IMG/VR virus record: IMGVR_UViG_3300020442_000005
Coordinates: 209,026-273,025 of that record
Direction: 5' to 3' (one strand)
Length of the DNA stretch: 64,000 nucleotides
The position numbers and the translations under genes were made by a program. Shown piece by piece: positions 1 through 64,000 of the stretch. Numbering within the stretch: position 1 is the stretch's first letter; the number at the start of each line of letters is the position of its first letter. A model generated the notes under the pieces. It saw only the letters and a program-made list of their open reading frames with translations, had not been told where the DNA came from and searched no databases.

Positions 1-123
1 AAGAGATCCAGAATCTAGAACAGCTTTTAGAACGTGATGACTTATTAGATTATGAGAAAAAGGTTTATGAAATGGCATTGCAGATTAAAGAAGAAGAACT
101 ACAAAATTTTTTAGGTATTCCAG

Positions 124-351
124 ATGATAGAAAAAATACGAATGATAAATTATCTGAAACGTAGATACGACGAGTACTCGCCAAAGAGATTAGGATCTGC
201 AATGGAGTCAATCATAAATAGACTTCTAGAAAGCGGCCACTATGAAAAAGAATTTTTATTGGACGTGATTGAAGATTTAAGTCAGCGAAAATGGACGAAA
301 GCTAAGATAGTAGCCTATCTAGACATTCTTGATGTTGAGGAGAGAACATGA
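124..351 (+). CDS. hypothetical protein
   Basis: ORF in a tightly overlapping + strand run; start may be the later ATG (MINYLK). Confidence 0.6.
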   Translation: MIEKIRMINYLKRRYDEYSPKRLGSAMESIINRLLESGHYEKEFLLDVIEDLSQRKWTKAKIVAYLDILDVEERT

Positions 352-650
352 AAAAAAACGGCAAGCATGAGGCTCAAGTAATTGATATAACTGAACATAT
401 CAAGAAAAGAAAGCTTCAAAACGCAATAAAGCAAGAGCAGCTCAATGATACGGAAAGCGATTTGAGCGAACTCATTGAATTAATGGAACTGGGTACCGAC
501 GATATAGCCGGAACACTAGTCGCGCGACACATATACAATGTTGACTTGTTGCCTGGAATATCAACTCAAGACTTAATGAAAGAACTTAAAATTAGAGTAG
601 TACATCACACAACTCTTTTAGAAGATCTTGAGGATAAACTTAATGATTGA
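348..650 (+). CDS. hypothetical protein
   Basis: ATGA overlap with upstream gene, GAGGAG SD. Confidence 0.7.
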   Translation: MKKNGKHEAQVIDITEHIKKRKLQNAIKQEQLNDTESDLSELIELMELGTDDIAGTLVARHIYNVDLLPGISTQDLMKELKIRVVHHTTLLEDLEDKLND

Positions 651-945
651 CCACATTGCAATCCAAGTTGAGTCTATCGAAGATTCTGTAAAATGGTATT
701 GTGATAGATTCGGCGGTGAAATATTATACTCGGACGAAACTTGGGCAATGATAGATATGGGAAACGTAAAATTGGCATTAACGATTCCATCGCAACACCC
801 GCCACACATTGCAATAAAAATTAAATCGATCGATGATTTTCCCAAAAACAAAAAAATAAAGACCCACCGTGACGGGTCTTTGTTTGTTTATCAATCTGAC
901 GATTGTGGTAATGTTATTGAATATATCTACTATCCAGAATCTTAA
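643..945 (+). CDS. VOC/glyoxalase family protein
   Basis: MIDHIAIQV...WY..FGG...HIAIK...D.CGNVIE pattern typical of VOC fold; GAGG SD before ATG 643. Confidence 0.75.
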   Translation: MIDHIAIQVESIEDSVKWYCDRFGGEILYSDETWAMIDMGNVKLALTIPSQHPPHIAIKIKSIDDFPKNKKIKTHRDGSLFVYQSDDCGNVIEYIYYPES

Positions 946-1547
946 CCTTCGACTTCTGCAGCTGAGTCAACAACGCTTTCAGGTACTTGTTCACCCTCTT
1001 TGTCTCCACCCGGAAGATACTTGAGAATCATATCGATGCCTGGTACAACACTTAAAACTTCGCTCCAGGATAGATTGCAAAGAGAATCAGCAACTTTTTC
1101 AGCCATTTCCTCCGCCGGCTCCCCAAAAATAGTTTGCAGCTTTTGCGAAAACTCTCCATCTTTATCTAATCCCAACGTTTTTGGAATGTCCTGCACGATC
1201 AAACCTATTAGAGTTGAAGAAAACTTCTGTAGGGTTTCTTTGCAGCCACCTTTACCCATTACGATATTGGCAATATCTTTGATACCCGATTTCTCAAAGA
1301 ACTTTGTGATTGCAGTGGCACCGATTCCTTTAGGTTCAATTTTAAGCATGTCAACGACTGCTTTACCAACTGCCTTTTTAACTCCACCAAAAGCTCCATC
1401 AGCCAAATCTGTAAAGAAATCAAATATTCCTTCGTTGAGTGACCGGATTCTTTGAGTTTCTCTGTATTCCAGCAAGATTGAATGTCTTACGTATGATCTT
1501 ATTTGAGATTCAATAATAAGATCTCGTCTACTTTGCGTGTAGTACAT
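942..1547 (-). CDS. putative virion protein with leader-like motif (QIRSYVRHSILLE)
   Basis: GGAG SD; motif similar to the array leader, repeated LxE sites. Confidence 0.65.
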   Translation of the reverse strand: MYYTQSRRDLIIESQIRSYVRHSILLEYRETQRIRSLNEGIFDFFTDLADGAFGGVKKAVGKAVVDMLKIEPKGIGATAITKFFEKSGIKDIANIVMGKGGCKETLQKFSSTLIGLIVQDIPKTLGLDKDGEFSQKLQTIFGEPAEEMAEKVADSLCNLSWSEVLSVVPGIDMILKYLPGGDKEGEQVPESVVDSAAEVEG

Positions 1548-1603
1548 TGTTTATACTCCTCATTTATACTTGTATAATTATATGGCTAATGAGCAAAATG
1601 TAA

Positions 1604-2335
1604 TTATTTTTTCTTTGATGACTTCTTCTTCTTGCCACCTTTCTTTTTCTTAACTACAGCCCATGATTTTGATGGAGTAGCAGAATTAACTCTTGCATGT
1701 GCCCATTGGTGTTGTGACATCCCTTTTCGCGAACCGCTGCTCGCCCAAGCTGCAAGTCCTTTTTCGAACTCTCTATATACGGAGCTACGGGTTAAACCAC
1801 GTTTGTCTGCTTTTTTATCGAGTGATTTTTTTGTTTTGGCTGAAAGTTTTTCCAACAAAATTTTGCGAACTAATGCACGTGCATAAGCCTCGTTCTTTCG
1901 TTCCTTCTTTTCCATTTTTTCTCTCCTGTTGTATGCTCTCTGTTCCAGTTCTTTGGCCTTTCCGGTTTTGCCTTGTTTCCGAAGTTTTTTGGCTTTTTTT
2001 AAATCTTCTTGGGTTTTATCTAGTTGTTTGTCCCTTTTTGATCCTTCGGGGGCACCATATTGTTTTAAGTGTCCTGACGAATCCTTTGCAGCCTCTGTAA
2101 GTTCGTCGATTTCTTCAAGCAATTCGTCTAGTGTTTCGTCAACTTCTCGTGGCCCGCCTTCAATAGCAGCGCGCTGTCCGGATGCGCCTTTTTTTGACGT
2201 GTGGCAACCGGCTTTTACATAGCCTTGACTGTCTTTCTTTTTCTTTGTCGGACTTTTAGGTTTATACTTGAGGACGTATTTTCCTTTTTTACCATCCGAT
2301 CTAGTACAATTCTGTTTAACTGTTTTATATGGCAT
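1604..2335 (-). CDS. highly basic putative virion/DNA-binding protein, modular
   Basis: Lys-rich; internal leader ARALVRKILLE followed by a module with AWASSGSRKG...QWAHARVNS. Confidence 0.7.
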   Translation of the reverse strand: MPYKTVKQNCTRSDGKKGKYVLKYKPKSPTKKKKDSQGYVKAGCHTSKKGASGQRAAIEGGPREVDETLDELLEEIDELTEAAKDSSGHLKQYGAPEGSKRDKQLDKTQEDLKKAKKLRKQGKTGKAKELEQRAYNRREKMEKKERKNEAYARALVRKILLEKLSAKTKKSLDKKADKRGLTRSSVYREFEKGLAAWASSGSRKGMSQHQWAHARVNSATPSKSWAVVKKKKGGKKKKSSKKK

Positions 2336-2352
2336 TATTAACTCCTGAGATC

Positions 2353-2751
2353 CTATCGCACGCCGTGCATTGATCTTAAGGCTTCTATGTTTGGAATCTT
2401 TTGTGCTGCATTTGGTCTCACGATAGACAAAAGAACGGCCTCTAATTGAACGCGTTCTTTTTCTTCCGGGTTGAACATTCTGAAAGTCGGAGACATAAGT
2501 GGAGCGGAAGCTAGGTATTGTGGATCTATGCTTCGTATGAAATCTTGGAGATTTAATCCTTCAAATTCACCATTGTATCCACTAAAGGCAACCCTTGCCT
2601 TTTCGTAGAAATCTGGATATTTACTTTGGATATCAGCCCATTCTTGAAATTTGCCAAACCCGCCCATTGGTCGGTTGCCTCTTCGGCCGTAGCTAGAATT
2701 AAACGTCTCTAAAATAATTCTTCTAATTTGGGTTCTTGTTAATTTCATCAT
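2353..2751 (-). CDS. putative virion protein with MKLTRTQIRRIILE leader
   Basis: leader motif; overlaps stop of upstream gene. Confidence 0.7.
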   Translation of the reverse strand: MMKLTRTQIRRIILETFNSSYGRRGNRPMGGFGKFQEWADIQSKYPDFYEKARVAFSGYNGEFEGLNLQDFIRSIDPQYLASAPLMSPTFRMFNPEEKERVQLEAVLLSIVRPNAAQKIPNIEALRSMHGVR

Positions 2752-3635
2752 GAACTCCACGTCTCTGGCCGAGGACCACCTCTGTAAAATCCTATTCTCA
2801 TCTGATCAACAACATTGAAGGCTTTAGTGAATCCTTTCACCGCATCTCTCTCGTCTTGAGAATTTTTAATTAGATGATCCATCATAGAATACTTTTCAAT
2901 ATCTCTCATTACGCCTTCTCTACTGGGATTTTGTCCAGCAAAACCCATGCCAGGAACTCGATTGGTCTCGGCAACTCTTCGGAAGAACGTATAGTATCCA
3001 ACTTTGTAGGCTTGGCTTCTGTTGTATCGATCCATCGTTTTAAATCTAGGAGATCCAAACATGTCATCGTAATCAAGAATATCCTGCCATGCAATGTCGA
3101 GAGCAATTGAAAGCTCTGTTGGTCGACCATTATTGTGATATGCCGACATCAGATCTGGCTGGTAGTGTTTTTGTCGAGCCTCACCTATTATGCCTTCTTC
3201 GATTATTCGCTCACCCCGAGGCATATCCTCATCGAATCCTTGTGGACCAGGGTCTGTTTTACGGTATTCGTCAACAAGATATTCGTATGCGCCTTCTTCG
3301 AATTCTCTTTCATAGGGCGCAAAAGCATATTCATCTACGGGATGGTCATCACCATAAAACTTCATGAAGTTGTACCCCATTATGTACGCAAACTCATAAC
3401 CATCCGAATCTGCATTTAAATGTCCACCCTTGTTAAGCCAATCCATTATCTGGCCTATTAAACCTGCATGATCGATTTTATAAGCATCTGCCAGACTAAT
3501 GGCTTGCAGATGATCACTTTTTCTGCCGGTGTAGTATTGATACAATTTCTTAAGTTGATGATCTGGTATGACGTACAGCTGTTGCTCAATTGATTCTCTA
3601 ATGATCTGCCTAAGTTGTCTTTTTGTGATTTTCAT
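2748..3635 (-). CDS. putative virion protein with MKITKRQLRQIIRE leader
   Basis: start placed at 3635 (leader motif, directly after stop of 3637 gene); internal IIEE/IIGE sites. Confidence 0.7.
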   Translation of the reverse strand: MKITKRQLRQIIRESIEQQLYVIPDHQLKKLYQYYTGRKSDHLQAISLADAYKIDHAGLIGQIMDWLNKGGHLNADSDGYEFAYIMGYNFMKFYGDDHPVDEYAFAPYEREFEEGAYEYLVDEYRKTDPGPQGFDEDMPRGERIIEEGIIGEARQKHYQPDLMSAYHNNGRPTELSIALDIAWQDILDYDDMFGSPRFKTMDRYNRSQAYKVGYYTFFRRVAETNRVPGMGFAGQNPSREGVMRDIEKYSMMDHLIKNSQDERDAVKGFTKAFNVVDQMRIGFYRGGPRPETWSS

Positions 3636-3636
3636 A

Positions 3637-4074
3637 TTACCATAAATCCTTGCAAGCCCAGTGTCTAGCTGAAAGTTTATTATTCTTAGTTGATTGTAAA
3701 TCACACTTGTGTCTGGCTCTGAAGCTTTTTCGTCTTTTGGGATCTTTGTGCTGACTAAAATGCTGCATACCTCGATGTCCGTAATGGATGATTTTTTCTT
3801 TCCCATCTTGACATGCTTTTACGGTTTTCTTTTTCTTACTTCCGGCAGCAGCCCTACGCGGTTTATTACATTTCATTTTGTCTTTATCAAGTTTCTTCTT
3901 TTTTGCTTCGTCGACATCAGCTTCCCGAAGATCTGTCTCGTTTTTTGGAACGCAGTTTGGCACAAGTCGGTTTCCTTTTTTCTTCATTCCAACTTGCTTG
4001 TGGCTCTTCCAACAGGCTTCAAGAATTACTGTTCTGATTGCTCTTCGCAGCTTCATTTCATTTCTATAATTCAT
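3637..4074 (-). CDS. basic Cys-containing phage protein with leader (MKLRRAIRTVILE)
   Basis: modules CWKSHKQVGMKKKG..VPNCVP and RRKSFRARHKC...ARHWACK.LW recur in aquatic virus proteins (recalled, not searched). Confidence 0.7.
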   Translation of the reverse strand: MNYRNEMKLRRAIRTVILEACWKSHKQVGMKKKGNRLVPNCVPKNETDLREADVDEAKKKKLDKDKMKCNKPRRAAAGSKKKKTVKACQDGKEKIIHYGHRGMQHFSQHKDPKRRKSFRARHKCDLQSTKNNKLSARHWACKDLW

Positions 4075-4177
4075 GTGTAAAATTCCAAAAAATCATCTAT
4101 AATAATGTGTGTGTATTATATAGTCTAATTATATTCTATATACGGAATCTTCATAATTATTTACAAAGGAGTCAACT

Positions 4178-5116
4178 ATGTCCGGTTCAATTAATCTTGG
4201 TTACGCATGTATCAACATGTATTTGTCAGAAACAGAAAAAAATACACCAGCTCGAACGTGTCGCAAAGCAACGTTTCTGGAAAAAGGTTTGCCTCATGTC
4301 GGTATGTTGTTCGAACAAAACATTTGCAATCTCATTGCGATTCTCAAGTGGAATTACCGCAATGGTTTCACTTTGTACCGTATGTCATCAGATATGGCTC
4401 CATGGTGTTCAGAATACAACCTAGAAGACCTTCCAAACTGGGAAACATGTAAAGACTTACTCGCCAAAGCCGGCGCGTACGCTCGCGAAACTGGACAACG
4501 TTTGTCATTCCATCCCGGGGCATTTACCGTTCTAGCAGGTAAAAATCCAGCAACACTAAAGAAATCACTCCATGAGCTTGAAATCCATGGCAAAATTATG
4601 GATACGATGGGATTACCACGTTCCCGATATGCAAAAATCAACATTCATCTTGGTGGTGCATATGGCGACAAAGACGCAGCAATTGCTCGGTTTATTGAGA
4701 ACTACAAAAAGCTATCACCAGCGGTTACTACACGTCTGACGCTAGAAAACGATGATCGACCCAATCTGTATACAACGCGTGATCTTGTTGAAAAAGTTTT
4801 TCCACACACAGGCATCCCAGTCGTGTTTGACTATCATCATCACTTATGCCATCCTGGTGACGACACAGCCGAGCAGGCTCTTGATCTTGCAGTTTCTACG
4901 TGGGGCGACGTGAAACCAGTTACCCATTATTCTGAGACTGCGCAAAAGGACAAGCCCAAAGCTGTCTTCCGTGCGCACAGCATCATGGTCGAAGGCTATA
5001 TCAATACGTACGGCCATGACATCGATTGTGTAATCGAAGCTAAAGGTAAAGAGCGCGCTGTGCAAGGTTATCTAGCTCTATACGGCAAGGAAAACACGTG
5101 TCCTGAGGTTGCGTAA
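4178..5116 (+). CDS. uvsE: UV DNA damage endonuclease UvsE/UVDE
   Basis: LGYACIN, YRMSSD, RLSFHPG, INIHLGG.YGDK, LTLENDD, VFDYHHH, HYSE, IEAK.KE motifs. Confidence 0.93.
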   Translation: MSGSINLGYACINMYLSETEKNTPARTCRKATFLEKGLPHVGMLFEQNICNLIAILKWNYRNGFTLYRMSSDMAPWCSEYNLEDLPNWETCKDLLAKAGAYARETGQRLSFHPGAFTVLAGKNPATLKKSLHELEIHGKIMDTMGLPRSRYAKINIHLGGAYGDKDAAIARFIENYKKLSPAVTTRLTLENDDRPNLYTTRDLVEKVFPHTGIPVVFDYHHHLCHPGDDTAEQALDLAVSTWGDVKPVTHYSETAQKDKPKAVFRAHSIMVEGYINTYGHDIDCVIEAKGKERAVQGYLALYGKENTCPEVA

Positions 5117-5487
5117 TGCCGGCCAAAAAAGTTAAAAAACCGATAAAAAACAACAATCTAGATTTTATTGCAACCTATTTGTTTGAGTATCCCGGTTCGT
5201 CTGCAACCGATGTTCGCCGAGCGCTTTGGATATATCGTAATAGAAAATGGTCAGACATCGATCAGAAAGGTTTTTCGGAAAGAACAACATACGTATCGTA
5301 TTTCCACATTTCGAAAGGACAATCCCACCGCGGTTATGCTGGAAAATTTTGGGTGAAGCGGAATAGAAACAGTTGGATACTCACTGCTGATGGATTGTAT
5401 CGCGTAAGGCAGAAATTAATTAAACGTGTACATTCAATTAATAGAAAAATTGTTAAGCAAAAAATGTGTAGGCGTGGCGCAAACTAG
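5116..5487 (+). CDS. hypothetical protein (paralog of 57902-58198), possibly winged-helix
   Basis: NNLDFIATYL...SYF...Y.GK.WVK...LT..G shared with 57902 gene. Confidence 0.65.
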   Translation: MPAKKVKKPIKNNNLDFIATYLFEYPGSSATDVRRALWIYRNRKWSDIDQKGFSERTTYVSYFHISKGQSHRGYAGKFWVKRNRNSWILTADGLYRVRQKLIKRVHSINRKIVKQKMCRRGAN

Positions 5488-5518
5488 ATAAATTATATAT
5501 GTAAGGAGAAACCTTGCA
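5465..5518 (+). promoter_or_regulatory. conserved early promoter plus 5' hairpin (copy 1)
   Basis: TGTGTA-N18-TAAATTATATATGTAAGGAGAAACCTTGCA, near-identical at 37168 and 55568. Confidence 0.8.
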
Positions 5519-5537
5519 GGTACATTATGGAGTAAAT

Positions 5538-5834
5538 ATGCCGAAGAAAGTCCCAGCCCGCGCGAAAACAATCGCTTTCGCAAACCCAGAAGTCGATGCA
5601 AAAATCACTAAATTAATAAATGAAAAACGATGGCCTCTCAGTCGTTTTGACATCAGAGATCTTGCCAAACAAATCCAACGTGTTCTTGAGCCTGTGTATG
5701 TCGGACCAACAAAAGGAGTCTACTTGAAAGGAGACGCTATCAGCCGACTCACTGCAAAGGAAGACGCAGCTGCGTTAGCCGCTTTGGTTGGACGCACACA
5801 CAAAAGACTTCAACCTCATCTCTACAACAAGTAA
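5538..5834 (+). CDS. hypothetical protein, tandem paralog A
   Basis: GGAG SD; shares YVGP...RL.AKEDA...PHLYNK with next gene. Confidence 0.75.
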   Translation: MPKKVPARAKTIAFANPEVDAKITKLINEKRWPLSRFDIRDLAKQIQRVLEPVYVGPTKGVYLKGDAISRLTAKEDAAALAALVGRTHKRLQPHLYNK

Positions 5835-5847
5835 CAAGGGAGACATC

Positions 5848-6135
5848 ATGCCTAATATGAATCGCGCAAAGACAGCAGCTTGCACCATTCCTGAGCTCAA
5901 AGCTGAGCTTGAGAGACACATGAATTTTCATAGACCTATCTATCAAGGTGATGTCATAGCCTTAGCAAAAGAGATTCGAGATAGTATCGTAGATATCTAT
6001 GTTGGCCCGGGTCCTCACACCGTCTTGGAATGGAAACACCGGAACAGACTCGCTGCTAAAGAAGATGCAAGGGCTCTTGCAAATGCAATCGCAGCACACC
6101 ATCGCAAAGTCAAACCACATCTCTACAACAAGTAA
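5848..6135 (+). CDS. hypothetical protein, tandem paralog B
   Basis: GGAG SD; YVGP...RLAAKEDA...PHLYNK. Confidence 0.75.
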   Translation: MPNMNRAKTAACTIPELKAELERHMNFHRPIYQGDVIALAKEIRDSIVDIYVGPGPHTVLEWKHRNRLAAKEDARALANAIAAHHRKVKPHLYNK

Positions 6136-6154
6136 GCCAAAACCTGGAGGCAAT

Positions 6155-6376
6155 ATGACAGAACAACCTAGATTCAATCCTGGCGATCGCGTCGCTGTCG
6201 AAATCACCCAAAATCCAGACGTTAAGCATGGCGACGGTGGCATTGTGGTCAACGTCCGGCAAAGCACCTACGGCGGTGGCTGGTATTATGACGTTATTCT
6301 TGATACCGGCATCAAGCTCGGTAACTATCATGAGGGAATCTTTATCAAAGAAGACAATAATCAAAACCGGAGATAA
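6155..6376 (+). CDS. small SH3/KOW-like phage protein
   Basis: GGAGG SD; FNPGDRV...G.VV...YDV pattern. Confidence 0.65.
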   Translation: MTEQPRFNPGDRVAVEITQNPDVKHGDGGIVVNVRQSTYGGGWYYDVILDTGIKLGNYHEGIFIKEDNNQNRR

Positions 6377-6377
6377 T

Positions 6378-7142
6378 ATGGCTAAAAGAAAATCAGCTCA
6401 GAAAAGATTCGACGAAATGAAGTCTCTGATAGAATCATATTCTACGGTTGAAAGAGAATTCTTTTCCTGGGATATAAAATTTATGAACGCAATGATGGAA
6501 AGAATATGGCTTGGTCAAGCGTTGTCTAAAAAGATGCGTGCCAAAATTGATGAACTAGTCGATATCGGAAAAAAAGAACTACCATTGAAGACGCCTAGAA
6601 TCGTCGAGCTGGAAAATGCAGTTCCATTTCACAACGAAAGAGAACAACAGATATTGAGAAGTTTTATTACCACTCTATATAAAAGATGGAAGCTGAGTGA
6701 AAAACAATCAAAACTTGCAGATGATCTAGTTGAGCAGGCCGGCCGACCTCCTTGGATCCCATCGGCAGAAGAGGAAGCAGACATCGATATTATTTGCACC
6801 ATTGCCGTAACTTATGACGCGATGTGGTATGGAAATAATCCATCAGCAAAACGTGTACTCGATAAGCTGCAAGATTACAAGATTCAAGGTGCCAGAATTA
6901 CATATCAGGACTACGAGTTCGCAAAGAAGAAATTCGCAGGTGGATTTAGAAAGATGAAAACACCTAGGTTTCAGAGTGGAGACAAGGCCTTCACTTCGGT
7001 TGATTGCGCCTGGAATGAACCAAAAAGATTTTGTCTTGTACTTGAAGGACCGTATGTAAAAGGCCGGCATATAGTTTATGATGTAATGCTTGACGGTACA
7101 ATTACAACAATTACCAATGATCAATTATACAAAAGGAGATAA
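6378..7142 (+). CDS. hypothetical protein
   Basis: GGAG SD before ATG 6378; repeated LS(K/E)K helical motif, C-terminal SH3-like part. Confidence 0.7.
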   Translation: MAKRKSAQKRFDEMKSLIESYSTVEREFFSWDIKFMNAMMERIWLGQALSKKMRAKIDELVDIGKKELPLKTPRIVELENAVPFHNEREQQILRSFITTLYKRWKLSEKQSKLADDLVEQAGRPPWIPSAEEEADIDIICTIAVTYDAMWYGNNPSAKRVLDKLQDYKIQGARITYQDYEFAKKKFAGGFRKMKTPRFQSGDKAFTSVDCAWNEPKRFCLVLEGPYVKGRHIVYDVMLDGTITTITNDQLYKRR

Positions 7143-7145
7143 CAA

Positions 7146-7397
7146 ATGTCAGCAACACAACAAGAAATCAACGATACAGTAGAGCATTTCAAGATTTTGA
7201 GAGCTGGAATGCGCCAATCGGTAGAAGTACAATTCATGCATATGGCAAAAGGCGGAGACGGCTCAGCCGCATTAGAAGGTGCAATCCGGAAGGAGTATTA
7301 CCCTACATGGACAACCGCAGACTTTCAAAAAGTGTGTGATATGATGGGCTGGGATTATAACAATGCAAGAATCCAATCACCGGAGACATCACCATGA
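7146..7397 (+). CDS. hypothetical protein
   Basis: AGGAG SD, operon context. Confidence 0.7.
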   Translation: MSATQQEINDTVEHFKILRAGMRQSVEVQFMHMAKGGDGSAALEGAIRKEYYPTWTTADFQKVCDMMGWDYNNARIQSPETSP

Positions 7398-8227
7398 AAG
7401 AAGAAACAGAACGCAAAAAATACAGGGAATTAAGTATTGCCGAGATAACAAAATTTATAAAGTTGATGAGCAAGAAAAAATTTAAGTATGAAGATTACGT
7501 AAAATCAGAAGAGGACTGGTGGGATTTGACAAATTTCGTAGCCCAGTTTGGCAACAACAACTCTCCTAGAACCATGTGGCTCAAGTTGGCGGACAAGAAC
7601 GAGGCCACCCGGGAATGGCTGGGCGAATATTCTTGTGGAGACTCTGGTTTAGAAAGCGCGATCGCTGATATCTTCTTTTCTAGCGAGGGTGGCCAATCCT
7701 CATATAGGAACTATTGGCCTCAAGGCCGTCGGCAGTCTTTTACTTATAAGTACAATAGAATTATTAGTGCGATTCAACATTTCCATCGTATGGAGCTTCG
7801 AAACCCTGATCGTGATCATGGGTACATGTATGGAAGCCGAACATGTTTTCGAAAGTCGTTTGACATTACGTCATTGTGGGTTTCTCAACATCGACACTAC
7901 GGGAGTATAGATAACGGCTACTTAGGTGTAGCAGACGCAAAAGACATAGAAGAAGCGTTAATGCAGTTTAAAATGTTTGTATACCCATTAATTGGGCTCA
8001 CTGAAGATAATCCGGATATTACACGCGTTGAAACCAGCTGGAAATGTTATGTTTCTCAAGAACAAAAGCTAGATGCATATATTGTTTTGAATGGAGAGTT
8101 AATTAAGAAACGTACGGAACACAACGATTCACACGATCAGGCACTTCATGATATACAAAAACGAATCGATTTCAATAACCGCATAATTGAAACTGCCCGG
8201 GGAAACCTATTGGCGAACATGGCATAG
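7394..8227 (+). CDS. hypothetical protein
   Basis: 277 aa ORF, ATGA overlap. Confidence 0.75.
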   Translation: MKEETERKKYRELSIAEITKFIKLMSKKKFKYEDYVKSEEDWWDLTNFVAQFGNNNSPRTMWLKLADKNEATREWLGEYSCGDSGLESAIADIFFSSEGGQSSYRNYWPQGRRQSFTYKYNRIISAIQHFHRMELRNPDRDHGYMYGSRTCFRKSFDITSLWVSQHRHYGSIDNGYLGVADAKDIEEALMQFKMFVYPLIGLTEDNPDITRVETSWKCYVSQEQKLDAYIVLNGELIKKRTEHNDSHDQALHDIQKRIDFNNRIIETARGNLLANMA

Positions 8228-8229
8228 GT

Positions 8230-8457
8230 TTGACAATGATTAAAGTTGGTGATAGAGTGTTTTACTATGAAGACAATTGCAAATGTACGGGTTTTGGACT
8301 AGTAATCGATGAGGTGCAAGAGAGTGAAAAATACAAAATCACAAAGAGCCATATCAAAAAAAACAATTTAAATGTCCAGATTTTTTTGATACTTAAGGAT
8401 AACGGGCAGCTCGAAGAATTTGTTGAAGTAGATTTAAAAAAGGTTGTGGACTTTTAG
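8230..8457 (+). CDS. small SH3/KOW-like protein (IKVGDRV)
   Basis: N-terminal KVGD.V motif. Confidence 0.6.
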   Translation: MTMIKVGDRVFYYEDNCKCTGFGLVIDEVQESEKYKITKSHIKKNNLNVQIFLILKDNGQLEEFVEVDLKKVVDF

Positions 8458-8459
8458 AC

Positions 8460-8666
8460 ATGTCAAAAATGGTAAAGATATCTCAAGATTACGTAAAGCA
8501 ACGGCAGCTGCCATCAGATATAGGGCTGGTTATCAGAGGTCCGTATGAACATGTTATGAAACTGACGCAGAATCTTGAAAGCTGCGAAGTGATGTATGAT
8601 GTTTTAATTGACGGAAATATAGTTAATCTCATTCCAGTGGTTTACTGTCAAAAATTAAAGCGGTAA
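8460..8666 (+). CDS. small SH3-like protein
   Basis: GLVIRGPYE...YDVLIDG similar to C-terminus of 6378 gene. Confidence 0.6.
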   Translation: MSKMVKISQDYVKQRQLPSDIGLVIRGPYEHVMKLTQNLESCEVMYDVLIDGNIVNLIPVVYCQKLKR

Positions 8667-8678
8667 AATAGTCTCTAA

Positions 8679-8990
8679 ATGGAGATTATTTTGAGCCAAC
8701 ATTTATATATCATTCAATCAGATAAAACGGGATCCTTAAAAATTGGAAGAAGCAAAGATCCAGAAAAAAGATTAAAACAGCTTCAGACGGGATCCCCATA
8801 TTCTTTGCGTTTAATATTGATTATCGAGAATAGCGGCCACATGGAAAAACAGCTGCACAATCACCTGAAGCGATATAAAGAAAGACGTCGTGGTGAATGG
8901 TTTGATTTTGAATGTGCAGGATCATTGCCCGACTGGATATGTGAAATGATAAACTGGGATGAAGCAAATGTCTGGTGGAACAAAAATTAA
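8679..8990 (+). CDS. GIY-YIG nuclease (T5orf172/MUG113-like)
   Basis: LYIIQ...KIGRS.DP.KRL.QLQTG.P...E..LH...GEWF. Confidence 0.88.
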   Translation: MEIILSQHLYIIQSDKTGSLKIGRSKDPEKRLKQLQTGSPYSLRLILIIENSGHMEKQLHNHLKRYKERRRGEWFDFECAGSLPDWICEMINWDEANVWWNKN

Positions 8991-9354
8991 TTATTATATG
9001 ATCTTTGGTGTTAAGCCTGATGCAGATCAATCTGAGATAAAGAGTCGCTATAAAAAACTGGCAATGCAGTTCCACCCAGACATGGCCACTGGTGACGAAG
9101 AGTATTTTAAACTAGTAACCCAAGCCTACTCAATCCTCAGCGATCCGTATAAACGTGCGGTATACAACATAGATCTATTTTCTGGTTCACTTTCTCATAT
9201 TGAAAACACCAAATCTTTATGCCCAGTGTGCAACGGGAATGGATCTTATGTTTCGAAAGTTAAATATGGAAGGTACAAAGTGGATTCAAAAATAGTTTGT
9301 ACAACATGCAGAGGGACTGGTATTATAGTAAGTGAAAATCCTATTGGAGAATAA
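8968..9354 (+). CDS. mini DnaJ: J domain plus CxxCxGxG zinc-finger repeats
   Basis: NYY...HPD J-domain; CPVCNGNG and CTTCRGTG. Confidence 0.85.
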   Translation: MSGGTKINYYMIFGVKPDADQSEIKSRYKKLAMQFHPDMATGDEEYFKLVTQAYSILSDPYKRAVYNIDLFSGSLSHIENTKSLCPVCNGNGSYVSKVKYGRYKVDSKIVCTTCRGTGIIVSENPIGE

Positions 9355-9492
9355 ATGTATTATGTTAGGAGCGTCGTTAGATTTATAAGTCAACGGCTAT
9401 GTAAACCAAAAACAATAAACAAAGAATTAGATCCGGAGTACTGTGATGCCTGTGAATGCACGCCCTGTGATTGCGGATTTGGGAGTTATTAA
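9355..9492 (+). CDS. small Cys-rich protein (45 aa, not in ORF track)
   Basis: GGAG SD; ends CDACECTPCDCGFGSY; TAATG coupling to metK. Confidence 0.55.
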   Translation: MYYVRSVVRFISQRLCKPKTINKELDPEYCDACECTPCDCGFGSY

Positions 9493-10475
9493 TGTCATTT
9501 AAAAATTATAGAACAGCAGAATGCGTCACACCAAAACATCCGGACAAAATTTGTGATACGATTTCTGACGCAATCTTAGACCATTGTCTTAAGTCAGATC
9601 CATATTCTCGAGTTGCCATTGAGACTGCTGGCGGCCATGGCCATATTCACATCACTGGTGAGATTACAACAAATGCCTTTTTGCCGCTTGAAGAAATTGC
9701 AACAGAGGTTTATGGAAAGCCAATCAAAGTTACGACCAATGTTGTACAACAAAGCAATGAGATCGCGCAAGGTGTTGACACAGGTGGAGCCGGAGATCAA
9801 GGGATTATGGTAGGCTATGCATGCGATCACAATCCAGAAATGATTCCAAACGAGTTGTTTCTTTCAAGACAGATCTGCAAAGAAATATTTAAAGCCTTTC
9901 CGTTTGATGGTAAAACACAGGTCACTCTAGAAAACAACAAAATCAAGACAGTTGTTGCCAGTTTTCAAAACGCTCCGAAAACAGAACTGACAAGAATCAT
10001 CAATGGTTGGCTAAGGTCTTGTAGTTTTCCAGTCGATGATAACGTTACCCTTCACTGTAACCCAGCTGGAGATTGGAAAGTCGGTGGCTTTGATGCGGAT
10101 GCCGGACTTACCGGTAGAAAGATCGTGATTGATAACTATGGCCCAGCTATCCCAGTCGGTGGAGGAGCATTCTCTGGTAAAGATCCAACAAAAGTAGATC
10201 GGTCCGCCGCATATATGGCTAGAAAAATTGCTGTAGATCACTTGCAACTTCTTCCAAAAAGAAAAGATGGAAACGAAATCTACGTTTATCTTGCTTATGC
10301 TATTGGCTATGACCAACCTGTACAAGCAACGATGATCGTTAACGGAAAAGAGAAATTAGTAACTGGATACGATTTAAGTCCGAACGGAATTATTGAGCAT
10401 CTGGATCTAAGAAAACCAAAGTACTTTGAAACTGCACGTTGGGGCCATATGGGCACTGACCAAACATGGGGATAA
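9492..10475 (+). CDS. metK: S-adenosylmethionine synthetase
   Basis: E.VT..HPDKICD.ISD, GAGDQG, GLTGRKI..D.YG, GGGAFSGKDPTKVDRS. Confidence 0.96.
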   Translation: MSFKNYRTAECVTPKHPDKICDTISDAILDHCLKSDPYSRVAIETAGGHGHIHITGEITTNAFLPLEEIATEVYGKPIKVTTNVVQQSNEIAQGVDTGGAGDQGIMVGYACDHNPEMIPNELFLSRQICKEIFKAFPFDGKTQVTLENNKIKTVVASFQNAPKTELTRIINGWLRSCSFPVDDNVTLHCNPAGDWKVGGFDADAGLTGRKIVIDNYGPAIPVGGGAFSGKDPTKVDRSAAYMARKIAVDHLQLLPKRKDGNEIYVYLAYAIGYDQPVQATMIVNGKEKLVTGYDLSPNGIIEHLDLRKPKYFETARWGHMGTDQTWG

Positions 10476-10476
10476 A

Positions 10477-10920
10477 ATGAGTTCTGAATCAACACCAAAA
10501 CCAAAAAGAAAAAGAAACTGGGCAAAGAACAGAGATATTCTGAAAGCTATACCAAACCCTTCCGGGGATGCGTATGAGATTAAAATGAAAATACCTGAGC
10601 TTACATTTGAAGGTGTTCGATCTCAGCCGGATTTTGCTAATCTGTATATCACTTTTTACCCGGGCAAAAAAGTTATTGAGCTTAAGTCATTGAAAGAATA
10701 TTTCTTTGCTTTTAGATCACAAATATATTCATATGAAAGAATCATCAATGTTATCTACGATGATATGATGGCTGTGTATGAACCAACAAGATTGCGACTG
10801 GTCATGACTTGTAATCCTCGTGGTGGGATCTCGTCTAAATTAACTGTAGATTCAGACTGGGGAGTTCGTGGTGGCAATGACCAGTTTATGGATTGGGTAG
10901 GGCAAAAAGAAGAATGGTAA
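10477..10920 (+). CDS. queF: QueF-family T-fold protein lacking the catalytic Cys
   Basis: PE.T...QPDFA, ELKSLK.Y, PRGGI motifs; CP.TG replaced by GVRS. Confidence 0.8.
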
Positions 10921-13900
10921 GTTTTGATAAAAATCAGATCTATATTATTGATGGTGCAATGGGCACCGAAATACAGAAAAGACAGGTTGAATCCAAATTC
11001 TTTAAATACGAAGGAATCGACTGCGATGGCTTTAATGATATTTTGGTGCTCACCAAACCCGGCCTGATAAAAGATATACACGGTGATTACATCAACTCCG
11101 GCGCAAATATCATTGAGACAAATACCTTTAACGCTAATTATATTTCAGCGTTAGATTACGGACTTAGTGATGGAGCGATCGATAAAATAAACTTTAGCGC
11201 TGCCAAAATTGCAAAACAGGCTGCAAAAAAATCTAAAGAAGAGGTGTATGTAGCCGGTGTTTTAGGCCCGACTTCAAAAACTTTAAGCATGTCACCAAAC
11301 GTTACAGATCCTTCTTATAGAGATATCACGTACCATGAATTACTCAATGCTTATAAAGCCGCAACTGAAAATCTAATTCGTGGTGGCGCAGATTTGATTT
11401 TAATCGAAACAGTCTTTGACACACTTAATGCCAAGGCTGCGATTGAGGCTGTGAGACTGGTAGGAGAAGATATTCCTATCATGATATCAGGTACAATCGT
11501 TGACATGTCTGGTCGGACTTTATCTGGCCAGACTGTCGAGGCTTTTTGGAATTCCATTAAACACGCAAGGCCTATTAGTGTTGGTTTGAATTGTGCGCTA
11601 GGTGCAAAGCAAATGGATCCATTTCTGCGGCGTCTAGCAGACGTCAGTGGTTGCGCAATCAGCGCACATCCGAACGCGGGGTTACCAAACGAATTAGGTG
11701 AATACGACCAATCCCCGTCTGATATGGCAAACTATATTAAGAACTGGGCAAAAGCCGGGATTGTAAATATAATAGGTGGATGTTGTGGGTCGACTCCGGA
11801 TCACATCAAAAAGATAGCCAACACCGTAAAAAAGTTTAAACCCAAAAGGCACATAACCAGAAGTTTTAATTTGGACCGGTCAATGATTCTTTCTGGTTTA
11901 GAGGTCTTTGATAGCAAAGGAAAGAACTTTATTAATATTGGCGAGCGAACAAACGTCACTGGGTCTTCAAGGTTTAAAAAATGTATCGTAGAAAAAAGAT
12001 ATGATGATGCGTTGAATATTGCTCGTTCGCAGATTCTAAATGGCGCCCAGATTATCGATATCAATATGGACGATGGACTCTTAGATTCTAAGAGTGAAAT
12101 GATTAATTTTTTAAAAATGTTGGCATGCGAGCCTGATATTGCAAAAGTACCAATCATGCTTGATTCTTCGAAGTGGGATATCCTATCGGAAGCCATGAGA
12201 TGGATACAAGGGAAAGGTATTGTAAATTCAATTTCTCTTAAAGATGGAGAATCAGACTTTCTTGCCCGGGCAAAAGAAATTGTTTCGTGCGGACACGCTT
12301 TTGTGGTAATGGCTTTTGATGAAAAAGGGCAGGCTGATACTTTTGATAGAAAAATAGAGATATGTGAACGCGCTTATTGGATTTTAGTTAACGCAGGAAT
12401 AAAGCCACAAGACATTATTTTTGATCCAAATATCTTTGCAATCGCCACCGGGATAGAAGAACACGACAACTATGCAGTCGACTTTATAACTGCTACTGCA
12501 TGGATTAAAAAGAACCTGCCTGGATGCTACGTCTCCGGAGGATTATCAAACCTATCATTCTCTTTCAGGGGAAATCCTCGCGTGAGAGAGATGATGCATT
12601 CCGTCTTTTTGTTTCATGCTATCAAAGCCGGGTTGGACATGGCGATTGTAAACGCAGGTCAACTAATGGTGTACGACCAGATCGATCAAGGCCATCGGGA
12701 CATTGTTGAATCTGTTATTTTAAATAAGCATGAAGAAGCATCGGCACAGCTTTTAGAATTAGCAAAATCTCTATCTGGTAAAACCCGAGTAGAATCTAAC
12801 GGGTTCCAAGAATGGCGTAACGAAGAGGTTGAAGAAAGAATATCTTTTGCCCTTATAAACGGTATCGATAAATTTATCGTCGAAGATGTCAAGGAATGTT
12901 ACAACAAAATAGGCTCGGCATTAAACGTTGTTGAAGGACCGTTGATGGATGGTATGAACGTAGTTGGAGACCTTTTTGGCTCCGGTAAAATGTTTTTACC
13001 TCAAGTAGTCAAGTCAGCGCGTGTAATGAAAAAAGCAGTCTCGTGGCTCGAGCCTTTTATGGTTGGCACAGATGAAGCAATACAGAGGGAAAAAATACTG
13101 CTTGCCACAGTTAAAGGCGACGTTCATGACATTGGAAAAAACATTGTTAGTATAGTTCTTCAATGTAATGGATACGAGATAGTTGATCTAGGAGTCATGG
13201 TTCCATTAGAAAAGATACTAGAGGAAGCTGATAAACACCAGGTTGCAGCAATCGGTCTTAGCGGATTGATTACACCAAGTTTAGATGAGATGGTTAAAGT
13301 TGCTCGAGCAATGAATGAAAGACAAATGGATATACCTTTACTAATTGGTGGAGCAACAACATCAAAAGTTCACACGGCAATCAAAATATCTCCGGAGTAC
13401 TCAAAAACAGTATATATACAAAATGCATCGATTGCAGTCGGAATTGTTAATGACGTGTTAAGTAAGAGTGATGCATTCGATAAGATTAATAGGGATTATG
13501 AAGAAACTAGGGAGAGAAGAAACTCGAGAAAGCAAACGTTTGTAAGTGTTTCTGATGCAAGAAGAAATGCATATCAGCTAAAAGGAAAGCCACAGATTCC
13601 AGATAACTTTGGAATGACTATCAAAAGCAAAGCTTCAGTTTCAGAGATCATACCATATATTGATTGGGCACCGTTTGCAATGACTTGGGGAATGAAACCA
13701 AAAGATCTTACAAGCCAAGTCGGTAAAGATCTAATGAAGGATGCCCGAGAAATGCTTCGAAAACTTGATGATAAGATTGTAGTTAACTATTCATTTGCTA
13801 TCGATAAATGTACAAAAACAAATAATGACGATGTACTGGTGAAAAGACCGGATAAATCAACGACTTTTAATTTCATGAGGCAAGCAACAAAAAAATCTCG

Positions 13901-14429
13901 GCCGAATCTTTGTTTGACAGATTTCTTACATCAGGAAGATTGGATAGGGTCTTTTGCGGTCTGGGTGTGCGGAATCGATAAGAGAGCAGACATGCTCAGA
14001 TTAGCCAACGATGATTACGGATCGATCATGATGCAAGCGCTTGGGGATAGACTCGCCGAAGCAACGGCTGAATGGCTACACGAGAGGGTTCGTAAGTCAT
14101 GGTGGGGTTACTCAAAAGACGAAAACTTGACAAATACCGACCTTATAAAAGAGCGTTACTTAGGAATCAGGCCAGCACCCGGATATCCAGCCTGTCCGGA
14201 TCATACCCAGAAGATAAAAATATTAAACTGGTTAGAAATTAGTGATACAATAGAGCTGACCGAGGGTTTAACAATGTCGCCAAAGTCCGCAATATGTGGT
14301 TGGTACTTTGCAAGTGCAGAATCAAAATACTTCGGTGTTGGAAAAATACCAGACGAATACGTAGAAGATTTAAAAGAAAGAAATCCATATCTAAAAAAAT
14401 ACAAAAATCATATAACGGGAGTTAGTTAA
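10914..14429 (+). CDS. metH: cobalamin-dependent methionine synthase
   Basis: [40 protein letters not shown] (DxHxxG), [12 protein letters not shown] activation domain. Confidence 0.97.
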
Positions 14430-14430
14430 C

Positions 14431-15759
14431 ATGGATAAATTTACAGATTACAAAGTCGCAGATACAAATCTATGGCGTTGGGGAAAAGACGAGGTAGAAT
14501 TAGCAGAACATGAAATGCCAGGCCTCATGGCACTGCGTGAAAAGTATGCAGCAGACAAACCACTTCAAGGAGCTAGAATTGCCGGGTGTTTGCATATGAC
14601 AATCCAGACCGCTGTTTTAATCGACACTCTTGTCGAGCTTGGCGCAGATGTACGTTGGATGACGTGTAATATCTATTCGACACAAGATCACGCCGCGGCA
14701 TACATTGCAGAGCAGCAAATCCCAGTGTTTGCTTGGAAGGGAATGACCGAGGATGACTATGAGGAATGTTTAGAAAAAGTCTTATGGTTCGATGAAGGCG
14801 TAGGTCCAAACATGATTCTAGATGACGGTGGTGACCTCACAGGATATATCCTGAAGAACCATCCGGATCTTTATAAGGATATTAAGGGTATCTCCGAAGA
14901 GACAACTACTGGTGTTTTAAGATTGGTAGAGTATCAAAACGATGGGGTCCTGCCGGTACCTTGCTTTAACGTTAACGATTCTGTTACTAAATCAAAGTTT
15001 GACAACAAGTACGGATGTCGTGAGTCGTGTGTTGATGCGATTCGAAGAGCGACAGACATCATGATGGCGGGAAAAGTTGCGACTGTGGCTGGCTATGGCG
15101 ACGTAGGTAAAGGTTCTGCTGCTAGTCTGTCCGCGGCTGGCTGTCGTGTTATTGTCACTGAGATCGATCCAATCTGTGCATTGCAAGCCGTAATGGACGG
15201 ATTCCAGGTTTTACCTATGGACGAAGCGGTTAAGCAATCCGACATTGTAGTTACAGCAACCGGTAATTGCGACGTGGTTAGATCAGAACATTTTTCCAAT
15301 ATGAAAGACAACGTTATCGTTTGTAACATTGGACATTTTGATAACGAGATCGATGTAGCATGGTTAAACGAGAACTTCGAATCCAAAAACGTAAAACCAC
15401 AGGTCGACGTATATTATCTTCCGTCCGGACTGACTGATAATAAACCAAATCCTCCGTACAAGAAGATCGTTCTGTTAGCACAGGGAAGACTAGTGAATCT
15501 AGGTTGCGCCACCGGGCATCCAAGCTTTGTTATGTCCTGTTCTTTTGCAAATCAGGTACTTGCACAGATCGAGTTATTTTTGAACTCTGATAATTATGAA
15601 AATAAAGTTTATGTGCTCCCAAAGATTCTTGACGAAGAGGTTGCCAGATTGCATCTCGATCACGTTGGCGCCAAACTCGATAAACTTTCAAACGTTCAGT
15701 CGAAATACATTGGCGTGAAACAAACCGGTCCATTTAAGTCTGACGAATATCGTTACTAG
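14431..15759 (+). CDS. ahcY: S-adenosylhomocysteine hydrolase
   Basis: [67 protein letters not shown]. Confidence 0.97.
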
Positions 15760-15780
15760 ATTTAAAACACTGCGCCAATG

Positions 15781-15807
15781 GAAAGGAGGGTTAATCCCTC
15801 CTTTCTT
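15781..15807 (+). terminator. intrinsic terminator after ahcY
   Basis: GAAAGGAGGG-TTAAT-CCCTCCTTTC-TT hairpin. Confidence 0.8.
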
Positions 15808-15809
15808 AA

Positions 15810-15842
15810 TTTGTAAAAATGCAGATTAGCTATTATATTATA
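15810..15842 (+). promoter_or_regulatory. sigma70-like promoter
   Basis: TTGTAA-N17-TATATT, same spacing as the promoter family. Confidence 0.6.
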
Positions 15843-15868
15843 GTACACGTTACTTATAGGGAGACATT

Positions 15869-17005
15869 ATGAAAACAATAGAGGAATATGATTTTACTGA
15901 GCTGGATAATAAGTTCGAATCAAAACTGAGACCAGACACCAAGAGAAAAATCATTCGAACAATTAACATGGGCAAGTCTGTTGATTATATACCAGACTTT
16001 AATAAGCCTCCTCAAGCTCGAGCATACTATCTAGATAATTTCCTAGTGTATGTTGATCACGAGGATAGAAAAAAAATACTGAATGTATATTGGAATAAAA
16101 AGCTAATTGACACTAAGCTGCGAGATATCGAAAATTTTGAGCTCAAAAAACCTTTAAGAATTTCCGGAAGAGATAGTAGCCACATCTTTTCTAGAACCAT
16201 TGCGCGAGTAATTTCCAAGAAAGAAATATTAAATTGCCTGGCTAACGGCGCACAAGTAAAGAACTTTAGTAAAACTCAGAAACCAGACGGATCATTTTAT
16301 GTTTTCTATGACAGATACTACTTTGCTGACGATGTGTGCGTCGTAGCTTCTGAGACTAAGAACTATATAAATGTACGTACTGTTTATCGAACAACTCCAA
16401 TCGCAGATCAACATTTTCTCGATTTGCTTCCCAAGCTCATTAATGAACTGAAAATAAATGAAAGTAGCAACGTAAGGGCTTCTATCGTAAACAACTCTGC
16501 CCGAATGAAATATCTGCAGACAAAGGAATACATGGACTTGCAATTATTCTTGAGAACTATCAGTGGCAACAATCCATTTGTACAAGAAGAATCACTTGAG
16601 AAAGTAATCGATCAAAAATCTGTTTTGATGCCTAAGATTCTCCAATCCGCGGCAGCTGCCCGATTAAGATGCAAAGATATCGAATATTATGTTGCAACAA
16701 CTGAAAACAGCGAAAGTCGATCAAATATAAATGATTTTGTTCTGGAGTCCAACAAATCCTACAGTCTCCAGCTGTCATTTGATAACGTGAATGATAAAAC
16801 CATCGACAAGAATAGAGCGGTTACACTTAGAGAGTACGGTATTGACATTGATAAATATGAACACAGTTTAAATATTGAAAACAACAAAGCGATTCTTACG
16901 ATTGATTTTAGTCATTTTTCTGCTGCAGAAAATCCTTGGGCCATCAGAAAGAACAAGAAAAACCTTTCATTTGGATCTTTTGATTTAGAGGAGAGCGAGG
17001 TATGA
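15869..17005 (+). CDS. hypothetical protein
   Basis: 378 aa ORF with GGAG SD. Confidence 0.75.
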   Translation: MKTIEEYDFTELDNKFESKLRPDTKRKIIRTINMGKSVDYIPDFNKPPQARAYYLDNFLVYVDHEDRKKILNVYWNKKLIDTKLRDIENFELKKPLRISGRDSSHIFSRTIARVISKKEILNCLANGAQVKNFSKTQKPDGSFYVFYDRYYFADDVCVVASETKNYINVRTVYRTTPIADQHFLDLLPKLINELKINESSNVRASIVNNSARMKYLQTKEYMDLQLFLRTISGNNPFVQEESLEKVIDQKSVLMPKILQSAAAARLRCKDIEYYVATTENSESRSNINDFVLESNKSYSLQLSFDNVNDKTIDKNRAVTLREYGIDIDKYEHSLNIENNKAILTIDFSHFSAAENPWAIRKNKKNLSFGSFDLEESEV

Positions 17006-17463
17006 AAAGATTGTGGAACCCACCGTTGCTCAATGAATGGGCTGAGCCTTTAATACAAGAGAGATATTTCCCGGATAGATGGAAGATGCTGGTATGTTGT
17101 CTAATGTTAAATCTGACGTCACATAAACAGGTCAATCCAATCATCGATGGCTTTTTCGAAAGATGGCCCACCGCTTTGAAAGCTTCTCAGGCTGATGAGT
17201 TAGAGATGAAAGAGTATCTAAAATCCTTGGGAATGTATAACAAGCGTGCAAAAACAATTATAAAAATGTCAAAACAGTTTCTAGAAGGCTTTTCTCAGCC
17301 AAAACAATTATATGGATGCGGTAAATACGCGTCAGACTCTGATCTTATATTCTATCAGGGAAGATGGAAAGAGGTTGAACCAACCGATGGCGCGCTCAAG
17401 AGATATATACGATTTATGAAAAACTATGAAAAAAACCGTGTACAATCGATCAAAACGGCTTAA
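17002..17463 (+). CDS. MBD4-like HhH-GPD DNA glycosylase
   Basis: WK.LV.C..LN.T...FF.RWP...LG.Y..RAKTIIK.S...LYG.GKY..DS...W..V.P.D..L..Y matches the MBD4 catalytic domain. Confidence 0.85.
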   Translation: MKRLWNPPLLNEWAEPLIQERYFPDRWKMLVCCLMLNLTSHKQVNPIIDGFFERWPTALKASQADELEMKEYLKSLGMYNKRAKTIIKMSKQFLEGFSQPKQLYGCGKYASDSDLIFYQGRWKEVEPTDGALKRYIRFMKNYEKNRVQSIKTA

Positions 17464-17469
17464 ATTATA
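17437..17469 (+). promoter_or_regulatory. conserved early promoter
   Basis: CGTGTA-N18-TAAATTATA. Confidence 0.7.
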
Positions 17470-17487
17470 ATATACCAAGGGGGTAAT

Positions 17488-18072
17488 ATGAACGAAATAC
17501 AACAAGCTTTCGACAATACTGATTCTTCCTACATGGAGGCATCACTCAAACAAAGAAATCCGGGTCCTGGATCTGCGGGAAGTACGTTTTTTGAGACGAC
17601 CACGTTTGAAGATCTAAAGTTCGCAGACTGGCAACCAGCAAACGATGATGCCATTACTGCTCCAGCTGAAGGATTTACAACAAACCAGTTCGGTGGATTA
17701 CTTGGGATTACAAGGTTAGAAAACCTTCCGCAAGACATGACCGTTGTTTTGCAACCAGCTCACGGTGGCAAAGCAAAGATTAGAGGTGGTGAATATGACG
17801 GTCAAAATCCTGCCGAATGTGCAGCGATTCTCACAGACAGTCAAAGAATGGCGGTTGATTTTACTACACTAATCATTGGACCTGACAAAGTAGATCCTAC
17901 CAAGAAAGTTGTTTGGACTTTTTTCCCGGGACCGGCGACATTCAAGTTTAAGGACATTCCTTTTTCAATGTTGCAGCAGAGATTTGGAACAGAAGATAAC
18001 CAAATTAGAATTACAGTTGCGGAAGCAATTGCGGTTGGTTACAACTTCTGCAAACACGTACCAACTCTATAA
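17488..18072 (+). CDS. hypothetical protein
   Basis: 194 aa ORF after promoter, GGGGG SD. Confidence 0.75.
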   Translation: MNEIQQAFDNTDSSYMEASLKQRNPGPGSAGSTFFETTTFEDLKFADWQPANDDAITAPAEGFTTNQFGGLLGITRLENLPQDMTVVLQPAHGGKAKIRGGEYDGQNPAECAAILTDSQRMAVDFTTLIIGPDKVDPTKKVVWTFFPGPATFKFKDIPFSMLQQRFGTEDNQIRITVAEAIAVGYNFCKHVPTL

Positions 18073-18122
18073 GGTACCGGTGTCAAAACACCAAACAGTT
18101 CTTTTAAATCGCAGTAAACTTT

Positions 18123-18206
18123 GCTCGGGTGGCGGAATCGGTAGACGCACCAGACTTAAAATCTGTTGTCCGTATGGGCGTGAGGGTTCAAGTCCCTCTT
18201 CGAGCA
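18123..18206 (+). tRNA. tRNA-Leu(TAA)
   Basis: cloverleaf with long variable arm, CT-TAA-AA loop, GGTTCAAGTCC T arm; no encoded CCA. Confidence 0.93.
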
Positions 18207-18366
18207 TTACAATAGGGAATACCTGAGGGGAAGGTATTTTAAATGAGATTGACCTGAAGCTAGATATTACGCTGGGATCCACAACGAACTTTTATATGAT
18301 CGACCGCTATAATCTAGAACATCCGCCCTTTCATTTCTTTAAACAATAATTAATTAGGTTATACAA

Positions 18367-18756
18367 ATGGAATTAACAAATGGCCAGATTGAGATAGGTA
18401 TAGTGTTTTTCTATGGCTTTGTAGCAGGATTAGTTGTCAGTATTCTGTATGCTCATGAGCGTTGGAAAAACTTCAACTACGACGAGGAACGACGGTTACA
18501 ATATCAAAAAGAAACGGATGAAAGAAGAAGGATACGCCTTGAGAAATATAAAGAGATGAGAAATCCTGAATCTCAGTTACGAGTGATACATAAGCAGGAA
18601 GAATATATAAGAGAATTACTCTTAGAGCAAGCTAGACTGCACAAACAACTCAATGCATTCGCTGGATGGCCTGAATATGAACACTTCCACGAAGATCTTA
18701 TGAAAAAAATCGACAAACGATTTGAATCTTTACGAATTGAACATGATAACATTTGA
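18367..18756 (+). CDS. hypothetical membrane protein
   Basis: N-terminal TM helix followed by coiled coil. Confidence 0.65.
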   Translation: MELTNGQIEIGIVFFYGFVAGLVVSILYAHERWKNFNYDEERRLQYQKETDERRRIRLEKYKEMRNPESQLRVIHKQEEYIRELLLEQARLHKQLNAFAGWPEYEHFHEDLMKKIDKRFESLRIEHDNI

Positions 18757-18781
18757 ACAACTACAGGACTATCTGTATAAT
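18752..18781 (+). promoter_or_regulatory. sigma70-like promoter of tRNA cluster
   Basis: TTGAAC-N17-TATAAT with TG just upstream of the -10. Confidence 0.65.
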
Positions 18782-18803
18782 AACTAGGTAAACAAAACTT
18801 CAT

Positions 18804-18877
18804 GCATCCATAGCTCAGCTGGATAGAGCATCCGCCTTCTAAGCGGACGGTCGCAGGTTCGAATCCTGCTGGATGTA
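18804..18877 (+). tRNA. tRNA-Arg(TCT)
   Basis: TCCGC-CTTCTAA-GCGGA anticodon arm, canonical D and T arms. Confidence 0.95.
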
Positions 18878-18881
18878 CTTT

Positions 18882-18953
18882 TGGTCTGTAGTGTAATAGG
18901 TAACACACCAGTTTTTGGCACTGGCGTTCTAGGTTCAAGTCCTGGCAGACCAG
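18882..18953 (+). tRNA. tRNA-Gln(TTG)
   Basis: TGGTCTG/CAGACCA acceptor, CCAGT-TTTTGGC-ACTGG anticodon arm. Confidence 0.92.
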
Positions 18954-18991
18954 CTTTTATACAACTTTAAACAATAGGGTATTATTATTTA

Positions 18992-19142
18992 TGGGTCTAG
19001 TTAACCTCGAGGGTTCGAACCCCTCTATGACCAAGCAGGCAGGGAGCAATGACTAGATGTCGCCAACAGAAAGATATTCACCAGTATCTCCTTTTGGTTG
19101 ATAAGCCTTGGGATAGGAAAGTGGTGAGTCCTATCCCAAAGT
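18992..19142 (+). ncRNA. candidate structured ncRNA containing a tRNA T-arm
   Basis: own promoter-like site 18956-18988; GAGGG-TTCGAAC-CCCTC T arm enclosed by GTCTAGTTA/TGACTAGAT; perfect 11-bp hairpin 19108-19139. Confidence 0.55.
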
Positions 19143-19164
19143 TCCATCCTTAACTTCATCACAC

Positions 19165-19237
<73 letters not shown>

Positions 19238-19240
19238 TAG

Positions 19241-19313
19241 GCGGGAATAGCTCAGTTGGTAGAGCACCACGTTGCCAACGTGGAAGTCGCGAGTTCAAGT
19301 CTCGTTTCCCGCT
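19241..19313 (+). tRNA. tRNA-Gly(GCC)
   Basis: GCGGGAA acceptor, CCACG-TTGCCAA-CGTGG. Confidence 0.95.
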
Positions 19314-19318
19314 CTTTT

Positions 19319-19391
19319 GGACACTTAGCTCAGCGGTCAGAGCATCCGACTCATAATCGGCAGGTCCAGGGTTCAATCCCCTGAGTGTCCA
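19319..19391 (+). tRNA. tRNA with CAT anticodon, probably Ile2 (lysidine, reads AUA) rather than Met
   Basis: GACTCATAATC anticodon arm and GG..C.TTAGCTCAG start resemble bacterial tRNA-Ile2; lacks the initiator GGG/CCC stem. Confidence 0.85.
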
Positions 19392-19396
19392 CTTTC

Positions 19397-19480
19397 GTTC
19401 GGCTGTACGGTTGCAGATAACTAACGTGGGCAGGCAATATTTAACGTTAGAATTGCGGGGTTCAAATCCCCGCCCGAACA
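19397..19480 (+). ncRNA. non-canonical tRNA-like RNA (6+6 bp acceptor/T stack, 16-nt anticodon-position loop)
   Basis: GTTCGG/CCGAAC-A; CTGTA-CGGT-TGCAG; CTAACGT-N16-ACGTTAG; GCGGGG-TTCAAAT-CCCCGC. Confidence 0.7.
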
Positions 19481-19537
19481 TTTTTTTGACATATATATAA
19501 TATACTATATATTACATGTTAGCGTCATGGAGAAATA

Positions 19538-20395
19538 ATGATCGGACATACACCATTCATCTGTATTGACAATGATGAAAGAATATGGGCAAAACTAGAA
19601 ACACACAATAAAACCGGATCTGTAAAAGATCGAATGATTGATTACATATGCGATAATGCTCTTGCAAATGGTGCAATCATTCCTGGAAAGACCCGGCTCA
19701 TTGAGGCAACCAGTGGAAATACTGGAATTGCTTTAGCCAGTTATGCAGCCTCAGTGGGATGCAAATGCCAAATCATAATGCCATGTAACATGTCGGAAGA
19801 AAGAAAACAAATGATGCATGCGTTCGGCGCCGAAATTATAGAAACCGGCCCAAACGAATTTGGACGTGCAATTGCGATGAGAGACTTGAAACTGCGGAAG
19901 TCTAACCCCGGAGAATATTTCTCGCCTCTTCAATTTAGTAATCCTTTAAATGTGGAATGTCACAGAACAACCACAGCGCCAGAGATTCACCAGAACATAA
20001 CAGACATTAAGTGTCTCGCTTGGGATGCATTCGTGCATGGCTCTGGAACTGGAGGGACTATGATGGGATTGAAGAGTTACATTGATGAGAATAGGTTAGG
20101 AGTGAAATGCGTCTTAACTCAGCCGGAAGAAGATAACGCATCCCATGGAATACAGGGCATTAACGATGGTGCTGATTTTCTATTAGATAAGTCATTGATG
20201 GATGAGTTTATATACGTGAAGACGTCCTCAGCAATTGAACGAATGAAGAGATTCTGGAAAGAAAATGGTATCCTGATCGGCATCAGTTCCGGGGCAAACA
20301 TTCTGGCTGCAGAAGAATACGTGAGAAAGCATGATCCAGCTGGAATCGTCGTCACTATTTTATGTGATCGTGGAGAAAGATATTTAAAATGTTGA
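19538..20395 (+). CDS. cysK: PLP-dependent cysteine synthase (CysK/CysM family)
   Basis: AKLE..N.TGSVKDR, EATSGNTGIALA, GSGTGGT, HGIQG, GISSGA, CDRGERY; TTGACA/TATATT promoter upstream. Confidence 0.9.
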   Translation: MIGHTPFICIDNDERIWAKLETHNKTGSVKDRMIDYICDNALANGAIIPGKTRLIEATSGNTGIALASYAASVGCKCQIIMPCNMSEERKQMMHAFGAEIIETGPNEFGRAIAMRDLKLRKSNPGEYFSPLQFSNPLNVECHRTTTAPEIHQNITDIKCLAWDAFVHGSGTGGTMMGLKSYIDENRLGVKCVLTQPEEDNASHGIQGINDGADFLLDKSLMDEFIYVKTSSAIERMKRFWKENGILIGISSGANILAAEEYVRKHDPAGIVVTILCDRGERYLKC

Positions 20396-20402
20396 GGATA
20401 AT

Positions 20403-20711
20403 ATGAAAGGATATAAAACAAGAGAAGAAATAGAAACCATGGTACCGAATCTTCTAGTTCCCTGGTTTATGATGGGAAGCTATGCTTACTATTCTTTGGG
20501 CATGCCATTAATGGAAGACCCAACCTTTGATTATCTTGTACAAAGGCTCAAAGAATGTTATGATGAAGTAGAACATATTCATAAAAAACACATCACAAAG
20601 GAACATCTAGATGCTGGAACTGGATACGATATAGATTATCCGGAGATGGCTAAGGGTGCTACTATACATTATTTAAAGGAGAGCGGATTATGGAACTTAT
20701 ATTTGGAATGA
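20403..20711 (+). CDS. stand-alone NAD+-dependent ligase Ia-like (NMN-binding) domain protein
   Basis: YAYY.LG.PLMED.TFD.L resembles the LigA YY..D.P.ISD.EYD.L motif. Confidence 0.6.
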   Translation: MKGYKTREEIETMVPNLLVPWFMMGSYAYYSLGMPLMEDPTFDYLVQRLKECYDEVEHIHKKHITKEHLDAGTGYDIDYPEMAKGATIHYLKESGLWNLYLE

Positions 20712-20775
20712 TGGTTTCAGTGGGGTTATTTGTTTTTGCCTGGTATTGGTTTTGCGATAAGATGGGATGGTTGTA

Positions 20776-20934
20776 ATGCAGTGGTTAGCTAGTAAAAATA
20801 TGTCACTGTTCTGTTTCGTTTTGAATTGCATCTTTGCGTTTTCAGCTTTAGTTGCAGGAGACGTACTATGGTTTTTTATAAGTGCTGGATTTGCAGCGCT
20901 TTGTTTCTACAATTATAACAACAGTACGGAGTAA
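20776..20934 (+). CDS. small membrane protein (not in ORF track)
   Basis: 52 aa, two hydrophobic segments, fills an operon gap. Confidence 0.5.
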   Translation: MQWLASKNMSLFCFVLNCIFAFSALVAGDVLWFFISAGFAALCFYNYNNSTE

Positions 20935-20937
20935 AAA

Positions 20938-21192
20938 ATGGAATACTTAAAAAGGCTTTGGGAAGTAATCAAATCAAACGCATTGCTTATTGTTCTCGCA
21001 ATTGCTTTTGCAATATATATTTGGGCCAACTATGCGGTTGAAAAGCAAAAGGCGCAAGTAAGCGAGAATGAATTCATGTGTGAAACAACATGTTTTCCAG
21101 CTCAGCATGAGTACATATATGCTGGCAAAGTTGGTTCATGTTGGTGTTATGAAAACAAGGACAGTTTGAAACGCATCAAAGACGAGGATTAA
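20938..21192 (+). CDS. membrane-anchored Cys-containing protein
   Basis: TM helix plus CxxxC...CxC; GGAG SD. Confidence 0.65.
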   Translation: MEYLKRLWEVIKSNALLIVLAIAFAIYIWANYAVEKQKAQVSENEFMCETTCFPAQHEYIYAGKVGSCWCYENKDSLKRIKDED

Positions 21193-21193
21193 A

Positions 21194-21451
21194 TTGGCGA
21201 ATAATATTCCATGGAAAAAACATGATCTTTATTTTGAGTTCGACGGTGATCAAGTGCATGCTGAAATTATTTGGTGGGCAAAAGACTATTACATTCTTAT
21301 CAAGAAGCCGTACGAAATGCATTTGAAGGGCCTGCATATGATGTATATGATTCCTGCAAAGTTCGTTATTGAGATCGATCCAAAAGACAAGCTGCATCAG
21401 GTTCCAATTCTTGACACATGCAAATCAATGATTATGGACGCGCTGTCATGA
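21194..21451 (+). CDS. hypothetical protein
   Basis: GAGG SD, TTG start, operon context. Confidence 0.6.
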   Translation: MANNIPWKKHDLYFEFDGDQVHAEIIWWAKDYYILIKKPYEMHLKGLHMMYMIPAKFVIEIDPKDKLHQVPILDTCKSMIMDALS

Positions 21452-21702
21452 AGGACTATTTTGTATACATTGTGGAATGCGCCGACGGCACTTACTATAC
21501 CGGCATAACGACTGATGTTGACAGACGAATACTAGAGCATAACTACTCTTTTAAGTCTGCAAAGTATACTAGATCCAGACGTCCAGTTAAACTTGTGTAC
21601 TCAAAGTTGGTTGGCAACAGATCAGAAGCTTCTAAGGAAGAATGCAGGATAAAAAAACTTAGCAGATCAGCTAAGAGCGCAATAATTAGAGATGATCAGT
21701 AA
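21448..21702 (+). CDS. GIY-YIG nuclease (YhbQ/YazA-like)
   Basis: YFVYIVEC.DGTYYTGITTD..RR..EHN...AKYTR.RRPV.LVY...A.KEE..IKKL. Confidence 0.9.
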   Translation: MKDYFVYIVECADGTYYTGITTDVDRRILEHNYSFKSAKYTRSRRPVKLVYSKLVGNRSEASKEECRIKKLSRSAKSAIIRDDQ

Positions 21703-21712
21703 GGAGTTTTTT

Positions 21713-23476
21713 ATGAGTAGCAGCAAGTACAGTCTTAGAATATTATTGGAAGATTTACAAGTTCCCAATTTTTTGCTCGAGGAAAAGTCAAGCGCCAAGT
21801 CTGGTGCTAGCAAGTTCAAAGGCGTATACACAGAATATGCTTGTGCAGATAAGCTGGCAACACATCTCGATCTAGATGTGACGGATGCAACAGGAAAAAA
21901 GATTAATGCAAATTCATTGGCCGATGATGAGTTGAAAAAATACGATGCAAACCGCGCAAAAGACCCAACTATTCCAGTGATGGAAAAATCTGACACGAAC
22001 GGGAAAAACCCTGCCGATAACCAATTTGAAGTTTTTAAAAAAGCAATTGAGGATGTTAAGGCGAGGGAAGAAGAAGCTGGTGTAGGTTCTTTCGCTGATT
22101 GCTTGGAAAGAGGCGACGCGCGCATTGAGTGCGTTGGCCAAAGCCCCGGGAAAGAGATAGCCCAAGAAGATATTCGAATACGCTGGCCTTTGAAGGGTGA
22201 CAACCCGAATTATTTATTATTCACTGCAAAAGCTGCCGGCAGCCAATTGACAAAAGCATCATCTACTCCAGGTCAGTTTTCGATGGCTTTAGCGGAAGGT
22301 GCAACATCAAACATGGTTCAGCAAGTTTTTGATTTTATAGAAACGCAATCAAAATCTGAACCTAACAAATCGACCCTTTTAGCAGTCAAAGAAGAATATG
22401 GATTATCAGCAACTGATCATCTGAAAAAAGCAAACGGCAGTTTGAATAGAGAATTGCCAAACAGTAAAATTTTATTCCCAGCCATGTCATCACTGTTAGC
22501 TGACGCGATTATAAAACAGATCACTTCTTGGTCACCAGAAACAGCTGCCGCTCAGATGAAAGTCGCATTTACTAAATATTATAAGAATTCAACCCCGGAA
22601 AAAATGGCAACAATGGCTAAAAATCCACCTCCATATTACTATGGCATCAAGCATGGGAGACGTCAATCAAAGCTTGTAAAAATGAGCGAAATGCATAACG
22701 CATTTCTTTCAGCGCTCGGTGACGTTTTAGTGAATGGAGGAGGAAGTCTAGGCTATGTAGTACCAAAGACCGGTGCAAAGTCAATAACGATTACTCATAA
22801 CAACAACGCTGTGCTTACGTTTCGTGTAGACTGTAGCATCAAGTCAAAAAAGTTTACTCTGGCAATAACATTAGGCCTACCAACAAAAAAGCCAGTATCC
22901 GCTACGACTTTCACCGGAAAAGGGACCGTTTCAGTTGAGGATGACGCGTTCGAGCTTGACTCAAAGGAACTTAAAGACGTTGCTGGAGAAGCAGTGGGCG
23001 CATTGGCAGCGGCCGTTGAAAAAACTATGGGAGTTGCCGATGATGAGTTTTCGACCTACGAATTTGGCCGGAAGTTAAAAGCTTTTTTTGTTGAGAAATC
23101 TACGAACTCGATTAAGTTGCTCAACCAACAGCGGGATAATGAATGGCAGATGTATCTACAATACATTCTCATGGATACATATGGGATATCCCCAGCAGCA
23201 AAAGAAGCGGGAATGATAGCAACAAAGCTGAAAGAGAAGGGATATGGGACATATGATGGTAGGCTTGGTACTTATAGCTTATCAAACAAATCGGTTTCAA
23301 AAAGTAAGCGCAACCTTGAGGGTTTTACCCAGGCGCTCTATGACTCAGTGGACGAATTAATTAAAGACGGTAAAATAAGTTACCAACTAACTGGACCTTT
23401 CGCCATGAGCGCAGATAAGGCACGAGAGTTGAGTCTGCTCGAGCGTTGGTCTAGACTAGCTGGATTGATTAAATAA
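21713..23476 (+). CDS. large putative virion protein
   Basis: AAGGAG SD; N-terminal KYSLRILLE and C-terminal LLERWSRLAGLIK motifs. Confidence 0.75.
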   Translation: MSSSKYSLRILLEDLQVPNFLLEEKSSAKSGASKFKGVYTEYACADKLATHLDLDVTDATGKKINANSLADDELKKYDANRAKDPTIPVMEKSDTNGKNPADNQFEVFKKAIEDVKAREEEAGVGSFADCLERGDARIECVGQSPGKEIAQEDIRIRWPLKGDNPNYLLFTAKAAGSQLTKASSTPGQFSMALAEGATSNMVQQVFDFIETQSKSEPNKSTLLAVKEEYGLSATDHLKKANGSLNRELPNSKILFPAMSSLLADAIIKQITSWSPETAAAQMKVAFTKYYKNSTPEKMATMAKNPPPYYYGIKHGRRQSKLVKMSEMHNAFLSALGDVLVNGGGSLGYVVPKTGAKSITITHNNNAVLTFRVDCSIKSKKFTLAITLGLPTKKPVSATTFTGKGTVSVEDDAFELDSKELKDVAGEAVGALAAAVEKTMGVADDEFSTYEFGRKLKAFFVEKSTNSIKLLNQQRDNEWQMYLQYILMDTYGISPAAKEAGMIATKLKEKGYGTYDGRLGTYSLSNKSVSKSKRNLEGFTQALYDSVDELIKDGKISYQLTGPFAMSADKARELSLLERWSRLAGLIK

Positions 23477-23534
23477 TCCTGTACATTTTGATCCCATAGG
23501 TTAATATAATGTATCCAAACAACAAGGAGACATT

Positions 23535-23780
23535 ATGTCAGATCAAAAAACAAATGTGGCTTTAAAGAACTTTATTGAAAAATATAAAACCATTGAAGCC
23601 GAAATTAAACTTTTGCAAGAAGATAAAAAAGCTCTAATTGATGACCTCAAAGAAAATCAAGGTATTGAACCAAAGGTTATCCGGAAAGCTATCCAGGTTG
23701 CAAAGATTCGAACCGGGATGGGCGACAACATCATCCAGTTGGACCAGATTGTTGATCAACTCGAAGGCACGATTGTGTGA
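23535..23780 (+). CDS. dsDNA-binding protein (GapR/DUF2312 or T4 DsbA-like)
   Basis: LK.FIE....E.EIK.L.ED.K....D.K...G..PK.IRK.I pattern; promoter 23478-23510. Confidence 0.7.
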   Translation: MSDQKTNVALKNFIEKYKTIEAEIKLLQEDKKALIDDLKENQGIEPKVIRKAIQVAKIRTGMGDNIIQLDQIVDQLEGTIV

Positions 23781-23788
23781 GGTGAACT

Positions 23789-24121
23789 GTGAAAAAGCGT
23801 ACTACAATTTGGCTTATTGATATTGATGGAACTGTTTGTGAGGATATTCCAAACGAACAAGCATATCTATTCGGTGCGGCAAAACCATTGCCTGGCGCAC
23901 TTGAGAAAGTAAAAGAGTTTTATGAACGTGGAGACCGAGTGACATTTTTTACATCACGCACTTCTGAACATGCGGAGATTACAGAAGCATGGCTCAAAAA
24001 TCATGGTTTCCCTTTTGAATCAGTTTGTTATAATAAACCTAGAATAAATGAAGGCGAAGAATACTGTTGGGTTGACAACAAGCCTGTCATGGCAATATAC
24101 CTACCAGAAGGTCTTAGATAA
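23789..24121 (+). CDS. HAD-superfamily phosphatase
   Basis: DIDGT, FFTSR, KP, VDN motifs. Confidence 0.85.
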   Translation: MKKRTTIWLIDIDGTVCEDIPNEQAYLFGAAKPLPGALEKVKEFYERGDRVTFFTSRTSEHAEITEAWLKNHGFPFESVCYNKPRINEGEEYCWVDNKPVMAIYLPEGLR

Positions 24122-24131
24122 AGGATTTAAC

Positions 24132-25055
24132 ATGTTGACAACACTATTTACATCTCTTCTGCTTGGGTGTGGTAGCGACATTGCTATCATAACCAGAGAC
24201 AAAGCAATTACTGATACAAATTCAGTATCAGATGTAGTCGAGGAAACCAGCACACCGGACGATACAGTAACAAACGAACCTGGCGACGATGAACCTTCTC
24301 AGCCATCGGCCGAACCATCTGATGAAATGACTGAGCTGACAATCGGATTTGCAGAATTATCGTTAACGCAAATTGCATGTCCGGCCTGTATGGGCGTTCC
24401 GTCTGAGTTTGATATATCAGCTAGTTTAAAACTGCATCAACCAACAACTGGCGGATACAGCGACATGCTGCAAGTTGGAACTTGCGTTACCCAGGAACTG
24501 GGTTCATATGTTAGCTCGACTCCTCTGAATGTATCTGGTGTTGCTTCATTTAACTCAATCCAGCTTTACCCATCTGGTCCTGGGGAATGGACTGCGGCAA
24601 ATCTTCAAGAGTTTCAAATCCCACGACGTGAACCGATCACTGTTGTAACCGATGCTGGTGTCATACCAAATGCATTTGAAACTCTTGAAGGCTTTGATGA
24701 TGTACAGCCATGGGAGCTAAGATATGTCGATCCATCATATGCTTTCGCGGCGGTGGTTTCAAAGCAAGGAACGACTTTCACATGGTATCCAGTGATTACG
24801 GGAGCTTTGTTTGAAGTCATGGTAGTAGTGTACACACCTGATGGTTCGCAGATACTCGGTTTAGTATCTTGTCTAGAGCCTGACATGGGTTACATGACTA
24901 TCCCCGGCTCATATTTCCAGTCGTACCCAACATGGGCTTTGACAGCAATTTATCTAACCCGCCACAGGATTGATAGACAGCCTGCATATGAGTTCAATGG
25001 TTACTTAGAATCACATCAAACATGGACTGTACTTGGTACAGGTCACATTGAATAA
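24132..25055 (+). CDS. putative lipoprotein
   Basis: MLTTLFTSLLLG-C lipobox, acidic/Pro linker, beta-rich domain. Confidence 0.7.
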   Translation: MLTTLFTSLLLGCGSDIAIITRDKAITDTNSVSDVVEETSTPDDTVTNEPGDDEPSQPSAEPSDEMTELTIGFAELSLTQIACPACMGVPSEFDISASLKLHQPTTGGYSDMLQVGTCVTQELGSYVSSTPLNVSGVASFNSIQLYPSGPGEWTAANLQEFQIPRREPITVVTDAGVIPNAFETLEGFDDVQPWELRYVDPSYAFAAVVSKQGTTFTWYPVITGALFEVMVVVYTPDGSQILGLVSCLEPDMGYMTIPGSYFQSYPTWALTAIYLTRHRIDRQPAYEFNGYLESHQTWTVLGTGHIE

Positions 25056-25122
25056 AAATACATAAAATAATATACAACAATAGAAACGTACATAATATAT
25101 AGAGAAATAAATGGAGGTGCTA

Positions 25123-25383
25123 ATGCGCATTTTAATCTTGGCTGCGACTCTTGCAGCATGTACAACAAAGAACGACACTGTTGAGACAACGGAAACAACC
25201 GAAACAACGGAAACAACGACAGAAGTTCTAAAAACCGATCAATCAGATGCGACGGTTTCGGGGAAAAAAACAAATACAACAACCGAAAATAAAACCGAGA
25301 CTACGACAAACGACGAAACTACCGTCACAACTGAAAAAACAGATAAAACTGAAAACAACACTAATGAGGTAACAAATGATTAG
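25123..25383 (+). CDS. Thr/Glu-rich lipoprotein
   Basis: LAA-C lipobox; ETT repeats; GGAGG SD. Confidence 0.75.
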   Translation: MRILILAATLAACTTKNDTVETTETTETTETTTEVLKTDQSDATVSGKKTNTTTENKTETTTNDETTVTTEKTDKTENNTNEVTND

Positions 25384-25552
25384 TTTACTATTAACAATGT
25401 TCTTGGCCTGCGGCGATAAAGAAAATGAAGATACGGCTGCCGAGGATGTAGCAGAAGACACCGCAGCAGAACTTGAAGATACAGGCGAAGAGCAATCCGA
25501 AGAATCCGAAGAATCAGAGGAATCCGAAGAGAGCGAAGAGCCGGCCGAGTAA
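25376..25552 (+). CDS. acidic lipoprotein, 58 aa (not in ORF track)
   Basis: MISLLLTMFLA-CGDKENEDTAAED...(EES)n; GAGG SD. Confidence 0.7.
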   Translation: MISLLLTMFLACGDKENEDTAAEDVAEDTAAELEDTGEEQSEESEESEESEESEEPAE

Positions 25553-25597
25553 TCGGTTTAAAAAAATACACAAACTCTCCCCCCAAAATGTGTTTTT

Positions 25598-25625
25598 AAG
25601 CCTAGGTTAATCCTAGGCTTTTTTT
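25598..25625 (+). terminator. intrinsic terminator
   Basis: AAGCCTAGG-TTAAT-CCTAGGCTT followed by T run. Confidence 0.85.
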
Positions 25626-25676
25626 GTAAAACGTGTTTTTGGTAGGTATATTATTAATACGAACAAGGAGTAATAA

Positions 25677-26096
25677 ATGTTAGATGACAAAACAAAAATG
25701 TTTTTAATCAAAGCAATGACTGAAGGAATTGAGTGCAATTTCCAGAACGAGGAAGCCAAAGATTATTTCATACATACGTTGCAAAAGACTGTCGACAAAA
25801 ACGAAAAGATTGGTTCGAAGTTGATAGGTGACTCGTATGGCTTATTGATGGAAGATTCAACCGGGGATCCGTACGGTATAGTCAAATTGTCAGACAATCT
25901 AGTTTTGTTTGCGTTGCTAATACCTGAACCTGATCTAACCAGTGAGCAATCTGTTGATTTTGGTAGAATAGTATTAGCAGTTCTTTCGACTTTCGCTTTG
26001 ATTGAAGCTGAGCAATCATTAGGAAAAACTGGCAGATCTGCCGCTAAGAGCGAATCTGTCAAGTTCAACATATCAGAAATCGGTGTAATTATTTAG
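25677..26096 (+). CDS. hypothetical protein
   Basis: promoter TTGTAA-N17-TATATT at 25624, AGGAG SD. Confidence 0.7.
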   Translation: MLDDKTKMFLIKAMTEGIECNFQNEEAKDYFIHTLQKTVDKNEKIGSKLIGDSYGLLMEDSTGDPYGIVKLSDNLVLFALLIPEPDLTSEQSVDFGRIVLAVLSTFALIEAEQSLGKTGRSAAKSESVKFNISEIGVII

Positions 26097-26105
26097 GAGA
26101 TAAAA

Positions 26106-26261
26106 ATGCCAAGACCTTTAAAGAATAATGAAATCAATGAAAAAATAGAAGACCTGAAATCTGTTGTCGATAACAATCAATACAAAGTCGGCCTTCAAGA
26201 TAAAATCAATATTGGATTTGCCTTTTTGATTTTGGTCTTGCTTGGTGCAACTTTTTTCTAA
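26106..26261 (+). CDS. small protein with C-terminal TM helix (not in ORF track)
   Basis: AGGAG SD, 51 aa. Confidence 0.55.
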   Translation: MPRPLKNNEINEKIEDLKSVVDNNQYKVGLQDKINIGFAFLILVLLGATFF

Positions 26262-26271
26262 TGGAGAGGTA

Positions 26272-26469
26272 ATGAATTATTCATCCGCAAAAATCAACTA
26301 CAAAAAGATAATTGAATATATTGCTAAAAGTCGTAGAAAAGACAAGGGTTTATACGACCGAGCTAAATCATATCTGTCACAGATGAATCCGGACTGGGAT
26401 AACGTGAAGCTTGAAACCAGCGTACTGTGGGACGTGAGGGATTATTTCAAAAGATCTTCTAAAAATTAG
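26272..26469 (+). CDS. hypothetical protein
   Basis: GAGG SD before ATG 26272. Confidence 0.6.
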   Translation: MNYSSAKINYKKIIEYIAKSRRKDKGLYDRAKSYLSQMNPDWDNVKLETSVLWDVRDYFKRSSKN

Positions 26470-26553
26470 AAACTGAAAAGTTTACCTTTTCACTGAACCA
26501 TACTTATAAATAGGGGGAGGGCAGCACGCAATACCTATTTTGGGTATGGTTCT

Positions 26554-26970
26554 TTGCTGGCATCAATGGATTTTAGGGAAAATGATCTAGTTGTAATAAA
26601 GGGCATGAAATATTCCGCGGATAAGGAAGAGATAGTTGCAGAAATATACAGAATATTATTTGTGGGTCTACACGATTTAATAGTAATCTCGAGAAAAAAG
26701 TATGGTAAAGTACCATTCAAGATCTCAAAATCTTCTTGCATATCTTTAAGAACAAAAATCAAAGAGACTAATCCAACAGGTGAAAATGAAATTAAACTAG
26801 GGTCACTTGTGCTTGGGATCGACGTAAATTATGATGGATCGATCCAAAAGAAAGTAGTTGGACATGTCATACAAATTATTGAAAACCACAACTCGATGAA
26901 ATACTATGTCATCAATTCAGATAACAAGGACACAATGTTCGAAAAAGACAAGGTTTTATTGTTGCAGTAG
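26554..26970 (+). CDS. hypothetical protein (tandem SH3-like)
   Basis: ORF; start probably ATG 26566. Confidence 0.6.
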   Translation: MLASMDFRENDLVVIKGMKYSADKEEIVAEIYRILFVGLHDLIVISRKKYGKVPFKISKSSCISLRTKIKETNPTGENEIKLGSLVLGIDVNYDGSIQKKVVGHVIQIIENHNSMKYYVINSDNKDTMFEKDKVLLLQ

Positions 26971-27015
26971 GTGTCAACTATATATTTATAAATGCACTAT
27001 TTCAAAGGGTTATTT

Positions 27016-28008
27016 ATGGAAAAATATGGTTGGAATCCTCTGTCAGGCCTAATAAAAGATATAAAGCTGTCAGGTGGATTTGTAAATGCGCACTCTCATT
27101 TGGACAGAGCACATACCGTTACACAAGAGATGATGGTAAAAACAAAAGACCATCTACACCAAAAATGGAAACTAGTTGACGACATTAAATTAAAAAGAAC
27201 TACTGATGATTACCGATTTGATATCAAACGTGCTCTAGATCATCAGAGACATATCGGAATCAACACTATATGTTCGTTTATAGACATTGACGAAGTAGTA
27301 GGTTACAAAGCTATCGATGGCGCTGTACTAGCGAGAAAAGATATTCACGACCAAATCGGTGTAGACGGAATGAATATCCAGTTTGCATGCCAAACCTTGA
27401 AAGGAGTTTTAGATCAGAATAATTTTGAGCTGATAAAAAATAGAATCCATTGTTTTGATATCATAGGATCACTGCCTGGCGCTGATAAAAATCGAGAAGC
27501 AGAACATTTGGATGTTGTGATGAAACTTGCAAAAGACCAAAACAAAATGTTGCATGTACACGTCGATCAACTCAACGACCCAAACGAGAAAGAGACGGAA
27601 CTCTTGTGTAGGAAAACAATCGAACACGGGTTAGAAGGAAAGGTCGTTGCAATACATTCAATTTCTCTTGCTGCGCATTCTAAACGATACAGACATGAAG
27701 TTTATAAAATGGCAAAGGACGCTGGTCTAATGTTTGTTACATGTCCGACCGCATGGATCGATCACCCAAGAAATGAAACTCTTATGCCTTTCCATAATGC
27801 TGTAACTCCAGTTGATGAATTACTTACTTATGATTTAACCATTGGAATCGGATCGGATAATATACATGATATCTATAAACCATATTCAGACGGAAACATG
27901 GAAACTGAATTAAGATTCTTGCTTGAATCTTGCAAGATATATGACGTTAACGTACTAAAAAACATTGCAACCATTGGTGGATTAAAAGTTTGCGGCATAA
28001 TTAAGTAA
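27016..28008 (+). CDS. amidohydrolase, cytosine deaminase (CodA)-like
   Basis: FVNAHSHLD (HxH), HVHVDQ, AIHS, GSDNI.D.Y.P. Confidence 0.82.
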   Translation: MEKYGWNPLSGLIKDIKLSGGFVNAHSHLDRAHTVTQEMMVKTKDHLHQKWKLVDDIKLKRTTDDYRFDIKRALDHQRHIGINTICSFIDIDEVVGYKAIDGAVLARKDIHDQIGVDGMNIQFACQTLKGVLDQNNFELIKNRIHCFDIIGSLPGADKNREAEHLDVVMKLAKDQNKMLHVHVDQLNDPNEKETELLCRKTIEHGLEGKVVAIHSISLAAHSKRYRHEVYKMAKDAGLMFVTCPTAWIDHPRNETLMPFHNAVTPVDELLTYDLTIGIGSDNIHDIYKPYSDGNMETELRFLLESCKIYDVNVLKNIATIGGLKVCGIIK

Positions 28009-28031
28009 TGAAAAAAGAAATGGAGTAAGTC

Positions 28032-28394
28032 ATGAGTAAAAAATGGTCTAGATCAGACGTGGTTAACTGGATGAGAATGATAAACGAGTGTGGCTGTGAG
28101 GACGAAAGCCACAGCGTACATGGTGATACGATGTTCAGCGTTTCGTTTGAGCCACAGATGTTGCGTGACGTCGTACAACAAAAGATGGGATCCATGAATG
28201 CAATGTGTCCTGAATCATATGAAATGGCAGCTGACTTTGTATGCCAAGATCCTCATGCAGTTCTGGAAATGATAAAGCCTTTAATGGCTCAGATTGGAAT
28301 AGGATGTCCCCAGTCATTTGCAAAAGCGATGGCAGATGTATTTTACGCCGGGCAGGACATGGGAATTGTTAAACCTTTCAACACAGAGAAATAA
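28032..28394 (+). CDS. hypothetical protein (putative virion, INE site)
   Basis: GGAG SD; MINECGC. Confidence 0.65.
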   Translation: MSKKWSRSDVVNWMRMINECGCEDESHSVHGDTMFSVSFEPQMLRDVVQQKMGSMNAMCPESYEMAADFVCQDPHAVLEMIKPLMAQIGIGCPQSFAKAMADVFYAGQDMGIVKPFNTEK

Positions 28395-28395
28395 A

Positions 28396-28800
28396 ATGAA
28401 GATTACAAAGAGCCAATTAAAAAGAATCATTCGAGAAGAATACACACGACTTATGCACAGTGGTTTACTAGCTGAAACTAATTACATGGCTATGGGTGCT
28501 CCATACGACAGTCAATTATTTGCCGATTGGTGCGATGCAGTAGACAGCTTGTACGATGACGTTCCATCTTGGACTACCAACGCGTTAGGGTACCTTTGGG
28601 AACAAGACATTGAAGAAATGTTAGATGAAGACGGGAATTATTATGTTAAGACCTTGTTTGCATCAACTGGCGCTTACGATGGTTGTGCATCTCTTGTGAA
28701 GTTGGCTATGGATAACGGATCAAAACCTAGACACGTAGAGTACCTTATGAATAAATTCTTAAAATTCGCAAGAGAAGAGCAAGGATACACTGTCGTCTAA
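28396..28800 (+). CDS. putative virion protein with MKITKSQLKRIIREE leader
   Basis: leader REEY.RL...GL..E shared with 28882 and 30707. Confidence 0.75.
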   Translation: MKITKSQLKRIIREEYTRLMHSGLLAETNYMAMGAPYDSQLFADWCDAVDSLYDDVPSWTTNALGYLWEQDIEEMLDEDGNYYVKTLFASTGAYDGCASLVKLAMDNGSKPRHVEYLMNKFLKFAREEQGYTVV

Positions 28801-28881
28801 AGACTGCATTTAATCTCATGAAAAAAGTGTATCCGGACTGTCTGAATTAATTTAAAAACCATTCAACAAAGAGCCAGTCAT

Positions 28882-29262
28882 ATGAAAATATCAAAACGAC
28901 AACTCAGAAGAATAATCAAAGAAGAATACTCACGACTTGCCCGGCATGGACTTATCAAAGAGGCGAACGAATTTTATGTAAGTGCAAGCGACCCGATCGT
29001 GATGGAAATTATCGATATTGCAAAAGATGCAGTGCAGCGTGGTAAGCCGGGTATCACATATCAAGATATTGAGTATGCATTTTACGAGGCTGCTGAGCCT
29101 GATGAGTTCGTTCATCCGGTTAGCTATGAAGACATCGACTTTGTAACGTCAATGAACGAGATGGATATTGAGAGTTTTTTGAATCACTTGGCTGGCATGG
29201 GTGTCCTGAGGTTGGTTTCAAGCCCTAGTAGCCGAGTTGCTATGTACGCAGCTGCCGTATAG
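28882..29262 (+). CDS. putative virion protein with MKISKRQLRRIIKEE leader
   Basis: leader plus acidic, possibly winged-helix domain. Confidence 0.75.
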   Translation: MKISKRQLRRIIKEEYSRLARHGLIKEANEFYVSASDPIVMEIIDIAKDAVQRGKPGITYQDIEYAFYEAAEPDEFVHPVSYEDIDFVTSMNEMDIESFLNHLAGMGVLRLVSSPSSRVAMYAAAV

Positions 29263-29271
29263 AGAGACAAA

Positions 29272-30396
29272 ATGTCAGAAAAAATACTTAGAGAGTATAT
29301 AAAAGGCCTTTTGCTGAGTAATTCTGACGTCCTTCTTGAGAGGGCTAAAAGAAAAAAAGCCAGACAGAACAATATAGATAAAGAGATAATGGCTGCAGCC
29401 AAATCAGCTGAAGCTGAAGGGCAGAGTTTTACTAGTCAATATTTTGCTGGCTACATTATGGATTCATATCCAGATTTTACTCATGTCCGCAGCCGAAAAG
29501 ACAAAAATTATCTAAATGACCTAGCTGAAGAACCAATAAGCTTGCAGGCGCTTCTGGACAGCTTGGTTGATTTTGATTTGCTAGAAGTGACCGGCCAGCA
29601 GAATAATTTTAAAATATATTCGATAACTGGCCGGCCCAAAACAAAACCGGATATTAAGAGGGGTGATTTTAACGGAGCCTCCGAGCAAGAGTTTTATAAT
29701 TATCTCCAGGAAATCTTAGATTCGGATAGTTATTTGACTGATATGAAAGAGGCCATGGAGCATTTCGGCGGCGGTCTTTTGTTTGATCTTTTCGTTAAAA
29801 ATCAAAATCCTGCATTTACGAGAAAAGTGACCCCACCCCAGGGTACTGATAACCGAACTGATAAATTAATAGACTATTCGACTATGTTTGATTTAAACGG
29901 CGCATTAGCTCGAAACGAATGGAGTGCGGTACTTACTCCTCAATTCAAATTCAGAAATAATAGTAGGACAAAGAAAGTAAGGGGAGTTTTTGTCCGCTTC
30001 AATCACGTGCATTCTCTAATGGAACCATGGCAACTTCTTATTCGAATGGTTGATAAGGCAATTTTTGATTTCCTTAAGAGTCGACCAACATTTGCAAATA
30101 AGGAAGAGTTTAGATTACGACTTTTAGATTCGTTCTGGCAGTTTCCGCTCGAGGTTGATGCCGGCGGTTTACACTTAGAATTGACAAATTTGCCGATTCC
30201 TGGAAAACCATATTACTTTCATACCGCTGATGTGTTGACATCAGCAAATATAAATAAAGCAATCTCATGGCTTGACTCGAATGGAACTGACCCTGAAGAT
30301 CAAATATATCTGGTGCTTCGTAACGCAAACAACGAAACAGTGGTAAATCGAATATCTCAGGCCGCCAAACATAAACAAAAAGAAGAAGCCAGATAA
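29272..30396 (+). CDS. putative virion protein with leader (ILREYIKGLLL...LLE)
   Basis: leader-like N-terminus. Confidence 0.72.
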   Translation: MSEKILREYIKGLLLSNSDVLLERAKRKKARQNNIDKEIMAAAKSAEAEGQSFTSQYFAGYIMDSYPDFTHVRSRKDKNYLNDLAEEPISLQALLDSLVDFDLLEVTGQQNNFKIYSITGRPKTKPDIKRGDFNGASEQEFYNYLQEILDSDSYLTDMKEAMEHFGGGLLFDLFVKNQNPAFTRKVTPPQGTDNRTDKLIDYSTMFDLNGALARNEWSAVLTPQFKFRNNSRTKKVRGVFVRFNHVHSLMEPWQLLIRMVDKAIFDFLKSRPTFANKEEFRLRLLDSFWQFPLEVDAGGLHLELTNLPIPGKPYYFHTADVLTSANINKAISWLDSNGTDPEDQIYLVLRNANNETVVNRISQAAKHKQKEEAR

Positions 30397-30425
30397 AATA
30401 TCATTAAATTAAAATTGGAGTTCAA

Positions 30426-30620
30426 GTGATTAAAGTAGGAAATCAAGTAAGTTTATTCAACAACATCGGAAAAGAAGGCATCGTCATTGGCCTTAAACCC
30501 GTAAAGATCAACACAAGTTTTACCAACGGTACAGCCACAAATTCATGGGCAATTATTATACAGTGGAAAGACGGAACAACAGGTACATATCCTATTGGCG
30601 ATGTAATGAGAATAGACTAA
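30426..30620 (+). CDS. small SH3/KOW-like protein
   Basis: GGAG SD, GTG start, IKVG..V...G.VI...W.DG. Confidence 0.65.
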   Translation: MIKVGNQVSLFNNIGKEGIVIGLKPVKINTSFTNGTATNSWAIIIQWKDGTTGTYPIGDVMRID

Positions 30621-30706
30621 TTTTTTTTTGGATATATAAAATTTAATTTATAATTAATATAGAACATCAACCACCAATTATTTTCATGGAACATAAGGAA
30701 AATAAA

Positions 30707-31021
30707 ATGAAAGTATCAAAAAGACAATTGAAAAGAATCATTCGAGAAGAATATTCAAGGCTAAAACGATCTGGACTTCTTAACGAAGCCATGGGACTAG
30801 GTAACGACATGTATGTCGAGCAAATCATGGAAGAGCTTCGTGATGGTGACGAACTGTCCTATATGGAATTATCAAGAGCATTGAGTCCAATCATACCAGG
30901 CTTTGATGAAGCTGAATTAGGAAATGCAATTGATCACGCTTTGCAAAGGGGAATGATTCAAGCTCGTATGGGAAGAGATGGATTAGGCGTGTTTATGGTG
31001 TCACCCCAGTACATGATGTAA
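30707..31021 (+). CDS. putative virion protein with MKVSKRQLKRIIREE leader
   Basis: leader plus acidic, possibly winged-helix domain. Confidence 0.75.
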   Translation: MKVSKRQLKRIIREEYSRLKRSGLLNEAMGLGNDMYVEQIMEELRDGDELSYMELSRALSPIIPGFDEAELGNAIDHALQRGMIQARMGRDGLGVFMVSPQYMM

Positions 31022-31044
31022 ATAACTTACATTTGCCTGATTTA

Positions 31045-31068
31045 AAATAGACGCTTCGGCGTCTATTT
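31045..31068 (+). terminator. hairpin terminator
   Basis: AAATAGACGC-TTCG-GCGTCTATTT. Confidence 0.75.
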
Positions 31069-31111
31069 CTAATTTGTTTGTATACTTATAATTATACGGG
31101 GGTAATTATGT

Positions 31112-31336
31112 ATGCAATTTTTGGGAGACAACATATATGGATTTAGGCCGGGCCAAATTATATACTATGCAAAAAGTCATTTGGCTTTACTGATTAAGCC
31201 TGAAGACGGTGAAGACGTATGGCAGCCGGGTTTGTTCGTAAGATATTTAAACGGATCAAAAGAAAACTGTATAATAACAGACATACACGGAACGAAACTC
31301 GAATGTCCTACATATATGATCCAGAAGGTGTACTAG
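31112..31336 (+). CDS. small hypothetical protein
   Basis: GGGGG SD, ORF. Confidence 0.55.
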   Translation: MQFLGDNIYGFRPGQIIYYAKSHLALLIKPEDGEDVWQPGLFVRYLNGSKENCIITDIHGTKLECPTYMIQKVY

Positions 31337-31569
31337 ACGCTCACAGCTTTATTTATCTGACTATAGGCAGCCTTGTGTACTATGGTCCAGTAACAAATGT
31401 CGGGAAAGAGCGGCATATCGGCATAATTATCGATGCGAACTATTCTAATATTGTCGCTGGTGAATGCATATTCCACGTATACGCTGACGGTAATATAATA
31501 GAGACAGCCATTGTTTATCCAGTTGCAGAGGAAGTTTTACATGAAAAAATTGTACGAATCGAGTCTTGA
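31303..31569 (+). CDS. small SH3-like protein
   Basis: IGSLVY...GIII pattern; start uncertain. Confidence 0.45.
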   Translation: MSYIYDPEGVLDAHSFIYLTIGSLVYYGPVTNVGKERHIGIIIDANYSNIVAGECIFHVYADGNIIETAIVYPVAEEVLHEKIVRIES

Positions 31570-34375
31570 TGAGGGTTTCATGGATCATCTCAAAAAGCTT
31601 ACAAAGCTCGGAGAGATGGGATCAAAGGCCAAGGCAATATTTACAGCATTAACTAGTTTCAAGGATGGCGACGCCACAGAAGCTACAATAGCAATAATAG
31701 ATCTTATGCCTGACAGTGAAGATTCTAAAGGTTTTAAAAGTAAACTTTCTAAGTTCGTAGAAGACAATGGCGAAATAATTTCACAGATCAGATCTGCAGC
31801 CGATGCCAAGAAAGCTATTCAAGATATTGGTCCGGAAAAGATTGCAAAGTTTTCAGAAAGTGATGAAGGTTCTTGGCTAAGGGATTTTAAAGCATTTGTC
31901 GTAAAAAATTCTGAAAAGTTTGAACAGATACTACAAACTATTTCCAGTGGAGAGCTTGAAGATTTTGAGGAGCTAGCTGACTTTGAAGTACCCAGTATGG
32001 TAAGATCAAAAGCCCAACAGCTTCTTAGCAATGTCGCGGAGAAGGCCGGTGAACAAGCCGACAAGATTTCTGGGTTCTTAGATATGGTCGCAGAACTACC
32101 GATCGCAGATGCTGAAGTGCAGACTGAGTCTCGCAATCTCTTTGTTGCAATGTCGGATTCTGCGTTGAATGAATCGATTAAGATTCTAGCTGAAAAGTGT
32201 TCGAACATTGGCAATGGATATATTGAGGTTGAAATACCGCTCAACAGTTATCCAGACGAGCACACATCAGAAGACGGCAGGATGCTTGACTACGGCGGAA
32301 CAAAGTCAGATTCTCATGAGGGTCGAATGACTAAAGCAAAACTGTTCAGGCTTGCTCAAATGGCGCAAAGCCTGCACGATAGAATGGAGGATGGCGATGA
32401 TCTGCCTGAATGGGTTCAGGATAAGATTACAACTTCTGAAGATAGGATAAGCTCCGCCCATGATTATATTGATTATAAATTACGAAGAATTAATGAAGGT
32501 GCGACTCTGTCCGAGATAATATTTGAAAGCCTTAGAAGATCTGCTGGTTTGAATCTTATTGCGATTGAAAACAAAGAAGCCGTCGAGGGAAACAAGGATT
32601 ATATCTATAAACCGTTAGCTTCAAACCGAGTCAAAGTTTATCCAGCTACTGCGCTTGAAGACGTTTTTCCAACATATGGTAATACATATAAGCAAGCAAG
32701 ATTAGACAAAGCCAGACAATCGACTGATGCAAAACTTAAAGCGCTTCCTGCAAACTACGCAGACTTAAAATCATATCAGAAGGTTGTTTTGGGTATGAGT
32801 TCCGATCGTGCTAGCTCACATTCCGGAGGAGTAAAAGAAGATTTTATTGATTTGTTAACTCCATTTGGAATCTTTGATATTACAGCAGACACTGTTGTTC
32901 CTGGAGCTGCAAGACTTACAAGACGGTTTGATTCGAGTTTAGCTGAGGAAGTTCCTTACAACCCAACCCAAGACTCTGCAGTAATGTTGAGAACCGACGA
33001 AAGTGATTTTTTGCTAACAATCGGCGATGAAACTTTTGTAAAAGGCAGGATTTATAATCTGCTTAATAAAACTTTAAAACGTCGGCTGAAAGGTATTGAT
33101 TATACACAAAGATATTATGTCAAGCTAGACACATTGTTTACAGAATCCCCAACGGCAGCTGGTGGGTTAGCTTCTCAATCGGCAGTAACAAACGCATTAC
33201 AGGTGTATAATGCTTTAACTACTAGTCAAAAAACAGGAATAGCCCAGCTTCTTCAAGTTGATGGACCTTTTGTGAATTGGTCAGATGCATTTCGTACTTT
33301 GTACAGTAGCGGCCCAGCACCAATCTTTAAAATGCCTAATAGCGATGATATACCTATTTCATCAACATCAAATTGGGGAAATCTATTTAAAAAGAAAACC
33401 GACGATGCTGGAAAGGGTGAATATTTGGCGGCGGCTTTGTTTCCAAACTTGGTTGCAATCGGTGGCGCAGGTGCAGTTGCTGGTGTTGATCTTTATGATG
33501 CAAATTCTGGCGACAAATATGAAGTGAAAGAACCGAACTTTAGATCCGGAACAAAAGGTCGGACAAAACCATCTCAAGTTATCAAAAGTGTTGAGTCTGC
33601 ATACGCAGATTTGATCGATGGAATAGCAACGATTAAGGCTACAATAGAAGACGAGTTTGATGTTGCAACAGTCACATCAGAACTTCCCCAGAATGCGCAA
33701 AGAGCACAAAAGGTTGAGTATATTAGAACAAAACTAAAATATACCGATGCAGTTCCCGATGACAAGAGAGCCGTAATATTTGGTTACTTTGATGCAGCAC
33801 ACAGCGGCAAAGACATTGATGGTGAAGTAATTTCCATGCGGGAAAGGGAAAGTTATTTGAAAACGGCGGTAGAGCTTTTATACGGTCAAATACTTGACGT
33901 TCTTACTGCAGAAAGCGATTATGTCTTGCGTGGTGAACTTCCGGTTTCTAGAATAAACATACTAAGAACAACTTTTGAGGTGTTAGATATTGCAAAACAC
34001 TTCAGCGCACTTAGCCGATCAAAACTTAAAAACAATCCGCTTTTCAAAGACGTAATCAAGCGGAATAGAATCGATTTTGCAAAGTTTAACGCGAACGTCA
34101 GGGACGCATATCTGGCAGCTATCAACCCACAAGATGCTTTTGCCGGCGTGACTGGTATAATGATCGTAACTAAAGATGGCTATCGTATATTTAGCCAAGT
34201 CATGCTTAAAGAAATGATTATCGATAATTTTGATTCAATCCTAACGAGGGATCAACAAAGAACGTCACTCGGAGCTAGCGCAAATATCACCCAGGGATTG
34301 GTCGGAATGACAGTTAAAAATTGGGAAGCAACAAGAGCGCGTTCTGCAAACAGAAGAAGAAGACCCCAACCATAA
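31541..34375 (+). CDS. large modular putative virion protein with a possible PD-(D/E)XK nuclease-like domain
   Basis: multiple (L/I)xE sites; module HEGRM.K..L...DDLPEWVQ.KI; GKGE...VDL...YEVK. Confidence 0.75.
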   Translation: MKKLYESSLDEGFMDHLKKLTKLGEMGSKAKAIFTALTSFKDGDATEATIAIIDLMPDSEDSKGFKSKLSKFVEDNGEIISQIRSAADAKKAIQDIGPEKIAKFSESDEGSWLRDFKAFVVKNSEKFEQILQTISSGELEDFEELADFEVPSMVRSKAQQLLSNVAEKAGEQADKISGFLDMVAELPIADAEVQTESRNLFVAMSDSALNESIKILAEKCSNIGNGYIEVEIPLNSYPDEHTSEDGRMLDYGGTKSDSHEGRMTKAKLFRLAQMAQSLHDRMEDGDDLPEWVQDKITTSEDRISSAHDYIDYKLRRINEGATLSEIIFESLRRSAGLNLIAIENKEAVEGNKDYIYKPLASNRVKVYPATALEDVFPTYGNTYKQARLDKARQSTDAKLKALPANYADLKSYQKVVLGMSSDRASSHSGGVKEDFIDLLTPFGIFDITADTVVPGAARLTRRFDSSLAEEVPYNPTQDSAVMLRTDESDFLLTIGDETFVKGRIYNLLNKTLKRRLKGIDYTQRYYVKLDTLFTESPTAAGGLASQSAVTNALQVYNALTTSQKTGIAQLLQVDGPFVNWSDAFRTLYSSGPAPIFKMPNSDDIPISSTSNWGNLFKKKTDDAGKGEYLAAALFPNLVAIGGAGAVAGVDLYDANSGDKYEVKEPNFRSGTKGRTKPSQVIKSVESAYADLIDGIATIKATIEDEFDVATVTSELPQNAQRAQKVEYIRTKLKYTDAVPDDKRAVIFGYFDAAHSGKDIDGEVISMRERESYLKTAVELLYGQILDVLTAESDYVLRGELPVSRINILRTTFEVLDIAKHFSALSRSKLKNNPLFKDVIKRNRIDFAKFNANVRDAYLAAINPQDAFAGVTGIMIVTKDGYRIFSQVMLKEMIIDNFDSILTRDQQRTSLGASANITQGLVGMTVKNWEATRARSANRRRRPQP

Positions 34376-34389
34376 ACTGGACCATAAAA

Positions 34390-35076
34390 ATGATTTTAAC
34401 TAGAAGCGAATTAAGATATCTTATAAAAGAGGCCGTTGAACAGAAACAGGCAAATGAGTTGGAAAAAAGATATGATCAATTTTTCGACAAGGCCGAAGTA
34501 GCTGGAGCAGATTTCCTTGAAGATCTTGCTAAAGAAATGAAAGCCGCGGCCGCAGAAGAAAGCCAGAGCTTAGACGAAGTGGATCCAATTATTTTGGGTG
34601 CCAGTTTCGCCGCAGCAATGCCTATTCTAATGAAGGGAGTTGAGAAGCTTATTGCGTCTATAGCTTCAGGTCTGAAGGGTATCGATAATTTAGTGATAGG
34701 TCGTGGACGGCTTTACGATGCTGGCGAGCGAATGGATCAATGGGTTGATTGGTGGGCAACAAAATCTGAGGAACTTCATCATGCTTATATTGGTGGAATC
34801 GAAAAAATAATCGATGCAGCTTGTTTTATAACTCGCAAAAACCCACCGCAAGAAAGTCGTCACAAAGCAGCTAAAGCAATATGGACAATGATTGTCGCGT
34901 ATTTAATGGTTCAGTCTGGAATCGGTGTTCTTAAAGCTGTCGGTCATCACGCTTATGGTATTGCCGGTATTGAAGGAGTTTTAGCAACGATTAAAGCCGG
35001 AGAGATTGGCGTATACCTTTACGACGTGTTTGAAACTCTACTGGCCGCCGGGACTGTGGCGGTTTTAGCAACATAA
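34390..35076 (+). CDS. putative virion protein with MILTRSELRYLIKE leader, hydrophobic helices
   Basis: leader; SLDE site; amphipathic or TM segments. Confidence 0.72.
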   Translation: MILTRSELRYLIKEAVEQKQANELEKRYDQFFDKAEVAGADFLEDLAKEMKAAAAEESQSLDEVDPIILGASFAAAMPILMKGVEKLIASIASGLKGIDNLVIGRGRLYDAGERMDQWVDWWATKSEELHHAYIGGIEKIIDAACFITRKNPPQESRHKAAKAIWTMIVAYLMVQSGIGVLKAVGHHAYGIAGIEGVLATIKAGEIGVYLYDVFETLLAAGTVAVLAT

Positions 35077-35104
35077 AAAAGAGCCGGCTCTCTCGAACCG
35101 ACTC
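35075..35104 (-). terminator. intrinsic terminator of the methyltransferase gene
   Basis: minus strand GAGTCGGTTC-GAGA-GAGCCGGCTC-TTTTTT. Confidence 0.75.
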
Positions 35105-35128
35105 GTACAAATGAAAGAACTCTTAGGT

Positions 35129-36064
35129 TTAGCGACCTGCGAGTTCTTTCCAGTTTTCGTTGTTGCTCCATGGACCTTCAACAAATGGCAATCCTGGGAA
35201 ACGTCGTGTATAGTTTGGACTTTGTTTCTTACGAAGCTTCCATAACGCGTTTCGGCTATTCTCGGCTCCCACAACAGGTGCTAGCATATTTGAAACAAGT
35301 GTCGTATCATAATATGCAGACAGCTTATCAAAGAAGTCCTTAGGAATCACTGTGCCAATCAAGTGTTTATAATCTTTCTGAGAGGCAAAAGTTCCATAAA
35401 CCTCTTCGATCTCAAAACCCAAATCTTCCATCAAAGCGCCTAGTGCTTCATATGTCATTTCATTGGGATGGTTATCAGCCGCACCAGTCTTCTCATCGTA
35501 GCAAGGAGTAGAAACCCAGAAAACAGATTCGTCGTGCATCAGGTCCTGGCCTCGTCGAAGAAACTCGTTCGCTTGCCATGGTTGTACGTGCTCAATAACT
35601 TCTAAGCAAACAATGGTATCAAATGTTTTGTTCTCACCAAACTCATGAGTCAAAAAATCTGCACGTGCATGAAGCTGTACGTTTTTAAGTGAGTTTGATT
35701 TACCAGACAGAACAGTGTTTTCCAATCGTTCTGTCCCTCTTGTCTTAAACTTATCAGCAGCTTCCAGACCAACGTATTCCGAACATTTTACTCGGTTACA
35801 GTGCATTGAATTAAGAAGCTGAAGTTCTGGTCCACATCCAATGTCTAGAACGGATGGTCCATTACCTTCATTTAGTTTACGAGTCTTTGTAGAAAGAAGA
35901 TGTTTTCCTACGACGTGTGAATAACGAGCGGCATGTGCGATATAGTCGCGGTGTAATTGAACGCGTTGCATTGCGGTCTCCACTGATAGATGTGTACGAT
36001 TAAACTCTTCGCGATATCGCTTGAGTTCCTCTTTGTTGATTTGTTTAGTTTCAATAACTGACAT
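35129..36064 (-). CDS. class I SAM-dependent methyltransferase
   Basis: H.ARY, VLDIGCG, FDTIVCLEVIEHV, VSTP; AGGAG SD. Confidence 0.88.
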   Translation of the reverse strand: MSVIETKQINKEELKRYREEFNRTHLSVETAMQRVQLHRDYIAHAARYSHVVGKHLLSTKTRKLNEGNGPSVLDIGCGPELQLLNSMHCNRVKCSEYVGLEAADKFKTRGTERLENTVLSGKSNSLKNVQLHARADFLTHEFGENKTFDTIVCLEVIEHVQPWQANEFLRRGQDLMHDESVFWVSTPCYDEKTGAADNHPNEMTYEALGALMEDLGFEIEEVYGTFASQKDYKHLIGTVIPKDFFDKLSAYYDTTLVSNMLAPVVGAENSRNALWKLRKKQSPNYTRRFPGLPFVEGPWSNNENWKELAGR

Positions 36065-36153
36065 TTGTTCTCCTTGTGAGTATTAACAGTTATATTCTAA
36101 TGATACACGGTTAAATGTACATGTAGAATATTTTTAAAAAATTTTTGTATTTT

Positions 36154-36190
36154 CGTGTGCTCGTCGCCCTAGTGGGGTAAATTATATATG
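36154..36190 (+). promoter_or_regulatory. conserved early promoter
   Basis: CGTGTG-N18-TAAATTATATATG. Confidence 0.72.
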
Positions 36191-36206
36191 AACGCAAACC
36201 AGGAGA

Positions 36207-36398
36207 ATGATTATGACTGAATGGAAAATTTATTGGGTTAGAGTGAATGATGACAAGACCGTGGAAAGAGGCGTGAAGATGATTCTTGCCTCAGACGAAC
36301 AGGATGCTCGCGAGCGTGGAGACGTTCTCAGCAAGTTGTTTTACACATCTAGATGGTCAATTGAAAAAATCGTTGAAGTAAAGAAGGAGAATGCATGA
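36207..36398 (+). CDS. hypothetical protein
   Basis: AGGAG SD. Confidence 0.65.
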   Translation: MIMTEWKIYWVRVNDDKTVERGVKMILASDEQDARERGDVLSKLFYTSRWSIEKIVEVKKENA

Positions 36399-36619
36399 TC
36401 AAAAAAGGAAAGTTATATAGATACGCCGAAAACAGTGACACTAATGTTCCATTGGTTGAGGTAAACAAAACTTGGGATAAACCAGACATCGACCCATATT
36501 GTCCAGAGTCTGTGGCAATCGTTGGCATGGTTACCTTTACCTATCTTAGCGGTCCAAAAATCGGAAAAACAAGATCAGTTCGAAGAAGAGTATTTTCAAC
36601 AGTAGCACAGGAGCAATAA
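36395..36619 (+). CDS. hypothetical protein
   Basis: AGGAG SD, ATGA overlap. Confidence 0.65.
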   Translation: MIKKGKLYRYAENSDTNVPLVEVNKTWDKPDIDPYCPESVAIVGMVTFTYLSGPKIGKTRSVRRRVFSTVAQEQ

Positions 36620-36804
36620 TGAAAAATTTTGAATATGTCAATGACAATGACATCGTTAGCGTCGCAGTGGGATTTTTCTTCGCTGTATTTATTGGATTGA
36701 TTTTTTCTTACGCCATGATTTGGTCAATCGAAAAAGAAATCCAACTTGGGATTCACGGCAAGTCATCCGAATCATTAATCAACGGGAAAGGGAGTCGAAA
36801 ATGA
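36619..36804 (+). CDS. small membrane protein
   Basis: single TM helix, AGGAG SD. Confidence 0.6.
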   Translation: MKNFEYVNDNDIVSVAVGFFFAVFIGLIFSYAMIWSIEKEIQLGIHGKSSESLINGKGSRK

Positions 36805-36932
36805 CAAGAGAAACAGAGGACACGATTATGGGCTGGTATATCATTATGGCTGCATTGCTCTTTGCGATTGCAATTTTTAATGCAACACCAGTTTTGAAAA
36901 CCAAAACATGCGAATGTACTGAGGTAAACTAA
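36801..36932 (+). CDS. small membrane protein
   Basis: MTRETED... TM helix, GGAG SD, ATGA overlap. Confidence 0.55.
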   Translation: MTRETEDTIMGWYIIMAALLFAIAIFNATPVLKTKTCECTEVN

Positions 36933-37165
36933 TGGCGATAAGAAAGAAAGAAGATAGAAAAAATCATGTGATCGACATTGATTTGACAGGTCCAGAGGGC
37001 AACGCGTTTGTGCTGATTGGATATGCGAAACGTTTTTGCAAGCAGCTTGGCTACACCCAGTATAAAACTGATCTGATTGTACAAGAAATGATGCTTACGG
37101 ACTACGAAGGTCTGTTGCATACTTTTGATCGTGAATTTGGAACATTTGTTAATTTGTGGCGATAA
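36932..37165 (+). CDS. conserved phage protein (IDLTGPEGNAF)
   Basis: G.dGNAF.lig...M...DY..LL..F family often seen in phages. Confidence 0.75.
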   Translation: MAIRKKEDRKNHVIDIDLTGPEGNAFVLIGYAKRFCKQLGYTQYKTDLIVQEMMLTDYEGLLHTFDREFGTFVNLWR

Positions 37166-37167
37166 TT

Positions 37168-37222
37168 TGTGTGGCCACCTGACCAACAAGATACATTATA
37201 TATGTAAGGAGAAACCTTGCAA
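37168..37222 (+). promoter_or_regulatory. conserved early promoter plus 5' hairpin (copy 2)
   Basis: TGTGTG-N18-TACATTATATATGTAAGGAGAAACCTTGCAA. Confidence 0.8.
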
Positions 37223-37237
37223 GTTCATGGAGTAAAT

Positions 37238-37645
37238 ATGAAAAAAGATATTATTTCGGCCATTCATGCTGCGCGCGGTAATCGCCCAGCCCTTCTCGCC
37301 CTCGCCTCGTTTGAGACGTTAGATCTTGTCGCTGCGGCTTACAATGTCAGCCCGCAATATGCCGCGCCCAAAGTAGCTCAGCGTCTGTTTGATGCAAAGT
37401 CGGTCACAATCAAAGGCTCAAGCCAAACATACGGCAGACGATTCAGTAAGCGATACGATCTCACCGACCAAAATCAAGCGTGTCAAGCTCTTAAAACCTG
37501 GGGTGTGCGATCTCTCTCAAACCGGGTATGGCATCAAGTCGGCAAAGACATCGATGCTTACTATGCGGCTTTTGAAGCTGACAAAACAGATCTTTTGTCA
37601 AGACACACCACTGTCGAGCTCGAGCTCATTCGTCACAGCAAATAA
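37238..37645 (+). CDS. hypothetical early protein
   Basis: GGAGTAAATATG start as at 5538. Confidence 0.75.
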   Translation: MKKDIISAIHAARGNRPALLALASFETLDLVAAAYNVSPQYAAPKVAQRLFDAKSVTIKGSSQTYGRRFSKRYDLTDQNQACQALKTWGVRSLSNRVWHQVGKDIDAYYAAFEADKTDLLSRHTTVELELIRHSK

Positions 37646-37659
37646 CCCGGGAGTTATCA

Positions 37660-38022
37660 ATGGCTAAATATAATCCAGCAAATAACCAGCATCAGGCTTG
37701 GCTCGCGCAAAACGTTTTAAGCACTCTCAAAAAGTGGGGTTTCGTCATCGATGAGGAATGTTCAAAAACCTCATGGGAGTTTGTTTGCTCTCGTGTCGAT
37801 AGATTCGATGCATCCAAACGCATAATCGTTTACACGTCCATTGACAAAACGTCTGGTGCAATGCGAGACAACGGAATGGACAGAATAAGAGTTGTCGTCA
37901 AGAAAGATTCTGATAAAACCGGTTTTGCAACTCGTGTTGGGCGTATCAATCGGGTTGGCGAGTTCAAAGCAATCACAAGTCGTTTGTGTGAATGCATAAT
38001 CAAAGCACAAAAAATCAAGTAA
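37660..38022 (+). CDS. hypothetical protein
   Basis: GGAG SD; VYTSI...R..G.D.IRV...RINR motif. Confidence 0.72.
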   Translation: MAKYNPANNQHQAWLAQNVLSTLKKWGFVIDEECSKTSWEFVCSRVDRFDASKRIIVYTSIDKTSGAMRDNGMDRIRVVVKKDSDKTGFATRVGRINRVGEFKAITSRLCECIIKAQKIK

Positions 38023-38031
38023 GGAGAAAAC

Positions 38032-38364
38032 ATGATTAAAGTTTGTAAACACTGTGGCGAAGATTTTGAAACAACATCCTATGCCAAGAAACAAGCCGGC
38101 GGCTATATCAACGAATGCGCTGATTGTGTTGTTGAACTTGGTACTGAGACTGCGGTTCGTTATCGTGGCGTAATCTCGGGCGATGGAAAAATGGCTGCAA
38201 TCTCTATCGTGCGTTTTGATAGCGAAGATGATGCAGAGGCATATGTCAAGTCATTCAATGCTAGCGGTGCTTTTGGCGGCAGAAAAACAAACACATGCAA
38301 TACAATCAATCACTATCATGTGGGCGCAAATATTGCAAACTCAAATCACAAGGGGAAAAAATAA
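38032..38364 (+). CDS. zinc-finger protein
   Basis: CKHC...CADC; AGGAG SD. Confidence 0.72.
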   Translation: MIKVCKHCGEDFETTSYAKKQAGGYINECADCVVELGTETAVRYRGVISGDGKMAAISIVRFDSEDDAEAYVKSFNASGAFGGRKTNTCNTINHYHVGANIANSNHKGKK

Positions 38365-38376
38365 TATGCGGAATTC

Positions 38377-38430
38377 CGTGTAATCATATGACCAGTGTGG
38401 TAAATTATATATGTAAGAAAAAAACTTACA
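38377..38430 (+). promoter_or_regulatory. conserved early promoter plus variant 5' hairpin
   Basis: CGTGTA-N18-TAAATTATATA then TGTAAG-AAAAAAA-CTTACA. Confidence 0.78.
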
Positions 38431-38459
38431 CCTACTAAACCTAGTTCAATGGAGAAACC

Positions 38460-39302
38460 ATGAATACAATTAAAATGCTCAATCCCGAGACAAATGAAGT
38501 CTCAAACGTCCCAGCTGTACAAGTAACAGATTATCTCGTTTCCGGCTGGATCATCACTGAAGGCGCGCTTACTGAATGGTGGGAAACCCAAGGCAAAGAA
38601 ATCTATGATGACGAGCCTACGGAAACTTACTACGAAGAGGACGTCGACGCCAACGAAGCAATCGATCGCGATTTTGCGGCTGCTGTCTTTGAAGACGAGA
38701 CGGACCAAGCTCCGGAGCATACCAAAGAAAATGTTATCCAGGCTCTTCTCGACAACAACATTCTCAATGCGGCTGTTGCTCACCTTGGCGACTTGCAAAC
38801 TGCTGACGAGCTAGCTGCTGGCGTGACTAGTCACAATAACGGCGCCGGCTTCTCAGCCGCATATGCGCGCACCGGTCGTCGATTGTGGCAATGGGTTACT
38901 GGTAAAGACGCTAAGTCGATGGAAGAACGTTGGGACAAGAAGTGTCTCAGCCATACTCGAGCCAACGCAGCTTTTCAGCGCCAAGTTCGCAACTATGATT
39001 TTGATACGGCTGTAGAGCTGGCAAGATATGTTTGTTCGTTTCACTGGCGTCAACTGTCTCATATTCTTGAGCCTGATTTCGCAGGAATGGATCTACCAAA
39101 AGTGGATGAGAAAAAGCGAAACAACTTCGTGCCATCAAAGTGGCTTGATATTACCGGTGCAAAAGTGCTAACAATCAAAGGCAACGGTACACAAATCTTG
39201 TGGGACAGCCGAAAGATCTGGCTTCCTTCTAGCCAGTTTAAGAATGCAAACGGTAAGATGAGTATTCCTATGTGGTTGGCTCAGAAGAATGACATGATTT
39301 AA
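38460..39302 (+). CDS. hypothetical early protein
   Basis: QT.DE...T...N..GF motif; GGAG SD; higher GC3 codons. Confidence 0.78.
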   Translation: MNTIKMLNPETNEVSNVPAVQVTDYLVSGWIITEGALTEWWETQGKEIYDDEPTETYYEEDVDANEAIDRDFAAAVFEDETDQAPEHTKENVIQALLDNNILNAAVAHLGDLQTADELAAGVTSHNNGAGFSAAYARTGRRLWQWVTGKDAKSMEERWDKKCLSHTRANAAFQRQVRNYDFDTAVELARYVCSFHWRQLSHILEPDFAGMDLPKVDEKKRNNFVPSKWLDITGAKVLTIKGNGTQILWDSRKIWLPSSQFKNANGKMSIPMWLAQKNDMI

Positions 39303-39324
39303 GGATCGACTTGTTCTGTCGACG

Positions 39325-39348
39325 GGAGGTGCTTGCACCTCCTTTTTT
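39325..39348 (+). terminator. intrinsic terminator
   Basis: GGAGGTG-CTTG-CACCTCC-TTTTTT. Confidence 0.85.
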
Positions 39349-39420
39349 ATTATGGTTTTCATATACTTTTGTCCTCAAACTGTATAATTATACTTTGTTA
39401 ATGATGGGCTGAGATGTTTC

Positions 39421-40227
39421 ATGAAAAATTATGTTTTAAGAAAAATCATATCAAATTTGATTGTTGAGAACTTTAAGGTCAGAGGTTATATAAAGCCGGC
39501 TGAGAGTTTTCACTCCCTTGGCGAATTACAGGCCATGGCAAATTATGTTTTAAATCTTCAGCGTGCTGGCTATGACGCGAGGGATAAAAATTCTGGACTG
39601 TTATTGAATTTGCTCTACGAATATATGCCCCATATTGAAGACGATATAGAAAGATACGGTGCGAGATTTGACATAACAAATGTATATAACTTTTTAGAAG
39701 ATTTTGCAAACCATCGAGTCTGGTCCTTTGAAGACCAGTTTGGCCAATATTTCCCGGACATAGGTAGTTTAAGATTCTCGTATTTTTATTCTAGGGGAGA
39801 CATGGAACCATATGTGCTTCTGGATGAGAACTACACAAAGCAATTGTATGGATCCACAGATAATGTATACACTGTGAAACATTATACTACCGAAGCTGGA
39901 TTGCAAAACATAGAAGCATCAATCCAAACTGGAAAACCTTTTGATATATCATGCTTCACTGCCATGAAAAAGGAATACTTTGACAAGAAATCAAATATTT
40001 TATTGACGCTCAAAGGTAACGTGAGGGCTGGCTTTAGATCTGACGTAAAATCTTTTGCTGTCGACAACGGTAGGAGAGCATGCAACTTATTTAGACTCGG
40101 ATATCCGGGGGAAGAAACAAATATCTGCGAAAACTTAGATGGATGCGAAGACAATGCTACGTCTATTTGGAATGAATATATCGCGACACCATTAGAAATT
40201 ATCAAAGTAGAGGTATTAAACAGATGA
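39421..40227 (+). CDS. leader-bearing protein, possible ART-fold domain
   Basis: VLRKIISNLIVE leader; KHYT...ISCFT...WNEYI (H-S-E spacing). Confidence 0.6.
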   Translation: MKNYVLRKIISNLIVENFKVRGYIKPAESFHSLGELQAMANYVLNLQRAGYDARDKNSGLLLNLLYEYMPHIEDDIERYGARFDITNVYNFLEDFANHRVWSFEDQFGQYFPDIGSLRFSYFYSRGDMEPYVLLDENYTKQLYGSTDNVYTVKHYTTEAGLQNIEASIQTGKPFDISCFTAMKKEYFDKKSNILLTLKGNVRAGFRSDVKSFAVDNGRRACNLFRLGYPGEETNICENLDGCEDNATSIWNEYIATPLEIIKVEVLNR

Positions 40228-40580
40228 GAACATGGAAACCATTATTTTTTGAAAACAGTTCGCTGCCATTGATTCTTTCCGTAGTGGCGCCAATTGATAT
40301 CGGAGCTATCACACTTGGACCATTCGTATTTTCGCGTGGAGAAATGTCTGAGGTCACTAAAAATCATGAAGCAATCCATTGGCAGCAATATATAGAAACC
40401 GGGATTATTGGTTTTGTGTTGCTATACTTGCTTTACTGGGTGATTGGTTTGATAAAATACAGAGATGGACAAAAGGCATACTACCAGATACCCTTTGAAC
40501 AAGAGGCATATGAAAATCACGAGGATATGGAATATTGCCTAACCAGAAAAAGATATGAATGGTTCCGGAGAAGCATCTAA
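40224..40580 (+). CDS. small zincin-like HExxH membrane-associated protein
   Basis: AITLGPFVF...HEAIH..Q...AY..I.FE.EAY. Confidence 0.7.
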   Translation: MRTWKPLFFENSSLPLILSVVAPIDIGAITLGPFVFSRGEMSEVTKNHEAIHWQQYIETGIIGFVLLYLLYWVIGLIKYRDGQKAYYQIPFEQEAYENHEDMEYCLTRKRYEWFRRSI

Positions 40581-42157
40581 TGTGGCAGCTAAGAAAATAC
40601 ATACGGAATTTATTGTTTGAAAATTTATCAGACGCAACTATTCCACCTCCACCAAAGGAATCAATCGAAGAGTTAAGTTCGGTTATTAACCAGTACTACG
40701 ACCGTGTTAACGATGATTCTGTTCAGTACGATTTAGACGAAAGGATGGAATTGCTGTTTAACGAAGTGGTCGAAAAGAACAGTGGGGAAAACGTTGTTGA
40801 ATATGTCAAGGAACTAAAGACGCATCCACTGGAAATAGTGTCAGCACTCAAGGAATACTTTGCAAGAAAAAGACCCGAAGATGTCGCCGCAGATTTTGGT
40901 ATTGACTGGAAGAGTGATAGCGTTGATATGAAAACTATTAACAACAGTTATTCATATCCATCCGGTCACACTGCTCAATCTTATTATGTTGCACTTAAAC
41001 TATGTGATAGATATCCACAGCTTAGGAATGAGTTGTTTGAAGTAGCAGAAGCAGTTGCGCAATCTAGAATCGATCGTGGCGTACATTTTCCTTCTGATTT
41101 AGATGCTGGTCGAATTGTAGCAAATCAGCTATACCAACAAAATAAAACAAGCACTCCTGTAATTCTTGAGGGCATGGTAAGTCCAAACTCCGTATCAGGA
41201 AAATATGCAATATGGGCAGACATATCAGCGGATCAGGCTGGAAACCTCGACGAAGATTTGACGTCAATTGATTTTCTAATGTACGACTGGTCTGCCGCGG
41301 TTAAACACATTGAAGACGAGCTCAAAGAAGCCACCGCAGACGGTCGCCCAGGCGCACTAGAAATGGTCAGGGACTACGGGATTCTTGAAGCCATTACAGA
41401 TAGCGCTGTTGCATGCATGCGAGTGAGACCGTACGGCGATTACGAAGGATGCAATAGTGCTTGGGAAGTTATTAGATCAGCGGCAGATGGCGGTTTGGGT
41501 CCGACAATGTACGATTTAATTATGTCAATCGCTCCGAATGGTTTGTTTGCTGATAGATCAGAAGTTTCTCCGGCTGCTCAAAGTGTGTATCATTTTTATG
41601 CAAACAGACGAACCAGCGTAGATAAAGATTTTCTCGACCCGGGTGGATTCACAGATACAGAATATGATGACTGTAGGACCTACGGTCGCAGAGCTGATCC
41701 GTTACGTTATGCGACTAGAATGATGGCAATGGATTATTTTGATACCGAATGGCCAGACGAGCACACTCAGTTTAAGGACAATGCTGACCTTTCAGTTCTA
41801 GAACAAGCCGGCAGCGGAGATGCTGACACCTATTTCAGAGTTGTGTCAGAATGGATTATTGATAATGTGGATCCCGACTGGGATGAAGATACCTGGTACG
41901 AATGGAAAGTAGACGGTGAGCTTGATCTAATGCGTTATTGGAAGTCCGGCCCAGATCCAACCTTCGAAGATCCGGATTATTTAAATCTTTCGTACAATAC
42001 AAACTATGCGGTTTCTAGTTTCGAAGAGATGGAAGAAAACCATATGGCATTTATAAATGAAATATCAGATATGATACCAGGCTCAGAGGAAAGATTTTAT
42101 GAAGATCCCGAAGCCTTACATTTTGCTGTCAGAGATTTTTTCAGGGAGAGAGTTTGA
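40580..42157 (+). CDS. leader plus PAP2 phosphatase plus GNAT-like fusion
   Basis: MWQLRKYIRNLLFE; K..F.R.RP, SYPSGH, SR...GVHFPSD; then VILE; GLGPTMYD...GLFADR..VS.AA. Confidence 0.78.
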   Translation: MWQLRKYIRNLLFENLSDATIPPPPKESIEELSSVINQYYDRVNDDSVQYDLDERMELLFNEVVEKNSGENVVEYVKELKTHPLEIVSALKEYFARKRPEDVAADFGIDWKSDSVDMKTINNSYSYPSGHTAQSYYVALKLCDRYPQLRNELFEVAEAVAQSRIDRGVHFPSDLDAGRIVANQLYQQNKTSTPVILEGMVSPNSVSGKYAIWADISADQAGNLDEDLTSIDFLMYDWSAAVKHIEDELKEATADGRPGALEMVRDYGILEAITDSAVACMRVRPYGDYEGCNSAWEVIRSAADGGLGPTMYDLIMSIAPNGLFADRSEVSPAAQSVYHFYANRRTSVDKDFLDPGGFTDTEYDDCRTYGRRADPLRYATRMMAMDYFDTEWPDEHTQFKDNADLSVLEQAGSGDADTYFRVVSEWIIDNVDPDWDEDTWYEWKVDGELDLMRYWKSGPDPTFEDPDYLNLSYNTNYAVSSFEEMEENHMAFINEISDMIPGSEERFYEDPEALHFAVRDFFRERV

Positions 42158-43368
42158 TGGCAAATAAAAGAATACCAAGAAAGAAGGGTCAAAGAAGAAA
42201 CAGTAAAAAGCATTCTGATCTGTACACTGATGAAAACCCAAAAGGAACTATAAAAGGTTTGAAGTTTGCGACTGTCAAAGATGCAAAGGCTAGCGTGAGT
42301 AAAATTAAAAAGTCCTCGCGTTCACATAATCACAAGACACAAGCTGCAATTGCAATGGAACAACGAGCAAAAGCAGCCGGCAAGAAATCGGCTGCAGCAG
42401 TTTATAGAAAGTTTATTGAGCAACAAAAGAAGAAAACTAAAGCAAAAAACGAAACTACGAGGGCTGATCTGTTTTTGGATAGACCAACGTCTCATGTTGA
42501 CTACGACGAGTCTGTAAACGATCAAATAGCTGATTACATGGTCGATATGATGCTTATCAGAGAATACATACGGGACATTATTGTTGAGAATATGGTTTCT
42601 GTTGCAGGCGATACTATGATAACAAAGTTCAGGGAGCTTATCAATCGGTACGACGCACCAACGGGGTGGCAAGTCGAGGATCCACATTTCTTTGAGTCCG
42701 GTGGAGGAAATAGCTTGATTGGCCAAATACGTTTGCAAGGCACAAGGGAAGCACTTCCGAATCTTGACAGTGAGGTCGAAAAGCAAAAACTAAGCGCAAT
42801 ATACGCTCCATTTGCAAACCGCCGAGGTTGGAATCTTCTTCAAGTACGTGAGGAACCATTGCCATCTAGAAACCCAATTATTATGTACGAGTTAAAGTTT
42901 GATAAACAACCAAACACAAAAAATACAAACTATTTCATGTCAACTCAAGAACTACAAATCAAAGAGCAAGTGCTTCTTCATCTTACTAAGGAAAGTTATC
43001 TAAAGTCAATTCAGTCAGGCGGTTTTAAACCGGCAAGAAGCTCGTCAGACGGAATAAACTTTGGTAACGGCCGAGCCTATTTTGTATCGTGCTCTAGAAT
43101 GGATTGGGAAGATTCAAGAGATGCTGCAATTGGCTGGTTTTCTCGCGCGACAGAAACTGAGGGTTTTGCTGGAATCGACCCAACAGAAAAGCAAGTCTTG
43201 TTGGTAATTGATCCAGAGAAGATGAGGAACAACATACAATTTTACGTTGATACAGAATTTGGCTACGGTTCGGGTACAGTAGGTTATTCCGGAGTTTGGG
43301 GCGGGAAAGCAATTTATACCCCGGGGCACATACGGGCAACTGCAATTGAAGAGGTTATAGATTTATGA
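42157..43368 (+). CDS. basic N-terminal module plus internal leader plus putative ART-fold domain
   Basis: HSDLYTDENPKGTI module; internal LIREYIRDIIVE; LLHLT...I...GFKP...AYF...LLVID...IYT..HI. Confidence 0.65.
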   Translation: MANKRIPRKKGQRRNSKKHSDLYTDENPKGTIKGLKFATVKDAKASVSKIKKSSRSHNHKTQAAIAMEQRAKAAGKKSAAAVYRKFIEQQKKKTKAKNETTRADLFLDRPTSHVDYDESVNDQIADYMVDMMLIREYIRDIIVENMVSVAGDTMITKFRELINRYDAPTGWQVEDPHFFESGGGNSLIGQIRLQGTREALPNLDSEVEKQKLSAIYAPFANRRGWNLLQVREEPLPSRNPIIMYELKFDKQPNTKNTNYFMSTQELQIKEQVLLHLTKESYLKSIQSGGFKPARSSSDGINFGNGRAYFVSCSRMDWEDSRDAAIGWFSRATETEGFAGIDPTEKQVLLVIDPEKMRNNIQFYVDTEFGYGSGTVGYSGVWGGKAIYTPGHIRATAIEEVIDL

Positions 43369-44129
43369 GCACACTTAGAAAAACAATACGAAAAATATTA
43401 CTAGAGTCGGCTGTGTTGGCGGACGAACAGGCAATTGCCGTAATGAAAAAAGAAGATTTGATCTTCGTAGTTAGCATGTTAGCACCTTATGAAGGAACTA
43501 TAGCTCTTTTGCGAAGGAAATACTATGACATCGAAAACGACGATTACAACCTGTCCGATGCGGTTGGGCAGATTCAATTAGGTTCTGCGGGCGAAGAAAC
43601 AATGCAGGTTTCATTCTCTGAACTTTACCGTCAATTTCGAAACAAAGGTCTGGGCAAGCTATTATATAACGTTGCTTTGATGGCATGCACTGACGAAAAC
43701 GTTTGGCTTATGTCTGACAGGAACGATGTTTCATCCAAGGCTCAAAGGATTTGGCAAACTTGGAGCAAGCTTCCTGAATTATATGATATCGAGCAAATGG
43801 ATCATGACATGATAGGCGATGATTATTTTTTGACTGATGACGAAGATGATGATATGGTGCAAAACTCTTTCAACAATGACCAATGGCGTCCGGTATCCCC
43901 TCGAATCGAGCGCTTGCCTGACGAAGCGTACACAAGTCACGAGATGTCCGACGGTCGTTTTTTCACGGTTGAAAAAGATTCATGGTTCTTCTATGACCCA
44001 GATTACAAAAAACAGTATTTGGATTCTGGATTAACAAAAAGATTCCAGATGAAAGATGCGTACGCATTGTCAAGTTATCTAGAACAAGAAGGTTTACTTT
44101 ACTACTCGTACGAGGGACCTGCTTCATGA
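43365..44129 (+). CDS. leader plus GNAT-like acetyltransferase
   Basis: LRKTIRKILLE; FRNKGLGKLLY (motif A), LMSDR..VS..A..IW. Confidence 0.75.
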   Translation: MSTLRKTIRKILLESAVLADEQAIAVMKKEDLIFVVSMLAPYEGTIALLRRKYYDIENDDYNLSDAVGQIQLGSAGEETMQVSFSELYRQFRNKGLGKLLYNVALMACTDENVWLMSDRNDVSSKAQRIWQTWSKLPELYDIEQMDHDMIGDDYFLTDDEDDDMVQNSFNNDQWRPVSPRIERLPDEAYTSHEMSDGRFFTVEKDSWFFYDPDYKKQYLDSGLTKRFQMKDAYALSSYLEQEGLLYYSYEGPAS

Positions 44130-44740
44130 AAAATTTAAGACGATACATAAGGAGCACGCTTTTAACTGAGGTTTGTGCCGGTGCAACAGCGCAGATTCAG
44201 AAAGGTCTAGACGTTATTGAACAAAGAGACCTTAGAGTTGAAGTCTACATAGATGGAAACGATGGATATGATGTGATTCTAGTGTCAGGAGATGGGATAA
44301 GACGTGGACGGTTTGAGGTTACGACAGTCAAGAATTGCCCGGCTTATTCGACTATGTGGACCGAAGTTGATTGGAATCTAAAAAAAACCGGCGTTGGGGC
44401 TGTAATGTATGACATTGCAGTAGAGGTTGCTACAAAACTTGGCGGACACTTGGCGTGTGATAGAGGATCTGTGAGCGATTCCGCGAAGCGCATGTGGAGA
44501 TACTATACTTCATCGGATGATTACGAAGCATTCCAGTTAGACACACCAGACTCTACTTTTACGCCGATAAAAAGTGATGATTGTCAACAGTACATTTTTC
44601 ACAGAGAAACAAAATTATATAGTGGTGATGAAGGTTTCGAACAAGAATTTATGGCATCGCCTTTTACAAAAGCTTTTCGAAAAAAGAAAATAACGACAAT
44701 TCCATGTTTGGGTAATCGATACTCGGAGATTAGAGTATGA
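44126..44740 (+). CDS. leader plus GNAT-like acetyltransferase
   Basis: MKNLRRYIRSTLLTE; LKKTGVGAVMYD, LACDR.SVS..A...W. Confidence 0.72.
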   Translation: MKNLRRYIRSTLLTEVCAGATAQIQKGLDVIEQRDLRVEVYIDGNDGYDVILVSGDGIRRGRFEVTTVKNCPAYSTMWTEVDWNLKKTGVGAVMYDIAVEVATKLGGHLACDRGSVSDSAKRMWRYYTSSDDYEAFQLDTPDSTFTPIKSDDCQQYIFHRETKLYSGDEGFEQEFMASPFTKAFRKKKITTIPCLGNRYSEIRV

Positions 44741-45693
44741 AAAATTTAAGACAATACATAAGAAAGATTTTGATAGAGTCTGCCAATACAATACACCCAA
44801 AGATTAAAAGCATGCTTGACGAGCTAGAAGAAAATTATGGAGAGATTAACATCCAAAATTATCCCAACCAGGGGCAACTTGTTGAGATAAGGTTTTATGC
44901 TGGCGCTCAGCATGGTGATAGGTATTATAACACTGGTGTTGGCGGTGGATCTGATGCTGGCGCCGTGTTCGCAATGTATTCCAAGGATAGTGTTGTTCCA
45001 TCTATGTCTACGAAAATAGGCAATTGCAATGGTGCAGTGCCCATCGGTGGTGTAGATGGCAGTCAGATCGCAGTAGAATATGGCTTTGGTCCGTTGCTTT
45101 ATGATGTTCTTTTTGATGCGGCAGTTATGCTGAGTGGAGCTACTGGGCTGACTTGCGATTACTATTCCGTAAGCGACGAAGCATACAACGTTTGGAATTA
45201 TTATCTAAAAAACCGGCCAGATATGATTGCAAAACAAAAAGACTTGACACAATATCCTCGCACTCCCGATGAATCCGATGATTGTACCGGGCCTGGTGCC
45301 GGCGGAAGTTTTGGATATAGATCCGTTGCGAAGCGGTTCGGCTTTGATAAATCTTACGGTGTAAAAGCGTCAGACAAGGATGGCATGCCGGTCCGGACCG
45401 GAGAACTTACACCGGAGTTTATCGATCATTGGTTCGACCCGGAAAACCCTCTTTCGAAAACCTATCATAGGAAAAGCGGTGGCACACCGGTCATCGATTA
45501 CTTGCGATCAAATTTTCTTTTAAACCCTAAGGCTGCAAAAGTCATAGGGCAACCGTACTCTCCGGCTGAGCTAAAAAAAGTATGGGACAGAACCATAGGC
45601 ATAGAAGAGGCCGGATATCCAGATTACATGGCAAAAAAAGCAAAGCAATGGCAGCAAAACTTTGGAGCAAACGCCGAGGATCTATTAGCATGA
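44737..45693 (+). CDS. leader plus GNAT-like acetyltransferase
   Basis: MKNLRQYIRKILIE; GFGPLLYD, GLTCD..SVS.EA..VW. Confidence 0.7.
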   Translation: MKNLRQYIRKILIESANTIHPKIKSMLDELEENYGEINIQNYPNQGQLVEIRFYAGAQHGDRYYNTGVGGGSDAGAVFAMYSKDSVVPSMSTKIGNCNGAVPIGGVDGSQIAVEYGFGPLLYDVLFDAAVMLSGATGLTCDYYSVSDEAYNVWNYYLKNRPDMIAKQKDLTQYPRTPDESDDCTGPGAGGSFGYRSVAKRFGFDKSYGVKASDKDGMPVRTGELTPEFIDHWFDPENPLSKTYHRKSGGTPVIDYLRSNFLLNPKAAKVIGQPYSPAELKKVWDRTIGIEEAGYPDYMAKKAKQWQQNFGANAEDLLA

Positions 45694-46382
45694 ACCAATT
45701 GAGAAATTACATAAGGCAAGTTTTAGTTGAAATGGCTGCACCGCGACCAATTGACTTAGATGCTGTATATTATCATGGGACACCTACGAAGGCAAATGCC
45801 GAGGATATAATGATCAATGGTATAAAGGCACCTGATTTGTCGTCCAGAGAAGGCTATCTTCGACCAGTTGAAGGAAAAGTTTATCTCACAAGAGATTTGG
45901 CATACGCTCAAATCTATGCTTTGGGCGGTGACCTTGCAGGCAAAAATGTTCCTGATTCGTTTAAGGGATATGGACAATACGGGTATGTTTTTGTTGTCGA
46001 CGGCAAACAGCTAAAAGACATACAACCAGATGAAGACAGTGTTGGCGAATTGGTATATAACGAGGAAATAGATTGGCTTGATGAGTTAGCTAAGGATATC
46101 CTTAAATACGAAGAATACGATGACTTCGGGCAGGATCTTGGCTATAGAAACCTTTACGATGCGATAATTGGCGGCGAATACGACGCATGGGCTGCCGGAG
46201 GCAAAATTTTGTTAGATGAAATGTCTGATGATCAAAAACTTAATCTACTCGATTATGGTGCCCATGTTGCACACACAGGAAATCTCATACCAAAAGAAAC
46301 ATGGAGAATAGAAAGAAATAAAACACCCGAATTGCAGAAAGATGGTTCGAACTTTTTTGATCTAGCGGAGCGGATAAAGTGA
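45690..46382 (+). CDS. leader plus putative ADP-ribosyltransferase-fold protein
   Basis: MNQLRNYIRQVLVE; YYHGT...I...GI...VYLT...A..YA...PDED. Confidence 0.65.
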   Translation: MNQLRNYIRQVLVEMAAPRPIDLDAVYYHGTPTKANAEDIMINGIKAPDLSSREGYLRPVEGKVYLTRDLAYAQIYALGGDLAGKNVPDSFKGYGQYGYVFVVDGKQLKDIQPDEDSVGELVYNEEIDWLDELAKDILKYEEYDDFGQDLGYRNLYDAIIGGEYDAWAAGGKILLDEMSDDQKLNLLDYGAHVAHTGNLIPKETWRIERNKTPELQKDGSNFFDLAERIK

Positions 46383-47050
46383 AAGTGTTAAGGCAATACG
46401 TAAGACAGATACTTCTGACAGAAGCAATGAAAACAGAAACGGATCTACCCGACGATATCGGCGTTGAAATTTACGATTATAAAAAATCGGCTGCCTATAT
46501 TGGCTTTTGCGAAATTGATAAAAACGGAAATTACGTAAAAAGTTTATCTCCCGGACTTGAAGTAGCTGAAAATACAATTTTTAGTTCAGAACCAGAACCT
46601 TTACCCGAGAAGTTTCGGCATCCCTCCGGTATTTTTGGCACCGTTGGAATAGAACTATTGAGAGACTGGGGAGATCCGGACTGTGATGGCGCATGGATCA
46701 TAACTAACACGGTAGCGACACCAGGCTACGGTCCATTACTTTACGATGTTGCAATTGAATGGGCTACCATGCATGGCACCGGCCTTGTGTCTGATCGATA
46801 TAATGTTTCAGATGACGCGCGAAAAGTTTGGGCAAAGTATGCGGCACGGATTGATGTCGACAAGTTTCAATGTGACGACGAAAACAATGCATTAACACCT
46901 ATTGACTCTGATAACTTAGAGCAACATGCCGCAAGGAAAAACTTGCCAGGTGGTTCAGACTTTACCAGTAGTCCTTTGAGCAAACGCTATTCAAAGAGTC
47001 CCACAAGAATAAATAGCCTTAAGTCCCTCAGAAAACTGTTTTTTACATAA
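46379..47050 (+). CDS. leader plus GNAT-like acetyltransferase
   Basis: VLRQYVRQILLTE-AMKT; GYGPLLYDVAIEWA, GLVSDR..VS..A..VW. Confidence 0.72.
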   Translation: MKVLRQYVRQILLTEAMKTETDLPDDIGVEIYDYKKSAAYIGFCEIDKNGNYVKSLSPGLEVAENTIFSSEPEPLPEKFRHPSGIFGTVGIELLRDWGDPDCDGAWIITNTVATPGYGPLLYDVAIEWATMHGTGLVSDRYNVSDDARKVWAKYAARIDVDKFQCDDENNALTPIDSDNLEQHAARKNLPGGSDFTSSPLSKRYSKSPTRINSLKSLRKLFFT

Positions 47051-47063
47051 ATGAGATTACAAA

Positions 47064-47894
47064 ATGAAATACTTACAACAATATATAAGGCAGCTGCTCA
47101 TAGAAGTATACGAACTGGATGACCAGCAGAAAGTGAATAGGGATAGTCTAATCAGAATGGACTACGGTGGAAAAGAAATGGCACACGTTGCGGGTCTAGA
47201 CACGGCTGAAGAACAACGTGAAGATCGGGAACTTCTTCGAAGATATCAAGAAGGACTGCTGTCTACAAGCCATGGTAAAAAATTGATTAGAGCCTTTCGA
47301 AACGGTGACGTCACGATCTTGCATGATATCACATACGAGGGCGCCGCGGCAAGATCAGGTTTAGGAGGAACAAAAAATAAAAAAGCTTTAGCTTCTGACT
47401 GGATCCGTAAATATGGAAGATCTGGTAACGACACTCTCTCGACAATTGCTTGTTATCTTCCTCCTACCGAGTCACTTCCCGGCATAGAACTCCATGGTAA
47501 TTCCAAGTTTGTCATGTCTAACAGGGGAATGATCATGAAAGGTTATCCAGTATTTGTTGCAAAAGAAGATGTGATGTCACAGACGATCGGCGCATTAGAC
47601 GACAAAATGAAAGCACACTGGAAAACCTCCGGCATGCCAAAGAGGCCGGCAAAATCTAGAGTACGATTCGATGATTTTGGTGATATGGAAGGAATCCAGG
47701 GCTTGCGGCATCTTAAAAAGTTGCTTGTATCCAATGAAACTCTTCTAGATAATTGGACAATAATAGGCACATACATTGGTAGTAGTGGAAATTCTGACAA
47801 TGATGTACAAGCATGGATAGCAGATTCCCTTAGCCTTGGATTGCCCTGTAACGTATATAATCAATATGGCAACCTAACGAGGTATGAACCATGA
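47064..47894 (+). CDS. leader plus LDNW-family protein (putative ART fold)
   Basis: MKYLQQYIRQLLIE; ILH...LST...KGYPV...DVMSQT...NETLLDNW. Confidence 0.6.
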   Translation: MKYLQQYIRQLLIEVYELDDQQKVNRDSLIRMDYGGKEMAHVAGLDTAEEQREDRELLRRYQEGLLSTSHGKKLIRAFRNGDVTILHDITYEGAAARSGLGGTKNKKALASDWIRKYGRSGNDTLSTIACYLPPTESLPGIELHGNSKFVMSNRGMIMKGYPVFVAKEDVMSQTIGALDDKMKAHWKTSGMPKRPAKSRVRFDDFGDMEGIQGLRHLKKLLVSNETLLDNWTIIGTYIGSSGNSDNDVQAWIADSLSLGLPCNVYNQYGNLTRYEP

Positions 47895-48604
47895 AAAACT
47901 TAAGAGAATACATAAGACAAATACTGACTGAATCAGCATATAACAGACGAGACGCGTTCATCGCGGATTTATCCAGCGCAAATTTCGATCATCACTACCG
48001 TGAAAAAGGACAAGATGATGAGGCGTATAGACGGATGTCTGCCACTGGACGTCAACTAAAGAAGGCTTTTACTTCACACGCGGACAGGGATTGGCTGAAC
48101 AGTCTAGTATATGTCCACTGGACAAGAAAGAGACGAAAAGCACTTGCGTTTCTTGCCCCGGAAATAATTAAAGATGTAAGGGTTCAATCTTCACGCGATG
48201 AATTAAGCACAATGGTGTATAAACCTGGCGCTGTGGATGGAAGCGGTTATGATTTCGGCAAATACGGATTACTTATTCGTGGCTTTGTTACACTGTTAAG
48301 CAACGACATGAACTCCGTTGATAGTGGGTACACAGGAGGCTACGCACAAGCCGATCCACAAAGGGTAGCCTCGTCCGGTGCGAATAAGGGGATTGGAGTA
48401 GCAGTCGTTGACGACATAGCTTTAGATGAGAGCGAATGGGCTCCTGTCTTCGACGGAGGCGGTAACGAAGCATTCGTCGACAACTGGAATATTTATGGAG
48501 TGATTGTTCCAGACGAAGAACACGAAACGTTTTCTAGATTCCTAGAAAAAATCAAACAACAAACAGGAAGAGAATACTTATTACTAAAAGGGAGTGAACT
48601 CTGA
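47891..48604 (+). CDS. leader plus DNW-family protein (putative ART fold)
   Basis: MKNLREYIRQILTE; YVHW...DELST...NEAFVDNW. Confidence 0.6.
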   Translation: MKNLREYIRQILTESAYNRRDAFIADLSSANFDHHYREKGQDDEAYRRMSATGRQLKKAFTSHADRDWLNSLVYVHWTRKRRKALAFLAPEIIKDVRVQSSRDELSTMVYKPGAVDGSGYDFGKYGLLIRGFVTLLSNDMNSVDSGYTGGYAQADPQRVASSGANKGIGVAVVDDIALDESEWAPVFDGGGNEAFVDNWNIYGVIVPDEEHETFSRFLEKIKQQTGREYLLLKGSEL

Positions 48605-49035
48605 TGAAAAAATTACGTAAATTTATAAGAAAAACATTGCTCAACGAGAATCCAGGCGCAAAGTTTGGTTTAGACAAATGGACTTACGACTCGTATCTAG
48701 ATAAAATTGCAGATTTAATCATGAGCGGTAAACTTGGGCTGATGGAATCTGGTCTTATGATGGCAGAGACATATGGATTAATCGAGGATAAGCCGCCCTT
48801 TAAGGTCGTGAATGAAATTGAGGGTCCTTACAATTACGGATTGACTTTTATATCAAAGAACCTATTCCTTGTCGATGTGACCATACTGGATCCGGATCTT
48901 GGAAACCGGATTTGGGCAAAAAGAAATGCCAGGAATGCACCTATGATCCAAGAGCCACCAACACACGGACCAGCGGCACGTCAGCCTTTACAGTTTCCGC
49001 TGCGCATCATATTTGGATATCTGGAAAGAGAATAA
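48604..49035 (+). CDS. leader plus unknown domain
   Basis: MKKLRKFIRKTLLNE; KIADLI..G similar to 50366 gene. Confidence 0.68.
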   Translation: MKKLRKFIRKTLLNENPGAKFGLDKWTYDSYLDKIADLIMSGKLGLMESGLMMAETYGLIEDKPPFKVVNEIEGPYNYGLTFISKNLFLVDVTILDPDLGNRIWAKRNARNAPMIQEPPTHGPAARQPLQFPLRIIFGYLERE

Positions 49036-49038
49036 ACC

Positions 49039-49668
49039 ATGAAGTACTTGCGGCAATACATAAGAAAGATACTTTTGACGGAAGCGATGAAAACACCAGC
49101 AGATCTGCCGGATGACATCGTCGTTGTAATTGACGCCGATAGTAAAGAAGCATCAATTTATTATGGTCTGGCCAATAATCCTTCCGAGTACGCACCTGAG
49201 CTGAAACCTGAGCTCTATGGTCTCAGCTCAACCGACTACATGGGCGCGATAGACATATATTCACCAGCAAAGGGGCTTTTTTATCCTTGGTATGGGAATT
49301 GTGGCGACGCTTGGATGGTCGGCGGCTCTGCTGCTCAAGAAGGCTTCGGGCCTTTGCTCTATGATATAGCAATTGAGTGGGCTACACAAAATGGTGGTGG
49401 ACTTATTTCTGACAGAAGCAGCGTATCCCCCGATGCTCAGGACGTTTGGTCCTACTACGAACGAAACAGAGATGACGTAACAGCCCATCAGCTTGATGAC
49501 CTTGAGAATACTCTTACACCTGAAGATGAAGATAACTGCGATCAAAAGATTGGCAGGTCAACCGTATCGGGGATGTATGATACCTGGCAAGATAGTCAAT
49601 TAAGTAAGCGTTATACAAAGCCACCAACAACAATGCAAGCGCTTGGCAAAAAACTGGTGATCCTATGA
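49039..49668 (+). CDS. leader plus GNAT-like acetyltransferase
   Basis: MKYLRQYIRKILLTE-AMKTP; GFGPLLYDIAIEWATQNGGGLISDR. Confidence 0.72.
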   Translation: MKYLRQYIRKILLTEAMKTPADLPDDIVVVIDADSKEASIYYGLANNPSEYAPELKPELYGLSSTDYMGAIDIYSPAKGLFYPWYGNCGDAWMVGGSAAQEGFGPLLYDIAIEWATQNGGGLISDRSSVSPDAQDVWSYYERNRDDVTAHQLDDLENTLTPEDEDNCDQKIGRSTVSGMYDTWQDSQLSKRYTKPPTTMQALGKKLVIL

Positions 49669-50336
49669 AACAATTACGGCAATACATAAGAAAGACTCTT
49701 CTTACGGAAGCAATGAAGATGCCGGCTGATCTCACAGAGAACATGTATGTTCTTATCGAAGAGAATCGCGCAGGTGACTACTTTGAAGTTACGATTAATG
49801 ATGCAAAACCAGCACAAAGATACCCAAGATCTGGCATAATAGCGGAGCTGATGGTCGGAAAGGCAGAGGACCACAACGGCCTGAATTGTGATGGAGCTTG
49901 GGTAATCATGAGTTCCGAGGCAGAGCAAGGTTATGGTCCTCTAGTTTATGACATTGCAATGGAATACGTTGGAGACGATGGGCTAATGTGCGATCGATCC
50001 GATGTGTCCTTCGAAGCTGCAGATGTTTGGGATTTTTATCTTAATTCTAGACCCGACGTCAAAGCGGTGCAGCTTGATTTTCACGAAAAACCTTTCCTCA
50101 CTCCAGATAACATGAAAGATGATTGCGACGGCCAAGTTACCCTAGCCAGGCACGTTGATAGATGGTCAAGTATGGAAGCTGGATTCGACCCTGACGATCC
50201 GTACCATAATCACCAATGGATGGATCATTGGTCGACAAAGAAATATGTTAAGCAGGGGACACCTATAATGGACGAGCTTAGGATGCGAGGGGCAATCTAT
50301 TTCGACAGGGATGACACCGGTCACTACTACTTTTAA
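49665..50336 (+). CDS. leader plus GNAT-like acetyltransferase
   Basis: MKQLRQYIRKTLLTE; GYGPLVYDIAME, GLMCDR..VS..A..VW. Confidence 0.72.
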   Translation: MKQLRQYIRKTLLTEAMKMPADLTENMYVLIEENRAGDYFEVTINDAKPAQRYPRSGIIAELMVGKAEDHNGLNCDGAWVIMSSEAEQGYGPLVYDIAMEYVGDDGLMCDRSDVSFEAADVWDFYLNSRPDVKAVQLDFHEKPFLTPDNMKDDCDGQVTLARHVDRWSSMEAGFDPDDPYHNHQWMDHWSTKKYVKQGTPIMDELRMRGAIYFDRDDTGHYYF

Positions 50337-50365
50337 CTTAGTAAACAATGAGGCAAAAGACAGCA

Positions 50366-50857
50366 ATGAAACTACTAAGAGGGACAATCAGAAAAATACT
50401 TCTGCAAGAGATGGCTCAAAGACCACCCCATATCCCAACAACTGATCCTGAAATGGAAAGAAAAGTTGCGGATTTATTAACAGGCACCATACGAGACATA
50501 GCTCTGGGTGTAGAGTTTATGAAGACTATAGACCTTACTAAAGGCGTGAAAGCCCCCGATTCATACATAAAATTTGATATCGGCCGGAAGAAAATTAAAA
50601 TGACTGAATATCACTTCAAGGTCACCCAATCTTTTTACGATGCGATCGTGGACCAACTTAAAATCAAACGACGTAAAGCCAACCCAAAGTATCACCATCA
50701 TTTGATGATTGGCCGATGGACCGAGGGTGACGCTATAATTTCAATCTCGATACCGTATGACCTCATTGGACGCGACAAATACAGAGCGGTCATGTTACGG
50801 TCTGACGAACCATACGTCGAGCACTTGCACATTGAAATTAAAGAGCCGGCTGGGTAA
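50366..50857 (+). CDS. leader plus unknown domain
   Basis: MKLLRGTIRKILLQE; alternative start 50348. Confidence 0.68.
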   Translation: MKLLRGTIRKILLQEMAQRPPHIPTTDPEMERKVADLLTGTIRDIALGVEFMKTIDLTKGVKAPDSYIKFDIGRKKIKMTEYHFKVTQSFYDAIVDQLKIKRRKANPKYHHHLMIGRWTEGDAIISISIPYDLIGRDKYRAVMLRSDEPYVEHLHIEIKEPAG

Positions 50858-50871
50858 TTAGGAAAGCCACA

Positions 50872-51441
50872 ATGAAAAATTTACGACAATACATAAGACG
50901 GATAATAAGCGAAGCCTTAGATGGAAGTGGCAATCAGCAAGAAGCAGCGTACGCTGTAATATACACCGCTGGTTACCTCGACTCATCTGACAGAGGGCTT
51001 GGTCAGCTTATCAACAAAAATCCAAAGCTTGGCGAGCAGGGTGATAAGTGGATTCCGCTCGATGATGCCCTTGCTAACGTGCATTCTGCTTTAATTGCAG
51101 CGGCTTCTGCTATTAAAAGAGAAAATCCAGAACTCGACCTTTCGGAGGAGAGTAGTATTCTTCGAGAGGGTCAGGCTGCTGGTCAGGCAGACTTCCGCGA
51201 AAGCATATACAAGTACATTGAACAAGTAGAATCTCTTGTCAATAGAGAATCGCCTATGGGAATGAGTGCTGCTGAAGGCTTGAGAGTCTTTGGAGTCAAA
51301 ACTCTGTCTCCCGGGGTTACGCTGGCAGATACCGCAGTCGCAGACGTGAGAGATCTGATCTCTTTAATGGACGACGACAATGTTCTGAGCTGGCTGGACG
51401 AAGTTGAAACCATGAAACAGTACGGTGAGCTCAAACTATAA
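50872..51441 (+). CDS. leader plus unknown helical domain
   Basis: MKNLRQYIRRIISE. Confidence 0.7.
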   Translation: MKNLRQYIRRIISEALDGSGNQQEAAYAVIYTAGYLDSSDRGLGQLINKNPKLGEQGDKWIPLDDALANVHSALIAAASAIKRENPELDLSEESSILREGQAAGQADFRESIYKYIEQVESLVNRESPMGMSAAEGLRVFGVKTLSPGVTLADTAVADVRDLISLMDDDNVLSWLDEVETMKQYGELKL

Positions 51442-52055
51442 TGAAACATTTAAGAAATTACATAAGAAAGATTCTTCTAACTGAAGCAATGAAAACCCCA
51501 GCCATGCTACCAGATGACACTGTCATTGTAATAAAACCAGTACGTCATTATATAACAATTTATTACGGTAAAGCTGATAATCCTTCTAGTAAGAGTGGAA
51601 CTGATGGTGTTGGAATCCTTGGAACAATTTCTATATTTCCAACCGGTCGACGCTCACCGGACGGCTACTTTGTCGGACTTGGTAACTGCGATGGAGCTTG
51701 GATGGTCGGACTTGCAGCTGCATCCGACGGTTGGGGTCCGCTGTTATATGACGTCGCAATCGAATGGGCAACTCAAAACGGCGGAGGACTAATTTCCGAT
51801 CGTGGAGCTGTAAGTGTACCAGCTCAAAAAGTATGGTCCTACTACGAGCAAAACAGAGATGACGTGACAGCCCACCAGCTTGATGACCTCAATAATACTC
51901 TTACACCTGAGGAGGAAGATAACTGCGATCAATCGATTGGTAGGCGGACAATAACTGGTATGTATAATACCTGGCAAGACAGTCAATTAAGTAAGCGGTA
52001 TACAAAGCCGCCCACAACAATGAACGCATTAGGCGATAAACTAGTGATTTTATGA
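51441..52055 (+). CDS. leader plus GNAT-like acetyltransferase (close paralog of 49039)
   Basis: MKHLRNYIRKILLTE; C-terminal half nearly identical to 49039 gene. Confidence 0.72.
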   Translation: MKHLRNYIRKILLTEAMKTPAMLPDDTVIVIKPVRHYITIYYGKADNPSSKSGTDGVGILGTISIFPTGRRSPDGYFVGLGNCDGAWMVGLAAASDGWGPLLYDVAIEWATQNGGGLISDRGAVSVPAQKVWSYYEQNRDDVTAHQLDDLNNTLTPEEEDNCDQSIGRRTITGMYNTWQDSQLSKRYTKPPTTMNALGDKLVIL

Positions 52056-52774
52056 AGAACTTGCGGCAATACATAAGACAGACAATTCTCGAGAATAAGG
52101 AGGCATTTTTAGATGATCTCCTGTCAAATCCAAATTGGGATGAAGGTGCTCGCGATGCATTTAGTGACGAAACATACGATGACTATATTCAAAAATATCC
52201 TAAAGCCAGGAAACGCGGCAGATTAGTCAAGCAGGTGTGGGCTAAACACGTGGATAGAGAATATATTAATTCACTCATATACATTCACTGGGGCGGTATT
52301 TCAAGTATATACAATATTTTAAAATCGTCAATCGATGGCAGTCCAAAGAAGGATGAATTAGCATGCTCAGGTTATGAACCAGGAAAAGTCGCTGAAAGAA
52401 ACAGAGTCGGCAGTACAGGTTTGGTTATTGAAGGGCATGTCTCTTTGTTTGGAAACCACATGAACGACGTATTTTCAGGCGAGCTAGATCTAATTAAAAA
52501 GTTTAATCCAGAAATGGGTCCAACATCAGGCTACAACAGAGGTACTCTTTCGGCAATTGCCGACACGTTTATCTTGGACAGAGAATCTTTTATCCATCGA
52601 AACAATCCGGATCAAAACCGTACTGAGGCTTTTTTAGACAATTGGAAGATCAAAGCATTAGTGTTCGAGCCTGATAGTGATCTCTGGCGAGGTCAGGCGC
52701 AAAAGGATTTGGTAAATTCAATCCGCACAGAATTCAAGTTAGACATCCCCATCCTTAGACCTAGAGATCTGTAA
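52052..52774 (+). CDS. leader plus DNW-family protein (putative ART fold; paralog of 47891)
   Basis: MKNLRQYIRQTILE; H.DRE..NSL.Y.HW...DELAC...TEAFLDNW. Confidence 0.6.
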   Translation: MKNLRQYIRQTILENKEAFLDDLLSNPNWDEGARDAFSDETYDDYIQKYPKARKRGRLVKQVWAKHVDREYINSLIYIHWGGISSIYNILKSSIDGSPKKDELACSGYEPGKVAERNRVGSTGLVIEGHVSLFGNHMNDVFSGELDLIKKFNPEMGPTSGYNRGTLSAIADTFILDRESFIHRNNPDQNRTEAFLDNWKIKALVFEPDSDLWRGQAQKDLVNSIRTEFKLDIPILRPRDL

Positions 52775-53439
52775 TGAAACATTTGCGACAATACATAAGA
52801 GGAATACTTCTAACTGAAGGTATGAAAACAGAGGCCGATCTGCCTGACGGCATTGGTATTATAATCAGGCAAAGAGCCTGGGAAGACAATCCGTCTAATA
52901 TTGTAATATCGTACTACAACTTGAATACAGAATATCCTCTGGAAACCGACAGAGAAAACATCATCCCATGGGGTATGGTCACCCTCGGCTTAGTATATCC
53001 ATATGAGCCGGCATACAACGGGCAAGATGAACGTTTCAATCTCCCGGAAGATACTAGTAATCTTACATGCGGAAATGCTTTTCAGATTTTCACCACCGAT
53101 GCTGCTGATGGATGGGGTCCCTTACTTTATGACGTCGCAATCGAATGGGCTACAATGAATGGTAACGGACTAATATCTGATCGATCTGGCGTGTCCGAGG
53201 ATGCTCAAGCCGTTTGGGAATACTACATGTACAATAGACCGGACGTCCAAAAGTTCCAATGCGATGATCACTTAAACACCTTAACTGCCACGTTAGATGA
53301 TAACGTCGATATGAATATACCCATGGCTGACGGCCGCTCATATTTTCCGGAAGATTTAGAGAATGATCCCCTAGGAAAAAGATACACGAAGGAACCGACA
53401 CGGATAAGACAATTAGGCGATAAACTGGTGATCCGATGA
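52774..53439 (+). CDS. leader plus GNAT-like acetyltransferase
   Basis: MKHLRQYIRGILLTE; GWGPLLYDVAIEWA, GLISDR..VS..A..VW. Confidence 0.72.
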   Translation: MKHLRQYIRGILLTEGMKTEADLPDGIGIIIRQRAWEDNPSNIVISYYNLNTEYPLETDRENIIPWGMVTLGLVYPYEPAYNGQDERFNLPEDTSNLTCGNAFQIFTTDAADGWGPLLYDVAIEWATMNGNGLISDRSGVSEDAQAVWEYYMYNRPDVQKFQCDDHLNTLTATLDDNVDMNIPMADGRSYFPEDLENDPLGKRYTKEPTRIRQLGDKLVIR

Positions 53440-53807
53440 AACACTTGCGGCAATACATAAGATTATTATTGGAAAATAACGACGAGATGATAGAGCACAT
53501 TAATGGAATCATCGAAGATTATAAGCTTAGTGATATAGGTCCGGACCACTGGAACCAACTTGACGATATGATCGAAGATATCTTCCCAGGCACAAAACCG
53601 CCAAACATGAAAGTCTGGTCTGCCGCCCATCCATTGAATGGTGAGGTTTTCGAATCGTATGTGACACAAGAAGAAGCCTTGACCGTTCACCTTAGAGATG
53701 CAAACATTGTGCCGGCCGATAATGATGGCACCGAAGTTCAAACGCCAGAGATTCTAGATTGGGATCCAACTGGATATGCTTACATTATGAGTTGGGAAAT
53801 CAAATGA
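53436..53807 (+). CDS. leader plus acidic unknown domain
   Basis: MKHLRQYIRLLLE. Confidence 0.7.
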   Translation: MKHLRQYIRLLLENNDEMIEHINGIIEDYKLSDIGPDHWNQLDDMIEDIFPGTKPPNMKVWSAAHPLNGEVFESYVTQEEALTVHLRDANIVPADNDGTEVQTPEILDWDPTGYAYIMSWEIK

Positions 53808-54637
53808 AAAACTTGCGGCAATACATAAGAAAGATACTATCAGAAGTGTACGAGCTCACACCAGAAGAAGACAAGACTCGGCGAGAAGATTTTGCTTATC
53901 AATCTGCAGCTAGACGCTCCTTAGGCCTTCAAACATCGGCCGAGATTATAGAAGACAGGGAAGAATTGCAGAATTACCAGGCGCGACTTAAAAGCTCGAC
54001 GGAAGGTAAAGAACTAATCCGAAGATTTATGAAAGGAACAGACGTCACTATCATGCACAGCATAAACTATTCCGGATATGCTGCTTTAAGAGGTTATAAA
54101 TCCTTCGATAGAGTCGATAAAAGTATGCCTTTCCAAAGATGGATTGGGCAACACGGCCGAAAGGGAAAAGACGTGCTCTCATGTGTAGCATCCGACCAAC
54201 CGCTCGGTATGGACTTCTTAATCGGAAATGATAATCCAGCTGCAGCTCACGGATTCGGCTTCATTATGAAAGGATACCCGGTCTACATTTCCGAAACAGA
54301 CGTAATGTCTCAAACACTAGGAGCTATCCCGCCAGGTTTAGTAAAGCACCAAGAACAATCCGGTGTGGCAAAACGACCCGGTGACACTTCCGCAGGAATA
54401 ATCGAATTGGATTTCGGCTGGGCTGGAGAAGTGCTGCTCGACAACTGGACGATCATCGGCACGTACATGGATATAAGCGGCAACAATGATTTAGCTGTAT
54501 TTGAGACACTTGCTCGGGATTCGATCAGCATGTTCAAACCCGTCCCTTTCTATGTTTACGATGACGGATATTTTGTCGGCAAAATAACAGATAAAGATTC
54601 TATGTTTGAGGTAAGAGAAAAACTATTCGGATTTTAA
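53804..54637 (+). CDS. leader plus LDNW-family protein (putative ART fold; paralog of 47064)
   Basis: MKNLRQYIRKILSE-VYEL; IMH...LSC...KGYPV...DVMSQT...GEVLLDNW. Confidence 0.6.
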   Translation: MKNLRQYIRKILSEVYELTPEEDKTRREDFAYQSAARRSLGLQTSAEIIEDREELQNYQARLKSSTEGKELIRRFMKGTDVTIMHSINYSGYAALRGYKSFDRVDKSMPFQRWIGQHGRKGKDVLSCVASDQPLGMDFLIGNDNPAAAHGFGFIMKGYPVYISETDVMSQTLGAIPPGLVKHQEQSGVAKRPGDTSAGIIELDFGWAGEVLLDNWTIIGTYMDISGNNDLAVFETLARDSISMFKPVPFYVYDDGYFVGKITDKDSMFEVREKLFGF

Positions 54638-54663
54638 AACCAAAAAAACCGCGGCTAAACATC

Positions 54664-55068
54664 ATGAACTACGTTCCCAAAACCAACGACCTTATTCTCT
54701 TCACAGAACCCACCTCAGGAATCCTATCAGACTTTGGTATCAATGACAAACACTACAACTGGTCCCACTCCATTGTAAACGTAGAACCTAACCAATCCGC
54801 CCTTGTCATTGACACCTATACTATAGACAACAACCGTTCCAACCGCTCCTTCACCAACCCCACTCTTTCCAATACTCTCAACATTGCTATAGAACTTACA
54901 AGACACCACAAACCCTACATTCCACAACCTCCCACCATTCTCATTGTCTCCCTTTCAGACCTCATCATTGAAGTCCTATTCGATCCAGACCTACTTCAAC
55001 CCATTCCCCACCCGTCTAACCTACTCCCACCTAAACATCCTCCCCTACAAATGACCCTGGCTAGATAA
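54664..55068 (+). CDS. hypothetical protein in extremely G-poor DNA
   Basis: 134 aa ORF; composition atypical. Confidence 0.45.
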   Translation: MNYVPKTNDLILFTEPTSGILSDFGINDKHYNWSHSIVNVEPNQSALVIDTYTIDNNRSNRSFTNPTLSNTLNIAIELTRHHKPYIPQPPTILIVSLSDLIIEVLFDPDLLQPIPHPSNLLPPKHPPLQMTLAR

Positions 55069-55227
55069 CCATAGGACATGGCTAAACCATATACCACCTT
55101 GCATACCTAGCATTCACACAAAAGCACCCTAAGGATTCGCAAGAATGAAAAGTGACTAGGTGTATAGGCTACCGGGCTTAGCTCCCTCTCACGCGACCTC
55201 GGGCATCTATCGGTTCGGTCACTCTCG

Positions 55228-55416
55228 GTGTAACAGAAACAGAAACAATTTGTTTCACTTGTTACACTTTGCTCGCTCATCCGAAAGCATGGCGGTTCCA
55301 TAATAGTAGGACAGGCCTGTCAAAGCAATTGTTTCATGAAACATGTTTCTGTTTCTTTGGTGTTTCACTATAATTGAAATTGGTTTTGGTTTCGCTATAA
55401 TTGAAATTGATTTCAC
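55228..55416. repeat. cluster of GAAACA/TGTTTC inverted and direct repeats (left)
   Basis: GTGTAACA..TGTTACAC inverted repeat 55228-55267; TGTTTCATGAAACA palindrome; 21-nt direct repeat at 55362 and 55389. Confidence 0.8.
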
Positions 55417-55567
55417 TTGCAAAAGTTATCGGCCCCCTACAAAAGCAGTCAGGTTCCGGCAGGTGATACGCGACTATGGAAAGCAGGGATGGATGAAAAG
55501 CCGGGATAGGGTTGCCGTAGAGCAGATGGAGAAAAAGAGAAATAAAGAGAAATAAAATGTGAAAGTT

Positions 55568-55622
55568 TGTGTAAGCTGCTCTACGGCGGGATACATTATA
55601 AGTGTAAGGAGAAACCTTGCAA
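55568..55622 (+). promoter_or_regulatory. conserved early promoter plus 5' hairpin (copy 3)
   Basis: TGTGTA-N18-TACATTATAAGTGTAAGGAGAAACCTTGCAA. Confidence 0.8.
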
Positions 55623-55655
55623 GTAACTTTCAATCCTAGTAAAAGCGGAGTTCAT

Positions 55656-56408
55656 ATGAACCTATCAAATGTGACTGACATTGCATTCGGCACTAACATC
55701 CTAAACATTGAGATCCCTGAGCATCTCAAGCGCAAGTTCGCTACCGGCCTCGATTATTTCGACGGCGCACTCGGCGGTGAGGGTCTGACCCCATCTTGTG
55801 TAACTCTTTTCACCGGTACTCCTGGCGCAGGTAAGACCACCATGATGCTGACCATGGCTGATTCAATCACCAAGCGTGGCGGCGTGTGTCTCTTCAATAC
55901 TGCCGAAGAGTCTCTCTATCAGACTGCCATGACTGCACAGCGTTTGCGTCTCAAGAATGGTTTCGTCACCGGTAACACTGCCGATGTTCGGGAGCTGATC
56001 AAGGGTGCTCGCGAGATCATGAACAAGCGCGGCAACAAAGGCAAGCAGTTCGTTATGGTCGTCGATTCTCTTCAGTGTCTTGATGACGGTAAGTACTCTT
56101 CAGGTGTGAAGACCTCGGGTACGGCGATTCGTTGTCTTGAGCTGATCACTGACTTCTGTAAAGAGACTGGTGCTAGCGCGGTTATCATCAACCAGGTAAA
56201 CAAGCAAGGTAAGATGGCCGGTTCGAACAAGCTCAAGCATATGGTCGATGCTCACATGCACTTGTCTGTCGAGCAGAAAGAGACTGACCTGATTGGCTGT
56301 CGCGTGCTTGAGACTCAGAAGAACCGATTCGGTGGTTGTGGCCACATCTTCTTCTTGCACATGGGTAAGCGTGGTTTCAAGACTGTTGCTAAAGTCTCGG
56401 CCAGCTAA
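55656..56408 (+). CDS. radA: RadA/Sms-like ATPase (RecA fold only; no Zn finger, no Lon-like domain)
   Basis: GTPGAGKTT Walker A, AEES, VVDSLQ, K.G..AG...L.HMVD, KNRFG signature. Confidence 0.85.
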   Translation: MNLSNVTDIAFGTNILNIEIPEHLKRKFATGLDYFDGALGGEGLTPSCVTLFTGTPGAGKTTMMLTMADSITKRGGVCLFNTAEESLYQTAMTAQRLRLKNGFVTGNTADVRELIKGAREIMNKRGNKGKQFVMVVDSLQCLDDGKYSSGVKTSGTAIRCLELITDFCKETGASAVIINQVNKQGKMAGSNKLKHMVDAHMHLSVEQKETDLIGCRVLETQKNRFGGCGHIFFLHMGKRGFKTVAKVSAS

Positions 56409-56512
56409 CTGGTCAAGGTCCGGCAGGTACCTTAAAACCTGCTCTTGCAATTCTAATTTACTGGCCCGATTGCGGGTGTATAGAAAAAAGTTCAATAAAA
56501 ATGGAGTTCAAT

Positions 56513-57013
56513 ATGGATACTAAAATGGGAATGAGAGAGTTCAAAGTGATTTACACGGCCGATCAGAAGAGAAGGGACGAGGTACTTATCGTTGCAACAT
56601 GTGCCTTGGATGCTAAGCAGAGAGCCTGGCACCTTTTGCGCATGAACGGTGTTCCAAATCCTCATTGCATTAAGGCAATCGATAACAGCAAACCAACAAG
56701 TGGAGACAGTATGCATTATCCCAACTACACGCTCAGCGCGGCAATGATCGTTGACAGCCTCAAAGGTTTCGCGGATATGAGTCCGGAAGAGACCCTAGGC
56801 GATACACTTAACTTCAAAGTCAAAACAACTGAAGACCTTAAGGGGATCAAAGATGCCGCGGTCAAGTATGGCTGGTCTATCGAGTGGAACTGTAACGGCC
56901 GGTCCCCAAGCGACAAGCGTGCAGACTTTATGGATCCTCGCGCGGCTACTAGATCGATGACTAGCATCATCAACCTGTATTGCACAAAGACCAAGTCTGT
57001 AAAAGTAGCATAA
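56513..57013 (+). CDS. hypothetical early protein
   Basis: GGAG SD before ATG 56513; N-domain F.V.YTAD...AIDNS paralogous to 57033 gene. Confidence 0.7.
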   Translation: MDTKMGMREFKVIYTADQKRRDEVLIVATCALDAKQRAWHLLRMNGVPNPHCIKAIDNSKPTSGDSMHYPNYTLSAAMIVDSLKGFADMSPEETLGDTLNFKVKTTEDLKGIKDAAVKYGWSIEWNCNGRSPSDKRADFMDPRAATRSMTSIINLYCTKTKSVKVA

Positions 57014-57032
57014 CCAACCACCAGGAGTTCAC

Positions 57033-57209
57033 ATGAAACAGTTCAGAGTATTTTACACAGCCGATCGTCCTAATGGATCCCGATTCGAAGGCGAGATTAT
57101 CGTCGAAGCCATTGACAAGCCCGATGCCAAAGTCGCGGCTAAGCAGTGGTTGGAACAGACAGACCAGTGCGATAACGTGCGTAACCTGCAAGCGATCGAC
57201 AACAGCTGA
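57033..57209 (+). CDS. 58-aa protein (not in ORF track), paralog of 56513 N-domain
   Basis: AGGAG SD; MKQFRVFYTADRP...DAK..A...L.....AIDNS. Confidence 0.72.
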   Translation: MKQFRVFYTADRPNGSRFEGEIIVEAIDKPDAKVAAKQWLEQTDQCDNVRNLQAIDNS

Positions 57210-57318
57210 TGAAACAGAAACAAGTGAAACATATGTTACAGTTACACGAACAGAAAGCCGAATCATTTCAATGCTTTAGCAGCACAGAAACAAAAACAAT
57301 TGTTTCACTTGTTTCACT
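57209..57318. repeat. cluster of GAAACA/TGTTTC repeats (right)
   Basis: 57284-57318 nearly identical to 55233-55268. Confidence 0.8.
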
Positions 57319-57723
57319 CGCGGCAATAAGGAGTAGAGAGCATGGATACCAGGAAGCCAGAGAGGAAGAAGAGAGGATGGACCAACCGGTACGGGAAGAG
57401 GAGAGAATGCAGAGGAGAAGAGGCCGCATGACCAGCCCAGCACTACCAGCGACAAGCCCACCAGCAGGCCCCTCAGCCCTACCAGAAACGGCCCCCTTTC
57501 AGGCCCCAAATTTGGCCAAAAAAGGGCCCTCTCTAGGGCCCCTCTGGCATACTCAGTGGGAGCCTCTCGGGCCAGCCGGCGCTAAGCCTCGAAATTTTTT
57601 CCGGCGGAATTTTTTCAAACCAAACCAACTTTCATAGGAGAACATCGTGAATACAATTCTATTACTAGTCATCATTTACCTACTAATATGGTCATACAAT
57701 CCACCACATAAAAGGAGATAACC

Positions 57724-57909
57724 ATGTCACTTACATTTAGCGACGGAATGACATTCAACACAAGCGGACCATTAAGACTTGCGCATAGACAAGACGGTTG
57801 GTACGTAGTTGGCGACGGAATGTTGATCCCAGTTGACAGTCCAGAAGAAGGCGAGAGATTTATTGCAATACTGCAAAAGAAGGAAAACAAGGAGAATAAC
57901 CATGAATAA
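57724..57909 (+). CDS. small conserved phage protein
   Basis: AGGAG SD; FSDG..F.T.G.LR...R.DGWYVVG.G.LIPV.S.EE. Confidence 0.7.
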   Translation: MSLTFSDGMTFNTSGPLRLAHRQDGWYVVGDGMLIPVDSPEEGERFIAILQKKENKENNHE

Positions 57910-58198
57910 CCTAGAGTTCATAGCGACACACATACATAATAACCCAGATAACGCAACCTTTAGCGAGATACGTTTTAACTTGATGCTATACAAAGGATGG
58001 TCAGTGCAGAAAGCCATGGATCCAAGAAATCGAGGATGGAACAGCTGTTATTTCTCAAAGGGATACAAGCGACGATACCATGGAAAATTGTGGGTAAAGA
58101 CCGATCCGAACAATAGAAGATCCGGGTACATGCTCACAGAAAAGGGTAAAGAATATGTTGTAAATACAACGAAACCAGAATATAATAAAAGTGCATAG
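57902..58198 (+). CDS. hypothetical protein (paralog of 5116-5487)
   Basis: AGGAG SD; NNLEFIATHI...YF...Y.GKLWVK...LT.KG. Confidence 0.7.
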   Translation: MNNLEFIATHIHNNPDNATFSEIRFNLMLYKGWSVQKAMDPRNRGWNSCYFSKGYKRRYHGKLWVKTDPNNRRSGYMLTEKGKEYVVNTTKPEYNKSA

Positions 58199-58412
58199 GG
58201 GAGGCATATATGACATTACAAGAGTTCGTCGATTCATATCGTATCGCAACGGCAGGAAGCTATTATGAAAGACTTGATGAGGCACAGCTGTTCGTTTCAG
58301 ACGCAGAAGGAGAAGTGTCTGAGTCATTGTCAGAAATAGTTGCGTACGCTGCAGCAATATATGACGTAAAGAAATCAGATATCTAACAACAATAATCATG
58401 ATAGGAGAAAAC

Positions 58413-58841
58413 ATGAAATTTCATACAGAAGAAGTAAACGTAAAAATCTGCAAAAACCTGGCTCGCGACGCTAGCGCGTCAGTACTAGAAAAGGTCAAAG
58501 AGGCGCGCGCATTCCTTGAAGGCATGATTGCTGCAGGAGCCATGGCTCCGGGTGAGTATGTAATCTCTCGTAAGGGACTTAAAGGAAATGGTTCTGGACC
58601 ACTCAATCACGGCGGGGACCGATATGGCCATTACCACAGTACGGGTGAGTTTGGTCATACTCTAGAGTCTGCACTGCGAAACAACTGGGATCCAGCTGCA
58701 AACTGGTCTGGTGACCATACGAGCCTTTGGGTTAATCGTATTGATGGTACTCCTTGTTTTATGACAAGAAAAGGGCATGAGAAATCTTATTGCGCCTTAT
58801 CAACCGCAACTCGAAGACGATTCACTTCATCAGGTCTCTAA
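58413..58841 (+). CDS. hypothetical protein
   Basis: AGGAG SD before ATG 58413. Confidence 0.68.
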   Translation: MKFHTEEVNVKICKNLARDASASVLEKVKEARAFLEGMIAAGAMAPGEYVISRKGLKGNGSGPLNHGGDRYGHYHSTGEFGHTLESALRNNWDPAANWSGDHTSLWVNRIDGTPCFMTRKGHEKSYCALSTATRRRFTSSGL

Positions 58842-58965
58842 AAGGTAAACGTGATTTTCTCCGGAGAAGCCTAAAAACTCAAAAATTTCCGGAGAAAATT
58901 TTGCCAAACTTTTCAGTTATCAATCTTAATCAACTACAACAATAAAACCATCAAATGGAGAAAAC

Positions 58966-59454
58966 ATGACATTTATTAAACTTACGCCACATATGGACTT
59001 ACGGATGAGTACAGAAATCTTAGGTAAAAATGGCGATCACATCCCGATTAATCAGTTAAAGGATCCAAAGACCGGTTTTTCTTATACTGATTCTGCGACC
59101 GTACCTTGTATGGTGAATGTAAATCAGGTTGCAAGAGTATACACGGGAAAGGTATTCACTAGCCAATCACTTAGCAGCTCACGTATACCAAATCCGGATG
59201 CACTGTTCTATGACAGTATGGAATATGCTCGAGATGAGCTAAAACATACAATTGTTGAGATGACTAATGGCCATTATTTTTCTGTCATTGAGTTACCTGA
59301 ATACGTTTCATATCTGATTGCAGGGCGTTCACCTCGAAACTGGCCAACCAACGTTAAGCGATACCATACTTTACCTTTGTCTAGAATGCAGGATGACGAA
59401 GAGGCAATCCCGGAGATGGATGAGATTCCGGTATCCCAAAACTACATCGGTTAA
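58966..59454 (+). CDS. hypothetical protein
   Basis: GGAG SD; FIKLT...VN..Q...T...M.NG...V.E pattern. Confidence 0.68.
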   Translation: MTFIKLTPHMDLRMSTEILGKNGDHIPINQLKDPKTGFSYTDSATVPCMVNVNQVARVYTGKVFTSQSLSSSRIPNPDALFYDSMEYARDELKHTIVEMTNGHYFSVIELPEYVSYLIAGRSPRNWPTNVKRYHTLPLSRMQDDEEAIPEMDEIPVSQNYIG

Positions 59455-59474
59455 GATACTACCCGGGAACTGTT

Positions 59475-59666
59475 ATGAAGATAGGTGATATGGTAAAAAA
59501 ATCTGATGGTTATGGATCCGAATGCAGACCACAGTGGGTTGGTTTGGTCGTTGATATAACGATCGAGAATATCCCTACTTCTGGCAGTTCCCGCCTTTAT
59601 TTAGACGTATTATTGCCAAGTGGAGAGATTGAATCTTGGCTAGCATCAATGTGTGAGGTTATATGA
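59475..59666 (+). CDS. small SH3/KOW-like protein (MKIGDMV)
   Basis: family motif. Confidence 0.65.
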   Translation: MKIGDMVKKSDGYGSECRPQWVGLVVDITIENIPTSGSSRLYLDVLLPSGEIESWLASMCEVI

Positions 59667-59839
59667 GTATTGGTGATTTAGTATCCTCGGCCTGGAATGG
59701 CAGAAATGGATGGATTGGAATAATTGTAGATAAAGTCCGAAGTTTGGGCTCGTCGACAAAGTACGTTGTTATGTGGGGAAACGGTCAGACAGATACAGTA
59801 TTCGGCCGAGATCTGATTCCTATCACGCCGGTGAAGTAA
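59663..59839 (+). CDS. small SH3/KOW-like protein (MSIGDLV; not in ORF track)
   Basis: GAGG SD, ATGA overlap, GIIV...V.W motif. Confidence 0.65.
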   Translation: MSIGDLVSSAWNGRNGWIGIIVDKVRSLGSSTKYVVMWGNGQTDTVFGRDLIPITPVK

Positions 59840-60039
59840 TGAAAGTCGGTGATTTAGTTTTCGAAGTGCCATTCGGAAAGGAGTGGTTTCAAAAAAACCC
59901 ATGGCTCACTTCTCCCGGTTTTGGTATTATTACTGAACTTATTAGCGAATATAAAGTAATGGTCTGGTGGTCAAGCGGTGAATATCAAGGTCGGCTCGAA
60001 GAGTATGATACTGATTACCTTGTTAAGGTGGAAGCATGA
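59839..60039 (+). CDS. small SH3/KOW-like protein (MKVGDLV)
   Basis: family motif, TAATG coupling. Confidence 0.65.
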   Translation: MKVGDLVFEVPFGKEWFQKNPWLTSPGFGIITELISEYKVMVWWSSGEYQGRLEEYDTDYLVKVEA

Positions 60040-60236
60040 AAGTCGGTGATTTAGTTATGCATAAGATTAAATACCAAGAGGGACGCGCTCGTCGCGAGTG
60101 GGGAGTCGGGTATGTGATCGAGGTGCATCGTGTCATGTACGAGAACCACATGCCTTTTGTGACTGTTATGTGGCCGAAGTGGAATAAGGAGACAAAGGGT
60201 TCTCAAGTTTATTTGGAGGTGATAAGTGAAGTTTAA
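60036..60236 (+). CDS. small SH3/KOW-like protein (MKVGDLV)
   Basis: family motif; first 21 nt identical to 59839 gene. Confidence 0.65.
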   Translation: MKVGDLVMHKIKYQEGRARREWGVGYVIEVHRVMYENHMPFVTVMWPKWNKETKGSQVYLEVISEV

Positions 60237-60435
60237 GATAGGTGATATGATTAAGATGCGTCGATTAGATCCGTATCAATACGGTATCTTAATAGAATCT
60301 GATTACGAAACATCAATCGGTACGCCGTTTGATTGGCTCGTTATGTTCTTTGACGGAAGTTTCGCCGGATGCGATGAAAGAGAGTTTGAGAGAATACAAA
60401 GTTTAAACATGGAGAAAAGTTATGAATTGGTTTAA
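60226..60435 (+). CDS. small SH3/KOW-like protein (KFKIGDMI)
   Basis: GGAGG SD, GTG start. Confidence 0.62.
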   Translation: MKFKIGDMIKMRRLDPYQYGILIESDYETSIGTPFDWLVMFFDGSFAGCDEREFERIQSLNMEKSYELV

Positions 60436-60643
60436 AAGACTATTTGGCTGGAAGACAACTGAAGAGAAGGAACTTGATAGATTACGCAAGAAGTGCGAAA
60501 AGCTTCAAAAGAAGGGCTTTGACGCACAACGAAACGGCAATCTTCGATTGGCCGGCGAGTACTATCAAGAGGCGCAACAAATAGAGGATAAGATAGTTGA
60601 GTTGACAACCAATGCTACGGTAGGTTTGAATGAGCCCGGGTGA
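60422..60643 (+). CDS. small helical protein
   Basis: F.AQRNG.LR.A...QEA..IE motif; GGAG SD. Confidence 0.65.
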   Translation: MNWFKRLFGWKTTEEKELDRLRKKCEKLQKKGFDAQRNGNLRLAGEYYQEAQQIEDKIVELTTNATVGLNEPG

Positions 60644-60851
60644 AGTCGTTATGTTTATAAATCGTAAGAGTCTATATGCAAAATGGTTTTACGGTCAATT
60701 GGGTATTGTCGAGAGTTATGTTCCGTACGGTGCTGATGGTTATTCACACTGTAGGGTGCGCTGGCTGAATCCTGTTAAGTATGGCGATAGGTTTGCAACA
60801 TATTCAAATTTTCGTGCTGACAATTTTACCAAGGAGTGGGGCGATGCTTGA
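60630..60851 (+). CDS. small SH3-like protein
   Basis: PGEVV...GIV...RVRW. Confidence 0.6.
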   Translation: MSPGEVVMFINRKSLYAKWFYGQLGIVESYVPYGADGYSHCRVRWLNPVKYGDRFATYSNFRADNFTKEWGDA

Positions 60852-61101
60852 TCTTGATTTTGCTGTAGGCGACCGGGTAAAAGTGGTATCTAAGATTTTA
60901 TCGGTGGATCCTTACAAGGCTGTTGAGACCCGGGTAGTGTCCAATGAGATGGTTGGCCTGGTTATAAACATAGACGCAAGGCTTAGGAAGGGAGCAACCT
61001 GGAAGAAGGCTGGCTACATAGTGTCTGTTTATGTGGATGAGGGTCTTGGATTGTGGGAGTTCGGGACTGATTATTGGAAGATTCGGAAGATAACGGAATG
61101 A
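60844..61101 (+). CDS. small SH3-like protein (FAVGDRV)
   Basis: AGGAG SD; family motif. Confidence 0.62.
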   Translation: MLDLDFAVGDRVKVVSKILSVDPYKAVETRVVSNEMVGLVINIDARLRKGATWKKAGYIVSVYVDEGLGLWEFGTDYWKIRKITE

Positions 61102-61265
61102 TTAGACCGCACGTGCCGATCGGTCAATTGGTTTTGGTAGGCGGTCAACTGCCTGGTATTATATTGGCCCGACTTGACGGGTATTGTTATTCTGTGTTCG
61201 TAATGGGTGGCGTGCATGTTATACATCGGGATGATATGATCATTGTCGATCCGGACGATTATTAG
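61098..61265 (+). CDS. small SH3-like protein
   Basis: IGQLV...GII...Y.V. Confidence 0.55.
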   Translation: MIRPHVPIGQLVLVGGQLPGIILARLDGYCYSVFVMGGVHVIHRDDMIIVDPDDY

Positions 61266-61307
61266 GTTGTACATTGGTTGTTCGGTATGTATAGTGGATT
61301 ATAGCAA

Positions 61308-61372
61308 TGGATTCGCGCTTATCCTGGGGGATAGCGCGAAAAGCTGGTGGGCCCCCTCGCCGCTTCGCGGCA
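61308..61372 (+). ncRNA. candidate structured leader or small RNA
   Basis: GC-rich hairpins TTCGCGCT(T)ATCC/GGATAGCGCGAA and GCCGC/GCGGC directly after promoter TTGTAC-N17-TATAGT. Confidence 0.45.
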
Positions 61373-61401
61373 TTTAAAAGATAAATCTTAAGGAGAAAAA
61401 A

Positions 61402-62082
61402 ATGAAAAAAGCAGAGTTGAAAGCATGGTTGAACAAGGACAAGGTAAATCGTCGATTTATACGTCGGATTGGTATACCTCAATATACACTTGTCGACATA
61501 ACCAACACTAAAGAGCTTGAGGACATAAAGAACGAGTTTATAAGAATCTGCAGAAGCGATAACCACTTTAAACAAGTAGAGAAGGAAAAGGGCAGTGATT
61601 TTAGCAAGTTGGTTTTAGATAGAATGTTTGACTCTAGTTTTTGGCAAGGCTATTGGTATAAAAGAAGACACGAGTCTCGTAATTTGCTGTCGACATGGAG
61701 TTATTTGTTGAAAAACGTGTTAGGTGATACAGCCCGGCCATGGGAAGCCAGATCAAAAGTGAGCAGATTTTTTAGCAACGTGCGATTATTCTTTCGAAAT
61801 AAAAAAGCAAAGTTGATTGAATCAAACACAGATATAGTATACACGGTGAAAAGCAACACATGGGGCGAGCTGGTTGAATCTAAGTTTCTTACAACCTGGA
61901 GTTATAAGAGAAACACAATCAAACCTGGCATGCCCATATTGTTCATAGAGAAGGACTATGCTAATCGTTATATATTCATGGTTGGTTCAGAATATGTTTG
62001 TTTGTCTTTGCCTTCGCTCATGAAAGTAAAAGAGTTGCAGCAAACAGATATAGCAGTAGCTCCAGAACTGAGAAACAAATGA
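61402..62082 (+). CDS. hypothetical protein
   Basis: AGGAG SD, 226 aa. Confidence 0.72.
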   Translation: MKKAELKAWLNKDKVNRRFIRRIGIPQYTLVDITNTKELEDIKNEFIRICRSDNHFKQVEKEKGSDFSKLVLDRMFDSSFWQGYWYKRRHESRNLLSTWSYLLKNVLGDTARPWEARSKVSRFFSNVRLFFRNKKAKLIESNTDIVYTVKSNTWGELVESKFLTTWSYKRNTIKPGMPILFIEKDYANRYIFMVGSEYVCLSLPSLMKVKELQQTDIAVAPELRNK

Positions 62083-62182
62083 AATATTTTCTTTGTTCAT
62101 ATAGAGGGATGCTGTTTATACTAGCTTTTTTATCTTTGCTTATTTTGTGCAATTACATTATCTTTAAAATAGGTGGTCAAAT

Positions 62183-62506
62183 ATGAATACTATGTTTATG
62201 AAAAAAGAAAACATGTTAACGTTAGATGATATTATACCCTGCTCAACAAAGAAGAAAAATGATTTTCTTGACCTGGTGCCTCTCGAGAAGTCCGTACGTG
62301 GTGACAGCGATTATTTTATTTTAGAAAGACTTAAGATAATAAGTCTCAAAAGCAAGTGGGATATAAACGAAGCAACGGTTGCTGTTCGAGAAGCATGTAT
62401 CAAAGAGTGGTATCGTCGTTATGGCGAAGGCGCGCCTATACCAGACGTAGAACTTAGTCCAGAGGCTTTGGCGCAGATCGAGGCAGACAAGGAGGTTTTG
62501 TTATGA
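62183..62506 (+). CDS. hypothetical protein
   Basis: ORF in operon. Confidence 0.62.
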   Translation: MNTMFMKKENMLTLDDIIPCSTKKKNDFLDLVPLEKSVRGDSDYFILERLKIISLKSKWDINEATVAVREACIKEWYRRYGEGAPIPDVELSPEALAQIEADKEVLL

Positions 62507-62799
62507 TTTCAAAAGAGCCCGGGCTTTATAAAGCTGGTGATAGGGTGTGGATAAATAAACTATTTGTTATGGGTGACGTTACCATGGAGGTAGTTGATTT
62601 AAAGAACCCTTTTATAGCAACCGTTAAGGAAGTTAAAGAACGCTGTTCAGAGCCATTTGGAGTGCCATACGTCATTAGTCTTCCAAAACATATTACGAAA
62701 AAACATAATTGTGCAAATGCATGTTATTGGGAGACAGACATAATTTGCAAAGTTGAGGATGAAGAGGATTTATTTTGGAAAGTTTGGGGAGATCAATGA
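62503..62799 (+). CDS. SH3-like protein
   Basis: AGGAGG SD; YK.GDRVWI. Confidence 0.65.
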   Translation: MISKEPGLYKAGDRVWINKLFVMGDVTMEVVDLKNPFIATVKEVKERCSEPFGVPYVISLPKHITKKHNCANACYWETDIICKVEDEEDLFWKVWGDQ

Positions 62800-63152
62800 T
62801 AATTAGTGATGGGATGCGATCGAAAGAAGAATCTGATAATGGAGTGTTTGGAAAAATGAACCGTGTACGAGCAGTCGAGCTTAGTTTAATCGCTCAAAGG
62901 GTGTATGATCCCGGAGATTATATTGCAGAGATCAAAGAGATATTCAGGTGTATCACTGAAAACAAAGAGTACGATGACGCTCCCGAGCTAAGTAAATCTC
63001 AACTTATAACCATCCTGGAGAATCTTACTGCTGATTCAAGTCATCCTGGTAAATACAGTATTAGACAGATACTTATAGAAGGTGAAAAAACTGAATCTTC
63101 GCGCGAAAGAAAAAAATACTTGGAAACAATACAAGCGATTCTGTTTGCGTGA
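62796..63152 (+). CDS. hypothetical protein
   Basis: GGAG SD, ATGA overlap. Confidence 0.62.
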   Translation: MIISDGMRSKEESDNGVFGKMNRVRAVELSLIAQRVYDPGDYIAEIKEIFRCITENKEYDDAPELSKSQLITILENLTADSSHPGKYSIRQILIEGEKTESSRERKKYLETIQAILFA

Positions 63153-63169
63153 GATAAGCGGAGACTGCA

Positions 63170-64000
63170 ATGCTTCATGATATATTAAAACTAGTTGACC
63201 AAGTACCGGTTACAGCTGATTGGAAAACAAAGGTCACCCGGAGTGATGGTGTCGATTTAGATCCCATGCCCGGTTTTGACGCTATGTTTACATTTAGAAT
63301 TGAGCCGAAAGGTGCAAAACTTAAGAAAGTCATAGATCAAATGGCGCAAGAGTCACCAAAGTATAGAAAGATTTTTGGCAATCTGCCGACTTCACGATCA
63401 AAGCTTTTAAGAATTTTGACTGATAGACAGCCTGGTGAATCAATTGATTTAGCAAACGCGAAAGCTGCAGCAATCAAAGCGTTTTACCGCGCTCAAAAAC
63501 CATTGCTTGATCAAATTGAGGAATCTCTTAAAACGAACTATCCGGGTAAAGCATTCATATTTAATCCTATTGAGTTTAAATATTCTGGCGCCGGTGATAC
63601 AGTATGGGAGGCCTATGTTTATTCTGAGTCTGATAAGCCTGCTGAATTGCCGGAGCCTATAGAATTACCGGTTGAAACAACTCCGGAAGATTTAGTAGTC
63701 GCACCAGAGCCACGGCAGCCAAAAGCCGAAGACCCTGATGAGCTAATTAAAGTTGAAAAGCATATCCTGTCTCGCGAAGAAATAGATGCCATTATAGACG
63801 GCATTGTTGTCAAGCTTGGTCTCAATCCAAATACTGATCTTACCGTAGTTAATGATGCCGCGACAGCCTTAAATGAGTATGAGGACATGAGATATAGTTC
63901 CGTATTGCCCAAGATACCAACCGTCGTAGTTTCTGATTCGTATAACACGAGAAATCCACGCAAAGAAACATATAAAGACGGAACTGAAATGATACACATT
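63170..64000 (+). CDS. hypothetical protein, truncated by window end (not in ORF track)
   Basis: GGAG SD; MLHDILKLVDQVPV... reads open toward the window end. Confidence 0.65.
   Translation, partial: MLHDILKLVDQVPVTADWKTKVTRSDGVDLDPMPGFDAMFTFRIEPKGAKLKKVIDQMAQESPKYRKIFGNLPTSRSKLLRILTDRQPGESIDLANAKAAAIKAFYRAQKPLLDQIEESLKTNYPGKAFIFNPIEFKYSGAGDTVWEAYVYSESDKPAELPEPIELPVETTPEDLVVAPEPRQPKAEDPDELIKVEKHILSREEIDAIIDGIVVKLGLNPNTDLTVVNDAATALNEYEDMRYSSVLPKIPTVVVSDSYNTRNPRKETYKDGTEMIHI

What the first reader, a model, noticed from the sequence alone, without database searches (positions are those of the whole stretch)
19397..19480. Non-canonical tRNA-like gene with intact stems but no normal anticodon loop
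Seen: last unit of the tRNA operon, 5 nt after the CAT tRNA and followed by a T run. It has a 6-bp acceptor plus 6-bp T stem (12 bp total as in tRNA), a 5-bp D stem with CGGT loop and no U8/9 linker, and a 7-bp stem with a 16-nt loop GGGCAGGCAATATTTA. All stems pair fully, which argues against decay. GCAGGCA also occurs in the 18992 element. Inference: a tRNA scaffold displaying a guide or decoy loop, or a tRNA with an excised insert.
Basis: partly seen in the sequence, partly recalled or inferred. Interest (0 to 1): 0.65.

Follow-up and report, generated by a model that had tools for sequence, protein, structure and literature searches.

The report
Conserved non-decoding tRNA-like phage RNA
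The last unit of this marine jumbo phage's tRNA operon is a conserved RNA family with a normal tRNA top half and no anticodon loop, so it very likely uses tRNA handling machinery for a job other than decoding; that job is still unknown.

Summary
ARAGORN at default settings and Rfam do not call it.

It is not decay. I found 27 homologs (18 distinct) in uncultured marine phage contigs. Acceptor, long-arm and T stems show compensatory changes: 98% of cells are paired against 35-41% in slid controls, and 0 of 500 shuffles reach the observed values. The D arm plus linker (21 nt) is invariant. The element is as conserved as the co-resident tRNA-Arg (80-99% vs 62-92%), while core proteins share only 34-65% identity.

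In most members the "16-nt loop" is a 4-bp inner helix with an AGGC tip and an A/U-rich 3' bulge. Only AGGC is universal.

The intron/ochre-suppressor reading fails:
- The putative anticodon is not conserved.
- TAA is the commonest stop.
- The phage has no splicing endonuclease.

No complementary targets are enriched, and the GCAGGCA link to the 18992 element is chance.

Best reading: a non-decoding tRNA mimic, matured like a tRNA, whose remodelled lower half binds a partner, more likely protein than RNA. It has no Rfam family and no cultured-phage or cellular homolog. The closest analogue is T4 rnaC.

The parts
19397..19480 (+). Whole tRNA-like RNA gene (84 nt), the window's copy of the family
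   Evidence: MFE equals centroid cloverleaf, z = -3.1. Family models R1 and R2 score 117 bits here, and homologs score 76-117 bits.
19397..19402 (+). Acceptor stem 5' strand (GUUCGG), pairing with 19474-19479 (CCGAAC)
   Evidence: 100% of cells paired in 18 distinct sequences. 4 of 6 pairs show changes on both sides.
19403..19416 (+). D arm CUGUA-CGGU-UGCAG: 5-bp stem with a conserved U.G wobble and a 4-nt loop, no 8/9 linker
   Evidence: Invariant in all 18 distinct sequences. E. coli selC has the same loop sequence and the same long-stem design.
19417..19420 (+). AUAA linker between the D arm and the long arm; part of the invariant 21-mer GCUGUACGGUUGCAGAUAACU
   Evidence: Invariant. The 20/21-mer retrieves only family members from IMG/VR. 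It gave one chance hit in 596 Gb of cellular genomes.
19421..19450 (+). Long arm replacing the anticodon arm: 7-bp stem (19421-19427 / 19444-19450) and 16-nt loop GGGCAGGCAAUAUUUA (19428-19443)
   Evidence: Two stem pairs covary as a block (CUAACG/CGUUAG to CUGAUG/CAUCAG), and the closing seventh pair (U-A here) is variable. In 11 of 18 distinct relatives the loop forms a full 4-bp inner helix (GGGC/GCUC, GGGC/GCYU, GGUC/GACC) with an AGGC-containing tip and an A/U-rich 3' bulge. In the window copy the helix is reduced to G.U pairs.
19451..19473 (+). AAUU linker plus T arm GCGGGG-UUCAAAU-CCCCGC (6-bp stem, canonical T loop)
   Evidence: The block AGAAUUGNNGGGUUCAAAUCCC is invariant. All 28 IMG/VR matches to it are family members, cut-off copies of the family at contig ends, or the reduced L106 relative. 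One T-stem pair covaries.
19474..19480 (+). Acceptor 3' strand CCGAAC plus discriminator A; no encoded CCA
   Evidence: The discriminator A is invariant.
19481..19513 (+). T-run (19481-19487) overlapping a sigma-70-like promoter TTGACA-16-TATATT (19486-19513) for the downstream PLP-enzyme gene
   Evidence: Promoter scan gives 11/12, and no simple terminator hairpin is called. The T-run occurs only in the jumbo-phage clade, not in the other members.
18753..19392 (+). Rest of the transcription unit: promoter-like TTGAAC-17-TATAAT (18753-18781), tRNA-Arg, tRNA-Gln, a ~170-nt structured RNA, tRNA-Thr, tRNA-Gly and tRNA-Met

Best explanation
It is a gene for a stable, non-decoding tRNA mimic, and a member of a previously undescribed RNA family of uncultured marine phages.

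Shown: the upper half is kept by selection. This is the 12-bp acceptor/T coaxial stack, the canonical T loop, a GG-containing D loop able to form the elbow, and discriminator A.

Inferred: those are the parts read by RNase P, the 3'-end trimming and CCA-adding enzymes and the T-loop modification enzymes. The RNA is therefore probably cut out of the tRNA-operon transcript and stabilised exactly like a tRNA, using host enzymes, because the phage encodes none of its own.

Shown: the lower half cannot decode. There is no 7-nt anticodon loop, no conserved U33 and no conserved triplet. It is rebuilt into an invariant D arm plus linker, and a long arm (7 bp plus, in most members, a 4-bp inner helix) that carries a conserved AGGC tip beside an A/U-rich bulge.

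Inferred: this rebuilt half is the working end, a specific binding surface for a partner that the RNA sequesters, recruits or regulates in trans during infection. A protein partner is more likely than an RNA one. The conserved tip is only 4 nt, the invariant part includes base-paired stem positions and a fixed U.G wobble, and no complementary targets are enriched. In short, it looks like a natural 'tRNA scaffold' carrying a small payload.
For: Structure:
- There are 27 homologs, 18 distinct.
- 98.1% of cells are paired against 35-41% in slid controls.
- 8 pairs show both-side changes, and 0 of 500 shuffles reach the observed values.

Selection:
- Element identity is 80-99%, against 62-92% for the co-resident tRNA-Arg(UCU).
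- SSB, UvsX and prohead protease share only 34-65% amino-acid identity.
- The element sits in different genomic contexts: last in a tRNA operon, after a small ORF, after hairpins, or with no tRNA nearby.

Non-decoding:
- No tRNA call by ARAGORN or Rfam.
- The loop varies in length and sequence, and only AGGC is fixed.

Upper half:
- The T loop UUCAAAU and D loop CGGU are invariant.
- E. coli tRNA-Sec has the same D-loop sequence and long-stem design, which shows the design is compatible with a working tRNA elbow.
- RNase P is known to process tRNA-like non-tRNA substrates, including phage regulatory RNAs (PMC4919922).

Host machinery: the phage encodes no CCA-adding enzyme.

Protein rather than antisense partner: no GCCTGCCC anywhere in 273 kb and the 7-mers are at or below expectation. 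Complements to the D arm are at chance.

Expression (weak): in one seawater metatranscriptome, contigs cover a relative's element at the same depth as the adjoining tRNA-Met.
Against: - No partner has been identified.
- Processing, CCA addition, stability and abundance have not been observed. The RNA-library evidence is contigs only, and DNA carry-over is not excluded. A seawater ncRNA-Seq library showed nothing over the element, although the phage may simply be absent from that sample.
- The window's own copy has lost the inner helix, so the 'payload' is not structurally uniform.
- The host is unknown, so host RNA targets could not be searched.
- The three more distant relatives lack the element, so it is not essential to the lineage.
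Confidence: 0.5

Rival explanations
1. Cis-acting processing and termination module ('tRNA punctuation'). The cloverleaf serves only as an RNase P / RNase Z cleavage signal and a 3'-end protective structure. It separates the upstream transcript from the downstream promoter or gene, and the released RNA has no function of its own.
For: - It always lies between transcription units, co-directional with its neighbours.
- In the jumbo clade it ends the tRNA operon, followed directly by a T-run and the next promoter.
- In other members it follows terminator-like hairpins or a small ORF and precedes promoter-like sites.
- RNase P cleaves tRNA-like structures in mRNAs and lncRNAs (PMC4919922).
Against: - A processing signal needs only the acceptor/T stack and the elbow. 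It does not explain a 21-nt invariant D arm plus linker with a fixed U.G wobble, or the universally conserved AGGC tip with a compensated inner helix.
- The T-run is clade-specific.
- Ordinary tRNAs already present could do this job.
Confidence: 0.2
2. C4-type antisense or guide RNA. The tRNA-like body provides RNase P processing and stability, and the exposed loop (GGGCAGGC... in the window) base-pairs with a phage or host RNA.
For:
- GGGCAGGCR is conserved in 16 of 18 distinct members.
- In the window copy it is single-stranded.
Against: - There is no complementary 8-mer in the 273-kb genome, and the 7-mers are at or below expectation.
- In most members GGGC is paired inside the arm, and subtype C changes it to GGUC with a compensating change. 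That shows selection for the helix rather than for the sequence.
- Only 4 nt are universal.
- There is no Rfam C4 match.
- Host transcripts could not be tested.
Confidence: 0.12
3. A chargeable tRNA-like adaptor. After CCA addition it is aminoacylated by a synthetase that does not read the anticodon, and the aminoacyl group is used outside normal decoding, for example by an aminoacyl-tRNA-dependent transferase or in a tmRNA-like rescue-type role.
For: - The acceptor/T top half is intact, with an invariant G1-C72 pair and discriminator A.
- The elbow is intact.
- From general knowledge, several synthetases (Ala, Ser, Leu) ignore the anticodon.
Against: - There is no G3.U70; positions 3:70 are U-A, C-G or U-G.
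- There is no long variable arm.
- Similarity of the acceptor to the co-resident tRNA-Leu does not track across genomes.
- Nothing else of tRNA-Sec is present, and selC scores 7.5 bits with the family model.
- No candidate transferase was identified.
Confidence: 0.1
4. An intron-containing tRNA, specifically an ochre-suppressor tRNA(UUA) with a 13-nt insert, as ARAGORN calls it under relaxed settings.
For: ARAGORN -i -ps80 reports tRNA-Stop(tta) with a 13-nt intron. After removal the loop AUUUAAC would have U33 and A37.
Against: - The call needs a 2-bp D stem and an intron between positions 31 and 32.
- The same settings give about two spurious calls per kb.
- Relatives have UAUAAAC (A33, 'UAA') at the same place, and inserts of other lengths.
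- The phage uses the standard code with 91% ORF coverage, and TAA is the commonest stop at 117 of 201.
- It has no splicing endonuclease and only a sub-threshold RtcB fragment.
Confidence: 0.03
5. A decaying tRNA pseudogene or a chance fold.
For: tRNA finders do not recognise it. The single-sequence fold z-score is only -3.1.
Against: - Compensatory changes occur in three helices.
- A 21-mer is invariant.
- Conservation equals or exceeds that of a real tRNA, across phages whose proteins are 34-65% identical.
Confidence: 0.02

Closest known systems
Phage T4 species 1 RNA (rnaC) and species 2 RNA (rnaD)
   Same: They are small stable non-tRNA RNAs encoded as the last units of a phage tRNA operon, directly after tRNA-Arg. 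rnaC has a canonical T arm near its 3' end and end-to-end pairing, so it is tRNA-like. Their function is unknown, to my knowledge.
   Different: There is no detectable homology: rnaC scores 11 bits with the family model, the same as ordinary T4 tRNAs at 5-16 bits. They are larger (139 and 119 nt) with different arms. T4 infects enterobacteria, whereas this family is known only from marine metagenomes.
P1/P7 C4 antisense RNA (Rfam RF01695) and other phage regulatory RNAs matured by RNase P
   Same: A phage small RNA whose tRNA-like features let RNase P generate it, with the regulatory part displayed on hairpin loops (PMC4919922).
   Different: There is no Rfam match, no true T loop or D arm in C4 (from my knowledge), and no complementary target for this element.
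Bacterial tRNA-Sec (selC)
   Same: An extended D stem closed by the same 4-nt loop CGGU, and a non-7/5 split of the acceptor/T stack.
   Different: tRNA-Sec is 8/5 (13 bp) with a UCA anticodon loop and a long variable arm. This element is 6/6 (12 bp) with neither. selC scores 7.5 bits with the family model, out of register, and there is no Rfam tRNA-Sec hit.
Engineered 'tRNA scaffold' chimeras, in which a recombinant RNA replaces the anticodon arm (from my knowledge of Ponchon and Dardel 2007; not checked here)
   Same: The same design logic: keep the acceptor, T and D parts for processing and stability, and replace the anticodon stem-loop with a payload hairpin.
   Different: Those are artificial. 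This is a natural, evolutionarily conserved gene, and its D arm is also remodelled.
Y RNA-like YrlA (RF02553), tmRNA tRNA-like domain, mascRNA
   Same: Non-decoding RNAs that retain a tRNA-like acceptor/T/D module.
   Different: - YrlA is circularly rearranged and works with Ro. There is no Rfam hit on the element and no TROVE gene in the phage.
- tmRNA needs G3.U70 and a tag ORF, both absent here. The phage has a separate tmRNA gene.
- mascRNA matches only 17 nt of the T arm, at 17 bits.

Membership tests
Canonical tRNA (Rfam RF00005 / ARAGORN) | Score above the model threshold (RF00005 gathering score 29 bits; ARAGORN default) | tested here: not met
   No RF00005 hit even at E<=10. There is no ARAGORN call at default settings, with -ps, or with -i alone.
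Canonical tRNA (Rfam RF00005 / ARAGORN) | 5-bp anticodon stem with a 7-nt loop, U33, purine 37 and a conserved anticodon | tested here: not met
   The window has a 7-bp stem with a 16-nt loop. Relatives have loops of 16-21 nt with only AGGC conserved.
Canonical tRNA (Rfam RF00005 / ARAGORN) | 7-bp acceptor, U8/N9 linker, 3-4-bp D stem with a 7-11-nt loop | tested here: not met
   6-bp acceptor, no linker, 5-bp D stem with a 4-nt loop, in all members.
Canonical tRNA (Rfam RF00005 / ARAGORN) | T arm with a TPsiC-type loop, 12-bp acceptor/T stack, GG in the D loop for the elbow | tested here: met
   UUCAAAU loop, 6+6 = 12 bp, and an invariant D loop CGGU.
Intron-containing tRNA (archaeal-type BHB, or group I intron) | Bulge-helix-bulge motif at positions 37/38 or a group I intron core, plus a splicing endonuclease and ligase available | tested here: not met
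   - The insert is 9-14 nt, too short for group I.
- The structure has one 3' bulge only, with no 3-nt bulges either side of a 4-bp helix.
- ARAGORN places the intron at position 31/32.
- There is no tRNA_int_endo, and RtcB reaches only 14 bits against a 27-bit cut-off.
Suppressor tRNA of a recoded phage | In-frame stop codons or recoded stop usage in the genome, and a conserved suppressor anticodon | tested here: not met
   Table 11 gives 91% ORF coverage, and TAA is the commonest stop. The 'UUA' is not conserved in relatives.
tRNA-Sec (RF01852) | 13-bp acceptor/T stack (8/5), UCA anticodon, long variable arm, 6-bp D stem with a 4-nt loop | tested here: not met
   Only the D-arm design is shared (CGGU loop). 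The other three features are absent, there is no Rfam clan hit, and selC scores 7.5 bits with R2.
C4 antisense RNA (RF01695) | Match to the family model; loops complementary to a target in the phage | tested here: not met
   There is no Rfam hit, and no enriched complementary sites.
Y RNA-like / YrlA (RF02553) | Ro-binding helix with the termini in it, tRNA-like module closed by a loop, Ro (TROVE) partner | tested here: not met
   Rfam YrlA hits in the region fall across junctions of ordinary tRNAs, not on the element. No TROVE gene is present.
tmRNA tRNA-like domain | G3.U70 alanine identity pair and a tag reading frame | tested here: not met
   Positions 3:70 are U-A, C-G or U-G. The RNA is 84 nt with no ORF. 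The phage's tmRNA is elsewhere, at genome 9008-9366.
T4 rnaC-type stable RNA of phage tRNA operons | Encoded at the distal end of a phage tRNA operon; tRNA-like T arm and terminal pairing; non-decoding | tested here: met
   This is a functional and positional class, not a homology family.
T4 rnaC-type stable RNA of phage tRNA operons | Sequence/structure homology to rnaC or rnaD | tested here: not met
   R2 scores 11 bits on rnaC, within the range of ordinary tRNAs, and gives no hit on rnaD.
Any tRNA-like RNA | RNase P 5' processing, CCA addition, accumulation as a stable RNA | not testable with these tools
   Only metatranscriptome contigs were available. They cannot show ends or CCA.

The most novel reading that the evidence does not exclude
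Marine large phages use the tRNA top half as a general chassis for small effector RNAs, a natural counterpart of the engineered 'tRNA scaffold'.

On this reading, the following are all instances of one strategy:
- this family
- the unrelated 103-nt tRNA-like RNA in relative G001's tRNA cluster
- the 67-nt reduced form in L106
- perhaps T4 rnaC

In each case host RNase P and the CCA enzyme mature and stabilise the RNA, while a rebuilt lower half binds a host protein with aptamer-like specificity. Here that lower half is the invariant D arm with a fixed U.G wobble and the AGGC-tipped arm. A plausible partner is a tRNA-handling or tRNA-sensing factor such as a defence sensor or toxin, a modification enzyme or a ribosome-associated factor. 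Binding would help the phage take over the cell or evade immunity.
Probability: 0.3. Interest if true: 0.8.

Novelty: new variant of a known kind. Interest (0 to 1): 0.62.

Why it matters
Phage tRNA genes are usually explained by codon usage or, more recently, by escape from tRNA-cleaving defences. This element fits neither explanation. It cannot decode, yet it is conserved as strongly as a real tRNA across phages whose core proteins have diverged to 34-65% identity.

That points to a tRNA-shaped RNA with a specific non-translational job during infection. The half-century-old puzzle of T4's species 1 and 2 RNAs suggests such RNAs are a recurrent and unexplained feature of large phages.

The family offers an invariant 21-nt D arm and a 4-nt tip as mutational handles, and 18 natural variants. 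Its partner could therefore be found by pull-down, turning an old open question into a testable one.

Practically, it is also a class of gene that standard tRNA and Rfam annotation misses completely.

Tried and rejected
1. Exact searches of IMG/VR for the window's T arm plus acceptor gave 0 hits, and for the 16-nt loop gave 13 hits. All 13 were isolated 16-mers with no tRNA-like context, consistent with chance.

2. Synteny through the ORF embedded in the tRNA cluster (18367-18756) found no relatives.

3. Three relatives found through the PLP-enzyme gene in IMG/VR (64-74% identity) have tRNA clusters elsewhere and lack the element.

4. The intron/ochre-suppressor reading was rejected.

5. From memory, GGGCAGGC is complementary to a conserved 23S rRNA segment. 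I dropped this without testing for three reasons:
   - An 8-mer match to rRNA has roughly a 7% chance probability.
   - The motif is base-paired in most members.
   - Subtype C changes it with a compensating change.

6. Self-targeting guide: there are no enriched complements to the loop or the D arm in the 273-kb genome.

7. Shared identity with the co-resident tRNA-Leu(UAA): the acceptor stems do not track across genomes.

8. The link to the 18992 element through GCAGGCA is not conserved.

9. Cellular origin: the invariant 20-mer has one hit in 596 Gb of prokaryote genomes. That hit lies inside an ORF of a Bacteroidia MAG contig, and only the 20-mer matches (15.8 bits), which is what chance predicts.

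10. Cultured phages: there is no blastn hit in 50,697 records.

11. Expression: four RNA libraries were available as contigs only. One shows a relative's element, and one ncRNA-Seq library shows nothing. Neither can show ends, CCA or splicing.

12. Literature: three full-text searches found no description of this family.
Full report
**Setting**

The window is the last 64 kb of a 273,025-bp IMG/VR virus record estimated at 82% complete, so this is a jumbo phage. All six of its canonical tRNA genes lie in the window: Leu-UAA, Arg-UCU, Gln-UUG, Thr-UGU, Gly-GCC and Met-CAU. A tmRNA gene lies elsewhere in the genome.

The neighbours are methyl-cycle auxiliary genes: MetH, SAH hydrolase and a PLP-dependent cysteine-synthase-like enzyme. 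The phage uses the standard code, with 91% of the genome in ORFs of at least 100 aa. TAA is the commonest stop, closing 117 of 201 long ORFs.

**The observation**

The sequence at 19397-19480 is as described.
- a 6-bp acceptor
- a 5-bp D stem starting directly after the acceptor, with loop CGGU
- an AUAA linker
- a 7-bp stem closing a 16-nt loop GGGCAGGCAAUAUUUA
- an AAUU linker
- a 6-bp T stem with loop UUCAAAU
- discriminator A

The energy is -30.3 kcal/mol with z = -3.1. The element begins 5 nt after tRNA-Met and is followed by seven T.

ARAGORN (default, -ps, or -i alone) and Rfam do not call it. At E<=10 only a 17-nt T-arm match to mascRNA appears.

**The 'tRNA with an insert' reading**

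With introns allowed and the threshold lowered to 80%, ARAGORN reports tRNA-Stop(UUA) with a 13-nt intron. The drawn model has a 2-bp D stem and places the intron between positions 31 and 32. The same settings give 8-18 extra 'intron tRNAs' per 5-12 kb of related DNA, so the call has little specificity.

Other evidence also counts against it:
- The would-be anticodon loop is AUUUAAC in the window but UAUAAAC (A33, 'UAA') in relatives, and the 'insert' differs in length.
- An ochre suppressor makes no sense in a phage whose main stop is TAA.
- The genome has no tRNA splicing endonuclease, only a sub-threshold RtcB-like fragment, and no CCA-adding enzyme.

This reading is rejected.

**Homologs**

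Exact-sequence searches and three IMG/VR relatives found nothing. Relatives of the downstream PLP-enzyme gene in metagenome contigs then gave six loci with the element in the same place. These loci are 80-98% identical to the window's gene at the protein level.

Three further searches used blocks that proved invariant:
- the 21-mer GCTGTACGGTTGCAGATAACT
- its 16-mer core
- the block AGAATTGNNGGGTTCAAATCCC, also searched with GGGCAGGC ahead of it

These brought the family to 27 hits and 18 distinct sequences, scoring 76-117 bits with the single-sequence model. Three further copies cut off at contig ends and one reduced 67-nt relative also turned up.

All members come from uncultured marine, estuarine or seawater viral contigs. 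Near-identical DNA occurs in marine metagenomes of 14 studies. No cultured phage has it. The invariant 20-mer has a single hit in 596 Gb of prokaryote genomes. That hit lies inside an ORF, and only the 20-mer matches, as chance predicts.

**Covariation**

The 18 distinct sequences give these results on the stored structure:

| Measure | Result |
|---|---|
| Cells forming standard pairs | 98.1% (35-41% when partners are slid by 1-3 columns) |
| Pairs changed on both sides | 8 |
| Shuffles reaching the observed pairing, compensation or covariation score | 0 of 500 |
| Acceptor stem | 4 of 6 pairs with both-side changes |
| Long-arm stem | 3 of 7 |
| T stem | 1 of 6 |

The D arm never varies, including its U.G wobble. 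The invariant run extends through the AUAA linker, giving 21 nt in total. The model was derived from the window sequence, which favours the unslid structure. However, the compensatory changes are visible directly in the sequences. Examples are GUUCGG/CCGAAC, GCUCGG/CCGAGC, GCUCAG/CUGAGC and GCCCGG/CCGGGC in the acceptor, and CUAACG/CGUUAG against CUGAUG/CAUCAG in the long arm.

**What replaces the anticodon loop**

Across the family the region inside the 6-7-bp stem has four parts: GG(G/U)C, a 4-5-nt tip containing AGGC, a partner strand, and an A/U-rich tail of 4-9 nt.

- The four-base strands pair fully in 11 of 18 distinct sequences. The pairings are GGGC/GCUC, GGGC/GUUC, GGGC/GCUU, GGGC/GCCU, and the fully compensated GGUC/GACC.
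- Four more sequences form 3 of the 4 pairs.
- The window, L031 and L058 copies form only two G.U pairs.

The ancestral design is therefore a long arm: 7 bp, an asymmetric 3' bulge, a 4-bp helix and an AGGC tip. The window's open 16-nt loop is a derived, relaxed form. Only AGGC is universal.

**Strength of selection and contexts**

The element is 80-99% identical between genomes in which the co-resident tRNA-Arg(UCU) is 62-92% identical. In the same genomes SSB, UvsX and the prohead protease are 34%, 35% and 65% identical at the protein level, and they lie about 60 kb from the element in the jumbo phage.

Contexts differ between members:
- In the jumbo clade it is the last unit of the tRNA operon after tRNA-Met. 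It is followed by a T-run that overlaps a strong promoter-like site for the next gene (TTGACA-16-TATATT, 19486-19513).
- In a second clade it lies in the replication module, upstream of a gp32-like SSB gene. That clade carries family A DNA polymerase, UvsX and a ClpP-like protease. The element lies about 170 nt downstream of tRNA-Arg and directly after a small hydrophobic ORF, or directly after terminator-like hairpins, sometimes with no tRNA detected in the locus.

In every locus whose ORFs I listed, it lies on the same strand as most of the flanking long ORFs. The only constant is the RNA itself.

**Tests of function**

- Antisense guide. The 273-kb genome has no GCCTGCCC. Complements to the loop 7-mers are at or below expectation. 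Complements to the invariant D arm are at chance, with one 12-mer against 0.3 expected.
- The second element. The GCAGGCA shared with the 18992 element is not conserved in that element's L032 homolog. The chance of a shared 7-mer between a 16-nt loop and a 210-nt spacer is about 0.12.
- tRNA-Leu identity. Acceptor similarity to the co-resident tRNA-Leu does not track between genomes.
- Phage-encoded partners. There is no CCA enzyme, no splicing endonuclease, no Ro/TROVE protein, and only a sub-threshold RtcB-like fragment.
- Expression. In one rRNA-depleted seawater metatranscriptome, contigs cover a relative's element at a depth of about 29, equal to the adjoining tRNA-Met. In that relative the element precedes tRNA-Met. 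A seawater ncRNA-Seq library shows nothing over the element. Contigs cannot show ends, CCA or splicing, and DNA carry-over is possible.

**Interpretation**

Shown:
- It is a selected, structured, phage-specific RNA.
- Its upper half is canonical for a tRNA: a 12-bp acceptor/T stack, a T loop, GG in the D loop and discriminator A.
- Its lower half cannot decode.

Inferred from established knowledge of tRNA biology: RNase P, the 3'-end and CCA enzymes and the T-loop modifiers read the upper half. RNase P is documented to mature tRNA-like non-tRNA substrates, including phage regulatory RNAs and mascRNA (PMC4919922). The RNA is therefore most likely excised and stabilised by the host's tRNA machinery.

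Inferred from the pattern of conservation: the invariant D arm plus linker and the AGGC-tipped arm form a specific binding surface. A protein partner is more likely than an RNA partner. I put 0.5 on this trans-acting mimic/decoy/adaptor reading. The other readings rate as follows:

| Reading | Confidence |
|---|---|
| Purely cis processing/termination role | 0.2 |
| C4-like antisense role | 0.12 |
| Charged, non-decoding adaptor | 0.1 |
| Intron-containing or suppressor tRNA | 0.03 |
| Pseudogene or chance fold | 0.02 |

**Comparison with known RNAs**

The nearest analogue is T4 rnaC (species 1 RNA). It is also a tRNA-like stable RNA, encoded with rnaD at the distal end of the tRNA operon after tRNA-Arg. 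It is not homologous: it scores 11 bits, within the range of ordinary tRNAs.

The D arm copies the design of bacterial tRNA-Sec. E. coli selC has a 6-bp D stem with the same CGGU loop. Nothing else of tRNA-Sec is present.

C4 antisense RNA, YrlA, tmRNA and mascRNA each share the idea of a non-decoding tRNA-like module but fail their defining features here (see the membership table). The element behaves like a natural version of the engineered 'tRNA scaffold'.

Relatives carry other non-canonical tRNA-like RNAs. G001's tRNA cluster holds a 103-nt one (z = -5.3) and L106 holds a 67-nt one. This hints that such RNAs are a recurrent feature of these phages.

**Verdict**

The feature is real, and it is a new RNA family. 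In kind it belongs with the poorly understood tRNA-like small RNAs of large phages, so I rate it a new variant of a known kind. Its function is unknown but experimentally approachable. Interest is 0.62.

Noticed in passing
window 18990-19155 (+), within the 18955-19164 spacer between tRNA-Gln and tRNA-Thr: A second conserved structured RNA of about 170 nt lies in the same operon. Homologs are L034:2369-2546 and L032:1520-1690. RNAalifold predicts 53 pairs, and 16 of them keep pairing through changes on both sides in just three sequences. It contains a T-loop-like hairpin (GAGGGUUCGAACCCCUC) and has no Rfam match. It is probably another undescribed phage ncRNA, positioned like T4 rnaD/rnaC.
   Followed up: partly
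L013:1450-1552 (-) = G001:C1:1450-1552, between tRNA-Lys and tRNA-Met of a 236-kb relative: A different 103-nt non-canonical tRNA-like RNA. It has a 7-bp acceptor and a canonical T arm, but very long D-like and anticodon-like arms and no 8/9 linker. MFE is -40.3 kcal/mol with z = -5.3, and it scores only 21 bits with the family model.
   Followed up: partly
L106:953-1019 (-), on a 171-kb viral contig (97% complete): A 67-nt reduced tRNA-like element. It shares the AGAAUUG linker and T arm with the family but has a 3-bp D-like hairpin and a 6-nt loop GGAGAA on a stem of up to 10 bp. It lies between two protein genes with no tRNA nearby.
   Followed up: partly
window 10893-15759 and 19538-20395 (+): A cluster of methyl-cycle and sulfur auxiliary metabolic genes: full-length B12-dependent methionine synthase MetH (1178 aa), S-adenosylhomocysteine hydrolase (442 aa), and a PLP-dependent cysteine-synthase-like enzyme (285 aa) immediately downstream of the tRNA operon.
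   Followed up: no
G000:C1:9008-9366 (outside the window): The phage encodes its own tmRNA with the tag peptide ANNNDNFEVALAA.
   Followed up: no
L077 about 10890-10992 (+); the same in L063 and L098: In the second phage clade a Shine-Dalgarno-preceded ORF of about 32 aa, with a hydrophobic N-terminus, ends with a TAG whose G is the first base of the tRNA-like element. RNase P cleavage there would remove the stop codon from that mRNA.
   Followed up: no
L073 and L098, upstream of the element: Three or four tandem copies of a terminator-like hairpin module (aaggtttgcggc...gccgc plus a T-run) precede the element. It is unclear whether these are terminators, processing sites or repeats associated with a replication origin.
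   Followed up: no
window 19486-19513 and 18753-18781; L066, L072 and L075 downstream flanks: Strong sigma-70-type promoter-like sites (TTGACA/TATAAT class) flank the element in several members. The host remains unknown.
   Followed up: no
L077:10738-10823 (+): The tRNA-Arg(UCU) of this clade is 86 nt, about 10 nt longer than in the other members, so it appears to carry an unusual insertion or extra arm.
   Followed up: no
Metatranscriptome run X19, laid on window 19322-19477: One RNA-library contig joins a relative's copy of the element to tRNA-Met in the opposite order: element, an 18-nt spacer, then tRNA-Met. The order of units in the operon therefore varies among relatives.
   Followed up: no

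Follow-up and report, generated by a model that had tools for sequence, protein, structure and literature searches.

A leader-tagged gene array of a marine T4-like phage with at least five predicted ADP-ribosyltransferase-fold proteins

What do the proteins encoded by a compact gene array of a marine giant phage do, and how might they reach the host? The window analysed here, a stretch of 64,000 nucleotides, is the end of the 273-kb genome of a marine T4-like myovirus. From the letters alone, seven genes of this array (Table 1) had been proposed to encode NAD+-consuming ADP-ribosyltransferases (ARTs) analogous to T4 Alt/Mod and interleaved with GNATs. All seven candidate ORFs were confirmed on the + strand at their proposed starts, and each contains the motifs on which the proposal was built. 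Sequence searches of Pfam and the PDB gave nothing in favour of labelling the interleaved paralogues as GNATs. The explanation that we consider probable is that of a tagged cargo array, with at least five ART-fold enzymes that would be packaged, injected and host-modifying.

Table 1. Positions in the window of the array, its upstream elements and the ART candidates with their motifs.
Feature	Position	Strand	Remark
Putative cargo array, 21 genes	39421..54637	+	co-oriented, tightly packed; all seven ART candidates inside
Terminator-like hairpin then T-run	39324..39343	+	strong, intrinsic type, directly upstream of array
-10-like element TGTATAAT	~39381-39388		sigma-70-like
39421, 268 aa	39421..40227	+	first array gene; C-terminal half with invariant motifs
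39421 KHYT	39877-39888	+	
39421 ISC	39946-39954	+	
39421 WNE	40168-40176	+	
42157, 403 aa	42157..43368	+	modular protein; ATG start at 42157
42157 internal leader MLIREYIRDIIVEN	42550-42591	+	
42157 C-terminal H-Y-E domain	42940-43368	+	
42157 LHLT	42976-42987	+	
42157 AYF	43075-43083	+	
42157 DTE	43249-43257	+	
45690, 230 aa	45690..46382	+	predicted H-Y type ART-fold protein, PARP/DarT/Tpt1-like
45690 YHGT	45771-45782	+	
45690 VYLT	45879-45890	+	
45690 YA	45903-45908	+	
45690 PDED, invariant	46026-46037	+	residues 113-116; candidate third active-site residue
47064, 276 aa	47064..47894	+	DNW subfamily A
47064 H87	47322-47324	+	
47064 S126 (LST)	47439-47441	+	
47064 SGMPKR	47628-47645	+	
47064 E225	47736-47738	+	
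47064 DNW	47748-47756	+	residues 229-231
47891, 237 aa	47891..48604	+	DNW subfamily B, modelled; predicted ART fold
47891 H76	48116-48118	+	strand β1; candidate active-site His
47891 S106 (LST)	48206-48208	+	strand β2; candidate active-site residue
47891 N138-D139	48302-48307	+	candidate active-site residues
47891 SGANK	48374-48388	+	candidate active-site loop
47891 E193	48467-48469	+	start of β5; candidate active-site residue
47891 DNW	48479-48487	+	residues 197-199; DNW turn, candidate active-site residues
52052, 240 aa	52052..52774	+	DNW subfamily B paralogue; IHW, ELAC, SGYNR, EAFLDNW
53804, 277 aa	53804..54637	+	DNW subfamily A paralogue; MHS, VLSC, SGVAK, EVLLDNW

Four of the candidates form one real family with two subfamilies, and their likeness is far beyond chance. 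Within subfamily A, 47064 and 53804 are 40% identical (E 4e-50); within subfamily B, 47891 and 52052 are 36% identical (E 8e-27). The profiles of the two subfamilies align over 195 columns through DNW with a probability of 97.9% (E 5e-13, hhalign). The four-member family of the sequence-only reading is thus confirmed, together with most of the motifs attributed to it: the His, L(S/A), Gly and ExxxDNW elements (G126..G131 for the Gly motif of 47891) are present in all four proteins, but 52052 has 'HM' in place of D(V/M) and Ala in place of the conserved Ser. In metagenomes the family amounts to no fewer than 603 clusters (50% identity; representatives at E<=1e-3), and it carries no name in Pfam, NCBIfam or PHROG. 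Among 209 non-redundant members, conservation reaches 100% for G131, 99% for E193, 98% for S162/G163 and W199, 97% for N198, and 96% for D197 and S106. Similarly, in 41 subfamily-A relatives H87 is present in 100% and S126, E225 and DNW in 97%. Across the whole family the His is found in only 83%, because the alignments of the two subfamilies are offset: sequence aligners set the subfamily A His six columns ahead of that of subfamily B. We infer that H87 of subfamily A is equivalent to H76 of subfamily B.

ART active sites combine a His or Arg on β1, a Ser or Tyr on β2 and a Glu, Gln or Asp at the start of β5. Structure prediction and Foldseek searches, which had been suggested as a check of the fold, were performed on 47891 and 45690, the other three DNW members being tied in by homology; both models matched (almost) exclusively ARTs. 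With the AF2 model of 47891 (pLDDT 94.1, pTM 0.88), the best Foldseek match in the PDB was CteC (probability 0.96-0.97), followed by CopC, SopF, OspC3, ExoA, DarT and Tpt1. A VIA wide scan of 48,161 chains, independent of Foldseek, gave seven ARTs as its top seven matches (Z 6.2-4.3), and just 32 chains reached Z>=2, about 26 of them ARTs. The top seven Swiss-Prot structural matches were OspC/CopC, matches among AFDB clusters included halovibrin, DarT and an SPP1-gp7 head-protein fusion, and the best Atlas match was AbiGi, a known ART family (PMC12522546). The DNW family is thus predicted to possess the split β-sheet of the ART fold and a residue at each of the β1, β2 and β5 positions of the superfamily, H76 lying in strand 73-78 of the model, S106 in strand 105-110 and E193 opening strand 193-206. 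Model residues 70-237 align with CteC chain positions 59-267, and these ranges, rather than a superposition, would place H76, S106 and E193 opposite R65, S97 and E220 of CteC (PMC10810742).

CteC, SopF, OspC and CopC, the top structural matches of DNW, have their conserved residues in the same β1, β2, β5 order, and the DNW N/D pair may correspond to CteC D134/N139. However, DNW has His for Arg on β1, shares only 10-14% identity with these proteins and lacks both the ubiquitin-binding insertion and the calmodulin-binding region; moreover, they are secreted bacterial effectors, whereas the DNW proteins belong to phages. A His-Ser-Glu combination lies outside the three classical ART triads. No sequence match to ARTs was obtained for the DNW family, nor for 39421, in Pfam, NCBIfam, PHROGs or a PDB profile search, and the structure scores of DNW are moderate (Z ~6, TM ~0.4) and may reflect merely a common arrangement.

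The fifth protein, 45690, is of a different type. It has a GI motif between YHGT and VYLT, and a helical insertion spans roughly residues 115-190. We found 194 homologues; the motifs, H29 and Y65 included, are invariant in 46 homologues. With the AF2 model (pLDDT 93.8), all 50 of the 50 Foldseek matches listed were ARTs, Tpt1 was the best VIA match (Z 6.8), with 23% identity across 93 residues, the VIA wide search returned ARTs nearly throughout, and the Atlas match was a viral DarT/PARP cluster (TM 0.59/0.58). The annotation of a homologue from phage Tunturi_5 reads ART toxin. The model points to an ART fold of the H-Y-[EDQ] clade, in which β1 bears the His and β2 the Tyr, and to viral PARP/DarT-like proteins and Tpt1/KptA as the closest structures.

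The two remaining candidates are the 42157 C-terminus and 39421. The start of the gene 42154/42157 is likely the ATG at 42157, as in the homologue P0148, and its product begins with a basic module, followed by an internal leader and a middle domain, and ends in an H-Y-E domain that also has GFKP. H276, Y309 and E368 are invariant in four sequences (this protein and three homologues), with an H-to-Y spacing of 33. The sole meaningful PDB sequence match of the C-terminal profile is P. horikoshii Tpt1, at a borderline E of 0.03 and in two collinear segments; alignment with the 45690 family gave an E of 0.013 with a probability of 3% (hhalign), and the ESM Atlas yielded a poor model (pTM 0.33). 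This C-terminus is probably a sixth ART candidate, of a Tpt1-like H-Y-E type. Like 45690, it shares with Tpt1/KptA a YHGT-type β1 and the next helix; the N-terminal lobe and the R-H-R-R tetrad of Tpt1/KptA were found in neither. With Tyr instead of His as the β2 residue, both would be of the H-Y rather than the H-H-h type. As for 39421, its KHYT, IS(C/A/S)FT and WNE motifs are conserved across a family of eight, and in P0262, P0178 and L020 a domain of this type stands ahead of a DNW domain in one fused protein. No significant sequence link to the PDB or to the other ART-candidate families was found, and a language-model search offered one weak lead, a viral PARP cluster ranked 66th; the H/S/NE motifs make 39421 a possible seventh candidate. 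Hence, of the seven ART folds initially proposed, five (the four DNW proteins and 45690) are confidently predicted with model support, and the 42157 C-terminus is borderline.

It could be argued that this ART likeness is an artefact of modelling or searching, or that the proteins are ART-like scaffolds without catalytic activity that act as binders or inhibitors, like T4 IPI. Indeed, all scores are moderate (E ~1e-2 to 4e-3, Z<=6.8, TM<=0.6), sequence-level matches are lacking, and the triad is unusual, with its Ser missing from 52052. We nonetheless hold this to be very unlikely, as both models have a pLDDT of about 94, and four or five libraries and two aligners led almost exclusively to ARTs. 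In addition, the β1, β2 and β5 residues are the most conserved in families several hundred strong, and this concentration at the canonical positions suggests an active site under selection.

A different matter is what such ART folds would act upon. The fold may be retained for something other than protein modification, the proteins acting on nucleic-acid ends or bases, through Tpt1/KptA-like 2'-phosphate removal or RNA-end capping or through DarT-like DNA ADP-ribosylation, or else just destroying NAD+ or NAD-derived immune signals. The proximity of 45690 to Tpt1/KptA and DarT, the Tpt1 match of the 42157 C-terminus and the resemblance of the DNW model to DarT (Z 5.8) and Tpt1 (Z 5.3) in VIA are in line with this. 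The H-H-h and H-Y-[EDQ] clades moreover typically have a His on β1 (PMC9503650), and H-H-h substrates are RNA and small molecules (PMC9503650). The fusion partners of some DNW relatives also include the RNA-repair phosphatase HAD_SAK_1, a Zeta/AAA_33 kinase and a poly(A)/CCA polymerase head domain; however, the leader described below sits between the fused domains, so these cargos may simply be strung together and not work as pairs. As the best DNW matches, CteC, SopF and OspC, are protein modifiers and the N-terminal RNA-binding lobe of Tpt1 is missing, we consider this alternative rather unlikely. DarT, AbiGi and DUF4433 are structural matches of both models, but sequence-level matches to them are lacking, and no DarG/macro antitoxin partner was found. 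The 82%-complete genome showed no gene for NadV (NAD+ salvage), Macro or NADAR, which counts against the NAD+-using reading that we prefer.

The proposal that the array encodes packaged cargo rests on a shared leader. On 20 of the 21 consecutive genes we identified a leader of 12-15 residues (consensus MKNLRQYIRKILLTE) that ends in L/I-x-E, the [LI]-x-E falling within residues 11-15; 42157 carries its leader internally, not at the N-terminus. The leaders are amphipathic, the proteins behind them are otherwise unrelated, and the motif is absent from the rest of the 273-kb genome. Across these unrelated folds the best-conserved leader positions are the Glu, kept in 91-97% of the DNW family, and the L/I two residues earlier. 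In the AF2 models of 47891 and 45690 the leader helix has a lower pLDDT than the domain, and multi-domain relatives have further copies of the leader between their domains. The same genome encodes a gp23-type capsid protein (Gp23, E 1e-63) and a gp21-family protease (Peptidase_S77, E 1.3e-27), so that N-terminal leaders ending in L/I-x-E and this type of protease occur in one phage. In T4, gp21 cleaves after L/I-X-E (PMC9026906), and the internal proteins, like Alt, are targeted and processed and later ejected (PMC9026906; PMC3012670). ARTs are common in jumbo myoviruses and often head-packaged (PMC9503650). By analogy with the T4 internal proteins and Alt, the leaders and the gp21 homologue fit T4-style capsid targeting.

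The leader might instead be no capsid address, and the array might produce cytoplasmic host-takeover proteins after infection, its conserved 5' ends being kept for recombination or duplication, for translation initiation, or as an oligomerisation or membrane helix. The hairpin and T-run directly 5' of the array suggest a separate transcription unit; the sole promoter-like element at the array is sigma-70-like, with no T4-late-promoter motif, and the head gene cluster is about 115 kb away. In its residues the leader does not resemble the T4 capsid-targeting sequence, and T4 ModA/ModB are ARTs that are not packaged. Yet the conservation of the Glu and the L/I at -2 ahead of unrelated folds, the presence of a gp21-family protease and the leaders between domains of polyprotein-like relatives, which suit cleavage sites better than translation signals, make this explanation rather unlikely in our view.

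With regard to T4 itself, the likeness lies in the virion system (gp21 protease, gp23 capsid), in the several paralogous ARTs per phage and in a presumed host takeover upon injection. Alt is an R-S-E ART of the Alt/VIP2 family, head-packaged and gp21-processed. Its ART fold comes with an N-terminal propeptide that closes on a gp21-type site, as is predicted for the array proteins, but the latter have His on β1 instead of the R-S-E triad, and the five to seven ART candidates all lie within one tagged array. Alt/Mod proteins are absent from the Swiss-Prot structural matches and no ADPrib_exo_Tox Pfam match was found here; the analogy to Alt as a packaged ART is reasonable in view of the leaders and the gp21/gp23 genes, but no specific sequence or structural kinship with Alt/Mod was found. 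T4 IPI-III also have a short N-terminal tag ending in L/I-x-E on unrelated proteins in a hypervariable locus (PMC3012670, PMC9026906). The array differs by its tag sequence, by its size (~20 genes, enzyme-sized products) and by tags that also lie between domains in relatives. Finally, myoviruses have head-packaged ARTs that are polyvalent or fused to MuF or the portal (Iyer et al. 2022, PMC9503650); the concept is shared, namely capsid delivery of several ARTs per jumbo phage, and one DNW match in AFDB is the SPP1-gp7 head-protein fusion; here, by contrast, delivery would depend on a short cleavable tag on separate genes. Since head-packaged ARTs of giant myoviruses were already known, what is new is the family and this putative variant of delivery.

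Altogether, the ART fold and the shared tag suggest that the ART-fold proteins are probably NAD+-using enzymes that are carried in the capsid and, once injected, change the host. We can propose the following scheme for this locus (39.4-54.6 kb), which would be a hyper-expanded version of the 'internal protein' type. The leader would act like the T4 capsid-targeting sequence and bring the protein into the prohead scaffold core, the gp21-type protease would cut it off after the Glu, and the mature protein would leave the capsid with the DNA. After injection, the ART cargos would use host NAD+ to ADP-ribosylate host protein or nucleic acid, and the divergent paralogues would hit separate targets, like T4 Alt, ModA and ModB. 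Much more tentatively, DNW may represent an undescribed, very large His-Ser-Glu ART clade (SG-x-NK, E-x3-DNW), and the leader may serve a clade of marine T4-like phages of 270-290 kb as a capsid address and protease site that is universal and portable. If so, one virion would inject a mix of about 20 enzymes, comprising five to seven ARTs, a PAP2 phosphatase and eight paralogues of another unnamed family, and the multi-enzyme polyproteins of relatives would be cut into separate effectors within the prohead.

Our results provide a predicted fold, and therefore a testable chemistry, for a family of more than 600 clusters (50% identity) that is unnamed in curated libraries. They suggest that abundant marine giant phages may inject several NAD+-dependent modifying enzymes at once, and the many divergent ART paralogues point to multiple host targets, possibly including defence systems. 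The shared tag would serve as a sequence handle to list the injected proteome of uncultured T4-like phages, and it could double as a packaging tag for engineering.

The four DNW proteins of the window, named after their E-x3-DNW motif, form one family, as the sequence-only reading had claimed, and each motif listed in that reading was found at the gene to which it had been attributed. Within subfamily A, 47064 and 53804 (genes are named by their start coordinates) share 40% identity (E 4e-50); within subfamily B, 47891 and 52052 share 36% (E 8e-27). For each pair a profile was made that included metagenomic and viral relatives; hhalign aligned the two over 195 columns up to DNW (probability 97.9%, E 5e-13). 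An exhaustive HMMER search at the 50% identity level recovered 603 cluster representatives at E≤1e-3 and 411 at E≤1e-10. Among 209 non-redundant members, conservation is 100% for G131, 99% for E193, 98% for W199, S162 and G163, 97% for N198, and 96% for D197, S106 and G126; 52052 carries an Ala at the Ser position. The His is conserved in 100% of 41 relatives of subfamily A. In sequence alignments it stands six columns away from that of subfamily B, an offset that may reflect the loss of a few residues ahead of strand β1 in subfamily A.

None of the 114 DNW members scanned matched any Pfam family. More broadly, Pfam, PHROG and NCBIfam scans of these members and of the seven candidates returned no ADP-ribosyltransferase (ART) family, and the DNW profile retrieved nothing from PDB sequences but designed TIM barrels and noise from dynein. 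Some DNW domains are fused to kinase, HAD or nucleotidyltransferase domains; this was considered as a functional clue and down-weighted, because the leader, a 12-15 residue tag shared by 20 of the 21 array genes, separates the domains.

An ART fold had been proposed for seven cargos. Structure searches support this for the DNW family, through 47891, and for 45690. In a sequence profile search, the C-terminus of 42154 gave only a borderline match to Tpt1. The AlphaFold2 model of 47891, made from a 114-sequence alignment, has a mean pLDDT of 94.1 and a pTM of 0.88. When it was compared with the PDB by Foldseek, the best match was the ubiquitin ADP-ribosyltransferase CteC (E 4e-3, probability 0.96-0.97, TM ~0.4), followed by CopC, SopF, OspC3, exotoxin A, DarT and Tpt1. 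In a scan that did not use Foldseek, only 32 chains among 48,161 PDB representatives reached Z≥2; about 26 of them are ARTs, including the top seven (SopF 6.2, CteC 6.1, DarT 5.8, Tpt1 5.3 and more DarTs). Further matches, among AFDB clusters, are halovibrin, proteins with a DarT domain and an SPP1-gp7 head-morphogenesis fusion, and the first seven Swiss-Prot matches are OspC/CopC ADP-riboxanases. The top ESM Atlas match is AbiGi, listed as a known ART family in a recent survey (PMC12522546). Single scores are moderate; since independent libraries and aligners give almost exclusively ARTs, the assignment of the DNW family to the ART fold from the predicted structure is convincing.

In the model of 47891, H76 falls within strand 73-78 and S106 within strand 105-110, and strand 193-206 begins with E193; these are the canonical β1, β2 and β5 positions of the predicted fold. 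The catalytic R-S-E residues of CteC are R65, S97 and E220 (PMC10810742). From the range of the match (model 70-237 to chain 59-267), we infer that H76, S106 and E193 stand opposite these three residues. The predicted His-Ser-Glu layout of the DNW family thus combines traits of two clades, H-Y-[EDQ] and R-S-E.

The model of 45690 reaches a pLDDT of 93.8, and all 50 PDB matches listed by Foldseek are ARTs. VIA-align gave Tpt1 (Z 6.8; 23% identity, 93 residues), pertussis toxin S1 (6.4) and DarT1 (5.9), and an independent wide scan returned ARTs nearly throughout. An Atlas shape search led to a viral 'DarT/PARP' cluster (TM 0.59/0.58 over 171 residues), and next to DUF4433, DUF3990, PTS_2-RNA, DUF952 and ADPrib_exo_Tox. 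Its 194 homologues, some from viral contigs of up to ~600 kb, share invariant H29, G30, Y65, T67, Y72 and PDED (113-116); one of them, from Tunturiibacter phage Tunturi_5 and 28% identical, bears the annotation ADP-ribosyltransferase toxin. By its predicted structure, 45690 belongs to the H-Y type of ARTs and contains a helical insertion. When its profile was searched against PDB sequences, designed-repeat matches were spurious and Tpt1 came at E 0.23 only.

The product of gene 42154 begins with a basic N-terminal module, after which come an internal leader, a middle domain and, at the C-terminus, a domain of 140 residues. In this last domain, H276, Y309 and E368 do not vary, and H and Y stand 33 residues apart, which fits the spacing typical of H-Y-E enzymes. 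Only three PDB sequences came up at E≤10 with the profile of this domain; two of them are P. horikoshii Tpt1 (E 0.03), aligned in two collinear segments covering β1 with its helix and a later strand. This sequence match is suggestive but borderline for a Tpt1-like domain. The ESM Atlas model of 42157-43368 is poor (pTM 0.33). The basic module also recurs ahead of a DNW domain in the protein P0223, and behaves as a portable unit sited upstream of the tag. Among the ESM Atlas neighbours of 42154 are viral proteins of several domains that join PAP2, CTP_transf_like, NTP_transf_2 and Zeta-toxin kinase domains.

For 39421, eight relatives were found, in which the KHYT, IS-x-FT and WNE motifs do not vary, and three further phage proteins have a similar domain fused N-terminal to a DNW domain. 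Neither the family nor its C-terminal half matched PDB sequences in profile searches. No sequence or profile comparison was significant, and 39421 is a putative ART on its conserved motifs. In ESM Atlas language-model searches with 39421 and the C-terminal part of 42154, the sole lead was PARP/DarT at rank 66. Since profile-profile comparisons between the candidate families gave nothing significant beyond the shared leader, the seven candidates are not one sequence family.

All these genes belong to an array of 21 tightly spaced genes, in which the stop codon of one gene often overlaps the start codon of the next. A strong hairpin that resembles a terminator stands ahead of the array. The T4 late-promoter motif TATAAATA shows no enrichment, and the array contains no copy of it. 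The leader (consensus MKNLRQYIRKILLTE, with [LI]-x-E at residues 11-15) is found in 20 of the 21 genes and nowhere else in the genome. Its Glu is conserved at 91-97% and, together with the L/I at -2, is the most conserved part of the leader across unrelated folds. In the AlphaFold2 models of 47891 and 45690, the leader helix has lower confidence than the domains.

Coordinates of features in the window
Feature	Position	Strand	Description
MetH region	10893-15759		full-length B12-dependent methionine synthase (1178 aa, five Pfam domains), adjoining S-adenosylhomocysteine hydrolase
Methyltransferase	35129-36064	-	SAM-dependent
Hairpin	39,324-39,343		terminator-like, upstream of array
Array	39,421-54,637	+	21 genes
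Leaderless gene	40224-40580	+	sole one in array; 118 aa, hydrophobic segments, probably membrane-spanning
PAP2 cargo	40580-42157	+	leader, 525 aa; PAP2 phosphatase domain (E 1e-11), then long acidic C-terminal region
Basic module	42157-42528	+	~100 aa (…HSDLYTDENPKGTIKGLKFATVKDA…) before internal leader of 42154; phrog_727 match, E 9.5e-5
Eight paralogues	43365-53439	+	leader-bearing; starts 43365, 44126, 44737, 46379, 49039, 49665, 51441, 52774
Region directly after array	54638-56500		GC skew turns negative, GC content rises; short ORFs only, on both strands
Promoter match	55374-55401		sigma-70-like, best of the region 54638-56500

The eight paralogues, which the sequence-only reading had called GNATs, have a common core G-x-GPLLYDVAIEWA...SDR..VS..A..VW, and the family matched neither Pfam nor PDB sequences. 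Related phages carry polyprotein-like genes (P0178, 823 aa; L020:5-2665, 886 aa; P0237, P0180 and P0244) with two to four cargo domains in series, of the YH(S/Y)T, 39421-like and DNW types, and a leader-like L-R-x-Y-I-R-x-L-L-x-E segment ahead of each. Such repetition of the leader between domains is what polyprotein cleavage sites would predict.

The window is the final 64 kb of a 273,025-bp IMG/VR viral contig (completeness 82%, CheckV). The phage is a T4-like jumbo myovirus, since its genes include those for a prohead protease of the T4 gp21 family (Peptidase_S77, E 1.3e-27) and a major capsid protein of the gp23 family (E 1e-63). Near-identical sequence is present in marine metagenomes from at least 10 studies, and Tara Oceans is the source of many homologues; cultured phages gave no match to the array region (megablast) or to 47891 (tblastn). 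No NadV (NAD+ salvage), Macro or NADAR gene was found in the 82%-complete genome. MetH and S-adenosylhomocysteine hydrolase place two steps of the methyl (SAM) cycle on the phage.

A survey of viral NAD+/ADP-ribose systems found ARTs in >40% of jumbo phages, enriched in myoviruses, often head-packaged and numbering up to ten or more per genome (PMC9503650); the occurrence of several ARTs in a giant myovirus therefore has precedents. Two things appear to be new: the large, unnamed DNW family with its H-S-E, SG-x-NK and E-x3-DNW signature, which may equal an ART family named in that survey outside Pfam, and the presence of five to seven ART-fold proteins, part of them candidates, in one ~20-gene array with a common T4-like address tag.

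In T4, gp21 cleaves after L/I-X-E, the internal proteins have only a short N-terminal capsid-targeting sequence in common, and the ART Alt goes into the head, is processed by gp21 and reaches the host by ejection (PMC9026906; PMC3012670). The likeness to T4 Alt lies in the proposed packaging and trimming of an ART; Alt/Mod are absent from the Swiss-Prot structural matches of 47891. From these T4 precedents, the conservation of the leader Glu and L/I and the inter-domain leaders, we infer by analogy that the array encodes capsid-targeted, protease-trimmed and injected cargo with putative NAD+-using ART members. The leader would carry the products to the capsid and be removed by the phage protease before injection, and the injected ART-fold members may then use host NAD+ to modify host macromolecules.

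Follow-up and report, generated by a model that had tools for sequence, protein, structure and literature searches.

Why would a phage carry, in one operon, ∼20 genes whose products share a short N-terminal leader and then diverge into unrelated sequences? We examined this question in a 64-kb window, the final part of the 273-kb IMG/VR contig 3300020442_000005 of an uncultured marine phage. The head module of the same genome was reached by walking 87 kb upstream on an ENA contig from a near-identical strain; the 151 kb read corresponds to 55% of the genome. The first-pass annotation had counted 17 consecutive leader genes and two more. A six-frame scan and independent ENA gene calls, which agree on the starts, confirmed that the array is real, and the scan added an internal leader copy in the ORF at 42157-43368. 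The array thus consists of 17 consecutive leader genes (43365-54637), two upstream, the internal copy and one leaderless gene (Table 1). The consensus leader, M-K-x-L-R-x-Y-I-R-x-x-L-(x)-x-E, is 14-15 residues long, and the motif was found in the window on the plus strand only (40589-53813), each time at or near an ORF start. On a position matrix built from 391 leaders of the clade, array genes scored 18-37 bits and the degenerate first copy fell below this range; random peptides attain 8 bits at ∼6e-6 per position. Fourteen of the 20 array junctions overlap, by 4 or 1 nt. Codon pairs for the same leader residue use different codons in 47% of cases, so the leader is conserved at the protein level.

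Table 1. Features of the leader array and leader-like segments elsewhere in the window.
Feature	Position	Strand	Remarks
Terminator-like hairpin closing the upstream unit	39324..39343	+	just 5' of array; 8-bp stem, 5 G-C pairs, then T run
-10-like element ATAATTAT within TATAATTATAC	39384..39391	+	29 nt 5' of first start codon
Leader gene 1, 268 aa	39421..40227	+	degenerate leader ending I-V-E; 11.4 bits
Leaderless HExxH zincin-like protein, 118 aa	40224..40580	+	hydrophobic segment; translationally coupled
Leader + PAP2 phosphatase domain + family-A-like C-terminal domain, 525 aa	40580..42157	+	residues 267-394 match family A
403-aa protein: basic N-terminal region, internal leader, C-terminal domain	42157..43368	+	internal leader at residue 134 (nt about 42550-42597), 19.2 bits; weak phrog_727 match
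Leader + family A cargo	43365..44129	+	canonical R-x-x-G-x-G
Leader + family A cargo	44126..44740	+	
Leader + family A cargo	44737..45693	+	C-terminal extension
Leader + ART-like cargo (probable), 230 aa	45690..46382	+	conserved domain directly after leader Glu
Leader + family A cargo	46379..47050	+	GTG start
Leader + family B cargo	47064..47894	+	40% identical to 53804-54637
Leader + family C cargo	47891..48604	+	32% identical to 52052-52774
Leader + singleton cargo, 143 aa	48604..49035	+	
Leader + family A cargo	49039..49668	+	member modelled by AF2
Leader + family A cargo	49665..50336	+	
Leader + singleton cargo, 163 aa	50366..50857	+	
Leader + singleton cargo, 189 aa	50872..51441	+	
Leader + family A cargo	51441..52055	+	66% identical to 49039-49668
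Leader + family C cargo	52052..52774	+	
Leader + family A cargo	52774..53439	+	
Leader + singleton cargo, 123 aa	53436..53807	+	
Leader + family B cargo	53804..54637	+	last gene of array
352-aa protein, leader-like segment	2748..3806	-	residue 65, just past internal Met; 13.6 bits
Three genes with weak leader-like segments	942..2751	-	0.1-5.9 bits
374-aa protein, strong leader-like N-terminus	29272..30396	+	25.8 bits

The leader is not confined to this genome. In ∼1 Mb of related marine contigs we found 391 distinct leader-tagged proteins, and the first 132 of them fall into at least 45 cargo families by BLAST (the count is taken from this first set because single-linkage clustering of the enlarged set merged families). 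Among the 391 proteins, L4, R5, Y7, I8 and R9 are 90-99% conserved and a Glu at position 13-15 is present in 385 (98%). Position 12 is Leu or Ile in 97%; it stands three before the Glu in the leaders with Glu at 14, which make up 73%, but not in the others. Conservation stops at the Glu, with none beyond it. The tag is retained across genomes while the cargos turn over: cargo identity between relatives is 23-63%, whereas their capsid C-terminus is 96% identical. Internal leader copies often have a hydrophobic-x-E-[S/A] site just before them. The leader had been described as basic and amphipathic. Its hydrophobic moment (0.54-0.65 vs. 0.33 in shuffles, attained by 13% and 4.5% of shuffles) indicates amphipathicity of a moderate degree, and the net basic charge is peculiar to the present genome, because the leaders of relatives carry Glu at positions 6 and 10. 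In AF2 models the leader is a detached helix with pLDDT 40-54, vs. >90 for the cargo, and not an integral part of the domain fold; in the model of the 49039-49668 product (pLDDT 85.8), residues 1-15 are helical with pLDDT below 50. Single pattern matches in bacterial genomes were put down to chance. Against 50,697 phage records, neither megablast with the array nor tblastn with a member of family A gave a match. The 954-aa protein and other large proteins of the window had no PHROG, Pfam or PDB match, and tblastn with metK and cysteine synthase returned metabolic homologues only, with no lineage signal.

A leader that ends in L/I-x-E recalls the sites cut by the T4 prohead protease gp21, and a protease of this type is encoded in the same genome. 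The head module (locus L152, contig 122-142 kb) is T4-type, with Pfam matches to Portal_T4 (9e-78), Peptidase_S77 (8e-27) and Gp23 (8e-76). The protease itself (L152:3358-3969; Peptidase_S77, E 8.4e-27) is 32% identical to T4 gp21 (E 8e-24), and the GEL(D/N)HP and G(I/V)SSRG stretches are conserved in the alignment. The motif expected by the first-pass annotation in the head proteins is present in the capsid and enriched in the scaffold, where it marks putative processing sites; the portal showed no [LI]-x-E enrichment. All 64 distinct capsid propeptides of the clade have L-(R/K)-E, and L-R-E|A aligns with the T4 gp23 cleavage site L-T-E|A. The scaffold contains 21 [LI]-x-E motifs with 10.4 expected, and two proteins of the core region are also enriched. 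The observed/expected ratio is 0.89 in cargos and 1.31 in non-array proteins; the depletion in cargos is small, and secondary-structure content confounds it. Tblastn with T4 head proteins gave no match in ∼1 Mb of array-centered loci, and a weak gp21 match at 6302-6439 of the window was discarded as noise.

Leader-like segments also occur outside the array. Two head-core proteins whose genes lie between those of the protease and the scaffold have leader-like helices that score 8.1 and 12.4 bits, where chance would yield about 0.02, and orthologues of both retain the helix at the same place, though in different relatives. This suggests a docking mechanism. A Mod/Alt-family ART elsewhere in the near-identical strain (ENA contig) has a leader-like N-terminus; its Pfam match to Mod_ADP_RT is weak. 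In the 374-aa protein of the window the first L-L-E does not come before residues 21-23. Within the 942-2751 group, two genes have I-I-E-S or N-E-A before the segment, and Lys plus Arg make up 29% of the product of gene 1604-2335.

The cargos had been read as GNAT-like, ART-like, PAP2 and unknown domains. PAP2 is firm (Pfam 45.1 bits vs. a gathering cut-off of 27.2; E 1.1e-11), and precomputed calls agree. The ART-like assignment of the 45690-46382 product is probable, as judged from its structural model: this family has 194 homologues and an AF2 model with pLDDT 93, and in a fold search of PDB each of the ten best matches is the catalytic subunit of an ADP-ribosyltransferase, albeit a weak match (E 0.06-1.5, TM ∼0.35). 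A profile search gave a weak Tpt1 match (E 0.11), BFVD matches at E above 0.1 include annotated ARTs, and there was no Pfam match. A match to a Tunturiibacter phage protein was not used, since that protein is multidomain (853 aa) and its ART label is therefore not transferable. The GNAT-like label is tentative. We looked for motif A (Q/R-x-x-G-x-G/A); within family A, a paralogous family of nine array genes, the canonical R-x-x-G-x-G occurs in the 43365-44129 product only. The best PDB profile match of family A is a GNAT, weak (E 0.26), over motif A. Foldseek of its confident AF2 model against PDB gave no match below E 0.3, and the first GNAT was at rank 20 (TM 0.31). Acetyltransf_1 was matched weakly (E about 0.005) by 4 of 112 clade cargos. 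The cargo of leader gene 1 had no Pfam or PHROG match.

In the reading that we consider probable, the leader directs proteins to the capsid and is removed by protease, and its cargos are packaged enzymes that form a fast-evolving set. Since all of these proteins share a tag that ends in the motif of the head protease, loading into the capsid and injection along with the DNA are their most likely fate. The reading of the first-pass annotation, a modular head-loading address, is thus favored on sequence and model grounds by the clade-wide tag, the S77 protease, the capsid motif and the AF2 leader models. The leader would be of the same kind as the capsid-targeting sequence of T4: as an amphipathic helix at the N-terminus, it would draw its protein into the scaffolding core while the prohead assembles. 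The gp21-type serine protease would then remove it by cutting after the conserved Glu, and the mature cargos would remain in the head beside the DNA and reach the host together with it. The 15-kb operon would be a fast-evolving cargo set, mostly small single-domain enzymes, acting on the host at the moment of infection. From these features we infer packaging, cleavage and injection, and a role of the cargos in host take-over or counter-defence.

Other readings of the leader were weighed. It could be a functional tag on early, non-packaged host take-over proteins, an amphipathic helix that directs them to the host membrane or nucleoid or serves their oligomerisation, with the likeness to a protease site being coincidental. 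The moderate amphipathicity would fit, and so would the setting: the neighbours of the array are auxiliary genes, and it adjoins a stretch with many small ORFs, as is typical of early genes (downstream, a walk on the NCBI contig met only small ORFs, a RecA-like gene, SLT and a PolyA_pol gene). A -10-like TATAAT also lies upstream of the array, but no -35 match goes with it. In the same genome the octamer ATAATTAT recurs ahead of the scaffold and neck (gp13) genes, at a distance of 24-25 nt, and 27 nt ahead of the start at 1547, yet it is not conserved in relatives and therefore says little about timing. The T4 late promoter TATAAATA was not enriched (3 found vs. 3.9 expected). Such a tag would not account for several features: the near-universal Glu at 13-15 with Leu/Ile three residues earlier, where conservation breaks off abruptly; the recurrence of this motif where the capsid is matured; the helices resembling the leader in proteins of the head core; and the T4-format leaders on cargo homologues described below. 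We regard it as unlikely. A reading to which we attach far less weight is that the leader is cut or recognized by the array's own leaderless zincin, in a self-contained processing or activation scheme (e.g., zymogen-like) unrelated to the capsid. This protease-family gene (phrog_15610 'protease', E 1.5e-27) is indeed translationally coupled within the array; however, its homologues occur mainly in Bacteroidota phages, and the family is widespread in small ones without such arrays. The Pfam domains on record in a relative's array region (L059) are kinase, PAP2, peroxiredoxin and DUF5824 only, although the zincin of the window lacks a Pfam record too, and the cleavage motif fits the S77 protease context instead.

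We give scarcely any credence to an address for some other compartment that the phage builds (a nucleus-like shell or encapsulin-like particle), or to a degradation or regulation signal for phage ClpP/ClpS. The genome does encode ClpP and ClpS, and weak tubulin-family matches lie near the arrays of relatives. Against this, a chimallin-type shell and a multisubunit RNA polymerase were not seen in the 151 kb read, and the virion genes are T4-type. Encapsulin cargo peptides differ in form from the leader, and ClpS recognizes N-terminal F/L/W/Y, whereas the leader begins M-K. The common N-terminus might also be left over from tandem duplication, or its coding sequence might serve translation initiation or coupling at the nucleotide level; the size of family A and the overlap of most junctions could point that way. 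This is the least tenable reading, already contradicted by the leader's presence on at least 45 unrelated cargo families, by the synonymous codon variation, and by the persistence of the tag across genomes as cargos turn over.

If the leader is a capsid address, as we favor, its closest precedent is T4. One leader on unrelated cargos is already known from the T-even internal proteins, which comprise IPI, IPII, IPIII and at least 10 variants at hypervariable loci (PMC3012670, PMC12373910). Both systems have a short N-terminal leader that is common to otherwise unrelated proteins and ends in the gp21 site L/I-x-E, head genes of the same families (gp20, gp21, gp23) and hypervariable loci. The leader here is 14-15 residues, however, without detectable homology to the T4 10-mer, and T4 ipII and ipIII leaders score -16 and -14 bits on the matrix (P about 0.002-0.003) vs. 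18-37 for array genes, which rules out membership of the T4 leader in the present family. A connection between the two formats is seen in the 45690 cargo family. The long leader is present on its close homologues, and on distant ones there is a 10-residue M-[KR]-x-F-K-x-[FY]-[IL]-x-E, which has the format of the T4 ipII/ipIII leader and is nearly identical in form. T4 has three such genes, whereas here ∼20 lie in one operon and ∼30 in the 55% of the genome read; the cargos are enzyme-like domains of 120-525 aa rather than small nuclease inhibitors, and the phage replicates with a DnaE-type polymerase. T4 Alt is a packaged ART, processed by gp21, that enters the host along with the DNA; one cargo of the array is putatively ART-like, and the Mod/Alt-family protein of the near-identical strain would be a further parallel. 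T4 works by the same principle; the scale and the enzyme cargo are new.

Other injected or head-internal proteins resemble the array less closely. In the jumbo phages phiKZ and SPN3US, too, head-internal proteins are numerous and paralogues stand in tandem; there is an S77-related protease, and the propeptides are believed to target the prohead (PMC5694885). Their cleavage motif is S/A/G-x-E and many of the propeptides exceed 100 residues, whereas here Leu/Ile stands three before Glu in a 14-15-residue leader, so that in motif and length the array departs from inner-body or ejection proteins of the phiKZ type. The 20 head proteins of SPN3US paralog family B (PMC5694885) are paralogues of one family, whereas here many folds bear one tag. 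Polyvalent proteins (Iyer et al., cited in PMC7824862), known from phages and conjugative elements, are believed to enter the host together with the DNA. Their repertoire overlaps with the present one in ART, GNAT, zeta-toxin-like kinase, SprT-like peptidase, HD and nuclease domains. They are described as giant multidomain polypeptides, whereas here the genes are separate, each with its own address, and few are fused, with internal leaders; membership was rejected, as the cargos (120-525 aa) are mostly single-domain and the repertoire alone overlaps. The Dar proteins of phage P1 are non-essential, head-loaded and injected, and protect the incoming DNA from restriction (PMC12810830, PMC9024508). 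Their loading is hierarchical via DarA/Hdf, in contrast to the common and putatively cleavable leader here (PMC12810830, PMC9024508).

The phage group is probably the DnaE-bearing cluster PGC_A of Weinheimer and Aylward (abundant, uncultured marine jumbo phages). One reading of the whole, tentative and in our judgment slightly short of an even chance, is that each lineage with a T4-type head has its own 'dialect' of capsid address (a 10-mer in T4 and some marine phages, a 15-mer here), co-evolving with prohead-core helices that it mimics. Cargo genes would change lineage by leader swap, fused cargos would be freed in the head at flanking protease sites, and the hundreds of tagged injected enzymes would form an arsenal resembling an 'unbundled polyvalent protein', recognizable directly from sequence.

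Injected phage proteins act ahead of any phage gene expression, and they are hard to find because they have no sequence in common. The tag would provide a direct list for seeking new host-modifying and counter-defence activities, and a second, orthogonal packaging tag for engineered protein delivery by phage heads. The infection strategy of this marine jumbo-phage group has been described as unknown (PMC9123017). If the tag is a capsid address, the T4 internal-protein principle would extend far beyond the T-even phages, to enzymes and not inhibitors, and one short motif would mark several hundred candidate injected enzymes in a cosmopolitan group of marine jumbo phages.

A listing of ORFs and a motif scan of all six frames placed the leader, an N-terminal tag of ~15 residues (M-K-x-L-R-x-Y-I-R-x-x-L-(x)-x-E), at the head of 17 consecutive array genes. 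The same scan detected two further leader genes, one with a degenerate leader, and an internal leader copy within a 403-aa protein; one array gene carries no leader. ENA gene calls, made independently, agree with the array start codons. The 19 leader genes (17 consecutive) of the first-pass annotation were confirmed by the listing, the scan and the ENA calls, and its description of the genes as mostly translationally coupled also holds, 14 of 20 junctions being 4- or 1-nt overlaps. Leaders were scored with a position matrix built from 391 leaders of the clade (related marine contigs), on which random peptides reach ≥8 bits at ~6e-6 per position. Array genes scored 18–37 bits and the degenerate leader 11.4 bits. 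Different codons are used in 47% of the same-residue codon pairs in the leaders, so that it is the peptide rather than the DNA that is under selection. Leader-like genes also occur outside the array, and two Lys/Arg-rich, very basic segments adjoin leader-like segments; these basic segments are reminiscent of DNA-binding internal head proteins.

Positions of the features in the window, in the upstream head module of the same contig (L152) and in other stretches (other L-numbers)
Feature	Location	Strand	Details
Leader-like genes	942-3806	-	outside array
Basic segment	1604-2335	-	29% K+R; weak DUF5824 match
Methyl cycle genes	9471-15759		metK, QueF-like gene, metH (1178 aa), ahcY
Six-tRNA cluster	18122-19392		Leu-TAA, Arg-TCT, Gln-TTG, Thr-TGT, Gly-GCC, Met
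Leader-like gene region	29272-30396		outside array
Terminator-like hairpin	39324-39343		before array
Leader-gene array	39421-54637	+	
Leader gene	39421 (start)	+	degenerate leader
Zincin-like gene	40224-40580	+	no leader; 118 aa, HExxH
Leader gene	40580 (start)	+	
403-aa protein	42157-43368	+	internal leader copy at residue 134
Basic segment	42157-42550	+	weak phrog_727 match
Consecutive leader genes	43365-54637	+	17 genes
Array gene 45690	45690-46382	+	AlphaFold pLDDT 93.1
Array gene 49039	49039-49668	+	AlphaFold pLDDT 85.8
Region without convincing gene	54640-55616		~1 kb behind array
G-poor, C/A-rich stretch	54664-55068		negative GC skew
Direct repeats	~55366-55412		two copies of ctataattgaaattg
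Portal_T4	L152		E 9e-78
Peptidase_S77	L152:3358-3969		E 8e-27; 32% identity to T4 gp21, E 8e-24
Small helix-bearing protein	L152:4350-4796		
Small helix-bearing protein	L152:5808-6308		
Scaffold-like protein	L152		579 aa
Gp23	L152		E 8e-76
T4-type head, neck, baseplate genes and DnaE polymerase III alpha	L146:2817-6422; L148:715-8442; L143:13045-15453		
Array-bearing GenBank contig	NHDW01000006.1		L048, L050, L059, L140, L142
Array-bearing GenBank contig	PBIO01		L043, L044

The leader DNA pattern matched 32 stretches on ~22 viral contigs, most of them 100–318 kb in length. It was also present in GenBank contigs filed under two MAGs, Methylococcaceae bacterium TMED69 (a contig of 305,838 bp) and, in the second case, Halobacteriovorax sp. 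SP2999; these contigs look like mis-binned jumbo-phage genomes. A leader model run on relatives, as the first-pass annotation had proposed, gave 391 distinct leader proteins in ~1 Mb of clade DNA. L4, R5, Y7, I8 and R9 are each conserved at 90–99%, a Glu lies at position 13–15 in 385 of the 391, and no position beyond the Glu is conserved. Co-oriented arrays of 15–17 leader genes recur in relatives, whose cargos (the protein remainder after the leader) are 23–63% identical to those of the window and whose capsid C-terminus is 96% identical. A hydrophobic-x-E-[S/A] site often precedes internal leader copies, as would be expected of fused cargos that are later cut apart. Over its C-terminal 109 residues, the capsid protein is 87–100% identical in the best 80 of at least 576 confirmed stretches of IMG/VR, which come from many environments; the head lineage is highly abundant.

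The first-pass annotation read the leader as a head-loading address removed after its Glu, and looked to a gp21-like protease and to (L/I)xE sites in the head proteins. Such a protease is encoded in the same genome, and its alignment with T4 gp21 keeps the GEL(D/N)HP and G(I/V)SSRG stretches. T4 gp23 is cleaved at L-T-E/A, after the Glu. In a MAFFT alignment this site is matched by L-(R/K)-E, which is invariant in 64 distinct clade capsid N-termini. Compared with composition shuffles, [LI]-x-E is enriched in the scaffold (21 observed vs. 10.4 expected) and in two core-region proteins (8 vs. 1.6 and 10 vs. 3.9). The portal showed no excess over shuffles. Between the protease and scaffold genes, two small proteins are encoded that carry leader-like helices, one N-terminal (8.1 bits) and one C-terminal (12.4 bits), where ~0.02 would be expected by chance. 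Orthologues of each retain the helix in the same place, and the relatives differ between the two. These proteins may be docking partners of the leader or its evolutionary source.

The T4 ipII/ipIII leader, taken from the T4 record, falls outside this leader family. The cargo family of gene 45690 supplies a bridge between the two. It has 194 homologues, and its conserved domain begins directly behind the Glu. The long leader is found on close homologues, whereas distant homologues have M-[KR]-x-F-K-x-[FY]-[IL]-x-E, which is the format of the T4 10-mer. Among the matches listed, 119 homologues were classifiable: 33 of the long form, 28 of the short form, and the remainder mostly with other short Glu-ending peptides. 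A single cargo has therefore been combined with several candidate addresses, which differ between lineages and all end in Glu.

AlphaFold models of two array proteins (genes 45690 and 49039) gave confident cargo domains. The leader in both is a helix of pLDDT 40–54 outside the cargo fold; a leader folded as an integral part of each domain, which the first-pass annotation had named as counter-evidence, is seen in neither. As to the cargo domains it listed, PAP2 is firm and ART-like is probable. The top ten PDB fold matches of the 45690 model are all ADP-ribosyltransferase catalytic subunits, at weak E values (0.06–1.5), and its viral matches include annotated ARTs; the gene probably encodes an ART. 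For the GNAT-like assignment, the similarity in family A (nine paralogous array members) is confined to motif A, and the confident model of this family had no significant PDB match. Family A, which alone has at least 574 confirmed matches in marine metagenomes, could be either a GNAT that has diverged strongly or a novel fold. Other clade cargos include AAA_33/zeta-toxin-like kinases, RNase T, DUF192, HD_4 and SprT-like domains and weak ART-PolyVal matches, a repertoire that overlaps that of injected polyvalent proteins (PMC7824862). A protein of the Mod/Alt family with a leader-like N-terminus is encoded ~34 kb upstream of where the window begins, as read on the near-identical ENA strain. Tunturiibacter phage Tunturi_5 (PP885688.1) is a jumbo phage from soil, cultured and 309 kb in size, in which the 45690-type domain lies within an 853-aa protein annotated as ART exoenzyme toxin, which looks like a polyvalent-style fusion of the domain that is free-standing here.

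The leader could instead be a localisation or oligomerisation tag on proteins that are not packaged; that explanation accounts neither for the boundary at the Glu nor for the corresponding site in the capsid protein or the core-protein helices. Descent by duplication, with the shared leader as a relic, is excluded because it is contradicted by both the diversity of the cargos and the synonymous codon variation. That the zincin of the array processes the leader, in place of the S77 protease, is possible but unsupported. The zincin-like gene is translationally coupled within the array, and its homologues occur mostly in Bacteroidota phages (Phocaeicola, Riemerella, Maribacter, crAss-like), a weak hint from sequence that the host phylum may be Bacteroidota.

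Ahead of the array, a terminator-like hairpin is followed by the -10-like element TATAATTATAC, for which no -35 was found; it lies 29 nt ahead of the start codon of the first gene. The same octamer also occurs 24–25 nt ahead of the scaffold and neck genes and ahead of UvdE; relatives do not conserve it. The region behind the array gave no match to Rfam families. It contains a G-poor stretch followed by two direct repeats. Behind this stretch, ahead of a RecA/KaiC-like gene, is also the best sigma-70-like promoter in this part of the window.

The window is the final 64 kb of IMG/VR contig 3300020442_000005 (273,025 bp), and the array had no match in cultured phages. The rest of the window holds no virion genes; its genes are auxiliary and comprise metK, metH, ahcY, UvdE, cysteine synthase, QueF, DnaJ and six tRNAs. 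The tandem methyl cycle is complete, which is unusual in phages. Three of the six tRNAs match codons dominant in the leader (TTA, AGA, CAA), which may merely mirror AT-rich codon use. We walked upstream on the near-identical ENA contig first and then on the phage's own contig, covering 55% of the genome. In the direction of the walk, the gene order was GroEL, sigma factor, peptide deformylase, DnaE-type polymerase III alpha, ClpS and ClpP, RNR, DnaB, RecA and a gp32-like protein, then the tail module (sheath, T4_baseplate, T4 gp13) and the head module last. The phage is a mosaic in which T4-type structural genes accompany a bacterial-type DnaE with a PHP domain, a gp32-like SSB, RecA, DnaB, ClpP with ClpS, GroEL, DnaJ and a sigma factor of its own. 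We infer that the DnaE polymerase fits an assignment to PGC_A, a marine jumbo-phage cluster described as largely uncharacterised (PMC9123017).

T-even internal proteins have only a leader in common, with at least 10 variants known (PMC3012670, PMC12373910), and in SPN3US 20 head proteins are paralogues (PMC5694885). The leader motif was not found in print in the literature searched, and such arrays are not described in two jumbo-phage reviews. As read from the sequence, the principle is the one already known from the T-even phages; new here are the family of leaders, the scale, the enzymatic nature of the cargo and the phage group.
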